Part shown: positions 1 through 51,898 of the stretch, in pieces
How positions within the stretch are numbered: the stretch's first letter is position 1
Layout: each line of letters starts with the position of its first letter
Assembly: GCA_963767115.1 (NCBI GenBank)
Contig: CAVYCR010000002.1
Coordinates: 1-51,898, forward strand
Direction: 5' to 3'
Origin: Candidatus Kaiserbacteria bacterium
GTDB lineage: Bacteria > Patescibacteriota > Minisyncoccia > Phycocordibacterales > UBA2100
Length of the DNA: 51,898 bases
Notes under the pieces: generated by a model
What the model was told of the DNA's origin: nothing
Databases searched by the model: none
What the model saw: the letters and a program-made list of their open reading frames with translations, nothing else
Position numbers and translations under genes: made by a program

Positions 1-9
1 CATACTTAG

Positions 10-390
10 CAAAGTTTTCCTAATGTCACTTTTACAATTGGTGGTCAAATATTTACATTCTCCGTGCTTCAATATTTTCGTATAATATCCATTGGTCAAG
101 ATTCTTACTGCTTCAGTGTATTTAACTTCTCACCATTGAATAACGTCTGGATTTTGGGTGATTATTTTCTCTCACGATTTTATTCCATTTATGATATTGG
201 TCAAAATCAAGTTGGCTTTGCTAAATCGATCTCATACAACTATGCACCCTACGTCGCTCCAGGGACATTTAAAAGTGGGGTCAGTCGAGCAGCAACAACA
301 TATCAAGAATTCAATTTCATTCTTCTAATTTGTTGCAGGTTGTGTTTGTATCACTCATTTAATCTCAATAAAGTTTCTATTCATGAATAA
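10..390 (+). CDS. Pepsin-family (A1) aspartic protease, C-terminal exon, 5' partial (eukaryotic)
   Basis: FPNVTFTIGG...WILGDYFLSRFYSIYDIGQNQVGFA is the typical A1 C-terminus, followed by a hydrophobic tail. TTAG at 6-9 may be a splice acceptor. Confidence 0.85.
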   Translation, partial: QSFPNVTFTIGGQIFTFSVLQYFRIISIGQDSYCFSVFNFSPLNNVWILGDYFLSRFYSIYDIGQNQVGFAKSISYNYAPYVAPGTFKSGVSRAATTYQEFNFILLICCRLCLYHSFNLNKVSIHE

Positions 391-586
391 TATGAATTGC
401 AGTATAAAAAGAAAAGCGAATTTTTACATCGACAAACAAAGATCAGAGCGAGAAAATTTTTAGGAACAGCCGATTAATTTTGCTTGTTTATGTATTCTAC
501 ACAGTTAATGGTAATAATTGAATCGCTGCTGATGGTGTTTTTAAGGTATTATTATACTCAATATCCGTGTTTATGGATGAATCTTG

Positions 587-1384
587 TTAGATATAATGTT
601 GAATTGATCTGTTCATTAATTCATTTGCTGTTCCTTGCAGATCTTTAACAATATATTTTTTAGTTTCTTGTCTCAACCATAATTTATTTGTGTGCCGTTT
701 TATTATCTTTCTTATGATTATTGCACTGAAGATAATTCCAAAAAATACTCCAAGAACAGCAAACATTAACACAATAAATATAAGCAGTACTCCACCACCT
801 TCGGCATCACAACAGTTATTTCCATTGGAATTATTACAATTTGAACCTAAACAACAACATGAATGACAAGTACAATCACATGGTTCATCAGTATTGCTTG
901 ACATCCACAAAAATACAGCAATGAAACCAAATAAACCTATGAGAGTAAAGAATAATATTACGCTGATTAGGTAATAAGTACCAAATGAACTCATAGAAGT
1001 TGGATATAAATTTTTAATACTATTATTTTCCTTATTTGCAGCTTGTAATAAAAATGTCATTCCAATAATAATTGCTTGAAGTAATAAAATAATGAATGTT
1101 ATATCACGAGTCACTAGCAAACGAAAAATCAGTAATCTTATTCTATCAGCATCTGGATCATCTATCATCGGTTCAATGATATATTCAAATTGACAAACAT
1201 CGCAAGATTTGAAAGATCGGCCAGTTTTATTTAATGATCGCCAATTATCTAAGCATTTTCTATGAACATGTGCTGATCCACCGTTGCATAAACAAGGACT
1301 AATTAAATCTTCTGGATTATCATCTTCGAGACATATTCTACAAGATTTTGTAGGATTTTGTGATGATGATAAATGTATGTTCAT
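587..1384 (-). CDS. RING-CH (MARCH-type) membrane E3 ubiquitin ligase (eukaryotic)
   Basis: CRIC...PCLCNGGSAHVHRKCLDNW...CDVC C4HC3 RINGv followed by three hydrophobic segments. Confidence 0.9.
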   Translation of the reverse strand: MNIHLSSSQNPTKSCRICLEDDNPEDLISPCLCNGGSAHVHRKCLDNWRSLNKTGRSFKSCDVCQFEYIIEPMIDDPDADRIRLLIFRLLVTRDITFIILLLQAIIIGMTFLLQAANKENNSIKNLYPTSMSSFGTYYLISVILFFTLIGLFGFIAVFLWMSSNTDEPCDCTCHSCCCLGSNCNNSNGNNCCDAEGGGVLLIFIVLMFAVLGVFFGIIFSAIIIRKIIKRHTNKLWLRQETKKYIVKDLQGTANELMNRSIQHYI

Positions 1385-1649
1385 TGCATCTTTTAATTCA
1401 AGTTATCTGAAATATAGACAAGAATATATATATTAGAAAAAAATCACCTATTACGGAAAAACATGAGTATTGAAGGGATACTTCTTACTTGCAACCATCG
1501 ATCATTTGTTTTTTCATACTCCTACCAAACATATATTTCGAGTACATGATCATGATGGTAATTCATGAGTAAAATATGAATCAAGTAAACAGAACTGATG
1601 AGAAATAAATTTAATCTATTGAACACAACATGATCTCGACAACCCATTC

Positions 1650-2365
1650 ATCGTCAGTTAGCTGAATATGCAAAAATCCTCCATGATGAAGATAGTAATA
1701 AAAACAAATCTTGACGGTATTTTTTTATCATTATACTCAAACGCTCCAGTCGAGGAAAGAGAGTACATAATCGCTTGATTTGTAAATTTAATGGACTGGC
1801 ACTTCGAACGTTTAAAATACGAATCTTCTCAATAACAGTATCGTGTGCTAAGTAAGCCTCATTTGATGTACACTGTAGTGGCTGATAATGTTTGATGGAA
1901 AATTAATAAGATGTGATATGAGTGATTCCCATCGTTGACCATCAATAAGATCCTTATTCCCTCGCATCTCGAGTTCAAGATGTTTTAAAGGAGGCATTTT
2001 ATACAAAAATTCTTCGATCAGTACCATGTTTGTATGTTCAGCTTAGCACAAAAAAGTAACAATAATCAATTGTTATATTACGTTATAAACTTACAATAAA
2101 TTGAGTTTATGTAAATTGAATAATCGTTTGAATGCATTTGCATCGATTAAACTAATGTTGAGCGAACGAAGATTGATGAATTGTTCGATATTGAAAAGAG
2201 AAAAGAAAAGTTCAGATCGATTAAGACTGCATTGAAATAATCATTCAGGTTAAAAAATGCATAAAAAATCTCATGTGCCCAAAAATAACCAAAAATATAA
2301 TGAAGCAATTCAACAGGCAGTACGTCTATTTGCGAATAATATATGGTGCGATGATGATGATTCAT
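1650..2365 (-). pseudogene. F-box-like/LRR-type gene, fragmented; downstream boundary approximate
   Basis: N-terminus IDVLPVELLHYIFGYF...FFNLNDYF. Downstream out-of-frame pieces IEEFLYKMPPLKHLELEMRGNKDLIDGQRWESLI and QIKRLCTLFPRLERLSI, with a GT-AG intron near 2043-2094. Resembles the expanded F-box families of bdelloid rotifers (inference). Confidence 0.5.
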
Positions 2366-2641
2366 TTACAACCGATTTATTTTGTAAAACAGCAAAAGAA
2401 AGTAATGGTTGAGTGTGACTGAATGCAATTTTACGCCTTTATATGTTATTTGTTCCTTTTCTTTATTTCTTTTTTCACATGAGTCACATGAAAACGGGCA
2501 CAGAAATGCGCCACGTCATCTACCGAGCTTTTTCAAAATGGGTAAAAGCAATGAATCATATTTACATCATTTCCTTTTTTTTAACGACTACTATCATGGT
2601 CATTAACCATGATGCATCCTTTTCTCTCATGTAGAGTGGGT

Positions 2642-2820
2642 GAACTTAATTCTGCTGGAAGAAACGTGACCTCACATTCTTTCCCCTCCTCTCACATGTT
2701 TGGTTGTTCGTCACTGATTCTGAGTAGGAGAGGGTGTGTTGTTCTTGTGTGTTTGAGTGGTGGTGTGTATACATAGAGAGGGGGAACCTAATTTTGCCGG
2801 AAACAACCTGACCTCACATT
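2642..2820. repeat. Imperfect 37-bp direct repeat (2642-2678 and 2784-2820)
   Basis: gaacttaattctgctggaagaaacgtgacctcacatt vs gaacctaattttgccggaaacaacctgacctcacatt, 31/37 identical. Confidence 0.7.
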
Positions 2821-3643
2821 ACTTGATCTATAACTCAGCCAATGCTTATCGCATAGAGCAAACATTTCTGCGTCGATTTATATGTACTTGACCAAAAATA
2901 ATCTGTTTGCATTTTTTTAGAAGCATACCAACAAGAGTACGGTCAAAAAAATTTTTTTTTTTCTCGTGTTCCTAAATATGCCATTGAGGGTATTTTTTCT
3001 TTCTGGAATAAAGCGGATCTTATTAACTACTCTTACTGCAAATCGATTTCAATCCAATAAGGAGACATTATGAGTGTCAGCGAGCTTTCAAAAATAAATA
3101 GAAATATTTTTGATTAGAGTGATCGAGTCTTCTTACCGTTGCTTATTCTTTTACTTCCTCACCATAAAAAAATTAAATCAAAATGTGTTTCTTTGGTTAC
3201 ATACATCTTCTGAGAGACTAAAGAGATACTGACTACATGATTTTAGATTGTACCTCAAATATATGGTCATGTTTGATGTGTTAATAGCAAACAACGTAGT
3301 TGTGAAGAAATTATAGCACATATAGCTATCGTAAATGATTATATACCAATATCTACAAAAAGTCGATATTTAATTTGAACTTATCTTAAAGTATTTGTAC
3401 GCTTACAGTATACATCGTTTGTATGTAATTATCGATGTCATACTCGTAGTTTTGCGTTCTCCTTCCTCGTAATGATGACGATGTATACGTCACTCTGCAT
3501 AATATTTACATGTACATACATTCGTACCTTTATAGAAGGAGAAAAAAAATGCCTTGTCATCGTTATGGCGGAAAATAAAACATATAAATATTAGAATTTA
3601 AAAGCTTCTATTTATATTCGTATGTAATTAACTATTAATAGAA

Positions 3644-4556
3644 ATGTCTACAAATACTTACAAAAATGTTTTATTAGTTGGTGGTACTGGTGAATTGGGA
3701 AATATATTCTTCCAGCTCTTCTTGCTGATTCGTCCTTCAATGTTACTGTTCTTTCTCGTGTTAATTCAAATGCAACATTTCCATCAAATGTTAAAGTAAT
3801 CAAAGTCGATTATTCAGATAACAATGCAATTACGAAAGCACTTGTTGGTCAAGATGTGGTTATTTCTGCCATTGGTGGTGAAGGTATTAGTCGATGATTT
3901 TGGTATAACTTTATTGAAGCTGCTATTGAAGCAGGTGTAAAATGGTTTATTCCATCTGAATTTGGTGGTGATATTGATCATCCAATTTGTGCAACTATTC
4001 CACTTTATGTCTCCAAAGTTAGATGTTCTAAGTTATTAAAAAAAAATCAATCACGTATTAGCACATACATTTATTACAACTGGTGGTTTTCTTGATTGGG
4101 GTTTTGATAATGGTTTTCTTGGCTTTGATATTCCTAATCGTACAGTTACACTTTATGATGAAGGAAAACGCGTATATCAGGTACAACTCTTCCAAAATTG
4201 GTAAAGCTGTTGTCGCTATTATTCATCATCCAGAATTAACCTTAAACAAACGAATTTATATTGCAGATACAACATTTACACAACAAGAAGCTTTAGCTCT
4301 CTTTGAAAAATACACGAATACCAAATGGACAGTGAAACATGTCTCCGCGAAGGACAAACAAAAAGAAGCAACTGAAAAATTAGCGCAAGGAAATATTGGA
4401 GAAGCTCTGGTTGATTATGTAAAATTTTTATCACACGGTGGTTCACATGTATTTATGCTGGAAGGTAGAACAATCAACAAAGACTTAGGATTATCAACGA
4501 CATCGTTAGACCAAATTATTAAAGAAGCAGTAAAACGAACAAATCCTGCTCAATAA
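3644..4556 (+). CDS. NmrA-like / isoflavone-reductase family NAD(P)-dependent reductase, intronless, several 1-nt frameshifts
   Basis: MSTNTYKNVLLVGGTGELG (Rossmann GxxGxxG), then VTVLSR, KVDY, GQDVVISAIG, AGVKWFIPSEFG, TGGFLDW spread over shifting frames. Confidence 0.85.
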
Positions 4557-4897
4557 TAATCTTTTTTCCCACAAAAAGTCGTTCTCATCTTTTTATGTAC
4601 ATTATTTAATCGACAAATAAAAAATTATTGTAAGTTAAATAAATTATTCGATGATGCTCTAAGTTATAAGATATTTTTGAATTTATTCATAATCAATTTT
4701 CATTGAAAAGTGTATATAAGGAAAAAAAAGAAATATCTGTGTGCTCTGCATCTTTTAATGCATATGCGTTATCATCATGTGCTTGCTAAAGAAAGTCGAG
4801 TCTTCTTTTCAAAAACTAAAAGAGTAATATAAAAAGATAAAACAGATTCTTTATCACAACAGTTTTCTTTTAATAATATTAGATAAAAATAAAAAAG

Positions 4898-5143
4898 ATG
4901 TGTTGCAGAAGAATTATTTTTGGTACTTTAATTATTCTTACAATTGGTGTCTTTGTAGCACAAATCGCTTTTGGTGTCCATTACCTTCACAATCCACCTG
5001 CATGTGATCGAGTGAAATTTCTTACGATAGCAATTTTGGTTGGCGGTTGCAGTGGTGCGGCATCAATTGTATCTCTTGTATGTTACTGCTATAATTGTGG
5101 ATGTGGGTTGATGTCATCAAAAACTGATCAATCAAGTGCTTGA
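4898..5143 (+). CDS. Small protein with two hydrophobic segments (eukaryotic, unknown function)
   Basis: 81-aa ORF with two TM-like stretches and a Cys-rich C-terminus; A-rich context before the ATG. Confidence 0.5.
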   Translation: MCCRRIIFGTLIILTIGVFVAQIAFGVHYLHNPPACDRVKFLTIAILVGGCSGAASIVSLVCYCYNCGCGLMSSKTDQSSA

Positions 5144-5662
5144 ATATGCAAATCTAGTTCAAAACTAAGCTATTAAAATAACTGTTTTTTTAAAGGAAGT
5201 ACTGGTCCATTTTGTGACTTTTTTAAGTGAATCAACTATATAAATATGTTCTTCATTATTTTTTATGATTTCTAAGATGATATTCGGACTTTTTAAATAT
5301 TTTACTCATGCGCAAATTTCAAGATGTCCATATCATAAGACTTTGTTTTAATATTAAGGTCGTTATTTCGTCACGAAAATAGAAAAAGCAAAAAAATCAA
5401 GACGAATACTGTCGTAATACATTCACGTGTTAATGTTCTGTTTTTGTTTTGATGATACTATCATAGAGTGTCGTATAGCCGATATAATGTCCTTCATCTC
5501 AAGAATGCCTGTGTGCGACGGATATACTTCAGTGATTTTCAACGAGAAAAATCGCTTTTTTTCACAATTTTTTTGTACATCATTCCTACGTGCAGGAGAG
5601 AGAAATTACGCCTATAAATATTCGCGACAAACGTCGAGCTTGCTACAGATCAAATTACGATC

Positions 5663-5812
5663 ATGGCTAACACTTACTTTATGCTACGTCTGACTTTTCT
5701 TTTGCTTTTGTTAGTTACAATCGCCATAGCATGGAGTGCCGAAAGTTCTGAAGAGACCGACGATCATTTCGAAAAGCGCAAATTGATGAACATTCTTTTA
5801 CAAAAGAGGTAG
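5663..5812 (+). CDS. Small secreted prepropeptide (neuropeptide-precursor-like), possibly with a further exon
   Basis: MANTYFMLRLTFLLLLLVTIAIAWSA signal peptide, acidic spacer ESSEETDDHFE, then KR-KLMNILLQ-KR. TATAAA at 5613-5618; possible donor AG|GTAG at 5808/5809. Too short for the supplied ORF track. Confidence 0.6.
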   Translation: MANTYFMLRLTFLLLLLVTIAIAWSAESSEETDDHFEKRKLMNILLQKR

Positions 5813-6240
5813 AATTGTTCATTTCCTGCGTGATCTTCGATTATAGCATGAATTAGGATAATCGTGTACGAATTGATTAAATACCAGAAAAGAGCTAAAG
5901 AGTACAAGTTCAAGCTAGAATTCTTCATTTGTCATGTGATCTTCGGTCATAGTCAGAACTTGATACACCTATTATATCAGGTTACAACAGTTGATGAGAG
6001 CTAAATTGTCTAAAACTGATTATTTTCCATGAGATCATTGATTATGATACTAGTCGGCGTATCTATTTTTGAAATGATAACATAGTTGAAGAGACTCCAC
6101 TGCAAAAATATTCATTTGCTACATCAACTTCGATTATAGTACAAAACTAGTGTATCTGTGCTAGAAAATACATAACATTCGACGAGAGCTAGGGTGTGAA
6201 ATTGTTCATTTATCGTGTAATGTTTCGACTATAGTATCAA
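5813..6240. repeat. Degenerate tandem repeat, period about 95-105 bp, about 5 units
   Basis: aattgttcattt...tgatcttcgattatag-like blocks start near 5813, 5919, 6017, 6107 and 6200. Confidence 0.6.
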
Positions 6241-6822
6241 ATCAATATGTTTGTTTCGAAAAAAGTGATAGGAGAAGAGAATCCATTTACAAATAGTGGA
6301 TTTTCTTTAGATTGCCGCTGAATAGGTATTTTTTCTTAATACAAACTATTTCAACAGCGAACACTACCTTATGGTATCATCTTGAACTACATGTTTTTTT
6401 TATTAAGAAAATTTCTTTTTTTTTTATTAACTTTGTATAGTTTAGTTTTACTAATAAATAAAGCTTTGATTTGTGTTGATAGAAATCATGAATTTGGTTG
6501 AGCTGAAGATATCAATAAGGACTATCGTCTCTTATTTTAATCGATTGACTCATTAAATTGAAACAAAACAAATGAAGCGTGACGGTTAACTTTTTTTTAT
6601 CTTCTTACCTTTTTCTCACGACAGATGGCAGTTGGTTTTTATTTCAAGATTAAATTAATAAATAAGAAAATATAGATTATCTTGTATTTTAAATAATTAT
6701 AATTTATCAAAAATGAAATAAAAAATCCGATTGGTTTAATTATCAATATCCAATCAAATTTTTTCGTTAGATAAGATTCCTTTTACCCAAAAGAGATATA
6801 TTGTTATTTGTTAGAAAACAAT

Positions 6823-7359
6823 ATGTTTTCTCGTTTAACTCTATTTCGCCAACAATTAACAACAATAAATTCATACCGGAATTTATCATTTAAACAAATA
6901 AATGAATTAAAACCGATTCTTAGTCGAAATCTTGCTTGGTTCTCTGGAAAATCAACCAAACAAACTTCGGGTTTGTGAGAATTGTTTTTAAATTTAACTC
7001 CTTAAGAATTTCTTTATATAAAATTGTACATATCTTATGATATGATACATGGAGTTAAAGAACAGAAGGTCATCGAGTGCATTATCGCGAAGATATTGAA
7101 TGAATACGTTAAATTTGTATTGTTTTTAATAGGTGGAAGATTAAAACGACGTTTAGAAATATCATTCTAATTAGTGTCATTGGTTTTGGTACAATCTCTA
7201 TTTATGGTAAATATCGTCGATATCGATGGTTCCATGAGATGGATGATTCTGATAAGACTATTGGTACTAAACCACGTATTATCGTTCTTGGAACAGGTAA
7301 AGAATAGATTAATTATTTATATTTATTTGAATAATATTAAATAGGTTGGGGTGCTGTGC
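6823..7359 (+). CDS. Mitochondrial type II (alternative) NADH dehydrogenase, first three exons, truncated at the junction
   Basis: Arg/Ser/Leu-rich presequence MFSRLTLFRQQ...; GT-AG introns 6971-7132 and 7297-7344. Spliced product reads KPRIIVLGTG-WGAV, the first Rossmann motif of the Nde1/Ndi1 family. One probable 1-nt indel near 7152. Confidence 0.85.
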
Positions 7360-8674
<1,315 letters not shown>

Positions 8675-8840
8675 GCGTACTTTACGTTTTGTGTCTTTTA
8701 AGTCCCATGCCAATTTCTCAGCATAGGATTCCTGCATCTCGCTCCGGAGACGTAACCGGAAACGAGAAGTTTGATTCTTGTTGTACCACGCCATAATCAG
8801 CCTAGGGCTGATGACGGCGGGTTTGTAATGTCGTTATTCG

Positions 8841-8856
8841 ATTGTGTCAACGAGCA
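8841..8856 (-). promoter_or_regulatory. boxA-like antitermination element in the 23S leader
   Basis: Minus strand TGCTCGTTGACACAAT resembles rrn boxA TGCTCTTTAACAAT. Confidence 0.45.
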
Positions 8857-8909
8857 TTCCCGCATTGTTGCATTTGAAGCAACTTCGCGAGACACGTATA
8901 TGTTTTTAC

Positions 8910-8932
8910 AAAAAAAGCCGCTTTGAAGCGGC
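8910..8932 (-). terminator. Intrinsic-terminator-like hairpin inside the 23S leader
   Basis: Minus strand GCCGCTT-CA-AAGCGGC followed by T7. Confidence 0.6.
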
Positions 8933-9005
8933 GATGGTTGCGAGCTTGAAAGCAGGCTACCAATGCCACTTAAGTTCGCTTTTAATAAACATATACGTGG
9001 AGCGG

Positions 9006-9034
9006 AGTATAGACGAATGGTTCCGGTATGTCAA
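9006..9034 (-). promoter_or_regulatory. Sigma70 promoter upstream of 23S
   Basis: TTGACA (9034-9029), 17-nt spacer, TATACT (9011-9006). Confidence 0.85.
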
Positions 9035-9055
9035 ATCAATGAAGAAATACCCCGC

Positions 9056-9076
9056 TGCAGAGGTCTGACCTCTGCA
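9056..9076. repeat. RAYT-associated palindrome, dispersed copy
   Basis: TGCAGAGGTC-T-GACCTCTGCA with perfect 10-bp arms; same core as the copies flanking the transposase at 17.2-18.0 kb. Confidence 0.85.
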
Positions 9077-9193
9077 AAAGGCAGCATTTAAGCGGCAAAT
9101 TCAGCGTTTTTTCAGGTGCCACGGGCCGAGGCGACGCCTTCGGACAGGCGCCTGAATATATGGAAAAGTATGGAAAACGAGGAGGAATGCAGC

Positions 9194-9883
9194 TTACTCC
9201 TCGTGCGCGATCTCAGAACGTACGTGTTCTATCATGCGTGCCGCTGCGTCGCGGCCGCCGAGACCGAAGGCAAGGCCGAGCGCGAGCGAGACCGCGATCA
9301 CGAAGCCGGTAAAAAGCGTTTCGATGAACTGCGCGCCGATGCCGAGCTGCGTGAGGATCGTCATGATCGCGAAGATCCAGATAGCCCATTTGGCGATGGA
9401 GCCGCTCAGGTTACCGTGCGTGCTTCCCGCGGCGCGCGCAGAGCCCGCGACCACGCGCTTGACTACTTCGGCCACAAAGGCGGCGAGGATCAGGATGAGT
9501 ACCGCGACGATCACATGCGGCAAGTAGAGCAGGACGATTTGCTCTATGAAGACTGTCACCGTCGTGAGGCTGAGTATCTGGAGCGAGGCCGCGAGGAAGG
9601 CGAGCATCACAAACCACATCACAAGAGAGCCGAGGAACTTGCCCGTGTTGAGTTTGAAGCCGGCTTCCTTGACCGCGTCGGCGACACCGGCTGATTTCAT
9701 CACGTCGTCGATGCGCAAGATTTTTACTAATTCAACAATGAGACGGTAGAGAATGACGCCGATGATCCAGCCGACGATGAAGACAATGATCGCGGCGATG
9801 ATGGCAGGCACGTAGAGGAGCACGATGTACCACAGATCAGCGAATGAACCTTGCACGGCACCGGCGGATTGAGAGACGATCAT
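9194..9883 (-). CDS. Membrane protein with repeated conserved TM helix (CmpX / small mechanosensitive channel-like)
   Basis: Two YxPxxIxAxxI repeats; ends ALGLAFGLGGRDAA. Confidence 0.85.
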   Translation of the reverse strand: MIVSQSAGAVQGSFADLWYIVLLYVPAIIAAIIVFIVGWIIGVILYRLIVELVKILRIDDVMKSAGVADAVKEAGFKLNTGKFLGSLVMWFVMLAFLAASLQILSLTTVTVFIEQIVLLYLPHVIVAVLILILAAFVAEVVKRVVAGSARAAGSTHGNLSGSIAKWAIWIFAIMTILTQLGIGAQFIETLFTGFVIAVSLALGLAFGLGGRDAAARMIEHVRSEIAHEE

Positions 9884-9998
9884 AAAATAAAATAGTGTGT
9901 TAATAAGGCCTCTGACCTTCTTTAATATTCAAATGATACATCACCCACAAGGGACTATGTGAGTCTGATGCGTATGATTGTGGATACCGTTGTTTTAG

Positions 9999-10117
9999 AG
10001 GCTGTCCAAAAGACTTCATATACGAGGCGCGGGGAAATGAAATCAGGAGACGTACTTTTGTACGGTGACTGATTTCATGGGGCCCTGCAACGATGTAGAT
10101 GAGGCTTTTGGCAGTCT
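9999..10117. mobile_element. MITE-like long imperfect palindrome
   Basis: Ends aggctgtccaaaagacttcatatac / gtagatgaggcttttggcagtct; inner stems atgaaatcag/ctgatttcat and cgtac-tttt-gtacg; flanked by TTAG and CTAG. Confidence 0.6.
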
Positions 10118-10750
10118 CTAGAGCAGACGTGTACGGTCGATGAGTACGCGATGCGGGAAATCGAGCGTGTCGCGGATGAGACGGTCTTGGATCGTGAGGC
10201 GGTAGCGGAACTCAGGTGTGGAAAATGCGGCGTAGCGGATCTCCCGGCCAAAAATCAGCTCGAGGCCTTTGACGGCGCGTTCGAGCCGGCCCTGATTGAA
10301 GCTGTCGGCGGCAATGATGAGGTCGGCTGGTCTGGTGGCATCGCCCATGAAGTTGCCGGAGAGTACGACAGCAGCGAGCTTCCCTGTGCCGCGCAAGGCG
10401 TTGGTCACCGCTTCGAACTGTGCCGGCGAGATCTCGTGGACGAAGGAAGCTATCGCGCGCGCATGCGGGAAATCCGCATCGACAAACCACACCGTCTGCG
10501 GCTTGCTCACCTTCTTGATCTTCGTCTTGCTGGTTGCGACCTGACTCTCGGGAAGTACTTTCTTGCTGCGCACGATGCCGAGCTTCTCGAGCACCTTGAT
10601 CTCACGCGACGCAACGGCAGGCGAGATACCGGCGCGCTTCCCGAGGAGCGCCGAGGTGAATACCTCATCCTCGTTCAAGACGAAGACGCGCAATACGCGA
10701 GCACGTGCAGGGTTGCCGATGAGGTCTGCGAGAAAGTCTTTCTGTTTCAT
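10118..10750 (-). CDS. HTH protein with C-terminal nucleotidyltransferase-like fold (conserved CPR type)
   Basis: N-terminal wHTH (ARVLRVF...ISPAVASREIKVLEKLGIV); C-terminal LSGNF...ADLII...GREIRY. Confidence 0.75.
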   Translation of the reverse strand: MKQKDFLADLIGNPARARVLRVFVLNEDEVFTSALLGKRAGISPAVASREIKVLEKLGIVRSKKVLPESQVATSKTKIKKVSKPQTVWFVDADFPHARAIASFVHEISPAQFEAVTNALRGTGKLAAVVLSGNFMGDATRPADLIIAADSFNQGRLERAVKGLELIFGREIRYAAFSTPEFRYRLTIQDRLIRDTLDFPHRVLIDRTRLL

Positions 10751-10786
10751 ACGAGCATGATAGCACGATATCTGGGAGTCACTATG

Positions 10787-10813
10787 AAAAACGCCGCGTC
10801 AGACGCGGCGTTT
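10787..10813 (-). terminator. Terminator after rplL
   Basis: AAACGCCGCGTC-T-GACGCGGCGTTTTT on the minus strand. Confidence 0.8.
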
Positions 10814-10839
10814 CCCATTTTGGAAGCTTTTGGCTGTAG

Positions 10840-11262
10840 TTATTTGAGCGTAACCTTGCCACCCGCTTCCTCGATCTTCTTCTTCCAAGCTTCGGCGTCC
10901 TCCTTCTTGACGGCCGGCTTGAGCATAGCCGGCGCACTCTCGACGAGTGCCTTCGACTCAGCAAGTCCGAGCGCGAGGATTTCCTTGACCACCTTGATCA
11001 CGGCGATCTTCTGCTCGCCTACTGCAGTAAGCTCGACATCGAACTCTGCCTTGTCTTCGGCGCCGCCTGCTGCACCTCCCGCTGCAGGGCCCGCGACGGC
11101 AACTGCCGCAGCCGAGACGCCCCACTTCTTCTCGAGCGTCTTCACGAGCTCGTTCGCCTCGAGGATGGTGAGCTTCTCCATCTCTTCGACGATCGACTTG
11201 AACTTCGCCGGTACTTCGACCACCTCGGTCGCCTGCGTTTCTACTGCTGTATCTTCTGCCAT
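10840..11262 (-). CDS. rplL: 50S ribosomal protein bL12 (L7/L12)
   Basis: [23 protein letters not shown]...[25 protein letters not shown]...GGKVTLK. Confidence 0.98.
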
Positions 11263-11287
11263 AGTGATTGTAATGAATGATTATTAA

Positions 11288-11788
11288 TTACTGCATCTTT
11301 TGTGCATGCTGATCCAATACGACTGCGAGGCGCGCGAGCGGCGAATTGATGAGATTTACCAGCTTGCCACGCAAAACAGTGAGAGACGGGATCTCTGCGA
11401 TCTCGTTCATCGAAGCCGCGTCCATCAGCTTGCCTTCGAAAAGGCCGCCGACGATCGTGAGCTTGTTGGCCCCCATGTCTTTGCCAAACTTGAAGATGCG
11501 GCTCGCCGGCAATGTCGGGTCTTCCGACCCTGCGTTGTAAGCGATCGCGAGCTCCCCTTCCATCGGCACACTGCTGTGGTCGTGCCCGAGATTGTTGAGC
11601 GCGCGGCCGACCAAGGTCTTCTTGGCAACGGTATATCCGAGGCCGTCGGCGCGGAAGGCGCGACGCATCTTGGTCTCGTCAGCGACCGAGACGCCCTTGA
11701 AGTGGACGAACACGGTCGAGGAAGCGCCCTTCAAAGCATCCTCGATCTTCGCGACGATCTCTTTCTTTTGTTCTTTTGTCTTTGCCAT
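11288..11788 (-). CDS. rplJ: 50S ribosomal protein uL10
   Basis: MAKTKEQKKEIV...VAKKTLVGRAL...IPSLTVLRGKLVNLINSP; directly upstream of rplL. Confidence 0.97.
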   Translation of the reverse strand: MAKTKEQKKEIVAKIEDALKGASSTVFVHFKGVSVADETKMRRAFRADGLGYTVAKKTLVGRALNNLGHDHSSVPMEGELAIAYNAGSEDPTLPASRIFKFGKDMGANKLTIVGGLFEGKLMDAASMNEIAEIPSLTVLRGKLVNLINSPLARLAVVLDQHAQKMQ

Positions 11789-11848
11789 TGTGGTGAAAAA
11801 CAACGTCTCCTAAAACAAGGCGTCAGCCTAGGGCTGACAAGAGTGTTC

Positions 11849-11936
11849 GACCTCAGCAAGCTCGTCCCGCGAAGTCAGCTTTGGGCTGACGGAGTGGGAT
11901 CTGATTGAAACCTTTCGGTACCCGCTTTCTCTGGCC
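11849..11936 (-). promoter_or_regulatory. L10 leader (rplJL autoregulatory RNA)
   Basis: GGCC-AGAGA-AAGCGGGU...UUCAAU...GCUUGCU-GA-GGUC kink-turn-like stem between the promoter and rplJ. Confidence 0.75.
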
Positions 11937-11947
11937 TTGTGGGGTGC

Positions 11948-12009
11948 ATAGTAGCCTGCATGCATTGAGACGTCAACTTTTTGACATACCATCACTACGG
12001 CAGTAGATT
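11948..12009. promoter_or_regulatory. Back-to-back sigma70 promoters (rplJL on minus; CtrA-like gene on plus)
   Basis: Minus: TTGACG (11976-11971)-17-TACTAT (11953-11948). Plus: TTGACA (11981-11986)-17-TAGATT (12004-12009). Confidence 0.8.
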
Positions 12010-12071
12010 GGCCTGAGTGATGTTCATTAGATTCAATCATCGGACATCGGACCCAAACACGGAGGGATCCC

Positions 12072-12437
12072 ATGGATGCTTTGTTGGACAGAGACCCGGC
12101 TATAGTAGAGCCAGTCATCGTCACCGGCAACCTCGTCGTCGACATGACCCACAGGATCGTCAAGATCGACGATGTACGCGTGCATCTTACCCCGACAGAA
12201 TACAAGATACTTAAGCTTTTCAGCTTGCGTAAGGGCATAACACTCTCCAAGAGCGTCATCTTCGCACATCTATACGATGAGGACGTCAAACGAGACCCGA
12301 AGATTATCGGTGTGTTCATCTGCAAGCTACGCAAGAAACTCACCACGGCCTCCAGGGGGACAAACTATATCGATACAATATTTCTTCGTGGCTATATCTT
12401 GCGCGACCCACCAGCACAAGAAGCCACCTACGGATGA
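12072..12437 (+). CDS. Stand-alone OmpR/PhoB-type winged-helix domain, CtrA-like, no receiver domain
   Basis: VHLTPTEYKILKLFSLRKGITLSK...HLY...KIIGVFICKLRKKL...RGYILRDP follows the CtrA C-terminal signature; GGAGG at 12061-12065. Confidence 0.88.
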   Translation: MDALLDRDPAIVEPVIVTGNLVVDMTHRIVKIDDVRVHLTPTEYKILKLFSLRKGITLSKSVIFAHLYDEDVKRDPKIIGVFICKLRKKLTTASRGTNYIDTIFLRGYILRDPPAQEATYG

Positions 12438-12453
12438 AACCGACCGCCTCCCG

Positions 12454-12487
12454 AGGCGGCGCGAACCTCGCGCCGCCTTTCTTATTT
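12454..12487 (+). terminator. Terminator after the CtrA-like gene
   Basis: AGGCGGCGCGA-ACC-TCGCGCCGCCT then TTCTTATTT. Confidence 0.8.
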
Positions 12488-12577
12488 GAAACGGGATCCA
12501 AGTTTGACATACTGCACATACGTGTGTTATTATTGCTTCGGCAAATACCTGCTGAACCAAACCCTAGGGGGAATCCA

Positions 12578-12955
12578 ATGCAACAATGTATCGGCGGCGG
12601 CGAAGAATTCGTTGTAACACCTCCTTTCGGATCGCCCGAGGAATTGGCAATGCTGGAGGATGTGTTCCGCGTCCAAACTGAGACACTCGCCCAAGACGAC
12701 CGGATAATGTTGACCGGCTGTATGCTGGCAACCCTCAACGCCTCACCGACGAAAGTCGCCCAAAACAAGCTTAAGGGAGCGCTTTTGGAGAAGCTTCTCG
12801 TCGCAGTGCATGAGTATAACCCTGGGCTTTACGAGTCCTTCGTATTGTTCCTTCGCGACAAGACGGCATTCAACGAAACGCTGGGCCAAGAGGCTCACTG
12901 GATAGATGCGACGGCAGCGGAAATCGGTCTGATCATTTTGGGTTTGCGTCCATGA
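12578..12955 (+). CDS. Hypothetical protein (orphan, monocistronic)
   Basis: Own promoter TTGACA 12504-12509 / TGnTATTAT 12525-12533, purine-rich RBS, terminator hairpin 12962-12986. Start moved from 12434, which lies before the upstream terminator. Confidence 0.65.
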   Translation: MQQCIGGGEEFVVTPPFGSPEELAMLEDVFRVQTETLAQDDRIMLTGCMLATLNASPTKVAQNKLKGALLEKLLVAVHEYNPGLYESFVLFLRDKTAFNETLGQEAHWIDATAAEIGLIILGLRP

Positions 12956-13011
12956 AACAGGAGCGCCGAGACGATGTCTCGGCGCTTTTACTTTGCACTA
13001 TTTTTATAGTT

Positions 13012-13170
13012 CTACTTGAGCATCTGGGCGAGGGCCGCAGCGGCGGCCTGCTGCTTGGTCTCGCCGAGGCCGAAGTGCGTGACGGCAAGCGTGAGCCCGA
13101 AGCTCACCCCGATAAAGGTCATAAACCCCGCGGCAAATTTCAAAAACGATCCCGTCGGCGTCGGCTGCAT
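13012..13170 (-). CDS. Small single-TM protein
   Basis: MQPTPTGSFLKFAAGFMTFIGVSFGLTLAV...; TACAAT 6 nt before the ATG. Confidence 0.6.
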   Translation of the reverse strand: MQPTPTGSFLKFAAGFMTFIGVSFGLTLAVTHFGLGETKQQAAAAALAQMLK

Positions 13171-13208
13171 GTCACTATTGTATACCCTCTCCAATAATGC
13201 CGCGATGG

Positions 13209-13640
13209 CTATGTGTTTTTCTTACCCATGCGCCAAATCCGCCAATATTTCCAGATTATGACTATTGCGCTCACCAGATCAATGAGCCATACCATGCGTT
13301 CGGTGACTTGCGTACGGTCCAATAAATAGAAGGTGATTCCTTGATATTCGTATGGTGTATTAATAATTATAAATAGCGCAATGATCGCAAGGGGCAAAAT
13401 CACTTTCCACCATGCATTGAAAACTTCTCTTCTGACAAAAATAACTATCAGACATAGGGGTAGCAACCACGGGAGTCCCCAATATAAAGGTTCACCAACT
13501 CCGATATATGTAGAATAATCGAGACAATAGACTTGGTTGCCGCAGATACCGATAATCCACGAATGAAAAATTAGATACTGCGCTGCCATTCCTACAATGA
13601 CCAGAATTAGGAGAATTATTCCAAATAATCGATGATTCAT
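13209..13640 (-). CDS. Four-TM membrane protein translationally coupled to the upstream lipase (candidate immunity protein)
   Basis: Four hydrophobic segments; ATGA overlap with the lipase stop; low GC. Confidence 0.75.
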   Translation of the reverse strand: MNHRLFGIILLILVIVGMAAQYLIFHSWIIGICGNQVYCLDYSTYIGVGEPLYWGLPWLLPLCLIVIFVRREVFNAWWKVILPLAIIALFIIINTPYEYQGITFYLLDRTQVTERMVWLIDLVSAIVIIWKYWRIWRMGKKNT

Positions 13641-16255
13641 ATTTTTGTATTTATCAACACCTTCAATTCCTCAATCATATCAAGTAATTGACTCGCTTCC
13701 GCAGAGGTGATCTTTTCAACCTGAGGAGGTTTCTTGGGTAGTGGCTTGGTATTTTCATTCTCGATATAGGCCTCGATTCGATTAAGTTTTCGTATAATCT
13801 TATCTTTGAGCCTATCATTCGAATTATCCGCACTGTCGTCATCATCGGTGTCCCATTTCGTATCCTTAGTGATCAAATATCCAACATTGACAAACTTGGC
13901 TTCTAGTCGCAATTTGACGAGCGAACCCATATCCATTCCAAGAATCGTTGTGCCGATCAGCTTCGTATATGAGAGCGGGTCGGTCGTCTGCGTAGAAGAG
14001 GCGATTACTATATCGACCTTACCATCGCCGTCTTCGTCTACTGCAAGCGCTGTCGAAGCTAGATTCGATGCATTGACTTGTATGGTAGCAGTCGACGATG
14101 CAGTCACTGGCACACCAGCAAAACTAATTGTGCTCTGTGCGACGCCGCTAACGACCGGCGTCACCTCGAAGGTAAAAGTGCCCGTCCCCGTGCCATGCAA
14201 AACGACTTTGTAATTATTACTATCGTCGGGAAGTCCTATATACTGTCCTTCGCCATATTGACGATAGTAACTATTAGGAATCTGCTCTTGTACATATAGA
14301 TCATCAGACTGCGGGTTGGGATTCGGGATCATACCCGTATGATTTCCAAGACTGTCATATGCGTCTAAGGTGACTGGCGAGAGCACGCGGAGGCGTAAGG
14401 TCTTACTTAACAATGTTGGAGTTGGTTCAGTGGTAGTTACGTACTGGGGTAATACACCAACCGAGCTAGACGATAAAATGCTTGCAAACAAGGTCTGAAA
14501 AACGGACGTCTCTGTAACATCTTTATGGCCGAGATTGGTCTTAAAGAATTCATTATATTTCGGTAAATTTATGTAATAGCTTTGCCAACTAGTTGTAGCT
14601 ATTTGACTTGGTACCACCACGGTATCGTCCCCATCTTCAGTGATATTCATTGCATGGCGCGTAGTTGTTGAGATCGAGCAGCCAACAGCATTACAAGTCG
14701 ATATATTTTCTTCTTGGTACGTAACTCCTGACGGCGTATCGAGACCCCAGCCCGCTATCTGGATTACTTGCACACCCACTGGAGGTGTCCATGAATCGAG
14801 ATCGGAATGGAGGGCAGTCGCACTTGATAATAATGCGGACGAAAGCAAATCCGGCGTCTCGATATCGCCCGCAGCGGGCTTGGTGCGGCCTGAGGTGAGG
14901 AACTTGCCTAGATCATTCGCATTCGTGATGAGGCTCGGCACATTGCCCGCGTCTTTGAGATCGGGATCGAGGGTGAGATCGACCACCGGCGATGCGACAC
15001 GCACGAAATAATCGCTTGAAGGGAGGAGATCGTAGGCATCGGGCATATTTTCTGCTAAGCCCCGCATGGTCTGCTGCGATACGACGAACCCAGGCAACGG
15101 ATCGTAGTCGCCATGGAGCATCGCTGCGATCGCCATCGGCGTGCCGTCCTGCGGTACGTCCACAAGTATTACTTTATCGACAAGGTTGGCCTTGCCCTCC
15201 TGCTGCAGCTTGATCATCAATGCCTTCGCGACAAGGCCGCCGTTGGAGTGCGCCACTATCGTGACCTTCCCTGTTTTCGAGGTCGACGCCAGCGCGATCA
15301 ATGCTTGGTCGATGAAATGAGTGCCGTCGTCATACGGCGTGCCGTCGTTGACGACATCTTCGGGCGATTGCCGCCAATCGTACGGGAACGCAAGATAGTC
15401 GTAGATCGTGCTGCTTGCCTTGAGACCCGCAAGCTGCGCCAGGAATGATTGATAGATGCTTGTTTCGTCAAAAGGTACGCCCACCTGATCAATCGTTGCA
15501 CCGGTCTTCGTGTATACAGCGTTAATACTGGTACCGTTCGGATTCAGATACATTGCCTTTGCGTCTTGTTGCAAACTGCTGATCCACGGCTCCCAGAGCT
15601 GCAGTTCGATACCGACTGTCTTTTCATAGAGGCGACTGCCTTCAAGACCGGGAATGAAAAGGACGTTCGAATCGCAACCACTAACACAGGACGTAGGCGC
15701 GGACGGCACAGCACAACCGTTTTCGCATATCTCGAGAAAGGGTGTTGTGCCCGAGGCGCCCACCCAATGATCTGCGGTATACCCTGAATAGCTTGGGTCC
15801 AAGAAGGCCCACATTTCATTTCCCATATGCACTGTCTCGCCGGGGTTTGTCGGTATCGAATATTCGGTGAGGCTCGTCGTCGCCGTCACAGCGAGCGGAT
15901 AATAATTACCGGGTGAAGCAACTAAATGCGCCGTAGTAGTCCCGGTACCATAAAAAGGATCTCCACCAGAAGTGGCTTGCAAAATGACATCAAGGACATT
16001 GCCTGTGCCTCCGTTCCATTGAGCCAGGAGGTGCAGAGTAGTTGAGACATCGGTTGTAAAATCCTGACCGCTCCACGTACCGAGGAAGACGCTTGGATTG
16101 TCATTGAGACCGAACCATGAGTGCGTCGATGTAGGCGTGTACACTTGTAAACTGTCCGGACCGGATGAGGCGGATTGCCAGACTACTTCTGCGTTGGAAA
16201 TGTGTGGCGACATAAGTATAAACGTGAGGACTGATGCGACGAGTAAAATACGCAT
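13637..16255 (-). CDS. Large secreted LCAT/PGAP1-like alpha/beta hydrolase (phospholipase/acyltransferase)
   Basis: Signal peptide MRILLVASVLTFILMSPHISNA; VLFIPGLEGS, FPYDWR, IVAHSNGGL nucleophile elbow, DGDDTV, Ca-binding-like DEDGDGKVD. The ORF is open up to 16351. Confidence 0.88.
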   Translation of the reverse strand: MRILLVASVLTFILMSPHISNAEVVWQSASSGPDSLQVYTPTSTHSWFGLNDNPSVFLGTWSGQDFTTDVSTTLHLLAQWNGGTGNVLDVILQATSGGDPFYGTGTTTAHLVASPGNYYPLAVTATTSLTEYSIPTNPGETVHMGNEMWAFLDPSYSGYTADHWVGASGTTPFLEICENGCAVPSAPTSCVSGCDSNVLFIPGLEGSRLYEKTVGIELQLWEPWISSLQQDAKAMYLNPNGTSINAVYTKTGATIDQVGVPFDETSIYQSFLAQLAGLKASSTIYDYLAFPYDWRQSPEDVVNDGTPYDDGTHFIDQALIALASTSKTGKVTIVAHSNGGLVAKALMIKLQQEGKANLVDKVILVDVPQDGTPMAIAAMLHGDYDPLPGFVVSQQTMRGLAENMPDAYDLLPSSDYFVRVASPVVDLTLDPDLKDAGNVPSLITNANDLGKFLTSGRTKPAAGDIETPDLLSSALLSSATALHSDLDSWTPPVGVQVIQIAGWGLDTPSGVTYQEENISTCNAVGCSISTTTRHAMNITEDGDDTVVVPSQIATTSWQSYYINLPKYNEFFKTNLGHKDVTETSVFQTLFASILSSSSVGVLPQYVTTTEPTPTLLSKTLRLRVLSPVTLDAYDSLGNHTGMIPNPNPQSDDLYVQEQIPNSYYRQYGEGQYIGLPDDSNNYKVVLHGTGTGTFTFEVTPVVSGVAQSTISFAGVPVTASSTATIQVNASNLASTALAVDEDGDGKVDIVIASSTQTTDPLSYTKLIGTTILGMDMGSLVKLRLEAKFVNVGYLITKDTKWDTDDDDSADNSNDRLKDKIIRKLNRIEAYIENENTKPLPKKPPQVEKITSAEASQLLDMIEELKVLINTKI

Positions 16256-16366
16256 CGCATCAGCCTTACGCGCATATGCGCTAGACCCCTTAGCACGTCC
16301 GCAAGACCCCTTTGCGTCCTTCATATGCACGATCAGTATGACACTGTACATGAAGTCTTCATTAAG

Positions 16367-16375
16367 TTATCCACA
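16367..16375 (+). promoter_or_regulatory. Consensus DnaA box
   Basis: TTATCCACA in a divergent intergenic region. Confidence 0.45.
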
Positions 16376-16384
16376 TATTCATTA

Positions 16385-16403
16385 CATAGGTCTGACCTCT
16401 GCA
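16385..16403. repeat. RAYT-associated palindrome, one mismatch in the left arm
   Basis: CATAGGTC-T-GACCTCTGCA. Confidence 0.75.
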
Positions 16404-16453
16404 AACAGGATCAAAACTTGGCTCTTTTGTTGAGTTTTTGGTATGCTGGAGCG

Positions 16454-17164
16454 ATGAGTACACATGATCGCACTTCAATTATCGTCGGGATTATCATCGT
16501 AATCGTTCTCGTCCTCGGCTTTCTGGCTTGGCAGGAACGTGCAGGCACGCAAGCCTCTATCCCCTCTACTGCTACGACTACCAGCGCTACCTCGAGCTCG
16601 GGCGGCAACGTAATCAGTATTTCGCCCAGCGGAAAGGTCACCGGGCCGGCCGGTTATACCATCACAGAGATTCCTGTCGGTTCGGACGCTCCGCAGGCGC
16701 CCAACTACAAAGCACCCCTCGTCTTCGCGAGCACTGTGCCGGCTGACCAACAGGCACAACTGCAGCAAGCATTTGCTGCCGCGCAGGCGACGATCACGAA
16801 GAGCCCGCAGGATTTCAATTCATGGATAGAGCTAGGGCTTGTACGCAAAGAAGCCGGCGACTACACCGGTGCGGCTGCCGACTGGCAATACATGTCAGCG
16901 CTCTACCCTACCAACGTGGTCTCCAACGCAAACCTCGGCGACCTGTATACCAACTACCTGCCGAATTACCCGAAAGCAGCAGCAGCCTTCAAGGCGCAGA
17001 TCGCCAACGATCCCACTGACGAATACATCTATATCGACCTCTATGATCTCTACACTACCCACTACCCACAGAGCAGTTCGACGATCGTAGCGCTCCTCAA
17101 GCAGGGGCTTGCGGCGGTCCCTGGCGACGCACAGCTCTCGGCCCTGCTCGCGAAATATCAGTAG
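16454..17164 (+). CDS. Membrane-anchored TPR-repeat protein
   Basis: N-terminal TM, Ser/Thr linker, TPR-like SWIELGLVRKEAGDYTGAAADW and NLGDLYTNY; TATGCT 6 nt before the ATG. Confidence 0.8.
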   Translation: MSTHDRTSIIVGIIIVIVLVLGFLAWQERAGTQASIPSTATTTSATSSSGGNVISISPSGKVTGPAGYTITEIPVGSDAPQAPNYKAPLVFASTVPADQQAQLQQAFAAAQATITKSPQDFNSWIELGLVRKEAGDYTGAAADWQYMSALYPTNVVSNANLGDLYTNYLPNYPKAAAAFKAQIANDPTDEYIYIDLYDLYTTHYPQSSSTIVALLKQGLAAVPGDAQLSALLAKYQ

Positions 17165-17208
17165 CGCACTCGTGGACACACTCGCTGTGTAAGTACTCTT
17201 TTGCACTT

Positions 17209-17258
17209 TTGCAGAGGTCAGACCTCTGCAATCTTTTCCACAGAGGTCTGACCTCTGT
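17209..17258. repeat. REP-like palindrome doublet upstream of the RAYT (inverted pair)
   Basis: TTGCAGAGGTC-A-GACCTCTGCAA (17209-17231) and ACAGAGGTC-T-GACCTCTGT (17240-17258). Confidence 0.9.
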
Positions 17259-17293
17259 ATTCCTTCATATGAACGCCGGTATATACTGCGTAC

Positions 17294-17977
17294 ATGCATC
17301 GGAGGGGTCAGATGCGTGCTCTCGATGGGCACCACTATCATATTTTCAACCGTGGCGCACATGAGTACCCTGTTTTTGCAAGTGACGACGATTATAAAAG
17401 GTTCCAGATTCTTCTATACCTGCTCAACACGCACTCCCCTGTCACGGTACGCAACGTGCTTGCGCGATACCAAGAGACAAAAGTGGAGCGGGTGTTTATA
17501 GACGAGTACTGCGACCAGTCACTTGTCGATATACTCGCCTACACGCTCCTACCCAACCATTTCCATTTGGTCTTGCGCGAAAAGGCTGAGGACGGCGTAG
17601 CTCTTTTCATGCAGAAGGTGTGCACTGCCTATTCTATGTATTTCAATACAATGCATGACCATCGCGGCACACTCTGGGAGGGACGGTATAAGTCGCGGCC
17701 GATCGCGAACGAATCGTATCTCAAATACATCTTTGCTTATGTCCACCTCAATGTACTCGATCTCAAAGAGAATCGACGGAAAGACTTTGGCATAAAAGAT
17801 ACGAGAGCTTCACGCGCATTTGTCGCTTCGTATCCGTATTCGAGCTACTACGACTATTACGTGGGAGGCCGGCCGGAGAGGGTCATCTTGTGCGCAACAA
17901 ATCTGCGCGATTTTCTGCGGCAAAACGATTTTGAGGAACTGGCCGCTTGGCAATCAGCCGGCCGCGCAGAGGTCTGA
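17294..17977 (+). mobile_element. REP-associated tyrosine transposase (RAYT, Y1 HUH family)
   Basis: YHIFNRG, YTLLPNHFHLVL (HUH), YFN...GTLWEGRYKS, YVHLN (catalytic Tyr), YPYSSY; palindromes on both sides; no tnpB. Confidence 0.92.
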
Positions 17978-18016
17978 CCTCTGTACCACACGACTACCGA
18001 GGTCTGACCTCTGCAA
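17966..18016. repeat. REP-like palindrome doublet downstream of the RAYT; supplies its TGA stop
   Basis: GCAGAGGTC-T-GACCTCTGT (17966-17984) and GAGGTC-T-GACCTCTGCAA (17999-18016). Confidence 0.9.
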
Positions 18017-18064
18017 TATTTCTTGAGGATATGGCCTTGTTCACCGTTTGGGGATTTTTTCTTT

Positions 18065-19096
18065 TTATTGGCCGCTTTGGACAGCTTGATAGGCAGCAGC
18101 AGAGACTTGTGCAACGATACTCTCGAGCGTAGCAATGGGTGCGGAGCCGCGTGTCATGATGCACATCACGTAAGGATCCTTGCCGTAGACGATGCCGCAA
18201 TCATGCAGCTCGTGCTCGGTCGTGACGTTGCCGGGCGCGATGCCGACAAGTCCGAGCTTGTGTGAGACCACCGTCGAACTCGAGACACCCGCGACTATCC
18301 CCTGTGTAAAACTCGACTGACTCATAAGTTGGAGTGCCTTTTCGGAATCATCACGGGAGAGGTACGTGGCATTGTAGAGCACGCGGAAGAGCGTCGAGAC
18401 CTGGTGCGCGGTGATGAAATCGAGATTGGAAAGGCTCGGGTCGTCGTTGACGGGTATGTTGAGGTCGCCATACACATCGTTGAGCGTGTTCTTGTCGATG
18501 TTCTCGTCGAGAAGTTCAGTCGCGTTGTTGTCGGAATACTTGATCATATATCCGATGAGCTGATCGACCGTGTAGGTATGTCCTTGCTCGATCGTATCTG
18601 CTGGCGCGATGTCTTGCATGTCGTTGAGATCTTGACTACCGGCTGGGAAGAGTACCTCTTTGTTCAAAACATCCGGATTACTTTCCGACTCTAGATAATA
18701 CGCCATCATGATCGGGATCTTACCGAGACTCGATGGAAAGAATGTGTCATTGCCATAGACCGATGCCCACTGCCCACTTGAGAGGTCAGTGAAATAGACA
18801 GATGCCTTGCTGATATCACCCGCATCTTTGTGGGAATCAATGATCGACTGCATCGCTCCTTCGAGCGATTTGTCTTCTAGTACCGGACTTGAATTGTTGA
18901 TGTTGCACACGAGCAATGGATCGATGAATTGATAGCCACTGAGGCGAAGTGAATGGCTCTGCACACCGAGATCTGCAGCGCCCTTGAGATGCCACCCTGC
19001 CCCGAATGCTCCCAGACCTATAGCAACTGCACAGGCGAGGATGTAAATCCAAAAGACGACATTGCGTCTCTTAGCTCCGGTATCTTTATTAACCAT
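18065..19096 (-). CDS. Class A beta-lactamase-like serine hydrolase, membrane-anchored (start uncertain, 19096-19135)
   Basis: SSLGK (SxxK), YSDN, HKLG, HDCGIVY. Confidence 0.88.
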   Translation of the reverse strand: MVNKDTGAKRRNVVFWIYILACAVAIGLGAFGAGWHLKGAADLGVQSHSLRLSGYQFIDPLLVCNINNSSPVLEDKSLEGAMQSIIDSHKDAGDISKASVYFTDLSSGQWASVYGNDTFFPSSLGKIPIMMAYYLESESNPDVLNKEVLFPAGSQDLNDMQDIAPADTIEQGHTYTVDQLIGYMIKYSDNNATELLDENIDKNTLNDVYGDLNIPVNDDPSLSNLDFITAHQVSTLFRVLYNATYLSRDDSEKALQLMSQSSFTQGIVAGVSSSTVVSHKLGLVGIAPGNVTTEHELHDCGIVYGKDPYVMCIMTRGSAPIATLESIVAQVSAAAYQAVQSGQ

Positions 19097-19131
19097 GGTT
19101 TTCATATAATAGCCTACTGTACACTGATGTT

Positions 19132-20175
19132 TCAAGACGGGTATCGATCCTCGATATCGCGATATATGATTTGTGAGATACCCGCAATGGTCTCTTCAAG
19201 ATACGGGATGTTCTCTCCCTTGGTCATGATACACAGTACATAGGGATGATTGGGGTAATAAATAATGCCGCAATTCTGTAGTTCGGCACCGATTTGTTGC
19301 CCTTGCGCGTCAGGGATACGCGCGTCGCCGAACTTCTGTGCGACGAGTACACCGTTGGGTACGCCTGCCTCGATCCCCTGCGTGAAGTCGCTCTCGGTGA
19401 GGAGCTTGAGCAGGTGTTCCGAATAATCGCGATCAAGATACGTGGAGTTGTATAAGACGCGCAGGAAGAGTGAGTAGGACCCGACTGTGGTATCGTCCGG
19501 ATTTGGATTATTCTTAATTCCGAAATTATTGAATAGAGTGGTCACTACATCGAGTTGTTTGATGGCGGCCAAATGATTGGCAAGTAACTGTTCCGCATTG
19601 TTATCGGAATATTTGATCATGTGCTCGATGAGTTCTTCGATCGTATACGTACTACCCTCCTTAAGCTGGACCGATGACTCTACCTGTTCATTGGCATCAA
19701 GATCGCCAATTCCCATATAGGTAACCGTCTGAGAGAGTACTGACGGATCGCTTTCAGCAAGATCGTAATAGGCCATCGCGAGTGGGATCTTGGTGAGACT
19801 GGCCGGATCGTAAAGTGTCGAAGAATTAACATTGAAACCGTCGGTATTATCGATATCGCGAAAATTGACGGAGGCAATCGTCAGACCGTTCTTTTCTTGC
19901 GTGGAAATATAGGAATTTATCTGATCATAGAGCGCTGAATACTCGGGCGCAGGATTCGCTCCACTCATACTCACGCTGATGAGCGGGTCGGTGAGCTCAT
20001 AACCCGTACTTGAAGCTGATTCAAGGTCACTCTCGCGGACGACTCTATAATCAGTAGATTCACTTGCATCAAACCACTGGATGAAAAGTACCGCTGCCAC
20101 AGCACCGATGATAAGACCAGGAATTCCGTAAGTAATATATGGCGGAGCTTTGTATCGATATGTGCGTAGGCGCAT
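19132..20175 (-). CDS. Class A beta-lactamase-like serine hydrolase, tandem paralog
   Basis: ASLTK (SxxK), YSDN, QKFG, NCGIIY; N-terminal TM. Confidence 0.88.
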   Translation of the reverse strand: MRLRTYRYKAPPYITYGIPGLIIGAVAAVLFIQWFDASESTDYRVVRESDLESASSTGYELTDPLISVSMSGANPAPEYSALYDQINSYISTQEKNGLTIASVNFRDIDNTDGFNVNSSTLYDPASLTKIPLAMAYYDLAESDPSVLSQTVTYMGIGDLDANEQVESSVQLKEGSTYTIEELIEHMIKYSDNNAEQLLANHLAAIKQLDVVTTLFNNFGIKNNPNPDDTTVGSYSLFLRVLYNSTYLDRDYSEHLLKLLTESDFTQGIEAGVPNGVLVAQKFGDARIPDAQGQQIGAELQNCGIIYYPNHPYVLCIMTKGENIPYLEETIAGISQIIYRDIEDRYPS

Positions 20176-20212
20176 GAGAAACCCGTGGAAAAAGTATACG
20201 CAATTTATCCAA

Positions 20213-20252
20213 CAAAGCAAAACCCCCTCCTTTTGGGAGGGGGTTTGCTTTG
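20213..20252 (-). terminator. Terminator after the S-layer-like gene
   Basis: caaagcaaaaccccctcc-tttt-gggagggggtttgctttg. Confidence 0.8.
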
Positions 20253-20289
20253 CCTACGTTGTCGCCGTAAGCGGGACTAGTTTATATGA

Positions 20290-23200
20290 CTAGTTGTTTC
20301 TACTCTGCGAGAGGCCAACTGATGGCACCGCGCCGAATCCGTTTGTCCAGTCAGTGTAAGTGGTCGGCGAAGTCGTTGTCGAGTTCGGAGACCAAACGAA
20401 GTTATTAGACGAGAGACCAGCGACAGTCGACAGGTTCGGAGCAAGATCCGTACCGTCAGCGGCCAGAGTCGTACCTACACTCCAAGTCGAATTCGCTCCG
20501 CTGTAAGTTACAGTCGATGCCTTCAAGACGAAGTACACCGTTGTACCAGCTGGGATTTCAATTGGAGTACCCATCTTTGTAGTAGTGGCTGTAGTCGAGG
20601 TGATTACACCAGGATCGACTGCACTATTGGTCCCGTCCTTGGTGACCAAGCCATTGTTGGTACCACCAGCTGAACCCGAGAAGCTCCCGCTTGAGTACGA
20701 TGTGTACGCATAGAGTGCTGGGTTCGTGACGGTTACGTTTGCACCCGGAGTAACAGTGAACTTAAGTTGGCCGATACCAACAGGGTTGTTTGAGTTCGCT
20801 GAGACAGAGAATGCAACCAATTGACCATCAGCGGAGATACCTGACGATGGCAGGCTAACTAGCGAGACTGTTGGGGTGCTGCGGAAGATGGCGATGCCCG
20901 TTGTCGGAGCAGTGCCAACACCGGAGTAAACTGATGAGCCTGAGCTATTGCCAACACCCTGAGCTTGGGCGAGACCAATCTTGATCTCATGACCGCTCGT
21001 GCCTGCCTGACCAGTACCGATCTGATTCACGTCAGCTTTGATCGTGAGGACAATCTGCTGGTTCTGCGGGATAGAGAGATTCGTGATCGAGGAAGTCGCG
21101 ACGTAGTAGATACCTCCGTTGAACGCTACAGGGGAGCCAGTGAAGATCACTGAACCGACCTGTGTCGAACCGTTGAAGATGTACGCACGAGCGATATCCG
21201 AGGACGAAGCGTAGTTGCTGTTGAGAGCAAGCGCAATGTTCTGGAGATTGACCGAGTCAGATGTCGGCTGAAGCGTGAACGTACCAACCGTTACACCTGT
21301 CGTGCCGCCAGCAACCTGTGCGTAGGAAGTCGGAGTCGGGACTGTGACCGCGAGGGAAGCAGTACCCGGTGTAAACGTACCAGAAGCACCTGATACACCT
21401 GTCGGCGTAATCGAGTTACCAGACTGAACTCCAGTCGGAGTCGGCGAAGTAGTTCGAATTTACACCTGCAGCGAACGGATTGTTGCCGATCGAGCTCGAG
21501 ACGTTGCATTCAAGCGAGAGCGTAACGACCGTACCCTTCGGGATCGTCAGCGAGTTCTGGAAGATGAAGTTCGCTTCAAGACCAGAGGTCTCGCTAGTAG
21601 GACCTACATTCCACTGACCACCGTTGGTGGTCGCGTTACCGACCGCCTGCGTATTGAGCGCAGTCGTACCGTTGTAGAGCTGACAGTTCGTCAAAGCTCC
21701 TGCAAGCGTGGCAAGTACAGTCGTGTTAGTCGAAGAAGCGTTGATGACGATCGGGAGCGAGTTGAGGCGGATGTTTTCGCCGGACTGCGAAGCATCAAGG
21801 TTGATGTTCGCAATGACGAAGTTGTTAGCACCCGGGGCGACCGTGGTCGAAGCCGGCGTCGAAGCCGCCGAGATCGACGAGTGATCCAGCCTGGACCGTC
21901 ATGGTCGTGAACGTGATCGTCGTGGTCGGGAGCGAGACATTCGAGCCAGAAGTCTGACCCTGTGCGTTCGTCCAGTTCGACGGGTTGGTCGAGAGCTGGT
22001 AGGTCACGCCGTTTGCAGCACCGGATGAAACCGTACCCTTGAGGGTGTAGGTCATCGCACCGACTGGGAAGGTCACCGAGGTATTGAAGGTGAGAGTGTT
22101 GCCAGAAGCGTCAACCGGACCGGCAACAACGTTGCCGTTGCCATCGACAAGCGAGACGCTCTTAAGCTGCGTAGCACCTGTAGAAGACGCGATCGTGAAC
22201 GACAAAGACTGAACCGTGACCGGCTCACCCGTGAAGTTCGTCGTGAATCCGCCAAGAGGCTGGTTCGGGACGTTGACCGCGATGTTCTGAGAGCCAACTG
22301 AGCCTGCGCTCGAGATCGTCGAGAGCGTACCCGGGTTGATGAGTGTCAGAGAACCTTCGAAGAACGGCGAGCCGCTCGTCGTGAAGCGCGTATTGTCAAC
22401 AGTGCTTGACTGAGAGACATAAGCCGAGGTCGTGTTCGGAGTCGGCGTGATGCCATAACCGTAGGTCTGGCCTACGAGGTAGATGTCGGATGCGCGGTAG
22501 ATGTCGAACTCGATGGTGCGACCAGCCGCACTCGATCCGGTGATATCGCCCTGGATGTATGCATCAAGTGAGTTACCCTCGTTGATGGCGATTCCACCAG
22601 GGAACGTCGAAGTGAAGTACTTACCAGTCGAGTCAACAGTGACCGGATAGCTCGTGCCGTTGACATAGGTGCACGAGATTTGAGAGGTCAGTCGATCCGA
22701 CAGAACCAGTCTGGTTCCACGTGATCGAGTAGAGCTTCTCATTCTCAGCAGAACCCGCGGTGATGCGGACACCTGAGAAGATGACGGCCGTCGTACCGAT
22801 AGCTTCCGTGCGGTAGCTGTTCGGATCAAACGACGAGACTCTGGAGGTTGGCAGTACCGATCGACAGAGACGAGTTGATCGTCTGTGAAGCACCAGTGAT
22901 CGGGAGTGAGCCCGATACCGGGACCGTCGTGTCGACGCCAGTGACGGCGATCGAAGCGACTTCACCGGAATATGCAGATTCAATCGTCGAATTCTGCATG
23001 TTGCCAGCGACCGTGTAGGTCTGCAGACTGACCAGCCTGGAGCGTGAACGGAGTACCGATCTCAGCTTGGTGGTTCGAGTTGAACGTGCGAGACGTGCCG
23101 AGCTGGATGCCGTTCTGATCAAGCAAGACGATACCCGAGAAGGCAGCGTCAGCCGCGAGGCCAGTGCGCTGTACGTCGATTCCGTTGATCGTCACCGCTG

Positions 23201-23854
23201 CACCGGAAGTATTGGTGAGAGTGAAGGTCGTGAACGGAACGCGGTTGGCGAGAGCCGGAGCGAGCGTAGTTGGCAGGCTGCGTGGCAGCAGTGATCGATA
23301 ATTGATCCGACTGTCGTCGTACCTGTCGTACCCGTGGTACCGGTAGTACCAGTGCTGCCCGTACCCGTCATCGAACCAGCGCACATGGCGTTGGCTGCGG
23401 CGCGCGTCGAGGCGTACCAGTTGCCGTTACCGACCGTGAGGCCGTTCGGAGTCAAGACCGTCGACGCGTTAGCGTTCTGGAACTTGATTACCGCTGCCTT
23501 GGTAGCTGCGCCGAAGTAGCTCGTTTCGTTACCCGGAGATCCAGCGCCGGTAGCGGCGATCTGGAAACCGTGACTATTAAGGAATTGCTGGACCCACATG
23601 ACCTGACCACCCGTCGCACCCATCTTGAGATTCTGAGTGAACGTATAGCAGCCGGCTGAAGTGGAAGTCGTCATCGAAGACGACGAGCCACCGTTGAGGG
23701 ACTGGATCTGTGCGAGCAATGCCTGGACCTGTGCCTGAAGATCGGAGACCGTGTCAGCCTTTGCCGGAGCGGCAAAAGCAAACGTGGTACCGATTGCAAG
23801 TGACAAAGCCAAGAGCACTGCTGCAACATTCTTTGTTGCTAATGCTTTAGACAT
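20290..23854 (-). CDS. Large surface/S-layer-like protein (~1190 aa) with N-terminal peptidoglycan-binding domain, broken by 1-nt indels
   Basis: Signal peptide, short coiled coil, PG-binding FTQNLKMGATGGQV...QQFLN...YFGAATKAAVIKFQ, then Thr/Ser/Gly-rich beta domains across consecutive ORF pieces 23875-23192, 23384-22980, 23122-22826, 22829-21825, 21694-21416 and 21150-20290. Confidence 0.85.
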
Positions 23855-24373
23855 AATTATATATTGACCTTTCATCCCGCGCTTGAGCGTGGGACCGTAT
23901 GCACATCCTTTCGACGTGGATAAGCGATACGTATGTGTGTCTCCTAATAACTACTGATAACTGAAGACATCTGATAATCGACCGCTTGGCAATCTGAAGC
24001 GCACTTCACGAATTGCACACGGCGTACTTTGCTAGCCCACTCTAATCCACAATACCTCTAGGGTCTTGCAGACAAGTGAGGTTAGCAGCGATGTGGAAGT
24101 GGTCGTTCGGAAATTATCTGAGTGACGGGACATGTCGGGATTTCTGAAATTGCAAAACAACAATGGATATGGCTCTCTAAAACAAATACATAGAGAACCG
24201 CTCATATGAGCTTTGTTTCATTCCTTATGAAAATGTCAAAGATCAGAATCCGTGCAGAGGTTCGAGATTATCTTACGACTCCGAGCCTATGCGGTGCACC
24301 TCTCAAAAACGAGAGGTACTTGGCAATTATATACTGGGCTCTATTTATGGAGTATCTCTGCGACTCTCCGTTT

Positions 24374-24382
24374 TGTGGATAA
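24374..24382 (-). promoter_or_regulatory. Consensus DnaA box
   Basis: TGTGGATAA, intergenic. Confidence 0.45.
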
Positions 24383-24526
24383 CTTGTGAAGGCGCCAAGA
24401 CGATTTCTGTCGTCTGATTCCTCACACAAGTCCAAGGCAGGATACCTGACCGCGCCACGGGAGTCAATCAATAAGACGGGCGTATGTCGCATCTCTTTCA
24501 GGGGTGGTCGGGGCTCTCTATAAGGG

Positions 24527-25411
24527 CTAGAGACCCTCTATGGAGAGTTCCTGGTCTGGTGTGGAGAGCGGCCCTACAGGATGCGGATGCGGATGCTGCG
24601 GGGCGCCCTCCCTATCAGCAGTAATAGTAGTAATAATAGAGTAACGACTCCAGCGCTTGAGACCCGTTTTCTCCACCTTACCCTGTGACACAAGGCTCGC
24701 GAGCTCGCGCTGGATCATCTTTTCGCTGTATTCGGGCAAATTGAGGGCAATGTCTTTGATACCCATTTCCCGCCCAGCCTGCAATACCTGCATGACGCCC
24801 TCCATGCGCGCATTAATAGTATGAGTATCCTGCCGTGCCGGGTATTGAGACCCCTCTACCACTCCTTCGCTACTGTCTTTGACTGATCGGGGAGTGACTG
24901 CTCGTCTGGTCTCTCGAAGACTGACAGCTTGTCCGATATCCCTATCCCGTACGTCAATTAATTCATCGCGCGATAGTCTCACACTCTCAGAAAGGACAGA
25001 TCTCCTTGAAGATTGGACGAACATACCGAGGTCATCAAGAGCGTCGGTTAATATGTCGGCATTTTCAAAGGACACAAAACCAGCTACGGCCAATATTCTT
25101 ACGAGTGAAATGAGATGTCTGATAGTAAATTCAATATGTTGTGTCTTTTGTGAACCTACTGTACGCATTTCGTTCTTTATCTCAAGGACATCACCTAAGA
25201 GATTGGCCGCACGGTCGCGGACTATGTTCCTTATTGGTTCGTCGCTTGATAAGTGGTTGGTAAGAAGATATATAGCAGCAGCGATTCTCTCAGCACGACG
25301 ATAGGCACGCTCACCCATCTTATTATCTCCAAACGGTAGAGTTTTAATTGTCTGTTTGTCGACAAATTGAGATATGTTTTCTGTCTTTTGTATGTCTCTT
25401 ATATTGTCCAT
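24527..25411 (-). CDS. Helical-bundle protein with C-terminal DeoR-like winged HTH, divergent from ftsK
   Basis: RAERIAAAIYLLT...; IKDIALNLPEYSEKMIQRELASLVSQGKVEKTGLKRWSRYS. Confidence 0.82.
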   Translation of the reverse strand: MDNIRDIQKTENISQFVDKQTIKTLPFGDNKMGERAYRRAERIAAAIYLLTNHLSSDEPIRNIVRDRAANLLGDVLEIKNEMRTVGSQKTQHIEFTIRHLISLVRILAVAGFVSFENADILTDALDDLGMFVQSSRRSVLSESVRLSRDELIDVRDRDIGQAVSLRETRRAVTPRSVKDSSEGVVEGSQYPARQDTHTINARMEGVMQVLQAGREMGIKDIALNLPEYSEKMIQRELASLVSQGKVEKTGLKRWSRYSIITTITADREGAPQHPHPHPVGPLSTPDQELSIEGL

Positions 25412-25542
25412 GATTATATTTGTATATGTCCTTTACACAGGAGATCTTATGGACGGATTATATAGAGGACGTACATGAGCTGCAATGTCTTTATATGTCT
25501 CTGACACTGACTCCGTGTGGCGTCAATCACAGATCTGTCTTT
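25382..25542. repeat. Array of TGTCYYT-like heptamers over the HTH gene start and the divergent promoter region
   Basis: Copies at 25382, 25393, 25405, 25427, 25486, 25496 and 25536. Confidence 0.65.
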
Positions 25543-25614
25543 TATTGCCACAAGGTGCTTCCGAGGCCCTTTTTAAGCCCTGCTTTGGGAGCTTACGTGG
25601 TATTATTGTCCGGT

Positions 25615-27870
25615 ATGGCAGAGGTAAATAGGAAAAAAAAACGAACGAAGAAAAATACTACTGACGACGCGCCGGCACGAGTGAGCGCTGTCTCAGGCGA
25701 GGCGATGCGCAGTGTCGTAGCGATCTTCCTGATCGCGATTGCTATCTTCCTTTTTGTGGCTGAGCTGGGTGGTGGTGGCAAGATTGGTGCTGATGTGTAT
25801 ACCGGCCTTACCTGGCTTCTTGGCGTGGGGTACACACTCTTGCCGATTTCGCTCGTGATGCTCTCGGTGGTCATATTTCGATACTTTGAAAAGACGCTTG
25901 GCTGGATCCAGAGCGTGAGCATGCTCGTCTTCTTGCTCTCAGCACTCGGCCTCGTAAGCGTCGCCTTCCCAGGGCACGGCGGCATTGTCGGCCAATCAAT
26001 ATCTTCTGCGCTCATCGGCTCGATCGATACAACCGCGACAGTGACCTTCTTGGTCGCCTTCGTCATCGCTTCACTCATCATTGCCTTCGATGTAAATCTC
26101 GCAGCAGTCTTTGGGAAGTTGCGTGCGCTCGTTCGCAATCGCTTCGAGGGTGAAGAAGTACTAGACGAGGAGCCGCAGATCAGAGGCTTGCCCGAAGAAA
26201 CAGAGAGCGAAACCGCGTACGCAACGGAGTCAGATGTGCGTGACGAGGAGCCGACAGAACCTGCTCCAAAAGAAGCCGGTGTGATCACGAAATTCTTTAA
26301 TGGTGGCAACGAAGGCCTCGAAGGCGGCTTCCCTATTGCCGCGACAATCGGGCAGGAATACGTGCCGCCGCCGCTCTCTATCCTTGCCAAAAACAAAGGC
26401 AAGCCCGAGGTCGGCGACGTGAAGGCCAACATGAACATCATCAAGCGCACACTCCAGAACTTCGGCATCACCGTCGAAATGGACGAAGCCTCGATCGGCC
26501 CGACCGTCACGCGCTACGCGATGAAGCCGGCCGAGGGCGTACGGCTCTCAAAGATCGTCGCGCTCCAGAGCAACCTCGAGCTCGCGCTTGCGGTGAGCCC
26601 CGTGCGCATCGAGGCGCCGATCCCGGGCAAATCACTCGTCGGGATCGAAGTGCCGAACATCGCGCGCACCACGCTCGGCCTGGCGCCGCTCCTCTCTGAC
26701 GAAGGATTCACCGATTCCGACAAGCCGCTCTTGGTCGCCCTCGGCCGCTCCATCACCGGCGCGCCGCATTCGCCGACATCGCGACGATGCCGCACATGCT
26801 CGTCGCCGGCGCGACCGGCGCGGGCAAATCTGTCACGATCCATGACTTCATCGTTTCGCTTCTCTATCGCTGCGGGCCCGAGAACGCTGCGCTTCATCAT
26901 GGTCGACCCGAAGCGCGTCGAGCTCACGCTTTATAACTCGATTCCGCATCTTCTCACACCGGTCATCACCGACGCCGAAGAAGGCGATCCTCGCCCTCAA
27001 ATGGCTCGCCAAAGAAATGGATCGCCGCTACAACATCCTCGAGGCCGAAAAAGTGCGCGACATCTCTTCCTATCACGAAAACGTCGTCAAGCCGGCACTC
27101 GAAAAGGCAGCAAAGAATAACGGTAGCGAAGGAGAACAGATGCCGGAAGCGATGCCCTACATCGTCGTCATCATCGACGAGCTCGCCGACATCATGCAGG
27201 CCTACCCGCGCGAGCTCGAGAGCGGCATCGTGCGCCTGGCACAGATGAGCCGTGCCGTCGGCATCCACCTTATCCTTCGACACAGCGCCCGTCGGTGAAG
27301 GTCATTACCGGCCTCATCAAGGCCAACATGCCGGCCCGCCTCGCGCTCCAAGTCGCCTCGCAGATCGACTCGCGCACCATCCTCGACATGGGTGGCGCCG
27401 AGAAGCTCTTGGGTGCTGGCGACATGCTCTTCCTTTCAGGCGAAATGTCAAAACCGAACCGCATCCAGGCACCGTATATATCGGAAGCCGAGGTAAAGAA
27501 AATCGTTGCCTATCTTGCCAAACAATCCGAAGGAACACTCCCGAGCGAGATCGACCTGAGTGAAGGCAAGGGTGCGACCGGCGGCGGCATGGACCCTATT
27601 TTCTCATCAATGATAGGAGATGATGAAGAAGAGGATGAGCTGTATGCCGAGGCTAAACGCACGGTGATAGAAGCCGGTAAGGCGTCGACCTCGTACCTCC
27701 AGCGGAAGCTCGGCATCGGCTATGCGCGCGCAGCCAAGCTCATCGACATACTCGAGGAGCACGGCGTGGTGGGACCTGCCGACGGCGCCAAGCCGCGCGA
27801 CGTGATCGGCGGCGGCCAAGCCGACGAACTCGTAAAGGCGGCTGAAGCCTCTGGGGACGAACCGTTATGA
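25615..27870 (+). CDS. ftsK: DNA translocase FtsK/SpoIIIE, about four 1-nt frameshifts
   Basis: 4-TM N-terminus, [16 protein letters not shown], Walker [10 protein letters not shown] (shifted frame), [21 protein letters not shown], gamma domain [18 protein letters not shown]. Confidence 0.95.
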
Positions 27871-27873
27871 TGA

Positions 27874-27993
27874 GGCACGAAACGGTGGCGCAGGTATTTT
27901 GCCGTCTACACAGGCGCGGCGGCGCCGAGTCTGAGCGCTGGGCGAGCACGCCCAGACAGCGACGGCAAAATACCTGCGCCACCGTTTCGTGCC
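27874..27993 (+). ncRNA. 120-nt structured element, copy 1 (candidate ncRNA or MITE)
   Basis: Perfect 33-bp inverted repeat (27874-27906 / 27961-27993); loop holds CGGCGGCGC and CTGGGCG-AGCA-CGCCCAG. Confidence 0.65.
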
Positions 27994-28012
27994 GGACACT
28001 ATAAAAAGTAGT

Positions 28013-28453
28013 ATGCTCCCCTACCGCGACAGCAGACTCACGCGCTTTGGACTCATTATCTTCTTTATCGTTCTGATCGCGTACGCGTACTTCGAGGCCC
28101 GCGGCCTACTCTTCGGCCCGAGCATCAGCATCGATGACACAAGCGTCCAGACCGTGCAGAGCCAGTACATACTCATCACCGGCCATGCCGATCGCATCGC
28201 ATCGCTTTCCGTCGACGGTGAGCCGATCCAAGTGACGATCAACGGAGATTTCCAAGAACCCTACGTGCTCTCACCCGGCGAAAACCAGATAGTCTTCGAC
28301 GCGAAGGATTCCTATGGACGGACCCGCGAACAAGTCCTCACCGTGGTCTACACGCAGTCGGCGACTGACACGGCGTCAACCTCCTCGATACAGACGGCGA
28401 GTTCGACAAGCACGGGCGCTACGACGACCATGAGCACCTCTTCACTACCTTGA
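28013..28453 (+). CDS. Membrane-anchored Ig-like domain protein
   Basis: TM, then GPSISI...ITGHA...LSPGENQIVFDAKDSYGR, Ser/Thr tail. Confidence 0.75.
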   Translation: MLPYRDSRLTRFGLIIFFIVLIAYAYFEARGLLFGPSISIDDTSVQTVQSQYILITGHADRIASLSVDGEPIQVTINGDFQEPYVLSPGENQIVFDAKDSYGRTREQVLTVVYTQSATDTASTSSIQTASSTSTGATTTMSTSSLP

Positions 28454-28454
28454 T

Positions 28455-29051
28455 ATGGATCCGCATGACAACGCCCGCGTACACGCCTTCTATAATACGC
28501 TGATCGAAGAATACGGCCCGACCGTCCATGCACTCGGATGGAATGATGAGATGGGTCAGCAGGAGCGTTTCCGCGTGCTCTGTAGTATCGGCGATCTCAA
28601 CGGAAAAAGTGTCTTGGACGTTGGGTGCGGGCTCGAAAACTTATATACCTTCCTCGGAGAGCGCTACAAAGGATTCACCTACCAAGGCGTCGACATCAAC
28701 CCGCATATGATCGAACTGGCACGACTCCAGCACTCGGATGTGCATTTTGAAGTGGCCGACTTCGGAGACTTTGCGGCTGAGCCGTTTGATTATGTACTTT
28801 CATCGGGTGCGCTTACTTTCAAAATAGCCAACCACACGGAGGTTTATTTCGGCTCTATCCGTAAGATGTACGAGCTCTCCACGATAGGCGTTGCGTTCAA
28901 TGTATTGAGCGCCAAACACTCTCCCGGCGACGATACTTACGCCACGTATTCCGTGCATGAGCTCTACGATTTCTGTTCGCAATTCTGCGAGAAGCTCGTA
29001 GTGCGCGAGGATTATCTAGAGCAGGATCTCACGATGTATTTGTACCGGTAA
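28455..29051 (+). CDS. Class I SAM-dependent methyltransferase
   Basis: SVLDVGCG, GVDINP, FDYVLSSG. Confidence 0.9.
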   Translation: MDPHDNARVHAFYNTLIEEYGPTVHALGWNDEMGQQERFRVLCSIGDLNGKSVLDVGCGLENLYTFLGERYKGFTYQGVDINPHMIELARLQHSDVHFEVADFGDFAAEPFDYVLSSGALTFKIANHTEVYFGSIRKMYELSTIGVAFNVLSAKHSPGDDTYATYSVHELYDFCSQFCEKLVVREDYLEQDLTMYLYR

Positions 29052-29109
29052 TTTGATACAATGCGTACTGGACCCCATTATTTATTCGAATAACTCTTTT
29101 AATGAGGGT

Positions 29110-30219
29110 ATGGCAGTAACCAAAAAAGAAAAAGCACCACCAAAACAAGTAGGCGCAGGTACCGATAAGGACATCGAGCGCGCGCTCGCAGCAGATCAAG
29201 ACCAAGTTCGGCGACGAGTCGATCATGATGCTCGGCGCGACAGCCGAAGGTCGACGTCAACGCGATCCCCACCGGCTCGATCGGCGTCGACTGGGCGCTC
29301 GGCATCGGCGGGCTTCCGCGCGGACGCATCATCGAGATCTTCGGACCGGAATCCTCCGGCAAGACGACACTCTCCCTCCATGTGATCGCCGAAGCGCAGA
29401 AGAAAGGCGGCGTCTGCGCATTTATCGACGCAGAACACGCGCTCGACCCTGAATACGCCAAGAAAGCTCGGCGTCAAGATCAGGATCCCTTCTCATCTCG
29501 CAGCCGGACACCGGCGAACAGGCGCTCGAGATCGTCGAGAGTCCTCGTGCGCTCCGGCAAGATCGACGTCATCGTCATCGACTCCGTCGCTGCGCTCACG
29601 CCCAAAGACGAGATCGAGGGCGACATGGGCCAGCAGCACGTCGGCAAGCAGGCGCGCCTCATGTCCCAGGCGCTGCGCAAGCTCACCGCCATCGTCTCGA
29701 AGACCAAGACCGTCGTCATCTTCATCAACCAGATCCGCATGCAGATCGGCGTCATGTTCGGCAATCCCGAGACGACGACCGGCGGCAAGGCGCTCAAGTT
29801 CTACACATCGGTCCGCATCGACATCCGCCGCATCGCGCAGATCAAGAAGGGCGACGAGGTCGATGGGCGGCAGGCATCGCGTGAAGATCGTGAAGAATAA
29901 AGTCGCCGCACCCTTCCGCCAGACCGAATTCGACATGATGTACGACGAAGGCATCTCGCAGGAGGGCGAAGCGCTCGCGCTCGGCGAGAAGCTCGGCTAC
30001 GTACAGAAATCCTCCGGCGGAGCGTATTCGATACCCTCCTCCGAGACTGGGAAGGGCAAAGGCGAGGAGATCAAGCTCGGCCGCGGCTACGACGCCGCGC
30101 GTACCTTCCTCCGCGAGAACAAACCGATCCTGAACGAGCTTCTCAAAGACATCCGCAAAGGCCTCCAAGCAGGCGGCGGCGTCATCGGCAAATCCTCGAG
30201 TAGTGGTGACGAAGAATAG
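29110..30219 (+). CDS. recA: Recombinase A, several 1-nt frameshifts
   Basis: [67 protein letters not shown] over shifting frames. Confidence 0.96.
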
Positions 30220-30284
30220 CGCCACAATTCATAAAGTGGTACTAATGCTGCAGGCATAGTGCCTTGAAACTCGGGAGAAATCTG

Positions 30285-31046
30285 ATGAACGCTTCGTTTG
30301 CGACAATCCGCACCTGGACCCACATCAACAAGGCGACGATTTATGGTTGGTTGATAGCTGCAGGCATTGTGTTTGTGCTCGCTTCTTTCGGCATTGCTAT
30401 CTGGAAATTCACAACATGCGGTCCCACACTATTCACGTTAACGGGCTTTGTGGGCATGGTTGTGTTCATTGTTGCGACAGTATTTTGTGCTGGGGGCGAT
30501 CAGGACCGGGCGAGGGATTATTGTTGGCGGCTGACACAGGCGGTTTCCCTATTGACACTAGTATCCGTGCCGCAATTCGACAAAAACGCGGAGGAAGTCT
30601 GGGTCAACACGGAAACCGGCGCCACTACCATACATCAGCCAGTGTGGTCATCACTAGTGCCGTGGCGTATTGCAAGAACGATGGTATCAGTACCAACCAA
30701 GTATTATGTACATCGCTCCACCAACGTTTCAACTGACGACGGAGTACCACTGACGTGCACTATTACGGTATCGGGTATCGTTCTTGATATGGATCGCCTC
30801 GACATTGAGACGAAGGCGCGAGAACTCGCCGCAATGCCCTTGAAAGCACCGGCGAATCTTTCGGACGCATTTGCCACTTCGGCAGCGGCAGTGCTCGCAC
30901 GGGAGTCAGCCGAGGACATAGAGCGTCACTCGACGCTCGTGATTCCCTACCGGATCGGTTCGCGCGTCGGCGACACGCTTCAGAGTCTCGGGCTCAAATG
31001 GAATGATGGCGAGGTAGGTTTCTCCTGCAAGGTTCGATTCGGATAA
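30285..31046 (+). CDS. Orphan membrane protein, C-terminal region weakly SPFH/band-7-like
   Basis: 2-3 TM segments then VSTDDGVPLTCTITV; GGGAG RBS; terminator 31051-31085. Confidence 0.6.
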   Translation: MNASFATIRTWTHINKATIYGWLIAAGIVFVLASFGIAIWKFTTCGPTLFTLTGFVGMVVFIVATVFCAGGDQDRARDYCWRLTQAVSLLTLVSVPQFDKNAEEVWVNTETGATTIHQPVWSSLVPWRIARTMVSVPTKYYVHRSTNVSTDDGVPLTCTITVSGIVLDMDRLDIETKARELAAMPLKAPANLSDAFATSAAAVLARESAEDIERHSTLVIPYRIGSRVGDTLQSLGLKWNDGEVGFSCKVRFG

Positions 31047-31050
31047 AGAT

Positions 31051-31085
31051 AACGGCCGTCTGGAAAAACCCAGACGGCCGTTTTT
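31051..31085 (+). terminator. Intrinsic terminator
   Basis: AACGGCCGTCTGG-loop-CCAGACGGCCGTTTTT. Confidence 0.85.
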
Positions 31086-31204
31086 AGCAATGTCAGACCC
31101 TTGTAGTCAGGTACAATAGCTCATGAAGGCTTATCCACCCAACCCCCCTTGCCTACCTATTAGAGGAGCTATACTGATCGGAATTAGTCATATAACCATT
31201 ACCT

Positions 31205-31618
31205 ATGGACGAACAAACTTCGACGACCACTAATACTAGTACGGTATCCGCTGCTACGACAACGCCCCCGATGAGTACGACACAGCCTGCTGCAGCGGCC
31301 CCTGCTGCCACGCAAGCACCGAGCAACGAGACACTGATGGGCATTCTCGCCTACTTGAGCATTTTGGTCGTCGTGCCGTTCGCCATGGCCAAAGACGATG
31401 CGTTCGTCAAATTCCATATCAAGCAGGGCCTCCTGCTTGTCATTGCGGAGGTAGTCGTCTGGGTCCTCACGATCTTCGCTTGGCGGCTCGCGTTCATCTT
31501 CGATCTCGTTGACCTCGCCGTCTTGGTATTGGCCGTCATCGGCATTATCAACGTCGTCAACCACAAGACGGCAGAGCTTCCGCTCATTGGTAGCCTCGCG
31601 AAGCACTTCACTTTCTAG
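31205..31618 (+). CDS. DUF4870-like three-TM membrane protein
   Basis: MGILAYL...FVKFHIKQGL...GIINVVN...LPLIG. Confidence 0.85.
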   Translation: MDEQTSTTTNTSTVSAATTTPPMSTTQPAAAAPAATQAPSNETLMGILAYLSILVVVPFAMAKDDAFVKFHIKQGLLLVIAEVVVWVLTIFAWRLAFIFDLVDLAVLVLAVIGIINVVNHKTAELPLIGSLAKHFTF

Positions 31619-31689
31619 ACCAGAGATCCTGCCTGGATTTAAAAAGAAAACGGACTCTATGCACTTAGAGCCCGTTTTTTGTATTCCGC

Positions 31690-32109
31690 TTATCGCAGTC
31701 TGCCTTCCTTGGCGAGATGCCCTACTGCACCAGTCACATCTGCAACAAGATCCCCAACATTTTGCCTGTACCTCCCGAGGTGTGCCTTGTCTGCAGTGCG
31801 TGCGACAAAACCTTCAACATTCTCACGAATCTTCCGGCGACGCCCTTTCCCTACGGGTCGTTTCTTCCGCTGAAGTCCCTGTTCGTATTCGCGGCCGAAT
31901 TGGAATGCTTGGTCGACCAGAGATTCGAGATCCTTGTCAAAAGGAACGGAACCGGTGGCGGTGTACAAGTGACTGAGCGGCCCCTGCATCGCACGACCGT
32001 TCTGGCCACGCACAACCCTTGCGGTACGGCTGTCGCGGGTTTTTGCCTCCCTATCAAGCACGACGTAACATATATCATCGCCACTTATGATGAGTCGTAT
32101 GACAAGCAT
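31690..32109 (-). CDS. Orphan basic protein, monocistronic
   Basis: GGAGGAG RBS, TTGTCC-17-TACTAA promoter, hairpin 31647-31680 downstream; preferred over the antisense ORF 31717..32112. Confidence 0.6.
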   Translation of the reverse strand: MLVIRLIISGDDICYVVLDREAKTRDSRTARVVRGQNGRAMQGPLSHLYTATGSVPFDKDLESLVDQAFQFGREYEQGLQRKKRPVGKGRRRKIRENVEGFVARTADKAHLGRYRQNVGDLVADVTGAVGHLAKEGRLR

Positions 32110-32201
32110 TGATTTTCTCCTCCAGGTGAGTTTCTACTGAGAATTAGTAGCACAGGGTTCACGGTTGGACAATGATCGAAACGTGGCTATAATGGGCGCC
32201 T

Positions 32202-32768
32202 ATGTCGATGATCTCATACAACGAGGTGAAGCCGGGTGTCGCTGTCATCGTCGATGGCGAGCCGTTTGTCTGCACGTGGAACAACATAATGAAGAAGCAG
32301 CAGCGCCGTCCGGTCAACCAGACCAAGCTGCGCCACATCATCAAGGGCACGACTATCGAGTACTCCTTCCAGCAGTCTGACAAGATCGCCGAAGCCGAGA
32401 TCGAGAACAGGCCGGCGGTATTCATCTACGAGCGCAACGGCGAATGGTTCTTCCATGACACCAAGAACAAGTCCCAGCGTTTCTCAGTGAGCGAGGACCA
32501 AGTCGGCGAGACGGGCAAGTTCCTCAAGGGCAACACCGAAGTAGAGACGTTGTGGTTTCAAGGCGAGCTCTTCCGTGTAAAGGTGCCGATCAAGATGGAG
32601 CTCAAAGTGACCGAAGCGCCGCCGGATGTACGCGGCAACACGGCTCAGGGCGGCACAAAAGTGGTGACACTTGAGACCGGCGCGACGCTCAACGTGCCAA
32701 TGTTCGTCAAAGAGGGGGACGTGATCCGTGTCAATACGGAGAATAGCGAATACGTCGAGCGCGTATAA
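32202..32768 (+). CDS. efp: Elongation factor P
   Basis: C-terminal RGNTAQGGTKVVTLETG...VPMFVKEGDVIRVNT...YVER. Confidence 0.96.
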   Translation: MSMISYNEVKPGVAVIVDGEPFVCTWNNIMKKQQRRPVNQTKLRHIIKGTTIEYSFQQSDKIAEAEIENRPAVFIYERNGEWFFHDTKNKSQRFSVSEDQVGETGKFLKGNTEVETLWFQGELFRVKVPIKMELKVTEAPPDVRGNTAQGGTKVVTLETGATLNVPMFVKEGDVIRVNTENSEYVERV

Positions 32769-32777
32769 CAAGCATGC

Positions 32778-32814
32778 AAGCAAAAAGCCCGGCTCTAGGC
32801 CGGGCTTTTTGCTT
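32778..32814. terminator. Bidirectional terminator between efp and rpsR
   Basis: AAGCAAAAAGCCCGGC-TCTAG-GCCGGGCTTTTTGCTT. Confidence 0.9.
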
Positions 32815-32827
32815 TGTGGTATTTGGG

Positions 32828-33025
32828 CTATTTGGCGACGTAAGGCAGAAGCGCCATGAAGCGCGCGCGCTTGATAGCGGTCTCGACAGCGCGCTGCTGT
32901 TTGCTCGTGAGGTTTGAGCGCTTGCGACCCATGATGCGGCCGTGCGGATTGATGAACTGCTTCAAGAGGTCGACGTCTTTGTAGTCGACGTGCTGGATAT
33001 CGTTTTGGGTAAGAATGTTATTCAT
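32828..33025 (-). CDS. rpsR: 30S ribosomal protein bS18 (zinc-free type)
   Basis: VDYKDVDLLKQFI...QRAVETAIKRARFMALLPY; no Cys. Confidence 0.97.
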   Translation of the reverse strand: MNNILTQNDIQHVDYKDVDLLKQFINPHGRIMGRKRSNLTSKQQRAVETAIKRARFMALLPYVAK

Positions 33026-33063
33026 AGTCTCGTGAGATTAACGTATGGAAATTAAAATAGCAA

Positions 33064-33537
33064 CTAAAACGGTATGTCGTCGGGGTTGATGTCATCCTTC
33101 GGGTAGTCGATACCGGTGGAAGATTCGACAGCCTCGCTTTCATCACCGAAACTGCGACCATCCTGCCCTGAGCCGGTCGAATGACTACCTTGACCCTGAC
33201 CACCGGAGGAGCGCGGACCGAACTGCACGCGCTCAGCAACGATCTCGGTGCGATATTTCTTCTCACCACTCCCCTTGTCATCCCAGCTGCGCGTCTGGAT
33301 GCGGCCCTCGATATATACCGACGATCCCTTCTTGAGGTACTGATTGACCGTATCGGCCTGCTTGCCGAAGACAACGACGTTGTGGAAATCGGCCTGCTCC
33401 TGCTTCTTGCCGTCGCGATCGCGAAAGACGCGGTTGGTCGCGATCGAGAAGTTGACGACGTTCATACCGCTCGGCATCGCGCGCATCTCAGGATCGCGCG
33501 TGAGGTTGCCGAAGAGGATCACCTTGTTGATATACAT
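33064..33537 (-). CDS. ssb: Single-stranded DNA-binding protein
   Basis: INKVILFGNLTRDPE...EGRIQTRSW...DDIPF. Confidence 0.98.
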   Translation of the reverse strand: MYINKVILFGNLTRDPEMRAMPSGMNVVNFSIATNRVFRDRDGKKQEQADFHNVVVFGKQADTVNQYLKKGSSVYIEGRIQTRSWDDKGSGEKKYRTEIVAERVQFGPRSSGGQGQGSHSTGSGQDGRSFGDESEAVESSTGIDYPKDDINPDDIPF

Positions 33538-33586
33538 ACAATAGCTGGCAGCTCTTAGCTTGTAGCTTGTAGGAAATGCATAAAGA

Positions 33587-34105
33587 CTAGTCGGTCGTGA
33601 GGGTCTCGAGGGCTTTGTCGAGGTCTTCCTCAGAGACGGGGGCTGCGGCCTCTTCAGCGCGGCGGGGGGTCGACTTAATGCTATCAGTGCGCCTCACCTC
33701 TCGCAAGGTCTGCATCTTGATACGAGCGCGAGTCTCTTCGCGCACCGTTCGAAATACGATCGCGCGCAAGATCTGCGGATCAACGGCAAGCGCACGCTCG
33801 AGTACCGAAGCACTCTCAGCGGGCGCCTCAAACTTGATCCATCCAAAGTATCCGCGATCGTATTCGGTGTTTTTGCCGTGCTCTTGTACTTCGATCGAAT
33901 ATGAAAGGCGGGTCAGGACCGGCGCGCCTTCGGCGATGAAGGAGCCGCTAGCCTTCTCGATGTGGCTGCGGATGGATCCGACGATCGTGTCGAGATCTTC
34001 CTCGTGTACTGTCGGCATGATGTGGTAGCCGACCTCATAGACACGCATCACGTCGCTTCCCGACGCGTCGTTCTCGTCTGCACGTATTACATTCTCTTCT
34101 GCCAT
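33587..34105 (-). CDS. rpsF: 30S ribosomal protein bS6
   Basis: YEVGY...RLSYSI...GYFGWIKF...ILR; rpsF-ssb-rpsR gene order. Confidence 0.92.
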   Translation of the reverse strand: MAEENVIRADENDASGSDVMRVYEVGYHIMPTVHEEDLDTIVGSIRSHIEKASGSFIAEGAPVLTRLSYSIEVQEHGKNTEYDRGYFGWIKFEAPAESASVLERALAVDPQILRAIVFRTVREETRARIKMQTLREVRRTDSIKSTPRRAEEAAAPVSEEDLDKALETLTTD

Positions 34106-34181
34106 ACGCCTGAGACTGTAGCACAGTGCCCCGCGTATCGCAAGAACCCTATAAGGCCTCTACAGAGCGATAAACAGGGCG

Positions 34182-34994
34182 TCACAACCCCTCAGGAAGC
34201 CTGAAGACGCGCTGCGCATTCTCAAGAATCTGAGTGCGAACCGCCTCCGCTTTCATACCGCGAACAGCCGCGATTTTCTCGACGACCTGCCGGACATACA
34301 CGGGCTCGTTGCGCGTGCCGCGGTAGGGCACCGGTGCAGCAAAAGGCGAATCGGTCTCAGAAAGTATGCGGTCCACTGTCACCACACGGATCGAATCGTC
34401 GTACATGTCGGTATAGGTAATGGGGCCCGGGAAAGAAAGATAGCAACCGAGATCGGCATACCGGCGTGCGATCTCGCCGGAGACCGTACAGAAATGAATG
34501 ACGACAGAGAGCGCATCGCCGTACTGCTTCTTGGCTTCGGTAAGGACAGAGATCATGTCTTCGTGTGCGTCGGTGCCCGAGGCACCTTGCGCAGCGGAGG
34601 CTCGGCAATGGATAATGAGGGGCTTCTGGAGCTCGGCGGCAAGCGCTATCTGCGGCGCGAAGCGCTCGAGCTGCGCATGCTTGTCCCTATCGGTCGGAGC
34701 GCGCGAATAATCAAGACCGCACTCGCCTATCGCGACGACCTTCTCCTGCTCGGCGAGCGCGGAGAAGCCGATCGTATCATATACCTCAGTAAGATTGTCT
34801 GTCGGATGGAGCCCTACCGCCGCCCATAGACGTTCGTTCGAATTTGCCAAGTGAAAGGCCTGCCTGCTCGTCTCCATGTCGACCCCGACCATGATCGCTC
34901 CAGTCTCGCTCTCCTTCATTCGTGCGATCACCGCTTCACGATCCCCGTCAAACTCCCTGAGCTGTAAGTGCGCATGCGCGTCGAAGTATTTCAT
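34182..34994 (-). CDS. tatD: TatD-family nuclease
   Basis: DAHAH, GLHP, AIGECGLDY, IIHCR, ETDSPF. Confidence 0.95.
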   Translation of the reverse strand: MKYFDAHAHLQLREFDGDREAVIARMKESETGAIMVGVDMETSRQAFHLANSNERLWAAVGLHPTDNLTEVYDTIGFSALAEQEKVVAIGECGLDYSRAPTDRDKHAQLERFAPQIALAAELQKPLIIHCRASAAQGASGTDAHEDMISVLTEAKKQYGDALSVVIHFCTVSGEIARRYADLGCYLSFPGPITYTDMYDDSIRVVTVDRILSETDSPFAAPVPYRGTRNEPVYVRQVVEKIAAVRGMKAEAVRTQILENAQRVFRLPEGL

Positions 34995-35031
34995 GTCAGT
35001 AGGTATTATCGTCCTTCAGAGACGGATTTCA

Positions 35032-36483
35032 TTAATCCTTGCGTGCGAAAATATTTTCTGGTTTTTTATTTTCGCGGACTGCATCGAGTATTTTCTTCGA
35101 TGTCTCCGGCATGATCGGCTCGATCATTTTTCCGATTTCATATACTTTCCGTACCATTTCGCGAATCATCGTCTTGCCTTCTTCAGGATCAGTTTTGACC
35201 ACCTTAAACGGCTGATTAAGCTGGATCCATCCATCGAGGTTGGTGACGGCGAGCATTACAAGACTCATGTACATCTGAAATTCGAATCTATCCATTGCAT
35301 TCGTTAACGATTCCTCAAATTCAACTTCCCCTATCGCAACTGGCTCGGAGAGGTTGTTCTGTGCGAGATTCATGACGCGGGACACAAGATTACCGAGACC
35401 ATTGGCGAGATCAGCATTGTAAGCGTCCTTGAAGCGCTCCATCGTGACATCGGAGTCGTCGGTCGGATGCACGTGACGCAAGAGGAAAAAGCGCAGTGCG
35501 TCGGTCCCGTATTCTTGTACGATCTCGACGGGGTCGATGACGTTGCCGAGCGACTTCGACATCTTTTGGCCGCCTGAAGTGATGAAGCCGTGGTAGAAGA
35601 CTTTGCCTGTCGGCGCCAAGCCTGCCGAGTGGAGCATCGCCTGCCACATGATCGACTGGAAGCGCACCTGGTCCTTGCCGGCAAGCTGGAGCGTATCGCC
35701 TGCTTGCCAAAACTTCTCGAAATTTCCTTCCGTATCCTCCGGCCAACCGAGCGTCGAGATGTAATTGGTGAGCGCGTCAAACCATACGTACATGACCTGC
35801 GTCTCGTCGCCCGGCACCGTGATGCCCCACGGCATCTTCTCGTTGACGCGCGAAATACTGAAATCCTCGAGGCCGGCCTCGACGAACTTGATCGCTTCGA
35901 GTCGGCGCCATTCAGGAATGATCACAGTGGGATCATTGAGATATGCGAGCACGTACTCCTGATACCGGCTCAATCGGAAGAAATAATTCTCTTCTTCGAT
36001 CTCGATCGGCGTCATGTTGGGATGGTTGGGGCATTTGCCGTCGACGAGATCGCTCTCCTTGATGAAGGCTTCGTCGCCGACGCAATACAGACCACGATAG
36101 GTCTTCTTGTAGATATCCGGACCGTCAGGACCGACACTCGCCCCGCAACGGCGCCACATCTCTTGTGCCGCGCCCACATGGTGCGCGTCGGTCGTGCGGA
36201 TGAACGCGTCGTAGGTGAGGTTGAGAAGCTTCTTGAGGTCGGAGAACTTCGCCGCGTATTCATCGACATACTGCTGCGGCGTTTTACCATTTTCTTGGGC
36301 CTTTTGATAGATCTTCTGGCCGTGCTCGTCGGTGCCGAAGTTGAAAAAGACATCGTGCCCCATCAGGCGCTTGTAACGCGCGATCGCATCGGCCTGCACG
36401 ATCTCAAGCGCGAAGCCGATGTGCGGCGCTGCGTTTACATAGGGAATCGTCGTCGTCAGGTAGAAAGGCTTTTTGTCGCTCAT
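35032..36483 (-). CDS. metG: Methionine--tRNA ligase
   Basis: YVNAAPHIGF, GTDEHGQK, YVWFDAL, KMSKS. Confidence 0.97.
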   Translation of the reverse strand: MSDKKPFYLTTTIPYVNAAPHIGFALEIVQADAIARYKRLMGHDVFFNFGTDEHGQKIYQKAQENGKTPQQYVDEYAAKFSDLKKLLNLTYDAFIRTTDAHHVGAAQEMWRRCGASVGPDGPDIYKKTYRGLYCVGDEAFIKESDLVDGKCPNHPNMTPIEIEEENYFFRLSRYQEYVLAYLNDPTVIIPEWRRLEAIKFVEAGLEDFSISRVNEKMPWGITVPGDETQVMYVWFDALTNYISTLGWPEDTEGNFEKFWQAGDTLQLAGKDQVRFQSIMWQAMLHSAGLAPTGKVFYHGFITSGGQKMSKSLGNVIDPVEIVQEYGTDALRFFLLRHVHPTDDSDVTMERFKDAYNADLANGLGNLVSRVMNLAQNNLSEPVAIGEVEFEESLTNAMDRFEFQMYMSLVMLAVTNLDGWIQLNQPFKVVKTDPEEGKTMIREMVRKVYEIGKMIEPIMPETSKKILDAVRENKKPENIFARKD

Positions 36484-36495
36484 ACGAGAGTTGTA

Positions 36496-37557
36496 TCAGG
36501 ATTCGGCACCCGTGTGCAAGCGGCGCTTCTCGATGTCGCGCACGAGCTCTTGGATAGTCGCCGCAGCCGGGACTGAGAGAATGATGCCTAAGAAACCCGC
36601 AAGCTCGCCGCCGATAATCAAGGCAAGAATGACTAGTAGAGGTGGGACTCCAACCACACGCGTGACGACAAGGGGATAAATGAGATGGTTCTCGAATTGT
36701 TGTGCGATCACGAAGAGCGCGAGTACGAGCACGCCAAGCGTGACGCCGCCTGTTGCAAAAGCGATCGCGACCGCAGGGACCGCCGAGAGCGTCGGCCCGA
36801 AGACCGGAATGATCTCGAAACACGCGGCAATGACCGCAAGCATGAGCGCGTGCTGCACGCCGAGGATCGTGAGACCCAGGAATACCATTACGCCCATGAT
36901 GAGCGCGAGCAGGAGCTGGCCTTGCATCCAGAGGCCGATCTTGTGTTGCGAGCGTCGCCAGAGCCCGAGGATGTACGACTGATGTGATTTGGGCGTAATG
37001 ATGCGCAGGAAGTCGTCGACACCAGTCTCGAGTACGGCGAAATAAAACGAGAAGACCGTGATGATGACGCACGAAAAGAGACCGCCAAACACATAGGTCG
37101 CGGCAGTGAAAGCATTGGAAAAGACACTGAGATTGAGTGCGCTCTCGACACCAGAGACAAGCGTCGGGCCGGAAATACTGCCCAGGGATGGCAGACCGAC
37201 CGCCGTCAGATACTGGTCGAAGGAGCCGATCTGCCCGAGATCGTTGAGGTAGGACGGTATCGAGGAGACAAAGTTGATGATGTCGGAGAAGAGCGAAGGC
37301 AGGAAGAAAAAGAATATCGTGAAAAAGACTCCGAAGAGCGCGAGGTAGACGAATATCACCGCAACCGCACGCGGCAGGCGAAGCCACGTGTTGAGCTTCT
37401 TCACGGCAGGCTCGATCGCCGAGGCGATGACGATCGCCGTAAGCACGTCGAGTACGATCCATTGGATCCTCCAGAGAAACCACACCAACAAGATCGCAAG
37501 AATCGTCTTGATGATCGTCGCCGTGGTGATCGAGATGTGTACGGGGCGTTCTTCCAT
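36496..37557 (-). CDS. AI-2E (PerM) family transporter
   Basis: Multi-TM; IPVFGP, QQFENHLIYP, GGELAGFLGIILSVP. Confidence 0.92.
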   Translation of the reverse strand: MEERPVHISITTATIIKTILAILLVWFLWRIQWIVLDVLTAIVIASAIEPAVKKLNTWLRLPRAVAVIFVYLALFGVFFTIFFFFLPSLFSDIINFVSSIPSYLNDLGQIGSFDQYLTAVGLPSLGSISGPTLVSGVESALNLSVFSNAFTAATYVFGGLFSCVIITVFSFYFAVLETGVDDFLRIITPKSHQSYILGLWRRSQHKIGLWMQGQLLLALIMGVMVFLGLTILGVQHALMLAVIAACFEIIPVFGPTLSAVPAVAIAFATGGVTLGVLVLALFVIAQQFENHLIYPLVVTRVVGVPPLLVILALIIGGELAGFLGIILSVPAAATIQELVRDIEKRRLHTGAES

Positions 37558-37585
37558 GCCGCTCATCGTAGCATGACCAACGGCG

Positions 37586-38961
37586 CTATCCAGAAATCAG
37601 CTCTAGAAGCTCGCTGATAGCTACGCGCTGCTGCGCGCCTGTATCACGGTCCCGGAGCGTAACCGTATCAAGAAGATCCGGATTTTCGCCGAGGGTATCG
37701 AAGTCGATGGTGATGCAATACGGCGTGCCGATCTCGTCTTGGCGGCGGTAGCGCTTGCCGATGTTGCCGTTGTCGTCCCACATGATCTGTGGCACCTGTC
37801 TTTTAAGAGCCATATATACTTCGCGTGCCTTCGCGACGAGCTCGGGCTTGTTCTTGAGAAGCGGAAATACGGCAGCCTTGATCGGTGCGAGATGCGTCGG
37901 GAACTTGAGATACGTGCGCGGCTCCCCGCCGAGCTCGTCTTCGGTGTATGCCTTGGAGAGGACCGCGAGGACATGGCGGCCGAGGCCGAAGGTCGGCTCG
38001 ATGGCGTGTGGCACAAATTTCTCATTGCTCGCGGGATCGAGGTACGAGAGATCGACGCCGCTGTGCTCGATGTGATTCTTGAGATCGAAATCGGTGCGGT
38101 ACGCGATGCCGCCGATCTCGTCGAATTTGTGATCGAATTTGAAATGGAAATCGACGGTACGCTTCGAGTAATGCGCGCGCTCGCCGTCGGGGATCTCCAC
38201 CTCGCGCATGTCGCCTTCCATGAATCCGAGCATGGCAAACCACCCGCGGCACTGCGAGAGCCATTCTTCGAATTGCGCCTGCCATTCCCCTTCGGCGACG
38301 AAGTATTCGAATTCCATGATCTCGAGCTCGCGCACGCGGAAGATAAAATCACGCGGCGCAATTTCGTTGCTGAAAATTACGCCCGATCTGCGCAATGCCA
38401 AACGGCAACTTCGGATGGTACGAATCGATGATGTTCTTGAAATTAACGAACATGCCTTGTGCCGTCTCTGGTCGCAAATATACAGTCGTATCACTTCCGT
38501 CGACTGAGCCGACGGACGTCTTGAACATCATATTGAACTGTTGCGGTGCAGAAAGCGCATTACCCTCCGGACTTTTGATACCGCGCTCAACGATCACTTC
38601 ACCCATCTGTGCAAGACTCATTCCCGTCGGATCGACACCATTCTCTTCAAGGAGATGATCAGCGCGATAACGCTTCTTGGTCTTCATGTCGGCAACAAGA
38701 GGGTCGTGGAAACCACCGACATGTCCGCTCGCTTCCCATACGCGCGGGTTCATGAGTATCGCCGAATCGATGCCGACACATGTCGTCGCGCTCCTGCACA
38801 AACATGCGCCACCAGAGTTGTGAAATATTATTCTTGAGCTCCACGCCGAGCGGACCATAGTCAAAAGTGCCTGCAAGTCCGCCATAGATCTCAGAGCCCG
38901 GGTAGATGAAGCCGCGGCGCTTGCAGAGCGAGACAATCTTTTCCATTTTGCTTTCGGCCAT
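37586..38961 (-). CDS. glyS: Glycine--tRNA ligase, alpha2 type, two 1-nt frameshifts (~38779, ~38370)
   Basis: [56 protein letters not shown]. Confidence 0.95.
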
Positions 38962-38988
38962 ACCTCGGCAGTATACCGAAAAATCCCA

Positions 38989-40998
38989 CTACTGCACCAC
39001 AGTCGCCTTGATGCCGCTGAAATTGGGGTCGGTACTTACTTGCATATTAGGGTCTGAGAGCGCCGGATCGTTGAGGTTGGTCGTGATGTCGGGCCGTGCC
39101 TTGAGGTTGACCTCCTGCTGAGTCGACTCGTCAGTACCGGTGAGCGATATGTTTTGCAAGAGCGTCGGAGTCTCTCCTACTTGCGAGGTCGAGGGAGTGA
39201 AGCCTACTTCAAAGGCGACGACATCCGGCGAGGTGCCGTCGACGCCGACACCCGGCGGGATGTCGCCAATGTCCCATGTGATCGTGCCGTTGGTCGAGTT
39301 GAAACTGAGCTTGCCAGTCGAGGGGTCGCAGACACTCGCAGGCGAGCACTTGCCGGTATAGCGCACATAGGGCGGCATCGCGGCGGTAAGCACTGCGTTT
39401 TGGATCGTGTTGGTAGTGTTGGTCAGGCTGAAGACGATCGCGTAACGTGTCTCGGTGTTGGCCTGCGGAGGCAGAGGACCGGTCTGCCCATATGGCGAGT
39501 TGGCATAGAGTGCTGTGGCGGAAAACTGCAGGTTGCTCGCTATAGCTATCGTACGCTGCGCTACTGACTGCAGTGTCTGCGGCACACCGTTGACTGCCAC
39601 AGGGTTGCCCGCAGCGTTGATCGACATGCCGATCGTCGGACTCGATACACCTTGTAGTGTGCTCCCTTCTGGTACTTGGAAGCTAAAGGTAAGTACGCCC
39701 GTCGCTCCCGGCGCGATTGATGCGAGATCAGGGTCGGTCGTTTGGTTCCAGAGTATCGTGTTGTCGCTTGAACGATAGAAACCGTTCTCTGAGAGCGTGC
39801 TCGTGCCCACGATCGGCTCTCCGGAGAGCTTCGCGACAACCGTCGCTCCGGTAATCGTACTCGAGAGGTTGTTTACATAGCTGATAGAAACGTTGACTCT
39901 ATCGCCTGGTGCCACGTCGCTCACCGTACTCGTCGAGCCGTTGACTGCTACCGCAAGTCCGAGGAAAGGTTGCGAGATAGTGACGGGCAACTGGCTCGTC
40001 GCAAGCGGTACCTGCACAGTACTCGATGCGGCGCTTGAGCGTGTGCCCGCGCTGAAATTGAATACGCGGTTGTCGCCTTCTTCGCCGGTGAGCACTCCTG
40101 TGAGCGTGACGGTATCTTTCTGCCCCGGGGAGAGCGTGCCGAGCTGCCAGAGATTGCCGTTGGTGACCGACGGTGAGGTCGATGTAAGGTTGAAGCCGAA
40201 AGGCAAGGTCGCTTGCAGAAGAAGATCGTTGATCGGGGCGGTCGCGTTGGAGGAGATGGTCGCAGTGATCTGGAACGGCTGGCCGGAGATCGCCTGCGAA
40301 TCACCAGTAACGACGATCGAGATCGGCGAGGAACTGTAGGTAAACGCATAATCAGAGTCGGCGGTGAAAGTAGAATTAGAACCATTGAGCTGATATTGCA
40401 GCTCGACCTTCACATCGCCGGGCGAGCCTTGTGTACCGTTAAAGACTGCGTACACGACGCCTTGCTTGGTCTGGTTGGGAGCGATCGTACCGAGATCTTG
40501 TTCGAGGTCAGGGAGCGATGTCGTGTAGTCTGTCGCTGAGCGCGTGCCGTCGGGGTAGGTCACGACAAGACTCGCGCCTTGGAGCGGTACGGAATTGTGG
40601 TTGGTGATGGAAACCTCAAGCTCGGTCTGCGAGCCTGACTGGATCTGCGGCGGCCCGGAGACGACGATGCTGATGTTGGAGGGTGAAGTGCCCGTGCTTC
40701 CCCCGCCGACAGTGAAGTAATAGATGAAAAAGAGAACGGCACAGGCGAAGAAGATGATCGCGATCGTAAGGAGCCACCAGAGCGCGCTGCGTATCAGCGT
40801 GATCCCGCGCGGCGCGACCATCGTCTTGGGGAGCTCTTCGTCTTCATGATTCCAGTCGTCGGGCAGCGCGTTTTCCTCCGGATCAAAGGCGCGGCGTTCG
40901 CGGTCTTTGAGCTTGGGCGAGAGCGAGCGTGAATACATCGCACGTCGCAAGCGGTCGATCTTCTCTACGTCTTCGCCTGAAGGATCACGCTGCGGCAT
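38989..40998 (-). CDS. Membrane-anchored protein with tandem Ig-like (DUF11-type) domains
   Basis: 669 aa, one TM near residue 75-95, repeated beta-rich domains (WQLGTLSPG, WDIGDIPPG). Confidence 0.85.
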   Translation of the reverse strand: MPQRDPSGEDVEKIDRLRRAMYSRSLSPKLKDRERRAFDPEENALPDDWNHEDEELPKTMVAPRGITLIRSALWWLLTIAIIFFACAVLFFIYYFTVGGGSTGTSPSNISIVVSGPPQIQSGSQTELEVSITNHNSVPLQGASLVVTYPDGTRSATDYTTSLPDLEQDLGTIAPNQTKQGVVYAVFNGTQGSPGDVKVELQYQLNGSNSTFTADSDYAFTYSSSPISIVVTGDSQAISGQPFQITATISSNATAPINDLLLQATLPFGFNLTSTSPSVTNGNLWQLGTLSPGQKDTVTLTGVLTGEEGDNRVFNFSAGTRSSAASSTVQVPLATSQLPVTISQPFLGLAVAVNGSTSTVSDVAPGDRVNVSISYVNNLSSTITGATVVAKLSGEPIVGTSTLSENGFYRSSDNTILWNQTTDPDLASIAPGATGVLTFSFQVPEGSTLQGVSSPTIGMSINAAGNPVAVNGVPQTLQSVAQRTIAIASNLQFSATALYANSPYGQTGPLPPQANTETRYAIVFSLTNTTNTIQNAVLTAAMPPYVRYTGKCSPASVCDPSTGKLSFNSTNGTITWDIGDIPPGVGVDGTSPDVVAFEVGFTPSTSQVGETPTLLQNISLTGTDESTQQEVNLKARPDITTNLNDPALSDPNMQVSTDPNFSGIKATVVQ

Positions 40999-41054
40999 TG
41001 CATGATTATATCATTGTACCTCGCCGAAACTTTAGTGAAGGAGGGCTGTACTGC

Positions 41055-41630
41055 CTACAAATGAGTATTGCCCAGTGCCCTATTAATAGAAGACAATAAC
41101 GCCTCGCGCATACCCTCCGCTTCGTCGAGATGATCGGGGGCGTACATCGTGTGGGTGAAAAGCGCCGTCTCAAGCGCCTCAGATGAGATATACCCGAGCG
41201 CATAGAGAATACGTGCGACCGCGACGATCTCGACCATCGGCAGCGCTTCGACGGCACGGGCCGTCAAAGTCTCGTGCGTCTGGGCGAGGACGTCGTAGAG
41301 ATATTCATTGCGCTCTTCTCCGGCAATGAGGCGAATGACGAGCTCGGACATGCGCGCAAACACGCCGAGTACTTTTAGATCAGTACCGCCGAGACTCGAT
41401 AGCGCCGAGGCGCCCGCGAGCCGCCAGCCGCTTTTGCCGCGCACGAGTGCGACGTCGGCGCGCGCATAGAGCTGAAGCGCGCTTCGCATCTTCGACTTCT
41501 CGCTGCGCACCGAGGTAGCACGTGCGCGCACGAGACCAAACTCCCGCGTATACAGTACGAAGCTCTTGTCTGCTTCCCCGCTCTCACGCGCAGCAAGTAC
41601 TATCGCCTCTGTCTGATATTTTTGGTACAT
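41055..41630 (-). CDS. recO: DNA repair protein RecO
   Basis: TEAIVL...GEADK...YTREFGLV.ARA.SVR..KSK OB-fold. Confidence 0.88.
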   Translation of the reverse strand: MYQKYQTEAIVLAARESGEADKSFVLYTREFGLVRARATSVRSEKSKMRSALQLYARADVALVRGKSGWRLAGASALSSLGGTDLKVLGVFARMSELVIRLIAGEERNEYLYDVLAQTHETLTARAVEALPMVEIVAVARILYALGYISSEALETALFTHTMYAPDHLDEAEGMREALLSSINRALGNTHL

Positions 41631-41633
41631 ACT

Positions 41634-41915
41634 TCAGATACGCCGTTTATATATTTTACTGCGATGATCGATAAAGTGCACAAGCATAACTCTATTCACG
41701 GCATCAAACGTATAGACCGCGCGCCAATCACCAATACGAACCTTGAAAAATCCTTTCCACTGCGCATGAAGCGGTACTGGCGTTACATCTTCAAAATGTC
41801 CGGCAACCCATGCGAGCTTGTCTATAATTTCGCGACGCAACGCGCGATCCAGTTTCGCTATGTCATCCTGCGCAACGCGCGAGAATTCCTGACCCCAAGC
41901 CATACTGATGTGCAT
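41634..41915 (-). CDS. RelE/ParE family toxin
   Basis: DIAKLD...FFKVRIGDWRAVY...HRSKIY. Confidence 0.88.
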   Translation of the reverse strand: MHISMAWGQEFSRVAQDDIAKLDRALRREIIDKLAWVAGHFEDVTPVPLHAQWKGFFKVRIGDWRAVYTFDAVNRVMLVHFIDHRSKIYKRRI

Positions 41916-41922
41916 TTACTAA

Positions 41923-42120
41923 TTAATAGTATTTCTTTCGGATTACCGATAGCGGGACCGATGCGGTTTTAGCATCGCGAATCTTTCGTAGGCGTTTCTT
42001 CGCGTTCTCAGTGAGCTCCAATCCCGCATCCGGATCACTCATGGTTTCGCGCATTGTCGTTGCCACTGATGCCCCGGTTTGAGACTTGTTTTTCTTATAC
42101 TTTTGGGTAGCAGTTACCAT
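41923..42120 (-). CDS. Putative antitoxin
   Basis: 65 aa directly upstream of the toxin; DPDAGLELTE motif; TATAAT 7 nt before the ATG. Confidence 0.7.
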   Translation of the reverse strand: MVTATQKYKKNKSQTGASVATTMRETMSDPDAGLELTENAKKRLRKIRDAKTASVPLSVIRKKYY

Positions 42121-42133
42121 GTCATGAATTATA

Positions 42134-42530
42134 TCATAATCGTTTCAACTTCTCCCAATCATCGAATACGGCTTCGATATTATATCCATCCGGATCTAAG
42201 ACAAAAGCCGCATAATATCCCGGATGGTATTGAGTTCTATATCCGGGCGCACCATTATCTTTTCCTCCAGCCTCAAGCGCTGCCTTATAAAATGCGTCGA
42301 CCATTTGGGTACTTGTTGCATTAAACGCTATGCATGAAAACGATTTCATATCACCAATAGATTCTTCCTTTATCCAAAGATCACTATTTCCTTCAACAGC
42401 TTTTAGGCCAAAGCCAACTGACGTACCCTTATCAAGAAATATGGCGTATCCAAGCGGTTCAAGTGCGGCCGAGAAAAAAGCTTTGCATTACTTTAATGCT
42501 AGTGACCCGAAGCGTTATGTGGTTAAGCAT
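42134..42530 (-). CDS. VOC/glyoxalase family protein, one 1-nt frameshift near 42487
   Basis: MLNHITLRV...FFSAALEPLGY...VDAFYKAALEAGGKDNGAPG...YYAAFVLDPDGYNIEAV. Confidence 0.88.
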
Positions 42531-42533
42531 GGA

Positions 42534-45464
42534 TCAAATACGCACTATTGATACAGCGATTTTGTACTCGCCTATTGTCTGCTGCTCTGCGGAAACAGTA
42601 GCGAACGAAACTGCCTGCGCCTTCAAAGCGGATTTTATCTCGTCCATATTTTTCTCGATGATCTTCTTCGCCTCTTCAGGCGCATCAATCGTAAGCGCGA
42701 TTACATCCGCCGGGTTGAGGCCCGCATTCTTGCGCTCTCCTTGCACCGCGCGCAGGAAGTCGCGTACGAAACCTTCCTCTTTGAGCTCCGGCGTGATCTC
42801 GGTATCGAGCTCGATCTTGTCAGATGCGAGGCCTTCCACTATCTGCGCCGCCTTTACGTTCACCTCTTCAGAGATGATCGAGAGCAGCTCCCCGATCTGC
42901 GGGTAGTCGGCGAGACCGCCGGGCGGCAAGCGAAGTGCGGGAAGCGGTTGACGCACTTTTATATTGGCCTTGTCGCGCGCCTCGAGCGCGAGCGAGACGA
43001 GCTTGCGCGCCTGCGCCATCGCCTGTACGAGCTTGAGCTGTACCTGCGCTTCCTTGCCTGCCTCGGGCCACATTGCGAGGTGCACACTTTCTTCGTCTTC
43101 CTCTTCGCGCACCGCTTGGAAGAGGTACTCGGCGTAGAAAGGCATGATCGGCGCGATCACGCGCGAGAGCCGGTGCAAAGTGTAGCGAAGTGTCGCGAGC
43201 GCTTTTTTCTTATCCTCACCTTCTTCCTTGAAGCGATCACGACTTCTCCGCAAATACCACACCGAGAGGTCGTCGATGAAGCCGGCGATTGGGCGTGTCG
43301 CTACGTCGAGCTGGTACTTCTCAAATCCGTCAGTGACCTCCGCGACGAGCTCCTCGAGCCGCGAGAGCACCCACTGGTCAAGCACGTTGTCGCTTCGATA
43401 ATCACGCGGCGTACCGTCCTCGTACAATTTATAGAACGCGAGGACATTGTTGAGGCGGCCGAGGTTTTTCTTGACGATCTCGTCGACCATGCGCTCGTCA
43501 AAGTTCTTGCTGTCGCCCGGCGCATTTACGGTAAACATGAAATAGCGCAATGCGTCGACGCCGTATTTGTCGATCATCGAAAAAGGCTCGACGATATTAC
43601 CAAGACTCTTCGACATCTTCTTACCCTTTGCATCGAGAATGTGCCCGAGAGAAATTACGTTCTTAAAGGCCTTTCCGCGGCCCATGATGCCCCCACCTAC
43701 TGCGTGCAAGGTATAAAACCAACCACGCGTTTGATCGATCGCCTCAGAAATATAATCCGCCGGGTAGCCTGCACTGTCGACCCATTCCTTGTTTTCAAAC
43801 GGATAGTGATCCTGTGCAAACGGCATCGCGCCCGAATCAAACCACACGTCGAGGACGTCGGGGACTCGTTTCATTTCACCACCACATGCACATTTAAACG
43901 TAAATACATCGATATACGGACGATGCAGATCGAGATTCTCCGGTACCGGCTGTTGCGACTTTTCTTTCAATTCCGCAACGGATCCAATGATGATGTGTTC
44001 TTTGCAGGATTCACATTCCCAGAAAGGCAATGGTGTCCCCCAGTAGCGAGAACGGCTGATCGCCCAATCCTTGAGATCCTTGAGCCATTCACCGAAACGG
44101 CCCTCGCGAATGTACTCAGGCTGCCAGTTGATCGTTTCGTTTTCTTTGATCAGCGTTTCCTTTACTTCCGACATGCGGATGTACCAAGAATCATCGGCGT
44201 AATAAAGTAGCGGCGTCTTGCAGCGCCAACAGAACGGATACATGTGTTCGATGATCTCGTCTTTGAAGAGTAGTCTACGCTCCCTCAAATCTTCGATGAT
44301 TGGCTTATCGGCACTTTTTACGAAAAGTCCCGCAAATTCCTTGGTATCAGCGGTAAGTTTTCCAGCCTCGTCGACAAGATGATATTTGGGCAGACCGATT
44401 TTGGTACCAAGCTCGAAATCGTCGGTGCCGTACATTACTGCAGTGTGTACGATGCCCGTACCATCTGTATCTGAAACAAAATTTGCCAAATAAACCTTAT
44501 AGGCTTTATCGAATTTGGATTGTTCTTTTGCTGGCGCAGAATCCTTGAGGAAGGAATAAAGTGGTTCGTATTGTTTATCGATGAGATTTGCAACGTGCAC
44601 CAATGGATTAGTTTGTTTCCATCCATCCCCCAAAACATCTTTTGCACGGGCATTTGCAAGAATAATTCGCTCACCATCTTTCTCATATTCACCGTATTGA
44701 ATTTTCTCGTTTATTGCCAATGCAACATTACCTGGCAATGTCCAAGGGGTCGTCGTCCATGCAAGAAGAAAAGTATTGTCTTCACCAACAACTTTAAACT
44801 TCACATACACCGCAGGATCTTTCGCCATCTCATATCCTTGCGCGACTTCGTGCGATGAGAGCGCGGTACCGCAGCGCGGGCACCACGGCACGACCTTGTA
44901 ATCCTTGTACAAAAGCTTCTTCTCGTTCGACACCTTCAAAACATTCCACACCGATTCGATGTACGAATTATCAAAGGTGAAGTAGGTCGAATTATGATCG
45001 ACCCAATAGCCAATGCGATCGGTGAAGACTTTCCATTCGTCGATGAATTGCAAAACACTTTCTTTGCATTTCTTATTGAACTCAGCGATGCCATATGCTT
45101 CGATGTCTTTCTTACTCTTGCTGCCGATCTCTTTCTCGACTGCGATCTCCACAGGAAGTCCGTGCGTGTCCCACCCGGCCTTGCGGCGCACATGGAAGCC
45201 CTGCATCGTGCGAAAGCGCGGGATCGCATCCTTGAATGCGCGACTCTCGAGGTGGTGAATACCTGGCTTGCCGTTGGCGGTTGGCGGACCTTCGTAAAAT
45301 ACGAACTCGCCCTTGATGGGCTCTTTATCAAAGGATTTCTTAACAACGTCGTTCTTCGCCCAAAACGAGAGGACTTCTTCCTCCCTGACCGCCGTAGCAG
45401 ATTTCTGCGGAGGTTCGGTGCGCTTGGCGACCTCGGTCTTTGAATTCAGATTCTCTTCTGACAT
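42534..45464 (-). CDS. ileS: Isoleucine--tRNA ligase, type 2
   Basis: FYEGPPTANGKPGIHH, GWDTHGLP, WTTTPWTLP, DQTRGWFY, KMSKS; C-terminal LDTEITPELKEEG..R junction domain without zinc finger. Confidence 0.97.
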   Translation of the reverse strand: MSEENLNSKTEVAKRTEPPQKSATAVREEEVLSFWAKNDVVKKSFDKEPIKGEFVFYEGPPTANGKPGIHHLESRAFKDAIPRFRTMQGFHVRRKAGWDTHGLPVEIAVEKEIGSKSKKDIEAYGIAEFNKKCKESVLQFIDEWKVFTDRIGYWVDHNSTYFTFDNSYIESVWNVLKVSNEKKLLYKDYKVVPWCPRCGTALSSHEVAQGYEMAKDPAVYVKFKVVGEDNTFLLAWTTTPWTLPGNVALAINEKIQYGEYEKDGERIILANARAKDVLGDGWKQTNPLVHVANLIDKQYEPLYSFLKDSAPAKEQSKFDKAYKVYLANFVSDTDGTGIVHTAVMYGTDDFELGTKIGLPKYHLVDEAGKLTADTKEFAGLFVKSADKPIIEDLRERRLLFKDEIIEHMYPFCWRCKTPLLYYADDSWYIRMSEVKETLIKENETINWQPEYIREGRFGEWLKDLKDWAISRSRYWGTPLPFWECESCKEHIIIGSVAELKEKSQQPVPENLDLHRPYIDVFTFKCACGGEMKRVPDVLDVWFDSGAMPFAQDHYPFENKEWVDSAGYPADYISEAIDQTRGWFYTLHAVGGGIMGRGKAFKNVISLGHILDAKGKKMSKSLGNIVEPFSMIDKYGVDALRYFMFTVNAPGDSKNFDERMVDEIVKKNLGRLNNVLAFYKLYEDGTPRDYRSDNVLDQWVLSRLEELVAEVTDGFEKYQLDVATRPIAGFIDDLSVWYLRRSRDRFKEEGEDKKKALATLRYTLHRLSRVIAPIMPFYAEYLFQAVREEEDEESVHLAMWPEAGKEAQVQLKLVQAMAQARKLVSLALEARDKANIKVRQPLPALRLPPGGLADYPQIGELLSIISEEVNVKAAQIVEGLASDKIELDTEITPELKEEGFVRDFLRAVQGERKNAGLNPADVIALTIDAPEEAKKIIEKNMDEIKSALKAQAVSFATVSAEQQTIGEYKIAVSIVRI

Positions 45465-45540
45465 AGCTTCATCCTAACAAAGTAGAAGCCCGACGCATAG
45501 CGTCGGGCCTTGTGATATCCGCTTGGGAGTTACCTGAAAG

Positions 45541-45822
45541 TCAATTGAGGCGCATCAAAAATTGCGCACGTTCTCGCTGGTCGCTTGAGATTGCTTCGAG
45601 GAGAGACCAGAAATTTGCCTCGCCTTGACCGCAACCGTCTCCAATGGTGAATTGTCGCTTGTCGCCTGGGACAAACACGACGACCGTCCTGGGCGAATAT
45701 TGCCGGAAAAATCTCAGCGCGGCAGCAAGGTTTCCCCGAAACAAGAAGACGGTCGGAGCATCGGGAATATCGTCAGCGCGAATCTGATGCGTACCCGGCT
45801 CGTCACCTTCAGTTATACTCAT
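45541..45822 (-). CDS. Orphan protein, monocistronic
   Basis: TTGCCG-17-TATTAT promoter, GGGAGG RBS, hairpin 45488-45508 downstream. Confidence 0.65.
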   Translation of the reverse strand: MSITEGDEPGTHQIRADDIPDAPTVFLFRGNLAAALRFFRQYSPRTVVVFVPGDKRQFTIGDGCGQGEANFWSLLEAISSDQRERAQFLMRLN

Positions 45823-45892
45823 TTTTAGTTACCTCCCTATAAACGAAGAGACAATTCTCTCCGTTGCTCGCGAGATAATACAACACCTATGA

Positions 45893-47569
45893 TTATTCGG
45901 CAAGATTCTTTTTCTTATTCCTATTCGCAAACCAATCATCCTCGATGAGCCCGAGGTGCGCGAGACGGGCGTGGATCGCGCTCGGCTTGCGACCGAAATG
46001 TTTGGCGATTTCACCCTGCTTCACATCTTGCGTAAACATCGCTTTCAGCGTGTCATCGTCTTCCTGTTTCCAAGGCTTGCCCATGTTGGGATACTTCTCG
46101 CGCAAAGCAGCACGCGGGTCGGCCGCACCGGATTCCGGCGCAGAGGGTGACCGAGCAATGTCTGAGCGGAGCGAGTTGCGGAGGTCGCCCGGCGCGCCGG
46201 AGTCCGGTGCGACCGACTTCGGCTCTTTCGCACCGATAGCCCGCAAGAAATTCTTCTCCATCTTTTCTTTGTCATCGCTCGCAAGCGTCGCGAACTTCTT
46301 GCGCGCAGCGTCCGAGTACGCGCGGAAGTAACGGTCTTGCGCGACGACACCCGGATGCATCTCAAGCGCACGCTCGTTGAAGCCGACCAGATGCAAGCCC
46401 GCGAGCGAGCGCACGCGCGAGATCGCCACGTACCCTTGGCCGTATTCGAAGGCACTTGCGAGGTCGACGAGCGCGCTCTCCAGGCTCATGCCCTGGCTCT
46501 TGTGCACGGTGATCGCCCACGCGAGACGCAGCGGCACTTGGCTCAGGCGCGCAAGGATCCTGTTGCCGTCTTGGATCGCCCACTCGACCGGCTCCACGTT
46601 GAGCGTCAGGCCCTGCCTCGTGCGCACGATCGGGGTGCCGAGCGGCGTGAAGCCGACGACCTCCGCGAGCGTGCCATTCACATATCCTGCTTCAAAGTTG
46701 TTGCGCGTGAACATCACCATCGCGCCTTCCTTGAGGACCAGCGTCTCGGGTGAAAGGCAATTCTTCTTGAGAGTCTCGACGAGTGAGGCCGCGCCGCGCG
46801 AGGTCATCTGGAAGACATGTGAGCTGCCGTCGATTTTCTGCAGAGCATCGTTGTTGATGCGATCGACATCGGCATTGTGCGTATAGAGCCTCGTGGCTCC
46901 ACTTGCCGTAGTCGCATTCATTCTTCCTCGCAATTGCTCACGGTGTGCCTGGGTGACCGCTCCGCTTCGCATCGCACCAAGCAATGCAAGAAATTCGCCG
47001 TCATCCTGGCGATGCTGTTCGTTGAGGTAACAAATGACGGGGTTAGCATCCTTCCACGCCGAGGATTCAAAGGCGAATTTAGGCCTTTCTTCCCGACCAC
47101 CTTCGCTTTCGCTTCGACGTGTCACGGGTGGCAACTGGAAAAAGTCTCCGACGAAGATCACCTGCAATCCGCCAAAGGGTTCTTCGGGCATCAGGGGCCG
47201 GCGACGCAGTGTGCGCAAGACGCGGTCGACGCTCTCGAGCGTCGTCGCGTCAAGCATCGAGATCTCGTCGATGATCAGGACTTTGGCATCGATGATGCGC
47301 CGCGCCGTCTTTTCCTTGCTCTGGATGTATTCGATGTCGTAATCATTTACGTACCGCTTCACGCCTATACCGCTCCACGAGTGAATCGTCATGCCGTCGA
47401 TATGTGTGGCGGCGATGCCGGTCGAAGCGGTGACCGCCGCATCGACGCCGCGCTCCTGGAGCCACCGCACGTGCGCATTGATCGTGTGCGTCTTGCCGCT
47501 CCCCGGCTCGCCGGTGAGAAATACGTTGAGGCCCGTCTTCAAAATGGCCAATGCTTCAGTCTGTGTCAT
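45893..47569 (-). CDS. PIF1-like SF1B helicase with C-terminal HTH
   Basis: GEPGSGKT, DEISM, GDFFQLPPV, AWAITVHKSQG, YVAISR; tail PW...EIAKHFGRKPSAIHARL. Confidence 0.93.
   Translation of the reverse strand: MTQTEALAILKTGLNVFLTGEPGSGKTHTINAHVRWLQERGVDAAVTASTGIAATHIDGMTIHSWSGIGVKRYVNDYDIEYIQSKEKTARRIIDAKVLIIDEISMLDATTLESVDRVLRTLRRRPLMPEEPFGGLQVIFVGDFFQLPPVTRRSESEGGREERPKFAFESSAWKDANPVICYLNEQHRQDDGEFLALLGAMRSGAVTQAHREQLRGRMNATTASGATRLYTHNADVDRINNDALQKIDGSSHVFQMTSRGAASLVETLKKNCLSPETLVLKEGAMVMFTRNNFEAGYVNGTLAEVVGFTPLGTPIVRTRQGLTLNVEPVEWAIQDGNRILARLSQVPLRLAWAITVHKSQGMSLESALVDLASAFEYGQGYVAISRVRSLAGLHLVGFNERALEMHPGVVAQDRYFRAYSDAARKKFATLASDDKEKMEKNFLRAIGAKEPKSVAPDSGAPGDLRNSLRSDIARSPSAPESGAADPRAALREKYPNMGKPWKQEDDDTLKAMFTQDVKQGEIAKHFGRKPSAIHARLAHLGLIEDDWFANRNKKKNLAE
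46118..46217. repeat. 100-nt palindromic element read in frame within the helicase
   Basis: 24-nt arms gtcggccgcaccggattccggcgc / gcgccggagtccggtgcgaccgac (2 mismatches); inner gggtgacc/ggtcgccc and gcaa/ttgc; GAGCGGAGCGA in the loop. Confidence 0.8.
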
Positions 47570-47601
47570 ACCCCATCATGCCACAAGTATAACAGGAGTT
47601 T

Positions 47602-47719
47602 CGCATCAACCTTGCGGGAATTGCATTTTGGGGTCGTTCTTTTCTTGCTAGAAAAGAACTCTGTTTCGCGCCGCCGGGCTGCAAAGACCCCAAAATGCAA
47701 TTCCGGCAGAGTTGATGCG
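47602..47719 (-). ncRNA. 118-nt structured element, copy 2 (same architecture as 27874-27993)
   Basis: 34-nt arms with 3 mismatches; minus-strand loop holds CGGCGGCGC and GTTCTTTTCT-AGCA-AGAAAAGAAC. Confidence 0.65.
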
Positions 47720-47720
47720 G

Positions 47721-48686
47721 TTACAGATGACACACAGAATCAAGCTCCGCGACATCCGCTGCAGTAGGGTTCTCGGTCGTGCCGTCGTTGAGTGCGTTCA
47801 TGATGGCTTGCGGATCGGAGACGTGTTCCATCCCGAGGCTGTGGCCAAACTCGTGTGCGATCACGCGATGCAGGCGCACGGTTGAATCATATTCATAGAT
47901 GTTGATCGACTCTTCCCCGAAGCTGCTTTCGAATACTCCTTCTTCAAATTCGCTGCCGGTCGTGGCTCCGATCGCGTCGTACTTTTCGACGTTGAGGTTG
48001 AGCGCGCCGATGAGCTGGTTGATCTCGTCTGCAAGAGAGTTGAGTGAATCGACCTCCGTGTTGAGCGAAGTTTGCTGAGCCTCGAGCTGCGAAGATTGCG
48101 TCTGCAAGGCGGCCTTCTGTGATTGCAGCTGATCGTAGGTGCTGCTCGGCGCGCCTCCGCGCGCGTTCCATTGCTGCACCTCTTGGTTGTATTCGTCCTG
48201 CTGATTCTGAAAGCTCGCATATGCGCTGTCGAAAGCCGACTTATCCGAGAGATACTGCGTCTGCTGCGCTGCGTACTCCTCTTTGAGGTCGTTGTACTGC
48301 GCCATGCCGCTATCGACAGAGCTATCGATCGAGCTCATTTCATCTTCGGCGTTTTGGCGATAGTCGTAGACGAAATTCACCACGACGACGCCGTGGCTTG
48401 GATCGTAAGCGAGCACCGTCTTGCCTGCCGCCGTGTTCCATTTGCCAGCCGCGTTTTGTAGGAGCGTGAGCACCTGTGCTTGCGAGAGACCGAAGCGTGG
48501 GTCGATCGTCCCGATGCGGTAGGTCACCGGCGCGTCGCACGGGAAGAAGCGCTGATACGCCTGCGAGAGCACCACACGCGTCTGCTGCGGAAATATGAAA
48601 AAGACGAAGCAAAGTATCGCCACTATGACGACAAGCTCAAGCAGGCTGCGCTGCCACGCGCTTTTAGTATGCGGCACTATCTCCAT
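47721..48686 (-). CDS. Matrixin-type (metzincin) metalloprotease with inserted coiled coil, membrane-anchored
   Basis: HEFGHSLGMEH plus Met-turn AIMN; Gln-rich heptad region. Confidence 0.9.
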   Translation of the reverse strand: MEIVPHTKSAWQRSLLELVVIVAILCFVFFIFPQQTRVVLSQAYQRFFPCDAPVTYRIGTIDPRFGLSQAQVLTLLQNAAGKWNTAAGKTVLAYDPSHGVVVVNFVYDYRQNAEDEMSSIDSSVDSGMAQYNDLKEEYAAQQTQYLSDKSAFDSAYASFQNQQDEYNQEVQQWNARGGAPSSTYDQLQSQKAALQTQSSQLEAQQTSLNTEVDSLNSLADEINQLIGALNLNVEKYDAIGATTGSEFEEGVFESSFGEESINIYEYDSTVRLHRVIAHEFGHSLGMEHVSDPQAIMNALNDGTTENPTAADVAELDSVCHL

Positions 48687-48713
48687 CTATCGTAGTATAC
48701 GACGTTGTCTCCT

Positions 48714-48959
48714 TTAACGCTCTTCGCGCGCGAGCGCCGCGCTCACGTCCGCGGCAATAGTCTGGAAGCCCGGTATCACGCCGATGATGCTCAAGATATA
48801 GCCGATGAGGATCACCGTGATGATGCCGCCTATGATCGCGCCGCCGCCGTAGAGTATGCCATGCAAGAAATAACCCCAGAAAGAGCCGGTGTTTTCATTG
48901 ATGTCCTTGAGCTCCTCCCTGATCTTCTTCAGTTCCCGCAATTCTGATTCTTGTGCCAT
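48714..48959 (-). CDS. Small membrane protein
   Basis: FLHGILYGGGAIIG...IIGVIPG. Confidence 0.7.
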   Translation of the reverse strand: MAQESELRELKKIREELKDINENTGSFWGYFLHGILYGGGAIIGGIITVILIGYILSIIGVIPGFQTIAADVSAALAREER

Positions 48960-49067
48960 AGAGATAGATACATTTTACTATATCGGAGCGACAAAATACG
49001 GGTTATTGACAGCCTCCGTGGGAAATATTACTGTGCGAATAGCAGTGTTCAACGTAGGAGTTTGCTG

Positions 49068-49274
49068 ATGCAGATAACCGTCGAGGATGTCTGTGAACTC
49101 TGTAAGCGCAACAGCGCGGAATCGATCAAGGTCATATGGAATGCCTTGGATCGTAAGTATCGCGGGAAAGGAATAACTCGCGAACAGGTGGAGGAAGCTA
49201 TCTTGGAAGCGGTATTAGCAGAACTGATCGTTCTTGAGGACAACAATATGATTCGCTTGTCCTCCAACAAATAA
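49068..49274 (+). CDS. Small orphan protein, possibly winged-helix
   Basis: TTGACA 49006-49011, 17 nt, TACTGT; AGGAG RBS; hairpin 49275-49298. Confidence 0.6.
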   Translation: MQITVEDVCELCKRNSAESIKVIWNALDRKYRGKGITREQVEEAILEAVLAELIVLEDNNMIRLSSNK

Positions 49275-49313
49275 GCCTGTCGCATACGTGCGGCAGGCTG
49301 AAATTTTTATACC

Positions 49314-49451
49314 TTATCGCGCCGAGCCGACGACCGTCTGCGCAAAATGGAAGATGAGCTCGAGTACTGCGACGAGAAACCCGATGAAAAGCGTGAGGAG
49401 CTGCAAGAGGAAGCTCAAAAGCTCATTGAGAAGCGGTGCCAGTTCGTTCAT
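49314..49451 (-). CDS. 45-aa hydrophobic peptide
   Basis: MNELAPLLNELLSFLLQLLTLFIGFLV...; TATACT 6 nt before the ATG. Confidence 0.55.
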   Translation of the reverse strand: MNELAPLLNELLSFLLQLLTLFIGFLVAVLELIFHFAQTVVGSAR

Positions 49452-49491
49452 CGCTGAAGTATACCAAAGGCTCTCGTGAAGATTTTGTGTG

Positions 49492-50214
49492 TCACGCTTT
49501 CGCGAGATAGTGCTCGAGCGTGTAGATCCAGTCACCCTCCCCTTCGGGGCTTTTCTTCTTCTCATCGAGAAGCCATTGCAGGTAGCCCTTGTCGACACGT
49601 GCAATGTCCTCGATGCGCTTCCCCTTGTGCTTGCCGAAGCGGATCGTGGTAAAGAGAAGCGGTCGGTCAGAAATCTTTTTCATTTCCTCGATCGCGGCTT
49701 CCTCAGAGCCATGTTGCTGCACCATCTTCGCGAGCATCCGCTCGAAGACTCCTTCGAGCACCGCCACATCGCCGAAGGCATCATGCGCCGTGGCCTCGAT
49801 CTCGATACCGAGAAGGTAGCGCAAATATTGCAGCTTGTATTGCGCGATCTGTTCTTGAGGGTCGAGCGCACGGGCGACCTTGTACGTGCAGATCGTCGTG
49901 CGCGGCACGATACCCTCGCGCGCGAGCATGCCGATATCGAAGGCAGCGTTGTGGGCCACGGCGATAGTGTCATCACTCTCAAAGAGCTCTTTCATTCTCC
50001 CGTAGTCTGGCGAAGCGGGGAAAGACGGCTGATCGGCGACCATCTTCTCGGTAATGTGATGGATCGACATCGCCTCGATGGCTATCGGGAGCGGCGGCTT
50101 GTAGAGCGCGTTGAGTACCGGGTTGGCGACGCCGCGCTCCTTCACGGCAAGCTGCAAGAGCCGGTCGTCGGCGCCGTTGCCGGTCGTTTCTGTATCAAAA
50201 AATATGATTCGCAT
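49492..50214 (-). CDS. DEDDh 3'-5' exonuclease (ExoX/DnaQ-like)
   Basis: FFDTETTG, AHNAAFD, HDAFGD; C-terminal FGKHKG...YLQWL module. Confidence 0.93.
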   Translation of the reverse strand: MRIIFFDTETTGNGADDRLLQLAVKERGVANPVLNALYKPPLPIAIEAMSIHHITEKMVADQPSFPASPDYGRMKELFESDDTIAVAHNAAFDIGMLAREGIVPRTTICTYKVARALDPQEQIAQYKLQYLRYLLGIEIEATAHDAFGDVAVLEGVFERMLAKMVQQHGSEEAAIEEMKKISDRPLLFTTIRFGKHKGKRIEDIARVDKGYLQWLLDEKKKSPEGEGDWIYTLEHYLAKA

Positions 50215-50296
50215 GAGGGCGACCCCGCGGCAATCATACGGGAAAACGCGCCAAAGCAAAACGTCCGCGGTAAAACCGCGGACGTTGACCTTGATA

Positions 50297-50665
50297 TCAC
50301 GGGGGCGGCAAGTCTTCATCCACGAGACGATCATCTTCGATGTCCAATCTAAATGACAGTTGATGGAGCATGCAAATGAATGTACCGGCAAAGAGCGGCC
50401 AGCTGTATGTCGTACCCCGCAACGAGAGTATGTACACATCAACAAGCATCGCGCTTAGATACACCGCCCACACAAAATTAGCAGACCAAGCTTTCATCGA
50501 CGAGAGCCAATTGATACAGGCCCCTATAGCTAGCATGAGTCCCGCGTATGTGAACACATACCAATACTGGTCTCCTAGGATCGACCCAGTAGCCCAGGAC
50601 ATACCAGCAATGTTTGTTCCGAGTACGAAAAGAGCGATCGTAATACTCGTTGAGCCAATCGACAC
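50297..50665 (-). CDS. Orphan multi-TM protein
   Basis: GGGAGG RBS, GTG start, about four hydrophobic segments. Confidence 0.6.
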   Translation of the reverse strand: MSIGSTSITIALFVLGTNIAGMSWATGSILGDQYWYVFTYAGLMLAIGACINWLSSMKAWSANFVWAVYLSAMLVDVYILSLRGTTYSWPLFAGTFICMLHQLSFRLDIEDDRLVDEDLPPP

Positions 50666-50805
50666 TGCAACCTCCCTGGCGATTTCCTATGCCCTATATA
50701 CTCTCCTATACCAGAGAGTCAATATTGTAACGCTCTAGATATTGGCGAAGGCAAGACATGAGTGCTATCCTCGCAAAGGTCCATACAGGGCTACAGGAGT
50801 TGTGA

Positions 50806-51051
50806 ATGCATAAGCTTTTGGATCCGACGACCGCATGGCCTTTGTGCGCGATTACTGTTCTCGTGGTAATACTCTTCTTTTATCACCCGATCGTAAGCGC
50901 GATATTTGGTCCTCGTCGGACTCCTGCTCAATCACCACCGCGCAAGAAAGCCCTCGCTTCCGCGATGCGATCGGTGCGAGGCAGCATCGCCCGCATGACC
51001 AGTCATCCCGACAGCAAGCAAGAAACGCTCGTTCTTTCTAAGAGAGACTAA
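50806..51051 (+). CDS. Orphan single-TM protein
   Basis: TGnTATCCT 50764-50772, AGGAG RBS, terminator 51073-51097. Confidence 0.6.
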   Translation: MHKLLDPTTAWPLCAITVLVVILFFYHPIVSAIFGPRRTPAQSPPRKKALASAMRSVRGSIARMTSHPDSKQETLVLSKRD

Positions 51052-51182
51052 CCGTCTCTGCGCCCAACCTTGAAGCCGCCCTCTGGGCGGCTTTTTCTTA
51101 TGCTATCCGTCTTTACAAGCTCATGAAGTGGTTTACTCTAGTGAGAGTCAATATCGGCTGCACCCACTGAAAGGAGCATACG

Positions 51183-51620
51183 ATGCGTAGCAACAAGATC
51201 CTTGTGTATCTCCTCGCACTAACGTCGCTTTGCCCTCACGGCGCATCGGCCTACTTTTCCCAAGAGACGGGCCTTGGTAAGCCGACGGAGTTCATCGGGC
51301 AAGCTACCTTCTGCATCGGCTGGACTGCCGAGACAGACATGGGGGAGATCTTCTACGCCATCAAGCATCATCAGGACGGCCGAGCGATCTTCGAAGCGAA
51401 AGATGAGTGCTACACCGACTGCATCACCGCATCGGTCGGACGCCGCATTGACTATTACAATGAACGGAATGGTCCAAACGTGACGCGGTACGAGGAACGC
51501 GCAGCAGTCACAGCCGACGGCTGGAGGATCTACATGATCGTAATCAATCCACAAGACGCTCTCGTCGAGGTAAGTGATTTTGAGGCCACGAAGTTTGCAG
51601 CCTGCACACAATTACAATGA
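51183..51620 (+). CDS. Orphan secreted protein
   Basis: AAGGAG RBS, signal peptide ending ASA, downstream hairpin near 51643-51669. Confidence 0.65.
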   Translation: MRSNKILVYLLALTSLCPHGASAYFSQETGLGKPTEFIGQATFCIGWTAETDMGEIFYAIKHHQDGRAIFEAKDECYTDCITASVGRRIDYYNERNGPNVTRYEERAAVTADGWRIYMIVINPQDALVEVSDFEATKFAACTQLQ

Positions 51621-51683
51621 CGATTCGCCGAGTCGGCTCCCAAGATCCTGCGCCACTCGCGCAGGATCTCATCATTTCATCAT

Positions 51684-51898
51684 TTATAGATACATCTTGT
51701 CGACGTAGCACCACATGAAATCTTCGCCGGGCGTGACGGAGCGCATGATCGGATGCCCCGTCGCCTCGAAGTGCTTGGTAGCGTGCTTATTCTTCGAGCT
51801 GTCGCAACAGCCGACATGTCCGCACGTGAGGCACATGCGTAAGCTCACCCACGTGTCGCCTGTCTTGATACAGTCCTCGCACACCGTAGCATCCTTCG
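51684..51898 (-). CDS. UBP-type zinc finger protein, 5' end outside the window
   Basis: CEDC...LRMCLTCGHVGCCDSSKNKHATKHF...WCYVD. Confidence 0.9.
   Translation of the reverse strand, partial: KDATVCEDCIKTGDTWVSLRMCLTCGHVGCCDSSKNKHATKHFEATGHPIMRSVTPGEDFMWCYVDKMYL

Follow-up and report, generated by a model that had tools for sequence, protein, structure and literature searches.

The 51,898-nt stretch analysed here (the window) is part of a 1.03-Mb genome (G000) and carries what we take, with a probability of about 0.8, to be a REPtron-like unit, i.e., a Y1 HUH single-stranded DNA nuclease/ligase of the domesticated-transposase type (RAYT/TIRYT-like) together with its cognate flanking repeat. 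This reading is carried by fold and catalytic motifs, cognate flanking, dispersal, species and paralogue specificity of the repeat, and its presence or absence at orthologous sites. The original prediction, i.e., a RAYT-type Y1 nuclease with a dispersed cognate palindrome rather than an IS200 insertion sequence, is borne out by tree, fold and 24 genomic sites of the palindrome.

Palindrome A and its neighbourhood

Repeat search and pattern search (AGAGGTCWGACCTCT, up to 2 mismatches) both yield exactly six copies of palindrome A in the window (Table 1), while 0.04 are expected by chance and 0/100 shuffles reach six. The cluster with doublets around a Y1 HUH gene, first noticed by inspection of the sequence, is thereby confirmed. 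The core reads CAGAGGTC-W-GACCTCTG and extends to a perfect 21-nt form, YR-CAGAGGTC-W-GACCTCTG-YA. Arms described earlier as near-perfect around a single A/T are perfect over 8-11 bp, and the outer tetranucleotide of family A (GCAG or ACAG) is base-paired; a GT[AG]G foot is absent from this family. Doublets beside the gene have start-to-start spacings of 29 and 30 nt, and complementary (inverted) centres are found in only 3/5 family A doublets. As single-stranded DNA, palindrome A is predicted to fold into a 9-10-bp hairpin (-9.2 kcal/mol for the copy at 9056..9076), the upstream doublet into one long hairpin of -20.1 kcal/mol (z -9.0), and the downstream doublet reaches -17.1 kcal/mol.

Table 1. 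Positions of palindromes, genes and promoter-like site within the window.
Feature	Position	Strand	Remark
23S rRNA gene	7256-8640	minus	faced by promoter-like site 9006..9034
Family C doublet	8322..8361		in 23S rRNA helix tip; cognate paralogue on contig C12
Sigma-70-like promoter match	9006..9034	(-)	TTGACA at 9034, 17-nt spacer, TATACT ending 9006
Single palindrome A copy	9056..9076		22 nt upstream of promoter-like site facing 23S rRNA gene
Single palindrome A copy, 1 mismatch	16383..16403		divergent spacer, lipase-like gene / TPR gene
TPR-repeat gene between palindrome copies	16455..17164	(+)	weak TPR Pfam matches
Upstream palindrome A doublet	17210..17259		centres 17220 = A, 17249 = T; 12-nt spacer
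RAYT-like Y1 HUH nuclease gene, paralogue A	17312..17977	(+)	221 aa
Downstream palindrome A doublet	17965..18015		centres 17975 and 18005, both T
Palindrome A 17-nt cores	9058-9074, 16385-16401, 17212-17228, 17241-17257, 17967-17983, 17997-18013		1 mismatch each in 16385-16401 and 17997-18013

For the gene itself (paralogue A), the start at 17312 is favoured over an alternative ATG at 17294 because of a GGAGG at 17301-17305. Its TGA stop (17975-17977) forms the centre of the copy 17967-17983, i.e., the first copy of the downstream doublet encodes the last three codons (AEV) and supplies the stop codon, as had been claimed; the alignment of orthologues stops near ...GR at the C-terminus. Both single copies also lie where they had been reported. 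The one at 16385 sits in a 104-nt spacer; on one side, a lipase-like gene on the minus strand starts at 16351, and on the other, the TPR gene probably starts at 16455, preceded by GGAG 4 nt upstream. The other, centred on 9066 and said to lie about 20 nt upstream of an rRNA -35 box, is 22 nt upstream of the TTGACA of a promoter-like site, identified by its consensus match (11/12 positions).

That the TPR gene might be cargo is not supported, since palindromes fill most spacers near paralogue A anyway. The gene is single-copy in the genome, and the same TPR-Y1 adjacency is found in a relative (G003) beside a different palindrome.

Seven enzyme/palindrome pairs and their turnover

A genome-wide count, among the checks proposed at the outset, gives 24 palindrome A sites, 20 of which are away from the paralogue A gene; that is, the hairpins are not confined to element ends. 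The genome holds seven diverged clade-I Y1 paralogues (best mutual identity 40%) beside a second Y1 type (clade II). All seven adjoin a palindrome family of their own, whose 2-25 copies are dispersed. Paralogues A, B and C have perfect cognate copies on either side, and paralogue F has them on a single flank and within the gene; in the case of D, E and G, one of the two flanking copies shows 1-2 mismatches or shorter arms. This is also reflected in a census of 7+1+7 palindromes (155 of 101 kinds), where the five commonest (21, 10, 8, 7 and 7 copies) are five cognate families. The pairs have the tip RAGGTY-N-RACCTY in common and differ in the outer stem (foot), such that each paralogue would have a private substrate. 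Furthermore, paralogues F and D carry in-frame palindrome copies inside their own gene, as do L076, L081, L088, L115, L117, L130 and L142 in relatives; these copies are located before the HuH motif.

Homologues of the Y1 gene were found in 22/24 sampled genus genomes and 85/300 phylum genomes. Extraction of flanking palindromes in these Patescibacteria relatives, likewise proposed beforehand, revealed an identical perfect palindrome on both sides for 7/11 relative loci, 11/14 loci in G044, 4/10 in G001 and 9/29 homologue loci across the phylum, while the same criterion gave 0/428 for other G000 genes encoding 150-300 aa. Palindrome A itself has no site in the genomes of 57/60 other sampled species of the genus. 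In G352, CAGAGGTC-S-GACCTCTG occurs three times; the A-orthologue of this genome (47% identity) contains or is closely followed by two of these sites. From one species of the genus to the next, the palindrome sequences are completely replaced, and the arrangement persists. With regard to co-variation of protein and palindrome, centre-anchored half-sites result in a Spearman r of 0.36 (reached by 2/5000 permutations) and a nearest-neighbour statistic reached by 0/5000; this metric was chosen after a loop-anchored test, tried first, had shown no significant effect (r 0.125, reached by 395/5000).

Doublets of family A are also found in frame in the essential genes miaA and murB, and one of family C within the 23S rRNA. 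In miaA, an extra ~18-20 aa corresponds to the A doublet, while 17/24 genus homologues have the short form. The miaA doublet of G044 is the exact palindrome flanking its paralogue L084; for that of G001, no exact cognate gene is among the 10 homologue loci of this genome. In murB, the doublet results in a net gain of 7 aa in a variable loop and is not a clean insertion. The 23S insert with the family C doublet comprises 69 nt at model positions ~283-290; it is outside of the region 9056..18016 and part of the same system. The respective helix tip is a plain hairpin in 18/29 species and shows palindrome doublets in 4, of which that of G021 matches the palindrome of the nearest paralogue only in the core. 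This empty-site comparison, suggested earlier and done here between species, shows that orthologous miaA and 23S sites are either empty or carry doublets of other palindromes. Since the empty site is the majority state, gains or losses of whole doublets occur.

These observations also bear on whether selection keeps the palindromes as regulatory or structural sites of the host (operators, attenuators, mRNA-stability hairpins) with a secondary link to the Y1 genes, which might, e.g., be regulated through them. Operators of dimeric proteins typically show such perfect two-fold symmetry over 17-21 bp, one copy is 22 nt upstream of a strong promoter-like site and another within a divergent promoter spacer, and copies of family F tend to have the orientation of adjacent genes (based on rough gene calls). 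On the other hand, an operator role makes little sense for copies inside miaA, murB and 23S rRNA, each of the seven paralogues has a private palindrome, and the palindrome sequence turns over fully between congeneric species. Flanks of the form TT...AA without a T-run after the stem are furthermore not those of typical terminators, and we consider such a host-site origin improbable.

We give similarly little credence to the view that the Y1 proteins have ceased to move the palindromes and now serve, fully domesticated, a host function on hairpin DNA (e.g., processing of cruciforms or replication-fork hairpins), while the palindromes spread or change by replication slippage or gene conversion. 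The low copy numbers per family would fit, different palindromes at orthologous miaA/23S sites could reflect in-place replacement instead of transposition, and RAYT genes are treated as domesticated in an excerpt of PMC5581495. However, the orthologous sites are mostly empty (see above), and identical 17-21-nt copies at 24 unrelated sites need a sequence-specific copying process.

The enzyme and its putative mechanism

The ORF of paralogue A (17294/17312-17977) matches Pfam's Y1_Tnp (E 8e-10). Among NCBIfam models, it scores 38.9 bits for REP_Tyr_transpos vs. 19.4 for IS200, the former being below the RayT cut-off of 80. When comparing a profile of 27 homologues with the PDB, TnpA-REP (4er8; Messing 2012, PMC3479197, cited from an excerpt) is found with E 0.0035 and ISDra2 with E 0.21. 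This is in accordance with the AF2 model (pLDDT 90.5), for which Foldseek ranks 4er8_A first (E 5.8e-6), followed by ISDra2/IS608 TnpA. H83 and H85 (HuH), Y143 and N147 are invariant in 27/27 aligned sequences; paralogue A shows Y-x3-NV instead of Y-x3-NP, and paralogues B and E are also without NP. In the tree, a RAYT phylogeny as had been proposed, a branch of length 2.34 (SH-aLRT 100) splits all 47 other rows from the IS200 references together with the one IS200-like sequence of the genome, a 104-aa fragment on contig C4. NCBIfam score, motifs, predicted fold and tree thus agree that paralogue A is RAYT-like and not IS200-like, and no clustering with IS200 TnpA is seen.

An autonomous IS200/IS605-type insertion sequence with hairpin ends, whose past insertions left the solo palindromes as remnants or footprints, would account for the Y1_Tnp domain, the hairpins on both gene sides and the fold common to IS608/ISDra2 TnpA, but is very unlikely given that no paralogue has a second copy (best intragenomic identity as above), that one gene faces 24 palindrome A sites, that the motif is Y-x3-N(P/V) instead of Y-x3-Q, that the clade is apart from the IS200 references, that tblastn finds 13 plasmid records for paralogue A vs. 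977 for the IS200-like fragment, and that TPR and beta-lactamase-fold genes adjoin the gene instead of tnpB.

For the REPtron-like unit, we propose a mechanism modelled on TnpA-REP and IS608 TnpA, in which the enzyme would bind the hairpin, cut beside it via Tyr143 and a HuH-bound metal (strand and cut site likewise presumed), and rejoin the ends. This would copy or move solo palindromes as well as inverted doublets, which form long hairpins like those of REPINs, to new single-stranded sites. We infer that the enzyme itself, and not another process, spreads the palindromes, while the Y1 gene would remain single-copy. Seven such enzyme/palindrome pairs would run in parallel in one genome. One public sequencing run was found, which holds of this stretch only a 293-nt contig.

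Relation to known systems

REPtrons consist of a RAYT/TnpA-REP gene flanked by REPs or REPINs, e.g., rayT (b0228) of E. coli or those of Pseudomonas (excerpts of Nunvar 2010, PMC2817692; Bertels & Rainey 2011, PMC3116915). Like these, the present system has a Y1 HUH fold (best structural match 4er8_A) and a gene with its cognate hairpin repeat on the flanks. This repeat is scattered, for the most part in intergenic positions, several gene/repeat pairs that have diverged coexist with low paralogue identity in one genome, and doublets fold into one long hairpin. Here, in contrast, the hairpin foot of family A is without a 5' GT[AG]G guide, the palindrome is perfect around a single central base, and a conserved tip (AGGTY/RAGGTY) is combined with a variable foot. 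The protein (~220-250 aa, Y.YSSY tail) is under the RayT model cut-off, and E. coli RayT is on a 3.66-long tree branch. Classical REPs reach hundreds of copies, far above the 24 of palindrome A or any family here.

Judged by its motifs, the clade appears to resemble subclass 2.1 (Quentin et al. 2018, PMC6006769). This subclass corresponds to Bertels group 1 (PMC5581495) and TIRYT/TIRtron (Di Nocera et al. 2013, PMC3733652), all cited from excerpts. Its signature (NH[YF]H, FQ or WE, Y[IV]HLNP, ~238 aa, 'SS' tail motif; PMC6006769 Table 1) is also that of our clade, including length, tail and multiple diverged copies per genome. The excerpt of Di Nocera et al. (PMC3733652) describes some flanking TIRs as wholly self-complementary, forming moderately abundant families, and the TIR motif GGGGWSAS resembles the palindrome A half-site GAGGTCAG at 7/8 positions, which is a lead and not a test. 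While Quentin et al. (PMC6006769, excerpt) found no REP-like sequences for subclass 2.1, every clade-I paralogue here has a REP-like palindrome. Plasmid-borne 'transposases' (Skermanella, P. aeruginosa, R. rubrum), used as stand-ins, group with clade II and not with clade I.

As described in the same excerpt (PMC6006769), tnpA-REP genes of subclass 2.4 carry in-frame insertions of 'double-foot' REPs. Similar are the symmetric repeats, whose ends show the foot sequence and its complement, and the in-frame copies inside the nuclease gene and unrelated genes. However, its NH[IFV]H, WQ, YIxNNP and GT[AG]G feet differ from the motifs and most feet here, and our in-gene copies are before HuH and not between HuH and Y.

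With IS200/IS605 elements (IS608, ISDra2), the system has in common the Y1 HUH fold, hairpins adjacent to the gene and, presumably, a mechanism on single-stranded DNA; the differences are those listed above (identical copies, Y-x3-Q, tnpB, tree clade). Rickettsia palindromic elements are longer and are not known to flank a cognate nuclease gene, whereas our units are palindromes of 17-21 nt that come in doublets and are linked to a Y1 gene. Like our copies in miaA and murB, the Rickettsia elements are palindromes that conserved protein genes tolerate in frame, in linkers or surface loops (cited in an excerpt of PMC3733652).

Two claims of the original prediction hold in part. The absence of a classical tail applies to family A, but sister families begin with GTAG, as do family E of G000 and that of L078 in G044, or with GTGG (L084). 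As for the distinct REP class, symmetric 'double-foot' REPs and self-complementary repeats beside TIRYT genes are already published. Given these sister families and published repeats, the private palindromes of this tiny uncultured CPR-type bacterium are a variant of the known REP/RAYT arrangement and not a wholly separate class.

The Y1 nuclease and palindrome A

Repeat and pattern searches combined with ORF reading confirmed the original prediction of a six-copy palindrome that forms doublets, i.e., pairs of neighbouring copies, on both sides of a Y1 gene and gives this gene its stop codon. The six copies of this palindrome (palindrome A in the table) compare with 0.04 copies expected by chance, and none of 100 shuffles reached six; the same searches did not find it in the remaining 43 kb of the window. 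The copy at 17967-17983 is centred on the TGA of the Y1 gene (17975-17977). That is, the repeat supplies the gene's last three codons (AEV) and its stop, and in the homologue alignment the orthologues stop a few residues sooner, at ...GR. Both predicted single copies were found in place as well: one (16385) lies in the 104 nt that separate the divergent lipase-like and TPR genes, the other (about 9056) 22 nt upstream of a promoter-like match (TTGACA-17-TATACT) directed toward the 23S rRNA gene. When folded as single-stranded DNA, a single copy has a stem of 9-10 bp and a loop of 3 nt (-9 to -10 kcal/mol, z -5 to -7), and a doublet forms one long hairpin (-17 to -20 kcal/mol).

The ORF between the doublets matches Pfam Y1_Tnp (E 8e-10). 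In an alignment of 27 homologues, the NHFH motif (residues 82-85) and Y143 are invariant in 27/27, the full set of invariant residues being H10, R14, N82, H83, H85, F99, N112, G119, Y143, N147 and S178. N147 is followed by P in most homologues; the protein itself (A) reads YVHLNV, and its paralogues B and E read YVMVKN and YVVLKN. The Y-x3-Q signature of IS200 occurs in none of the homologues and paralogues compared. The NCBIfam model REP_Tyr_transpos scores 38.9 bits, which is below its cut-off of 80 and twice the 19.4 bits of the IS200 model. Searching the PDB with the profile of the 27 homologues gave E. coli TnpA-REP (4er8) with E 0.0035 and ISDra2 TnpA with 0.21, and phmmer with the single protein A gave no match at E <=1 among the PDB sequences. 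The AlphaFold2 model of A (pLDDT 90.5, pTM 0.89) has 4er8_A as its best Foldseek match (E 5.8e-6, TM 0.45/0.58), followed by the ISDra2, IS608 and IS200 transposases.

We also built a quick maximum-likelihood tree, from which the loci L016 and L012 were removed as duplicates. It splits an IS200 side, made up of two TnpA references and the 104-aa IS200-like fragment of this genome, from all 47 other rows by a branch of 2.34 (SH-aLRT 100). Among these rows are A and its paralogues, three plasmid 'transposases' and E. coli RayT; the root within the RAYT side cannot be relied on, and E. coli RayT sits on a very long branch. With tblastn against plasmids, A hits 13 records, all weakly and none covering 80%, and the IS200-like fragment hits 977. 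An IS200/IS605 element would show near-identical copies of gene and ends, with hairpins only at these ends; sequence identity, site counts and the tree all disagree with this. A is low in copy number, has no near-identical duplicates (paralogues are <=40% identical) and is rare on plasmids, as is typical for RAYT-like genes. The NCBIfam score, the fold match, the tree and 24 dispersed palindrome sites thus favour a RAYT-type system over IS200, and we put the probability of the RAYT/REP reading of gene and palindrome A at about 0.8. By analogy with characterized Y1 enzymes, A would cleave the hairpin and mobilize the palindromes.

The suggestion that the TPR gene is cargo was rejected, as the gene is single-copy in the genome and the same TPR-Y1 adjacency is kept in a relative (G003) with a different palindrome. 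Apart from family A, a further palindrome, TCAGCC-TAG-GGCTGA, occurs three times in the window (see table) and elsewhere in the genome as 1-mismatch look-alikes only; it may be a common regulatory or processing site.

Locations of the features and palindrome families in the genome (G000; the window is on contig C2)
Feature	Location	Strand or sequence	Copies or remark
Palindrome A in the window	core starts 9058, 16385, 17212, 17241, 17967, 17997	CAGAGGTC-W-GACCTCTG	6
Y1 gene A	window 17294-17977	+	likelier start 17312, six bases past GGAGG
miaA family A doublet	C12:13615-13660		in frame
murB family A doublet	C3:1048-1093		in frame
Family C inverted doublet	window 8322-8361		inside the 69-nt 23S insert
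Clade II gene	C3:221529-221876	-
Second clade II gene and IS200-like fragment (104 aa)	C4:126-470, C4:5043-5279	+
Further palindrome	window 8797-8811	TCAGCC-TAG-GGCTGA	23S leader
Further palindrome	window 11823-11837, 11875-11889	TCAGCC-TAG-GGCTGA	just upstream of L10 (rplJ-like)
Family A	genome	AGAGGTC-N-GACCTCT	25, one of them doubtful
Family B	genome	GAGAAAC-N-GTTTCTC	15
Family C	genome	CGAGGTT-N-AACCTCG	17
Family D	genome	TGATGTC-N-GACATCA	17
Family E	genome	GACAATC-N-GATTGTC	11
Family F	genome	GAGCAAGG-N5-CCTTGCTC	14
Family G	genome	CCACYAGG-CAAGA-CCTRGTGG	2

Enzyme/palindrome pairs in the genome and its relatives

Within the whole assembly (1.03 Mb, 12 contigs), palindrome A has 24 sites with <=1 mismatch compared to 0 for the reversed control pattern, such that one quarter of all copies (6 of 24) falls into the 9-kb stretch of the window and the hairpins are not confined to the ends of the Y1 gene. 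The site C5:53472 was left out since it lacks the flanks. From position -10 to +10 the consensus reads Y R C A G A G G T C W G A C C T C T G Y A, with the base-paired positions -9 to -6 being GCAG in 16/24 copies and ACAG in 8/24. Five doublets hold 10 of the 24 copies, spaced by 29-30 nt in four cases and by 55 nt in one. Each folds as one hairpin, the centres are complementary in three of the five, and the spacers are only loosely similar. According to a crude ORF-based gene map (86% coding), 15/24 copies are outside any ORF >=90 aa, 4/24 are in ORFs that Pfam does not support or ahead of the likely start in a 5' extension, one overlaps the Y1 stop, and the two remaining doublets (4/24) are read in frame within murB and miaA. 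Two of the three frames through the palindrome are open (QRSDLC and RG[LQ]TSA), and the third gives AEV-R-PL for a central A and AEV-stop for a central T; in-gene copies read in this third frame always have A, which avoids the TGA. The Rfam search returned no family matching the palindromes.

The two ends of the 24 family A copies are not equally conserved. Positions -10 (T14/C10) and -9 (G16/A8) are looser than +9 (C20/T4) and +10 (A23/G1), and in all 14 copies with unequal ends, located on five contigs, it is the 5' side (-10, -9) that is degenerate while CA at +9/+10 is kept. Such a polarity is unexpected for a palindrome spread over arbitrarily oriented contigs, and it was explained neither by the direction of neighbouring genes nor by the centre base or GC skew. 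GC skew is weak (absolute values mostly <0.04) and has no clear relation to the centre base, i.e., a replication-strand bias was not apparent for family A.

Searching the genome by tblastn and Pfam revealed ten Y1-type loci in three groups. Clade I comprises seven genes (A-G; 225-268 aa, 30-40% identical to A) with the motifs NH[FYL]H, [WF][EQ]G, Y[IV]HLNP or variants, and a Y.Y[ST]S tail. The two genes of clade II (NHWH, YIERNP, WRWGS) group in the tree with plasmid-borne 'transposases' and E. coli RayT, and no palindromes were seen beside them; the IS200-like fragment is the third group. Each of the seven clade I genes is adjoined by a palindrome of its own (7/7), for which copies were counted with <=1 mismatch to the core. 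A blind count of perfect 7+1+7 palindromes (155 of 101 kinds) ranks families A-E as the top five with 21, 10, 8, 7 and 7 copies. Families F and D have a copy in frame within their own gene.

Two further observations concern the arrangement of the families. At C1:13673-13757, copies of B, of a C-like palindrome and of A stand abreast within 85 nt in a BIME-like mosaic, followed by a partial extra A right arm. The loop of family F is asymmetric (CGAAA or TTTCG) and tends, given rough gene calls, to run with the neighbouring genes (e.g., C5:8627, 9387, 28179), which could point to a polarity with respect to transcription or replication.

Homologues were detected in 22 of 24 sampled genomes of the genus and in 10 of 16 genomes from other genera of the order (E <=0.001), as well as in 85/300 other sampled genomes of the phylum (profile, E <=1e-20), with a maximum of 14 in one genome (G044). 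The locus search with the single protein A returned one relative, a 'Candidatus Paceibacterota' MAG with 35% identity. To the flanks we applied a both-sides rule, i.e., the same perfect palindrome with arms >=7 on either side of the gene. This holds for 7/11 loci (L002-L012), for 11/14 in G044, for 4/10 in the relative G001 and for 9/29 across the phylum, compared to 0/428 control genes, i.e., other genes of 150-300 aa from the studied genome. Within the studied genome, the strict automatic rule passes only three of the seven clade I genes, the others being masked by ORF calls that are too long and by copies with mismatches.

Nearly all palindromes of the relatives have a sequence of their own; what most of them have in common is the half-site RAGGTY beside the centre, and they diverge further out. 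Palindrome A itself is absent from 57/60 other species of the genus. An exception is G352, where an orthologue of A (47% identical) has CAGAGGTC-S-GACCTCTG within and just after the gene. Other A-clade orthologues are accompanied by the related repeat CACAGAGAAC-C-GTTCTCTGTG (G022), by the imperfect form GCACAGAG-GTCGGTT-CTCTGTGC (G021 and G011) or by AAGGAC-S-GTCCTT (G003 and G369). Sister genes also tend toward sister palindromes (locus pairs L084/L088, L094/L095, L007/L008). Regarding co-variation of protein and palindrome, arms anchored at the loop gave no significant correlation (r 0.125, reached by 395/5000 permutations). Half-sites anchored at the centre gave r 0.36 (2/5000 permutations) and a nearest-neighbour statistic reached by 0/5000, for a metric that was picked after the loop-anchored result, on kin that are not independent, and with 24/25 rows kept (even-loop palindromes excluded).

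Doublets in miaA, murB and 23S rRNA

The empty-site comparison suggested along with the original prediction was made between species, for two protein genes and the 23S rRNA. Here, miaA was aligned first for 16/25 loci and later for 24, and murB for 15/25 loci. The studied genome's miaA has about 18-20 extra residues (LSRRGLTSAKERAEVRPLRL), which are the family A doublet. The site is empty in 17/24 miaA homologues of the genus, which have a short form with 40-44 aa over the same stretch. In G044 the same place is taken by two abutting copies of GTGGAGGTC-W-GACCTCCAC, a palindrome identical to the one flanking paralogue L084 of that genome; in G001 it is taken by a pair of CCAAGGTC-S-GACCTTGG copies, and G022 and G009 share another palindromic pair. 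Among six species with the short linker type, three are filled by three different palindromes and three are empty. The murB doublet is located in a variable loop with a net gain of +7 residues versus 13/14 aligned homologues and is thus not a clean insertion.

The 23S rRNA gene (7256-8640, minus strand) carries a 69-nt insert at a helix tip (model positions ~283-290). Among 29 aligned sequences of the genus, this tip is a plain short hairpin in 18, and in four (the studied genome, G041, G365 and G021) it carries an inverted doublet, each time of another palindrome, with 5-8 nt between the two copies. Five have an unrelated insert of ~60 nt and two have other extras. The doublets in the relatives' 23S and miaA genes are likewise inverted pairs. 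Comparing an in-gene doublet with the palindrome of a resident paralogue, the match is exact for miaA of the studied genome and of G044 and approximate for the studied genome's 23S. No exact match was found for the G001 miaA doublet among the 10 homologue loci of that genome, and only a core match for the G021 23S doublet among its 4.

These alignments show whole doublets gained or lost at permissive hairpin tips or linkers, with a species-specific occupant. The sites may have been filled by repeated independent insertion or by replacement in place; the comparisons fit either. Public reads over the window came from one run (0.08 word share) and gave a single 293-nt contig (16042-16334) without joints.

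As a separate observation, the sole LSU rRNA match of the assembly covers model positions 15-2044 with no more than 1,385 nt. Collinearity with the relatives' 23S ends near 7360, and the next 750 nt of the relatives are unmatched in this genome. The following ~2.8 kb (window ~4550-7360) contain no ORF >=120 aa and no Rfam match. A 23S gene that is truncated or interrupted, or else a join made during assembly, could account for this region.

Relation to known systems and implications

In the parts of Quentin et al. (2018, PMC6006769) drawn on here, TnpA-Y1 proteins are divided into IS200 (1.1) and RAYT-side subclasses, with the class 2 signature Y-x3-NP versus Y-x3-Q for IS200. There, the hairpin foot of canonical REPs is described with a 5' GT[AG]G, subclass 2.4 with 'double-foot' REPs that also occur in frame within the tnpA-REP gene, and for subclasses 2.1 and 2.3 REP-like sequences were not found. 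The motif row of subclass 2.1 in their Table 1 (NH[YF]H, FQ or W[EQ], Y[IV]HLNP, SS tail, ~238 aa) fits the clade I motifs, tail and approximate length, a resemblance at the motif level with no reference sequences of the subclass in our tree. The corresponding parts of Di Nocera et al. (2013, PMC3733652) describe TIRYT genes flanked by inverted repeats, some of them wholly self-complementary and moderately repeated and many with GGGGWSAS, and report REPs that provide stop codons or lie within genes. For group 1 RAYTs, the text of Bertels et al. (2017, PMC5581495) used here gives flanking 16-mers that are only modestly frequent. In contrast to the REP-less terminal repeats of subclass 2.1 and TIRYTs described in these parts, the flanks found here are self-complementary hairpin repeats dispersed in the genome.

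With a REPtron, the system shares a gene flanked by its cognate, dispersed repeat (24 sites). Compared to a canonical REP, whose hairpin is imperfect, family A lacks the GT[AG]G foot, its outer tetranucleotide is paired, and 24 copies are a low number. Set against a REPIN, in which two closely spaced inverted REPs fold as one hairpin and replicate as a unit, the five doublets each fold as one hairpin and have complementary centres in three cases. The system combines 2.1-like proteins with fully symmetric hairpin repeats that lack a fixed GT[AG]G, with copies inside genes and with numerous private pairs per genome, and is therefore a variant that joins features reported separately. The original prediction of a distinct class without a tail therefore stands only in part: the tail is indeed missing from family A, but some sister families begin with GTAG or GTGG, which makes the system a variant rather than a class of its own. 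A full-text literature search returned no paper tying REPs or RAYTs to bacteria of the candidate phyla radiation (CPR); the sole joint match merely mentions a KEGG K07491 gene beside archaeal rbcL.

To our knowledge, RAYT/REP systems have been studied nearly only in Proteobacteria, and such reduced genomes are commonly regarded as streamlined and repeat-poor. Enzyme and repeat are linked with unusual clarity here, with seven private pairs in a 1-Mb genome and dozens more in relatives, and this provides a natural specificity series for learning how a Y1 nuclease recognises its hairpin. The in-frame doublets of miaA and murB and the doublet at the 23S tip, with orthologous sites that are empty or differently filled, mean that these elements shape essential genes.

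A joint reading of these observations, which we offer tentatively and hold for possible rather than probable, is that CPR bacteria have hyper-diversified hairpin-specific Y1 nucleases, with 7-14 paralogues per genome of ~1 Mb and a private palindrome as the key to each, and that inverted doublets repeatedly colonise sites or overwrite them in place. In the private palindrome, the tip (AGGTY-N-RACCT) may then be the conserved part and the outer stem, which varies, the address, and the doublets may return to the same permissive places, i.e., hairpin tips and linkers in 23S rRNA and in essential genes. Repeated colonising or overwriting of the same sites would account for the different, species-specific palindromes at orthologous positions. 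If this joint reading is true, the system would insert single-strand DNA in a way that is re-addressable by nature, and in reduced genomes it would be one origin of expansion segments in rRNA and of loop insertions in proteins.

Follow-up and report, generated by a model that had tools for sequence, protein, structure and literature searches.

A 121-aa protein encoded in the window (the whole stretch of Kaiserbacteria DNA analysed here, 51,898 nucleotides) consists of a DNA-binding domain of the CtrA type, with neither a receiver domain nor a phospho-acceptor aspartate at its N-terminus. We think it probable that this stand-alone, CtrA-lineage winged-helix protein of a Kaiserbacteria-like CPR bacterium serves its own cell as an endogenous transcription factor that works independently of phosphorylation. 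In Alphaproteobacteria, CtrA is an essential response regulator of the cell cycle and SciP is its inhibitor, and the pair is treated as a hallmark of that group.

The gene is whole. An earlier note on this DNA had credited it with its own promoter, ribosome-binding site and terminator, and so with being more than a broken fragment; all three signals were located (Table 1), and the predicted fold of the product is complete. Promoter-like sites are frequent in the surrounding region (9 in 11700-13300, versus 0.9 expected from shuffles). The rplJ gene starts 268 bp upstream on the opposite strand, and no in-frame ATG, GTG or TTG lies between the upstream stop and the ATG at 12072. A tblastn search of 11200-12500 with 7 full-length CtrAs found no receiver coding sequence or remnant upstream of the gene, all matches outside the DNA-binding domain having E > 0.2, which bears out the note's description of a receiver-less gene. 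With 50% GC and 63% GC3, the gene falls inside the range of the window's genes and resembles the CPR genome in composition, which implies long residence.

Table 1. Positions of the gene for the 121-aa protein, its expression signals and its neighbours in the window.
Feature	Position	Strand	Basis or remark
rplL and rplJ, conserved left border of the insert	10840..11803	-	synteny in the genus
Sigma-70-like promoter, TTGACA-17-TAGATT	11981..12009	+	10/12 positions match
Ribosome-binding site GGAGGG, ATG 5 nt downstream	12061..12066	+	read from the sequence
Coding sequence of the 121-aa DNA-binding protein (CtrA-type winged helix, no receiver)	12072..12437	+	ORF, Pfam, NCBIfam, AlphaFold2, Foldseek
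Intrinsic terminator, 12-bp stem (9 G-C pairs), 3-nt loop, T-rich tail (12453-12479 in the narrower delimitation)	12453..12489	+	
Promoter-like site of the orphan ORF, TTGACA-18-TATTAT	12504-12533		11/12 positions match
Separately promoted orphan ORF, 125 aa, probable start ATG 12578	12504..12955	+	same lineage-specific insert
LCAT-like lipase, right border of the insert	13637-16351	-	
TPR protein, right border of the insert	16325-17164	+	

Of three public soil-metagenome runs, all from one study and none recorded as RNA, two contain small shares of the stretch (0.18 and 0.09). Contigs from these data match 12517-13119 at 100% identity. Within the gene itself they contribute only a 31-base piece (12315-12345, 3 mismatches, depth 80 and 355), which we attribute to ctrA genes of other organisms, where this helix is conserved, so the public runs give no independent cover of the gene.

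Pfam assigns the protein to Trans_reg_C (PF00486; 59.7 bits against a gathering cut-off of 26.2, E 3e-16), with residues 36-110 aligned to positions 3-77 of the 77-position profile. Nothing else appears in Pfam at E values up to 1, and the search gives no match to Response_reg, the receiver family. AlphaFold2 predicts the full beta4-alpha3-hairpin topology (pLDDT 86.2), with a beta-sheet at residues 15-37, helices at 41-52, 60-67 and 78-93, the last being the recognition helix, and a hairpin at 100-110. The top Foldseek matches of this predicted model in the PDB are the DNA-binding domains of PhoP, PrrA, ArlR and PhoB (E 2e-8 to 5e-8), and TM-scores to free domains, normalised to the target, are 0.82-0.86, the upper value being that of the PhoB domain (1gxp). 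The effector domain of PhoB binds DNA and activates without its receiver and without phosphorylation, and by analogy it could serve as a model for how the 121-aa protein works. Isolated PhoB-type effector domains are laboratory truncations, whereas the gene described here is natural and has its own expression signals. Other natural OmpR-family regulators without a receiver, of the ToxR/CadC and SARP types, carry other sensor parts. The 121-aa protein has no membrane anchor, periplasmic sensor or BTAD/NB-ARC extension, as judged by Pfam and by the lack of any long hydrophobic stretch. Its N-terminus shows no hydrophobic signal by eye, in agreement with the earlier note, which had seen no secretion signal.

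The sequence evidence supports a DNA-binding domain of the CtrA type, derived from CtrA rather than from a generic OmpR/PhoB regulator. The four motifs singled out in the note as marks of CtrA are all present (SLRKGITLSK, HLY, KIIGVFICKLRKKL and RGYILRDP). Among NCBIfam models, CtrA (NF045991) scores best at 110.3 bits (E 1.2e-31), 56 bits ahead of the runners-up RpaB (54.3), PhoB (45.5) and PhoP (45.2). The match covers only model positions 114-224 and lies below the curated whole-protein cut-off of 350 bits for this equivalog model, and the start of the linker aligns with the end of receiver helix 5 of CtrA. A tree of DNA-binding domains (156 rows, 114 columns) has a branch of SH-aLRT 98 that sets CtrA apart from the generic regulators of the genus, and the 121-aa protein stands on its CtrA side together with the rest of the CtrA-like proteins from genus genomes, in keeping with the note's assignment of the domain.

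Identity to CtrA is 50-58%, and no protein of more than 58% identity appears among the matches listed (2169, from 5.8 billion clustered proteins). The divergence is uneven. The recognition helix, IIGVFICKLRKKLTTA, shares 82% identity with that of named alphaproteobacterial CtrAs (n=20), versus 38% for generic regulators (n=10), while the loop preceding it is only 20% identical, a pattern that fits selection on DNA contact. The wing reads IDTIFLRGYIL in place of the IETVWGRGYVL of CtrA, and residue 80 has changed from D to G; judging by sequence, these changes could alter or weaken DNA binding. In the source assembly (1.03 Mb) the CtrA box, TTAA-N7-TTAA, is present 7 times, against 4-10 times for spacings of 3-12, and is not enriched. 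The surroundings of the gene and 11 CPR CtrA/SciP loci (~165 kb in total) contain neither a full nor a half CtrA box.

The DNA around the gene is that of a CPR bacterium. From ~9.2 kb onward the window is Kaiserbacteria-like, and its SSB gene is 50-77% identical to 80 loci, 74 of which bear CPR names and 6 no name, with no other phylum among them; the names include Kaiserbacteria, Paceibacterota and Parcubacteria. The source assembly (G000) is 71.5% complete; some of its genes are split, and one contig end is suspect. A block of MS-channel, HTH, rplL and rplJ genes is found repeatedly across the genus, and none of 29 rplJ loci of relatives carries a CtrA-like gene. In four relatives, a homologue of the lipase (L158) or of the TPR protein (L155, L156, L172) lies within ~1.5 kb of rplJ. 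The gene sits next to rplJ in a lineage-specific insert of ~1.4-1.8 kb with two orphan genes. The second of these, the 125-aa ORF, belongs to no Pfam or PHROG family and has only one weak match (E 5.5e-4) in the 115 other genomes of the genus. ESM Atlas hinted weakly at a Fic-like protein (feature score 0.91, 141 features shared), but this lies below the usual level of family members and no Fic motif is seen in the sequence, so we dismissed this identification. No SciP gene and no secretion genes stand beside the 121-aa gene, its tested neighbours have no PHROG match, the window has no tRNA gene, and Pfam detected no integrase domain in those of its ORFs that were scanned.

Receiver loss recurs within the genus, and the 121-aa gene is not unique. 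The note had suggested surveying Patescibacteria for receiver-less CtrA. With the 121-aa protein as query, matches were found in 9 of 116 genus genomes, versus 1 borderline match in 400 other Patescibacteria. Three contigs with CPR context carry an intact CtrA above the curated cut-off (G082 384, G057 367 and G001 357 bits), and on two of the three SciP adjoins it. These intact copies are 74-80% identical to the CtrA of Hyphomicrobiales, and the G001 SciP is 67-72% identical to the SciP of Hyphomicrobiales, with the same gene order. On this sequence evidence, an alphaproteobacterial source is the best explanation for the CtrA-type gene, and the note's proposal of such an origin gains from the close kinship of the intact sister copies. 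Neither of two trees distinguishes a single transfer from several: the CPR rows are scattered, but the starred branches require at most two origins in one tree and at most one in the other. Judged by titles and abstracts, none of the papers listed in our literature searches deals with CtrA or SciP in CPR bacteria.

Other CPR-context contigs carry remodelled copies, for each of which CtrA is the top NCBIfam model. Two encode receiver-less CtrA-type proteins, of 119 aa in G078 and of 150 aa in G056, where SciP adjoins; a third encodes a 243-aa protein with two tandem CtrA-type domains (G081), and G080 and G126 each encode a fusion of a SciP domain with a CtrA-type domain. Receiver-less proteins of this type also occur elsewhere, on a 165-kb viral contig in IMG/VR (L272, 133 aa, CtrA being the best NCBIfam model) and in metagenomes (P0124, 164 aa; P0125, 145 aa; P0010, 116 aa); P0124 is labelled 'CtrA' by JGI. 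Like the 121-aa protein, the G078, G056, L272 and metagenomic proteins have a CtrA-type domain that stands alone behind a short N-terminus of unrelated sequence, but they are only 35-54% identical to it and therefore are not orthologues.

The source genome itself holds further parts of such a system on another contig (C3, the 121-aa gene being on C2). One is a 311-aa CtrA paralogue with a pseudo-receiver, which scores 131 bits with the CtrA model, has no match to the Pfam receiver and is ~40% identical to the 121-aa protein in the domain. The other is a SciP-like protein (DUF1153, NF051866), whose 76 bits lie below the cut-off of 100. Prediction of a complex between this SciP-like protein and the 121-aa protein scored 0.00 with both alignments (A3 and A2), which carries no weight either way. 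ChpT (PF10090) was not found above the cut-off in any of 5 genomes, the source assembly included, and a Caulobacter control was positive. In contrast to CtrA, with which its DNA-binding domain shares a lineage, the 121-aa protein is found without receiver, phospho-acceptor, ChpT or enriched boxes, in a CPR genome.

Could the gene be a neutral relic without function, one half left over from the decay of a foreign ctrA and still open by chance or silenced only of late? It is a singleton without an orthologue beside a likewise orphan ORF, its binding motif is not enriched, and the genus displays many stages of erosion, down to the pseudo-receiver copy in the same genome. Against loss of function, the frame and a complete predicted fold have survived ~50% divergence, that divergence strongly spares the recognition helix, the promoter-like site, ribosome-binding site and terminator are good, and the composition implies long residence in the CPR genome; we hold a relic to be unlikely. 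Rather less likely again is a role as antagonist or partner within a CtrA-derived module of the CPR cell, in which the free domain competes with the 311-aa paralogue or occupies its sites, or the SciP-like protein checks the free domain. Both proteins are encoded in the same genome, the fusions in G080 and G126 argue that SciP and CtrA-type domains work together, and tandem-domain proteins (G081 and the metagenomic P0121) hint at the joint action of two domains on a single site. The low identity of the two G000 domains and the lack of linkage between their genes speak against such a module.

CtrA-like proteins are encoded on 59 IMG/VR viral contigs, the receiver-less protein of L272 among them, and the 121-aa protein matches the phage response-regulator family phrog_731 (65.9 bits, E 6e-18). 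In G082 the cassette adjoins a large serine integrase (phrog_95, E 2e-52), and on C3 of the source genome it adjoins excisionase-like and ParB-like genes. A regulator of a phage or integrative element, controlling that element rather than the cell, nevertheless seems improbable for a gene with no integrase, PHROG-matching neighbour or tRNA gene near it and in an insert of so small a size. Kinship of the G082 island with one viral contig (L282) was considered and rejected, the two having nothing in common except the ctrA gene. The earlier note had raised the possibility of an effector on the host cell cycle, and this part of it is not supported. Delivered into an alphaproteobacterial host, the protein would bind CtrA boxes constitutively and disturb replication or division; the recognition helix is almost that of CtrA, and the donor lineage resembles Hyphomicrobiales, which could be hosts. 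Phage phiCbK encodes its own GcrA, whose effect, as the authors speculate, is to stall the cell cycle (PMC7987155), which offers a conceptual precedent for a parasite with a copy of its host's cell-cycle regulator. The phage gene is expressed inside the host cell, whereas for the 121-aa protein no route into a host is visible, as neither a signal peptide nor any other delivery feature can be seen in the sequence and no secretion genes adjoin. CtrA boxes are not enriched, GC and GC3 are those of the CPR genome, and the pseudo-receiver paralogue and SciP-like gene in the same genome point to endogenous use, which makes host-directed mimicry the least probable of the readings. Scarcely more credible is the broader idea that CtrA and SciP were taken from the Hyphomicrobiales cells lived upon, and that the receiver-less copy, as a constitutive binder of CtrA boxes, acts on host DNA, either by being delivered into the host or by meeting such DNA after its uptake, and so ties the epibiont's life to the host cell cycle. 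Were it true, the gene would reveal which lineage hosts an uncultured CPR group and would represent the first cellular mimic of a master regulator of the bacterial cell cycle.

An endogenous regulator independent of phosphorylation is the reading that we prefer, and its history may be sketched as follows. A ctrA gene, probably together with sciP, would have passed from Hyphomicrobiales-like Alphaproteobacteria into the CPR genus, and in the window lineage one copy would have lost its receiver exactly at the boundary between receiver and linker. Local expression signals would then have been gained, and the sequence would have drifted to ~50% identity with the DNA-reading helix kept. With no phospho-acceptor or ChpT relay found, the protein may act independently of phosphorylation in the CPR cell, probably recognising CtrA-like half-sites of the TTAA type through helix 78-93. 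Control may be exerted through its own transcription and not by a kinase, possibly in interplay with two proteins encoded on C3, the CtrA paralogue with its pseudo-receiver and the SciP-like one.

The 121-aa gene is a genuine gene for a regulator, foreign by ancestry, and there is so far no indication that it acts on a host. Its wider setting is a single genus whose CPR chromosomes hold bona fide CtrA and SciP together with a graded series of remodelled copies, in which the receiver is lost or degenerate, the domain is in tandem, or it is fused to its own inhibitor. The fusions provide an independent hint as to the way in which SciP cooperates with the DNA-binding domain of CtrA, and the high identity between the intact copies and the CtrA of Hyphomicrobiales gives a lead, open to testing, as to which partners soil and groundwater Parcubacteria have. 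The series as a whole amounts to a natural experiment in the rewiring of a phosphorylation-gated regulator after transfer to a minimal genome without its relay.

The 121-aa protein is encoded by what appears to be a single small, self-contained transcription unit (11981-12487), since a promoter-like site, a GGAGGG 5 nt ahead of the ATG and a strong terminator are present, and the ATG is the first in-frame start codon after the upstream stop. The earlier note had described a gene with its own promoter, ribosome-binding site and terminator, and not a broken fragment, and both points hold. The rplJ start lies 268 bp upstream on the opposite strand, and tblastn of seven full-length CtrAs against 11200-12500 found no upstream receiver or remnant of one, matching the DNA-binding domain only (all other matches E > 0.2). 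GC (50%) and GC3 (63%) fall in the span seen for the window's other genes (GC3 53-75%). Residues 1-14 align with AIVRRSKGHA-QS of full-length CtrAs from the candidate phyla radiation (CPR), directly before the DNA-binding domain. We take this segment to be the end of receiver helix 5 plus the linker, and the truncation point therefore coincides with the domain boundary.

Features of the window, of the 121-aa protein and of CtrA- and SciP-type genes elsewhere in the genus (identities are means over 20 named CtrAs of Alphaproteobacteria and over 10 generic regulators found in the genus)
Feature	Location	Strand	Details
Eukaryote-type domain fragments	64-390; 587-1384; 4083-4556		Asp protease; RING-variant; NmrA; low-GC left end
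23S rRNA gene	7256-8640	-	ends at model position 2044/2925; adjoins low-GC stretch
Promoter-like site	11981-12009	+	TTGACA-17-TAGATT; 10/12 positions match
121-aa protein CDS	12072-12437	+	121 codons, open frame
Terminator, strong	12453-12479	+	12-bp stem, 9 G-C pairs, T tail
Downstream ORF, 125 aa	12504-12955	+	probable start ATG 12578, to 12955
Predicted strands (sheet)	residues 15-37		AlphaFold2; CtrA 41%, generic 17%
Predicted helices	residues 41-52, 60-67		AlphaFold2
Loop ahead of recognition helix	residues 68-77		CtrA 20%, generic 10%
Predicted recognition helix	residues 78-93		AlphaFold2; CtrA 82%, generic 38%
Predicted hairpin (wing)	residues 100-110		AlphaFold2; CtrA 55%, generic 39%
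Second CtrA-type gene, 311 aa	G000:C3:120000-124000 (loci L002, L150)		CtrA HMM 131 bits
Eroded CtrA-type form, 119 aa	G078:C100
Eroded CtrA-type form, 150 aa	G056		SciP adjoining
Eroded CtrA-type form, 229 aa	G064		246 bits
Two tandem domains, 243 aa	G081 (L144:1521-2252)
SciP + CtrA-type domain fusion, 252 aa	G080 (L142:8563-9321)		both HMMs match
SciP + CtrA-type domain fusion, 214 aa	G126 (L143:8705-9349)		both HMMs match
SciP domain + winged-helix-like tail (by eye)	G060 (L023:1150-1794)		SciP HMM only; tail without HMM match

The CtrA motifs previously named are all present (SLRKGITLSK, HLY, KIIGVFICKLRKKL and RGYILRDP). Trans_reg_C is the sole Pfam match (59.7 bits), and the NCBIfam CtrA model scores 110.3 bits on model positions 114-224, versus 54.3 for RpaB, 45.5 for PhoB and 45.2 for PhoP. 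The AlphaFold2 model (pLDDT 86.2, with low confidence at residues 1-14 and 111-121) has the full effector-domain topology, and its top Foldseek matches are the DNA-binding domains of PhoP, PrrA, ArlR and PhoB. In a domain-only tree (156 rows, 114 columns) the protein falls with CtrA, and a branch with SH-aLRT 98 parts the CtrA group from a narrow outgroup (10 generic regulators of OmpR type from the genus), other OmpR subfamilies being covered by the HMM comparison. No branching is resolved within the CtrA group, where the protein has a long branch (1.18); this tree and the full-length tree described below are quick searches on short alignments. Divergence from CtrA is uneven by region. The HMM scores, the supported branch and the recognition helix bear out a CtrA-type rather than a generic OmpR/PhoB domain. 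So, is the protein a CtrA? Because it has no receiver and falls below the curated cut-off of 350 bits, the gene should not be filed as such.

The MS-channel, HTH, rplL and rplJ genes directly to the left of the gene form a block seen again in other genus members, and a homologue of the window lipase or TPR gene occurs near rplJ in 4 of 29 relatives' loci. None of these 29 loci, all from other members of the genus, holds a CtrA-like gene within 1.5 kb on either side of rplJ, and the 125-aa downstream ORF is an orphan (no Pfam or PHROG family; a single weak match across 115 other genomes of the genus), so the gene sits in a small lineage-specific insert. The orphan has its own promoter-like site (TTGACA-18-TATTAT, 11/12 positions). 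A Fic-like assignment for it was rejected; the feature score was weak and no Fic motif was seen in its sequence.

The window is one entire contig of a 1.03-Mb assembly (12 contigs, 71.5% complete, 0.55% contamination); its genus and order have genomes of 0.5-1.6 Mb. Its SSB gene is 50-77% identical to 80 loci, 74 of them CPR-named (Kaiserbacteria, Paceibacterota, Parcubacteria, Nomurabacteria, Minisyncoccia and, as an automatic label, 'Saccharibacteria') and 6 from unnamed bacteria, with no other phylum among the 80. GC is 27-34% at 1-7000 versus 52-57% from 9 kb on, and we take the left end (1-9000) to be a mis-join or a foreign insert. This end lies 3 kb from the gene, with genus-syntenic genes between. 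Elsewhere in the window, FtsK is divided over two ORFs (25420-27120 and 27295-27870) and RecA (29382-29900) begins at profile position 72, which could reflect assembly frameshifts, inteins or real breaks. An IS200-like Y1 transposase occurs at 17294-17977, and two neighbouring beta-lactamase-fold genes (class A-like, Beta-lactamase2) within 18065-20220.

The protein has 2169 matches in a collection of 5.8 billion clusters; among the 120 listed, the best are 47-58% identical, and CtrAs of Alphaproteobacteria, whole or in part, make up most. None of the 150 matches listed from a representative library of 1.84 billion proteins exceeds 58% identity. Three proteins in that library reach E 1e-30, each matching in two or three stretches, and we read two as tandem-domain proteins and one as an internal repeat. 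By these searches the protein is a singleton. Identity is 50% with alphaproteobacterial CtrA and 32-45% with the CPR paralogues, which marks it as an old or fast-evolving offshoot. Among metagenomic proteins, P0121 and P0122 have two or three tandem CtrA-type DNA-binding domains, P0122 also with a receiver. The N-terminus of cluster P0127 is SciP-like by eye in the alignment, and one member is named a DUF1153 protein from a Gemmataceae MAG.

Proteins above the CtrA cut-off occur in 4 of 116 genus genomes. One of them, encoded on a 1-kb contig (G078:C62, L108) and 95% identical to Bradyrhizobium CtrA, is almost certainly contamination and does not belong in counts of CPR CtrA. The intact CtrAs of G082, G057 and G001 (384, 367 and 357 bits) lie on contigs of 19-21 kb, where 8/17, 9/16 and 8/15 ORFs, respectively, match the window's genome at E <= 1e-10 (identity 25% to 91%). 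SciP above cut-off adjoins ctrA in G001 and G082. The G001 locus is syntenic with contig C3 of the window's genome (rseP, frr, holB, mreB, def, fmt, then the cassette). There, the second CtrA-type gene has no Pfam receiver match and adjoins a SciP-like gene (DUF1153; 76 bits versus a cut-off of 100), a ParB-like gene and an excisionase-like HTH_17 gene. Most ORFs around this cassette, which lies ~6 kb past fmt, match no Pfam family (~C3:115500-127000). In G082 (contig C34), an island of ~6.5 kb (L138:2699-9190) between CPR core genes encodes a large serine integrase (phrog_95, E 2e-52), an adhesin/TPR protein, a DUF3761 protein, SciP, the intact CtrA and another winged-helix protein of 209 aa, without CtrA specificity.

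The survey of Patescibacteria for receiver-less CtrA proposed earlier does find eroded forms in the genus. For the six tabulated forms from G078, G056, G081, G064, G080 and G126, the best NCBIfam model is CtrA, and their contigs have CPR context. With the window protein as query (E 1e-11), 9 of 116 genus genomes match, versus one borderline match in 400 other Patescibacteria. SciP occurs in 12 of the 116 (5 above cut-off) and in none of the 400 (319 other genera). All genomes are metagenome bins and both samples are draws, absence referring to those searched.

Against named Hyphomicrobiales CtrAs, the intact CPR copies show 74-80% identity, which supports the alphaproteobacterial origin suggested earlier. 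This is inside the 74.4 ± 11% range given in PMC9437464 for CtrA homologues of Alphaproteobacteria compared with one another. The G001 SciP is 67-72% identical to that of Hyphomicrobiales. A full-length tree (70 rows, 233 columns) places the three intact CtrAs within a cluster of Hyphomicrobiales and viral CtrAs, with SH-aLRT 100 versus generic regulators; the CPR rows lie apart, but no starred branch separates them. The CPR cassettes occupy different chromosomal places, and one adjoins a serine integrase. The pair could have been transferred jointly: of 80 alphaproteobacterial loci examined, 31 have SciP no more than 2.5 kb upstream of ctrA. CtrA relatives also occur at 59 viral-contig loci in IMG/VR (L264-L322). 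The best 20 of the 59 comprise 17 full-length response regulators (locus GC 44-71%), two cut copies and one receiver-less copy of 133 aa on a 165-kb contig (L272).

Isolated PhoB effector domains bind DNA unphosphorylated. By analogy, we infer that the window protein would bind DNA without phosphorylation, as a transcription factor whose activity may be set by its own expression. ChpT above cut-off was not found in the five genomes tested, including that of the window. Helix 78-93 probably reads TTAA-type half-sites. The loop ahead of it, which in this OmpR/PhoB family contacts RNA polymerase, is diverged, which would fit a protein that has adapted to another polymerase or one that only represses. 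TTAA-N7-TTAA shows no enrichment (7 occurrences versus 4-10 for other spacings) and is absent near the gene and in 11 CPR CtrA/SciP loci, which counts against a conserved CtrA regulon.

The gene is possibly a neutral relic, as it has no orthologues on which to test selection, yet the frame and fold are intact, the helix is conserved and the expression signals are good, all of which speaks against this reading. Viral copies, and the integrase and excisionase genes that adjoin other cassettes, suggest a regulator of a mobile element, although nothing of the kind lies beside the window gene. The effector on the host cell cycle envisaged in the earlier note has only the CtrA-like helix and the likely donor lineage in its favour.

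CtrA, SciP and the OmpR/PhoB effector fold are all well established, and short 'CtrA' proteins are already so labelled by JGI annotation; in the accessible portion of the literature, no paper was found on CtrA or SciP in CPR or on a natural receiver-less CtrA. Tandem CtrA-type domains could substitute for receiver-driven dimerisation. Together with the SciP-fused relatives, they suggest that the genus may now rely on something other than the receiver for dimerisation and control.

Follow-up and report, generated by a model that had tools for sequence, protein, structure and literature searches.

Long hairpin repeats with conserved cores and copy-specific arms at gene 3′ ends in Candidatus Kaiserbacteria

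Described hairpin repeats and a long hairpin behind ftsK

REP and REPIN sequences with their RAYT transposases, known from Enterobacteria and Pseudomonas, are abundant short extragenic hairpin repeats that make no target duplication, often lie right after genes and are long-lived, and all of this holds for the elements described here. The likeness extends to the presence of Y1 transposases in the same genomes and to a conserved tetranucleotide beside a small G+C hairpin. In REPINs, however, conserved REPs of 20-40 nt form the arms and the loop varies, whereas the present elements keep the loop and leave most of the stem free; they also have no RAYT gene flanked by their cores (among 10 Y1 genes) and show no co-variation with Y1. 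Bacterial MITEs (Correia/NEMIS, RUP, ERIC, Nezha) are likewise non-autonomous and multi-copy, measure about 100-170 nt, form long hairpins when transcribed, and are inserted between genes or occasionally in frame within them. The palindromic elements of Rickettsia insert in frame in genes. MITEs carry conserved terminal inverted repeats and direct target-site duplications, whereas the termini here are copy-specific in most genomes: in one relative, G073, arms of 32 nt are common to about 10 of 18 copies, and in the genome studied here only the inner 12 bp or so are shared.

Integron attC sites are imperfect palindromes of 57-141 nt that follow the stops of ORFs and conserve structure over sequence, and the present elements resemble them in standing directly after stop codons and in keeping structure more than sequence. 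The attC sites, however, have conserved outer boxes around a variable centre and form arrays next to an integrase, whereas the elements here show the opposite conservation, with outer ends that are not conserved, and occur as single copies scattered over 10 of the 12 contigs. Intrinsic (Rho-independent) terminators, finally, are also stable hairpins just behind genes. In this genome their stems of 13-17 bp are preceded by an A-run and followed by a T-run. In the elements the T-run comes before the core and the A-run behind it, and the complete hairpin is not followed by a T-run. Taken together, the elements work most like non-autonomous elements of the REPIN or MITE type, yet differ from these in that the loop is conserved in place of the arms, that no target duplication is seen and that no cognate transposase was found among the Y1 genes.

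The window, that is, the whole stretch of DNA that was analysed, comprises 51,898 nucleotides of contig CAVYCR010000002.1 and belongs to a genome of 12 contigs and 1,026,153 bases. A first-pass annotation, made from the sequence letters, had claimed a perfect 33-bp stem closing a 54-nt loop just after the TGA of ftsK, and an inverted-repeat search agrees with it in both arms and coordinates: the hairpin, hereafter copy 1, occupies 27874-27993 on the forward strand, and its two arms of 33 nt (27874-27906 and 27961-27993) are 100% complementary and enclose a core of 54 nt (27907-27960). The loop stretch CGGCGGCGC and the AGCA-capped hairpin that had been pointed out are both present in this core, and the lack of a U-tract was rightly noted, no T-run following copy 1. 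Folded as RNA, the copy reaches a minimum free energy of −97.3 kcal/mol, where shuffled sequences average −50.8 (z −11.7) and none of 200 does equally well; the complementary strand is of similar stability (z −12.4).

Copy 1 is a member of the family A alignment considered below and scores 121.2 bits with the family A covariance model. Conservation in the alignment marks out an inner stem (27895-27906, pairing with 27961-27972), which reads as a T-run followed by GCCGTC, and a comparison of arms across copies shows that the roughly 20 bp outside it are specific to copy 1. Within the core, hairpin 1 (27913-27926) closes a GGCG loop with a G+C stem of 5 bp and is preceded on its 5′ side by the tetranucleotide ACAG, the other family A copies and family B having GCAG there. 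Hairpin 2 (27938-27955) has a 7-bp stem under an invariant AGCA loop (27945-27948). Both stems are 100% paired, with double-sided changes at two pairs of the first and three pairs of the second.

The placement of copy 1 after an ftsK stop codon holds as well, with the correction that ftsK (25420-27870, forward strand; Pfam FtsK_alpha, FtsK_SpoIIIE and FtsK_gamma) runs over three overlapping frames (25420-27120, 27017-27298 and 27295-27870) and therefore has two apparent frameshifts, near 27115 and 27270. In relatives ftsK is a single frame of about 750 aa; the split gene of the window is a pseudogene, unless the assembly is in error there. The last frame stops at the TGA of 27868-27870, a second TGA follows, and then comes copy 1; the gene downstream is an ORF of 146 aa on the same strand (28013-28453). 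Among 19 relatives from the genus, the ftsK stop lies 1-6 nt from the start of the next gene in 11, a B-like hairpin fills the spacer in two (G014 and G016), and other spacers are found in six. The same spacer in G017, G021 and G022 is filled with short tandem heptamer or hexamer repeats. Empty sites, which had been proposed as something to look for, thus exist in the form of the 11 relatives that have no hairpin after ftsK; at nucleotide resolution none was found, the closest genomes of the genus being 82-84% identical and none exceeding about 84%. Relatives in metagenomes are at most 74% identical at the protein level, close contig pairs among them showed only unrelated indels, and there are no close pairs among the element-bearing loci.

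The beginning of the window differs in composition from the rest. Its first 8 kb or so have 32-36% G+C against 48-60% elsewhere in the window. A partial LSU rRNA (7256-8640, reverse strand) spans Rfam model positions 15-2044 within only 1385 bases. Possible readings are an rRNA gene that has sizeable gaps or inserted segments, and a contig end that is chimeric.

Families, neighbours and distribution of the elements

A second element had been reported together with copy 1, on the reverse strand at 47602-47719. It is real, shares the design of copy 1 and also follows a stop codon, but it belongs to a sister family, B, and not to the same family. Its core lies at 47636-47685, its 37-nt arms are 89% complementary, and its fold has a z of −9.8 against shuffles. 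This copy 2 lies between the stop codon of an M10 (matrixin-like) peptidase gene (47721-48686, reverse strand), from which it is 1 nt away, and the start of a PIF1-like helicase gene (45893-47569, reverse strand). The helicase ORF has a hairpin of its own, of family F, in frame in a variable linker (46118-46217, forward strand), with imperfect arms of 35 nt that are 83% complementary around a 30-nt core (46153-46182).

An inverted-repeat scan of the whole genome, with a minimum arm length of 16 nt and a minimum loop of 28 nt, returned 62 hairpins, and BLAST with six representative loops placed at least 54 loci in six core families over the 1.03 Mb: 14 of family A (one truncated), 16 of B, 10 of C, 7 of D, 3 of E and 4 of F. 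There are also a seventh family with a 20-nt core and four copies, and several singletons. By arithmetic from the locus list, the superfamily takes up about 0.7% of the 1-Mb genome. All families have the same layout, in which a stem of about 28-36 bp ends, beside the core, in a T-run and 3-7 G+C-rich bases, mirrored on the other side with an A-run. The core is kept within a family; the outer 20 bp or so differ from copy to copy yet are complementary within each copy. Element lengths range from 90 to 170 nt across the superfamily, family D measuring 165-175 nt.

Families A and B share a design, namely GCAG, a G+C hairpin with a GGCG or GACG loop, a linker and an AGCA-capped hairpin, and the covariance model of family A also scores B copies; in both families the GRCG and AGCA loops and the linkers are invariant. 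The cores of family D are 107 nt long and contain a canonical bidirectional terminator made of an A-run, a G+C stem with an AGCA loop and a T-run (for example in contig C1, 158199-158363), so that here the long hairpin carries a terminator as cargo. Two hairpins of family E stand inverted, 14 nt apart, in the divergent spacer between dnaA and rnpA (C1, 91393-91676), which is likely the replication origin region, and a second E-E pair is found upstream of a UvrD-type helicase gene (C1, 111053-111325). The idea that such pairs form the borders of a mobile island was rejected, since one of them sits in the dnaA-rnpA spacer.

A covariance model search for further copies had been suggested at the outset, and the family A model matches 79 of the 101 genomes sampled from the genus (55 of the 72 good-quality ones), with hundreds of further copies. 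A scan with an 18-mer over one genome per species, 185,579 species in all, gave 78 loci. By the model, 38 of these are true elements, and they come from assemblies of Candidatus Kaiserbacteria, Parcubacteria, Patescibacteria, Paceibacterota and Nomurabacteria, from assemblies automatically labelled 'Saccharibacteria', or from unlabelled bins; the remaining 40, in other phyla, are chance matches. Known families were looked for in Rfam 15, where nothing in the whole window reached the gathering threshold except LSU rRNA, and a permissive search with four elements gave only sub-threshold matches resembling microRNA precursors, the best of 45 bits against a threshold of 89. One hairpin of the element-poor genome G066 (C1, 147889-147988) has 22-bp arms around a 56-nt core that resembles the anticodon and T arms of a tRNA.

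No report of such repeats in Patescibacteria or CPR bacteria was found in the part of the literature that was searched; supplementary repeat tables could hold some. The hairpin repeats are a real and abundant superfamily and apparently an undescribed one. CPR genomes are very small and gene-dense and are usually thought to be poor in repetitive DNA, and the superfamily is present in most species of the genus despite that expectation. With further copies found, with the shared loop motifs conserved across species in the alignment treated below and with no matching Rfam family, the original suggestion of an unrecognised family, acting as a functional RNA or as a mobile unit recognised by its structure, is supported.

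Pairing within the stems and divergence of the arms

The pairing of the stems was followed through two alignments. In 13 family A copies from the window's genome, 97.6% of 494 cells form pairs; double-sided changes number 129, a single G-U occurs and 12 cells are unpaired, and no shuffle or slid register comes near these values. The cross-species alignment was made by fitting to the model and comprises 35 rows from 29 genomes, a few of them weak and on the reverse strand; 94.6% of its cells are paired, and 368 double-sided changes affect 36 of the 38 pairs. Even the stems of the small core hairpins are near saturation with mirrored changes. It had been claimed that structure is selected over sequence here, and the strong covariation and the pairing-only outer stem bear this out; the claim goes too far for the core, which is conserved in sequence too. 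Sequence is conserved in the core and in some 12 bp of the inner stem, and the outer 20 bp or so are constrained only to pair.

The same division is seen at orthologous sites. Five pairs of copies occupy the same site in different species, with flanks that are 67-79% identical. Their cores agree at 40-49 of 54 positions and their inner arms at 7-11 of 11, and their outer arms agree at only 4-9 of 23, which is chance level, while each copy still pairs. Arms that diverge at orthologous sites with their pairing kept mark the elements as old residents, whose sequence is free where only pairing matters. The orthologous element of G014 and G016 has four differences in about 120 positions, the 3.1 kb around it being 80% identical, and two of the four make up a compensatory change from A-T to G-C in the AGCA hairpin; such a count suggests purifying selection on the element.

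Recent copies look different. Genome G073 has 22 matches, and the 32-nt arms that about 10 of its 18 displayed copies share include a non-complementary internal loop, which means that in a recent burst an element takes its arms with it. The shared arms of G073 and the divergence of the orthologous pairs largely settle why arms differ. Some similarity between arms is also left in the window's genome, where five arm pairs lie at or above the 99.9th percentile of similarity (1.2 expected), sometimes with conserved outer and inner blocks around a replaced middle block. Among 1040 pairs in 57 copies from relatives, read on the core strand, the mismatches comprise 22 G-U, 8 A-C and 8 others; the excess of G-U over A-C is discounted as evidence of selection at the RNA level because the core is mostly antisense in relatives.

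Probable movement, maintenance and possible function

In the reading that we favour, to which we give a probability of about 60%, copy 1 is a family A member of a genus-wide superfamily of old, non-autonomous mobile hairpin repeats that are kept at gene 3′ ends. The elements are inserted as whole hairpins without target-site duplication, and they would be non-autonomous DNA moved in trans, possibly in the form of single-stranded hairpins handled by a Y1 (HUH) transposase. HUH-type single-strand transposition is suggested because the elements are hairpins and leave no target duplication, inspection of the flank listings for the window's genome and G073 having shown no direct repeats. Bursts in which the arms are carried along do occur, as in G073, and the elements afterwards stay at the same site in different species while their arms drift with mirrored changes. 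The inserted hairpin would be read through within the transcript of the upstream gene, and its stable stem may then act as a 3′-end hairpin in protection, processing or insulation of neighbouring genes. That old copies still have a conserved core suggests a protein partner.

It is possible, if unlikely, that the elements are REPIN- or REP-type units proper, with a RAYT (a Y1 HUH transposase) acting on single-stranded core hairpins. The enzyme class is certainly at hand: Y1 (PF01797) has 10 matches in the window's genome, 8 of them over the cut-off and one inside the window, and Y1_Tnp occurs in 108 of 116 genus genomes. The lack of target-site duplications agrees with such an enzyme, and the conserved GCAG that stands 5′ of the first core hairpin in family B and in most copies of family A resembles the tag that lies next to the hairpin in REPs (PMC3733652). 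Short REP palindromes of their own flank the Y1 genes, apart from two genes for proteins of 197-211 aa (C4:96-689 and C3:221319-221954) that have no REP beside them, and classical REP/RAYT units are therefore present in the same genome. The window holds one of them (17212-18014, forward strand), consisting of a RAYT-like Y1 (IS200-like) transposase gene with the Pfam domain Y1_Tnp (17294-17977) between REP doublets at 17212-17257 and 17966-18014. The gene is complete, with 227 aa in which the HUH motif and the catalytic tyrosine are visible, and its REP is a 19-nt perfect palindrome that recurs on contigs C12 and C3. No REP/RAYT system in Patescibacteria or CPR bacteria turned up in literature searches, within the part of the literature that these took in. 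We regard the unit of the window as a separate REP/RAYT system and as a candidate mobiliser of the hairpins only in the sense of its enzyme class.

The tie between enzyme and element is what this explanation lacks. The first-pass annotation had proposed looking for a co-occurring nuclease or transposase, and none proved tied to the family. No Y1 gene is flanked by cores of families A-F, the 350-nt flanks of all 10 genes giving two 12-nt chance matches only; in 98 genomes the number of Y1 genes is uncorrelated with the number of family A copies (rho −0.11); and elements occur in four genomes that have no Y1 match. The architecture, moreover, is inverted, with a conserved loop and variable arms. 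No autonomous parent element was found in a search that took in Y1 and TnpB. The genome also has three reverse transcriptase (RVT_1) genes, at C5:134686-135291, C3:211372-211983 and C5:125259-125867.

Another explanation, which we consider improbable, is that only the core and a short inner stem move and that every insertion creates its arms afresh, the outer stem being built by snap-back synthesis or inverted duplication. The outer stem is indeed nearly pure Watson-Crick, with one G-U among its 338 cells in the 13 copies mentioned above. Two family C copies have cores identical at 54 of 54 positions and unrelated arms, so slow drift alone is insufficient, and in G073 the conserved arms are extended outwards by palindromes of 4-16 bp that differ from copy to copy. 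The scarcity of G-U pairs, the family C arms and these outer palindromes together leave room for a process that mirrors arms at the DNA level. Arms also match nothing else in the genome or the genus: matches elsewhere in the genome are at chance level, which disposes of copying from there, and the arms of copy 1 are absent from 116 genus genomes, the alignments listed having their ends within positions 12-116 of the copy and the best of them covering 19-102. Two pre-existing sources of arms were rejected as well, namely terminators (outer arms fold no better than shuffles, mean z −0.05, n=50) and empty long hairpins (0 of 50 small-loop hairpins have the layout with the T-run inside).

What was inserted can be read from a comparison with an 859-kb contig of G066, in which 23 sites have both flanks aligned and three are tightly anchored. 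At these three, where the hairpins are 125, 126 and 130 nt long, the additional DNA comes to 130, 133 and 145 nt, 5-15 nt more than the hairpin itself, and therefore the whole hairpin with both arms is, as a rule, the added DNA. At one family F site a hairpin of 86 nt corresponds to 64 nt of additional DNA, and the linker of the window's helicase has a length excess of 66-69 nt, which fits a core with one arm, so that these two would suit newly made arms; the other sites are too loosely anchored to read. Besides the three anchored sites, this explanation has against it the 32-nt arms with their non-complementary internal loop common to the G073 copies, the residual arm similarity in the window's genome, and the orthologous pairs, in which arms diverge completely after insertion anyway.

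Function at gene ends without mobility is the third alternative, and we hold it to be quite improbable that the elements are host-encoded cis-regulatory RNAs, terminator-like or for stability, that do not move. The copies do adjoin stop codons: the stems of A and B start −5 to 8 nt from the stop codon in most copies of the window's genome, and the elements almost always occupy tiny spacers at gene ends. Their long-term conservation at orthologous sites with compensatory changes, and the terminator hairpin in family D cores, also fit such a role. Presence at the same site, however, varies between species, near-identical copies have burst in G073, and one copy is inserted inside a coding linker; the A and B hairpins have no U-run after them, and the ordinary terminators of the genome look different.

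The core, moreover, occurs on either strand relative to genes. In tandem gene contexts of the window's genome, as given by crude ORF calls, A and B cores are sense in 19 cases and antisense in 4, and all families together give 22 sense and 8 antisense of 52 by the same crude calls. At 40 loci from other genomes, a sample that is not independent, as it includes orthologous duplicates and 14 loci from one genome, the count is 6 sense and 17 antisense (binomial p 0.035). These opposite biases are evidence against a single RNA-strand function of the core. Because the bias is reversed between the genome and its relatives, selection may act on RNA or on DNA hairpins, and since the elements stand at gene 3′ ends both ways round, a common RNA feature can lie only in the strand-symmetric stem. 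It is more likely that the core is read at the DNA level, or that its orientation was fixed by lineage history.

That the hairpin is processed to yield guide- or spacer-like sequences, taken from foreign DNA and stored as its variable arms, is hardly credible: the variable part is about 20 nt long, unique to each copy and set beside a conserved scaffold, but all three arms tested lack an exact match in 2.9 million viral contigs, orthologous copies drift, arms are common to G073 copies, and no TnpB/Cas12f-like domain was found in the window's genome. A viral contig with an 18-mer of the core junction proved not to be an element.

For the study of these genomes, the mobile, gene-end hairpins that we favour have a practical side, in that they seed spurious ORFs and may seed assembly breaks in such MAGs. 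Their pattern of conservation, with a conserved core, a stem that is free if paired and the same junctions across species, is unusual. They also provide a natural data set on how long perfect palindromes are tolerated and kept, and on whether inserted hairpins end or protect transcripts in these organisms. A more speculative and rather unlikely extension of our reading is that the elements have become domesticated modules, in which the core would be a docking site for a dedicated protein and the stem of about 30 bp would be kept perfectly Watson-Crick at the DNA level, through correction templated by the hairpin or through re-synthesis of one arm on its partner. If this were true, palindromes would be propagated and maintained here in a way distinct from REP/RAYT and MITE biology, and the elements would be portable 3′-end hairpins for gene-dense, reduced genomes.

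Follow-up and report, generated by a model that had tools for sequence, protein, structure and literature searches.

The closest described systems to the hairpin family reported here are MITEs derived from IS1595-type insertion sequences, for example the ISHwa6-related MITEs of Haloquadratum walsbyi. As presented in PMC3852290 (Table 4), such elements are, like the members of our family, small and gene-less, have long IS1595-like inverted ends, carry 8-bp duplications in young copies and occur in many dispersed intergenic copies; one IS1595-derived MITE in an archaeon is given there with a 25-bp inverted repeat and an 8-bp direct repeat. On the other hand, the core of our family is not derived from the interior of the insertion sequence (IS) that we found in the same genome, and the pattern is the reverse of that of a usual MITE: in the genome studied here the ends have lost their sequence but kept their complementarity, whereas the middle is conserved.

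Correia elements (CREE/NEMIS) of Neisseria likewise consist of an inverted repeat around a conserved core, measure approximately 100-150 nt and lie next to genes, and RNase III can bind or cleave their hairpin once it is transcribed, a role which is putative here. However, as PMC2649163 describes them, their ends are conserved between copies, unlike the ends of our family in the genome studied. REPINs, which are mobilised by RAYT, likewise have a long predicted hairpin (as ssDNA or mRNA), compensatory changes on both sides and proliferation within a genome, but in the account of PMC3116915 their conserved parts are the two REP ends and their variable part is the spacer, which is the opposite of the arrangement here, where the element ends are variable. 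According to the same account they make no target duplication, and the RAYT gene is flanked by the same REPs, which was not seen here. The bcr1 element of the Bacillus cereus group (approximately 155 bp, transcribed) likewise has short direct-repeat flanks and compensatory changes that keep a double-stranded structure; it differs in its 5-bp direct repeats, its lineage and its sequence, and the account in PMC3184786 describes for it no three-way-junction core with copy-specific arms. Our literature search turned up no publication dealing with MITEs in the candidate phyla radiation.

The DNA analyzed here is a stretch of 51,898 nt (hereafter the window) from a Kaiserbacteria-like genome of 1.03 Mb in 12 contigs (G000). 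It contains two foldback elements, copy 1 and copy 2 (table 1). Copy 2 begins, in the minus-strand reading, 1 nt after the TAA stop (47721-47723) of a gene for a matrixin-like metalloprotease, exactly as an earlier reading of this DNA from the sequence alone (the sequence-only reading) had stated, and the gene for a PIF1-like helicase begins 32 nt past its hairpin. The predicted fold of copy 2 reaches -74.1 kcal/mol, compared with -31.5 +/- 3.3 in 200 shuffled sequences (z = -12.7), none of which was as good, and the covariance model of the family matches it at 47622-47699 with 98.8 bits. By inverted-repeat scan its arms measure 37 nt with 89% complementarity. The outer ~23 nt of the 5' arm are specific to this copy and the inner ~11 nt (ATTTTGGGGTC) are common to the family; the two arms pair with each other but do not resemble those of other copies (approximately 30% identity). 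An 8-bp target duplication was looked for at copy 2 and a target duplication at copy 1, and neither was found; comparison of the copy 2 arms with IS ends gave no recognisable similarity.

Table 1. Coordinates of the two hairpin copies in the window, their parts and neighboring genes, and of related loci outside the window
Feature	Position	Strand	Remark
Copy 2, whole 118-nt foldback element, B-type core	47602..47719	-	Sequence, fold, covariance-model match
Copy 2, 5' arm	47686..47719 (reads 47719..47686)	-	34 nt
Copy 2, core	47636..47685	-	50 nt: junction, hairpin 1, linker, hairpin 2
Copy 2, hairpin 1	47668-47679	-	Small, G+C-rich
Copy 2, linker	47660-47667	-	GAAACAGA
Copy 2, hairpin 2	47636-47659	-	10 bp, A+T-rich, AGCA loop
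Copy 2, 3' arm	47602..47635 (reads 47635..47602)	-	34 nt
Gene upstream of copy 2: matrixin-like metalloprotease	47721..48686	-	Peptidase_M10, E 2.9e-9
Gene downstream of copy 2: PIF1-like helicase	45893..47569	-	E 2.8e-35
Copy 1, 120-nt foldback element, A-type core	27874..27993	+	Inverted-repeat scan, sequence
Copy 1, arms	27874-27906 and 27961-27993	+	33 nt, 100% complementary, 54 nt between
Copy 1, hairpin 1	27913-27926	+	
Copy 1, hairpin 2	27938-27955	+	
Gene upstream of copy 1: C-terminal part of ftsK	27295..27870	+	FtsK_gamma, E 8.8e-28
B-type copies with 17-nt insertion	C3 218665-218801, C5 12037-12158, C7 70853-70978		Contigs of G000
Further hairpin families, examples	C1 158199-158363, C11 6076-6202, C3 41612-41689, C1 91393-91676, C5 105844-105935		Contigs of G000
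DnaA-box-like 9-mer loci	G105 L176-L184, L200-L208; own IS copies L209, L211		

The ftsK stop lies 3 nt ahead of the copy 1 hairpin. The ftsK gene itself is present as two ORFs in different frames (window 25420-27120 and 27295-27870, plus strand), the first with the alpha domain and part of the motor and the second with the gamma domain, most of the FtsK_SpoIIIE motor being unmatched; the gene could be split or frameshifted, or the assembly could be in error.

Both copies were considered as intrinsic terminators, which was ruled out because no U-run follows directly after either hairpin: the next letters are AAACTCC after copy 2 and GGACACT after copy 1. Ordinary terminators of this genome have the form A-run, stem, T-run. 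A search of Rfam 15 including the small ribozymes, at gathering and permissive thresholds, matched the element to no family; around both copies it returned chance-level matches alone, mostly microRNA precursors below 22 bits. A hammerhead-like reading of GUC...GAAAC was dropped, Rfam ribozyme support being absent. The sole gathering-level Rfam match in the window was to 23S rRNA (window 7256-8640, minus strand). Only 1385 nt long, the match spans model positions 15-2044 and contains inserted stretches, so that this 23S rRNA gene seems to be interrupted or rearranged.

The sequence-only reading had regarded copy 2 as direct covariation evidence for a family, pointing to an inner stem GCATTTTGGGGTC/GACCCCAAAATGC in place of GTATTTTGCCGTC/GACGGCAAAATAC in copy 1, to an AGCA loop kept on two unrelated stems and to the retention of CGGCGGCGC. 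All of the quoted stem strings are present, and the AGCA loop is indeed shared by the unrelated stems of copies 1 and 2. CGGCGGCGC is present too, at 47668-47676 and 27917-27925, but it is not a free motif: it corresponds to the loop and 3' strand of hairpin 1, where copy 2 has a C-C mismatch compared with the family form. Four matches to it occur in the window versus 0.91 expected, and 1 of 100 shuffles reached four, so CGGCGGCGC alone is weak evidence for the family. Pairing is kept in all three of the base pairs described as swapped; however, one of them (C-G to T-A) is located in the copy-specific part of the arm and is therefore not a homologous covarying position. The GG/CC to CC/GG swap is a polymorphism of the family which is seen with both core types, and mixed core and inner-stem forms were found in 3 of 28 parsed copies. 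Thus, the observation made on copy 2 is confirmed as a whole, and its interpretation is partly supported.

A blastn search detected approximately 29 copies of the family in G000, with two types of core (A, like that of copy 1, and B, like that of copy 2), each of which occurs with both types of inner stem. Whole hairpins in this genome measure 100-137 nt, and 14 of the 29 copies start -1 to +9 nt past the stop of a long co-directional ORF. The covariance-model search that the sequence-only reading had proposed was carried out with a model built from 13 B-type copies and five relatives, and it bore out the family: at E <= 0.001, 93 of the 116 genus genomes gave a match (0-19 matches per genome). 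A plain DNA search matched 5 of 24 other genomes of the genus and, in other families of the order, none of 16 genomes.

Copies in G000 with identical 50-nt cores carry different arms. No second copy of the arms was detected in the own genome or in two further genomes (G012 and G023), searches for phage matches to the arms gave only one 21-nt chance match, and the core pattern was not matched in viral contigs; these searches gave no support to a spacer-like origin of the arms. Insertion of the core into pre-existing long terminator hairpins was also rejected, as G000 lacks a class of long, unique hairpins with small loops; its ordinary hairpins are terminators of 12-17 bp with A-run and T-run, or other repeats.

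Three B-type copies with differing arms have in common a 17-nt insertion in hairpin 2. The insertion replaces the 5' strand of this hairpin, which consequently cannot form; either hairpin 2 is dispensable for spread or the variant was spread by conversion.

At least five further hairpin families, with cores of ~105, 54-60, 20, 71 and 30 nt, were observed in G000. In all of them the arms, of 25-36 bp, pair almost perfectly and differ from copy to copy, and the 5' arm carries a T-run close to its inner end; some members occur as adjacent pairs. The recurrence of this design in at least five other core families favors a general DNA mechanism over separate functions.

To examine pairing, we compared 33 copies from 29 other genomes. 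In the alignment fitted to the covariance model, 93.3% of the cells pair, compared with 72.7% in shuffles, and 25 of the 28 pairs changed on both sides; controls with slid pairing gave 42-59%. All four pairs of hairpin 1 covary (100% paired), as do 8 of 10 pairs of hairpin 2 (98.5% paired). A MAFFT alignment, which was not fitted to the model, gave 93.0% versus 77.2% pairing and two-sided changes in 18 of 28 pairs. The loops and junction letters are nearly invariant across these 29 genomes and it is the stems that covary; the loop of hairpin 1 is GGCG, GACG or GTCG across the family. The covariation is real, and the existence of a family whose pairing has been kept through two-sided changes, which had been proposed from copies 1 and 2, is supported.

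Within G000, 870 of 900 arm pairs are Watson-Crick (~97%), and the median unbroken run is 32 bp. The 30 mismatches comprise 6 G-T, 9 A-C and 15 others; G-T is thus no commoner than A-C or other mismatches, which is not what selection for RNA pairing predicts. Compensated hairpins have been reported for the bcr1 MITE (in the account of PMC3184786) and for REPINs (in that of PMC3116915), and template-switch mutation in quasipalindromes is presented in PMC7202029 as an established mechanism in Escherichia coli. Pairing upheld at the DNA level is a simpler reading than RNA function: the matched base changes are real but are no proof of the latter.

An orientation bias relative to the upstream gene had been put forward in the sequence-only reading as a test of the family, and it gave opposite answers. 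Between co-directional genes of G000, 16 cores are in sense and 5 in antisense orientation, whereas elsewhere 5 are sense and 22 antisense (4:12 among the best matches of the 29 genomes, and 0:5 and 1:5 in the sister genomes G105 and G043); for all of these counts the genes were called crudely, by longest ORF. The hairpin base adjoins the stop codon whatever the orientation of the core, as judged by eye in one case (genome G005). Inversion of the core in situ between its own arms is one idea that might account for the opposite biases.

The location of some copies is also informative. In at least nine genomes, a copy is found between the divergent rpmH and dnaA genes, next to DnaA boxes and with different arms in each genome. 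At this site, two close relatives (DnaA 97% identical) have different core types and unrelated arms; their flanks are mostly conserved, and the arms are not copies of the flanks. Considering the reversed orientation, the sites between divergent genes and the lack of a G-T excess, a shared RNA function on the sense strand is unlikely. These points, together with the MITE hallmarks described below, leave the reading of the covariation as evidence of a structured RNA unsupported.

DnaA-box-like 9-mers (TTATCCACA or its complement) were observed at or beside many young MITE insertions and two IS copies (table 1), which may reflect a target preference or an effect of oriC. GTAG occurs in 26 of 154 flanks against a background of 4%; a GTAG target like that of REPs was dropped, this excess being confounded by TAG stop codons.

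The hallmarks of a MITE are most evident in the sister genomes. G105 has 11 copies with the same core and the same long arms, and a young element there is ~120 nt long (counted by hand). All 12 examined matches in this genome are flanked by an 8-mer direct repeat with at most one mismatch, and in 11 of these the offset is constant; when pairings were shuffled, the count averaged 2.08 and never exceeded 5. In G043, 7 of 14 matches have such a repeat versus 1.68 expected, and four of the seven repeats are exact and at the expected offset. For G000 the figure is 6 of 62 long hairpins, compared with 2.8 +/- 1.7 by chance. The target duplication of a Correia element is the dinucleotide TA.

The outer ends of the G105 elements align with the 35-nt inverted repeats of an IS located on contig C5 of the own genome, and seven columns are invariant across the ten ends compared. 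This IS measures 1701 bp from end to end, its inverted repeats are 83% complementary, an 8-bp direct repeat (CAAAAAGA) borders it at either end, and it matches PF12762 (DDE_Tnp_IS1595), a domain with three matches in G000 (E 3.7e-46 to 1.5e-31). Its transposase ORF has only 222 amino acids, so this IS copy may be damaged. In G105 and G043, which contain the youngest copies, PF12762 gave no match. Nine solo ends examined in G105 have no adjacent transposase and only housekeeping genes beside them, and eleven further weak end-matches are single relics. The mobilising enzyme is accordingly a putative one, proposed from the similarity of the ends. IS4/IS5-type transposases (PF01609) were not matched in G000, G105 or G043, and IS256-type (PF00872) is represented by one fragment in G000.

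The shared inverted ends, the 8-bp duplications and the presence of an IS1595-type IS with matching ends thus lead us to classify the family, on sequence grounds, as a MITE of an IS1595-type element. Its size is in line with this: 118 nt, no transposase gene and many dispersed copies. In the sister genomes it moves as one piece of ~120 nt, inverted ends included.

The three genomes form an age series. Identity between copies in G105 is 81% for the outer arms and 99% for the core, with an 8-bp repeat at 12 of 12; the values are 43-55%, 93% and 7 of 14 in G043, and 27-33%, 87-89% and 6 of 62 (2.8 by chance) in G000. For B-type copies of G000 the outer arms are 32-33% identical, and ~30% is the chance level. 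The young G105 arms are imperfect and have an internal block of mismatches. Arms in G043 have visibly diverged from those in G105, both sides having changed together, and three hairpins of G000 retain GCGTATCC at their ends, as in G105; TATC[CT] at an end was found in only 4 of 62 long G000 hairpins, compared with a background of 4.8%. Considering the equal length of old and young elements, the diverged G043 arms and the retained GCGTATCC, we read the arms as decayed ends rather than as added flank.

Because neutral decay cannot leave the core intact while randomising the arms, a further process is needed, be it selection, conversion or transfer. Over 62 compared positions, one copy of G000 (contig C8) departs from the G105 form at five, which, when read by eye, all fall in the inner stem and the loop of hairpin 1; the two genomes are distant (their DnaA proteins are 75-79% identical to that of a third genome). 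In addition, the arms of one G043 copy (L198) do not resemble the IS ends although its 8-bp duplication is exact, suggesting that arm turnover may be faster than slow decay or independent of it. Gene conversion, with which the four pairings of core and inner stem and the 17-nt insertion common to three copies agree, could explain the contrast between arms and core, the difference in core type at the dnaA site and L198; transfer between species or selection on the core could do so too.

An empty site for copy 2 was sought through its neighboring genes, and none was recovered. Relatives of the PIF1-helicase gene within the genus are at most 73% identical and do not have the protease as a neighbor, 11 of 16 relatives lack a long hairpin upstream of the helicase ortholog, and a metagenome scan with the protease gave only relatives of 36-43% identity. 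The relatives lacking the hairpin here, like the differing copies at the dnaA site, point to turnover of the family. In one relative (L038, G070:C29), the 148-nt spacer upstream of the helicase ortholog consists of short hairpins in series, whose stems differ from module to module and whose loops read CCA or CCAA.

Taken together, copy 2 is probably an old copy of an IS1595-type MITE whose hairpin has been kept paired as DNA. The copies of G000 would have inserted long ago into the short gaps after stops and before promoters, the only permissive sites of a compact genome, and their target duplications and end sequences would have decayed since. Meanwhile, the two arms of each copy would have been kept, or made, almost perfectly complementary. 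A likely route is template switching during replication within the hairpin (quasipalindrome correction), by which a change in one arm would be copied to the other; the same process would also give one-step "compensatory" changes in the two small hairpins. The likeness of the core between copies may be due to gene conversion among copies, to selection on the core, or to both. In a transcript running on from the protease gene, the arms would pair into ~30 bp of double-stranded RNA, which RNase III may cut or bind by analogy with the Correia elements of Neisseria. An effect of copy 2 on the protease mRNA is putative but possible.

The conserved loops and junction letters fit a function, which the MITE reading leaves open, and it is conceivable, although we consider it unlikely, that the relic has been turned into a part of the host. 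The three-way-junction core would then serve for recognition, by a protein or in RNA processing, and be under purifying selection throughout the genus, and the ~60 hairpins of a 1-Mb genome would serve as gene punctuation. The arms would drift but stay paired; within the mRNA they would offer a site to RNase III, stabilise or protect the 3' end, or punctuate the operon, and their perfection would come from template switching in the hairpin, that is, from a DNA process which mimics RNA covariation; these details share the low probability of the reading to which they belong. Nearly invariant loops and junction letters with covarying stems in 29 genomes agree with this, as do cores that are 87-89% identical despite arms at chance level and lost duplications, the 14 of 29 own copies at -1 to +9 nt past a co-directional stop, and the 16 to 5 excess of sense copies in G000. 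Correia elements, as reported in PMC2649163, bind RNase III and alter the expression of neighboring genes. However, the orientation is reversed elsewhere (5 sense to 22 antisense), the gap between the divergent rpmH and dnaA genes which harbors some copies looks untranscribed, the arms show no G-U excess, and no Rfam family matches. Moreover, selection on each of the other five or more core families of the same design is hard to credit.

A second alternative, improbable in our view, is that the arms were made anew at each insertion, a short mobile core having arrived first and one flank having then been duplicated by fold-back or template-switch copying. It would account for arms that are unique and absent elsewhere in the genome, for identical 50-nt cores with different arms, for hairpin bases adjoining stop codons, for the absence of target duplications in the own genome and for the G043 copy that combines an intact duplication with unrelated arms. 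Yet, at 100-137 nt, the hairpins of G000 match in length the young ~120-nt G105 element that bears TIRs, so that nothing seems to have been added, and the arms in G043 are recognisably diverged G105 arms with compensated changes. The three own copies which keep GCGTATCC at their ends and the dnaA-site arms of two close relatives, which were not copied from the conserved flanks, also speak against it.

Young copies carry 8-bp duplications, which Y1 transposition is not known to make. For this reason, and because the element ends match a DDE-type IS and the examined Y1 genes are flanked by different palindromes of their own (e.g., window 17212-17257 and 17966-18014), we regard as very improbable a REPIN- or PATE-like element moved as ssDNA by a Y1 (IS200/RAYT-type) transposase recognising the two small hairpins, even though PF01797 has ten matches in G000, of which eight exceed the curated cut-off, and despite the absence of duplications there and the compensated hairpins known from REPINs in the account of PMC3116915.

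The Y1 transposase match in the window (17459-17746; PF01797, E 3e-10) lies between the paired palindromes just mentioned, which have the form CAGAGGTC(A/T)GACCTCTG. Several of the ten PF01797 matches have flanking palindromes of their own (C8 15062-15110, C3 183455-184306, C12 46143-46377), and it seems that several REP/RAYT-like systems coexist in this 1-Mb genome.

Reading copy 2 as an old IS1595-type MITE copy provides a concrete origin for hairpins with a conserved core and copy-specific perfect arms in this lineage, namely an IS1595-type transposon with 8-bp duplications. It also calls for caution in hunting for RNA motifs: self-correcting inverted-repeat DNA can yield strong covariation, and covariation alone is no proof of RNA. 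Should the core prove to be under selection, the smallest bacterial genomes would offer a case in which mobile DNA has been put to new use as punctuation between genes.
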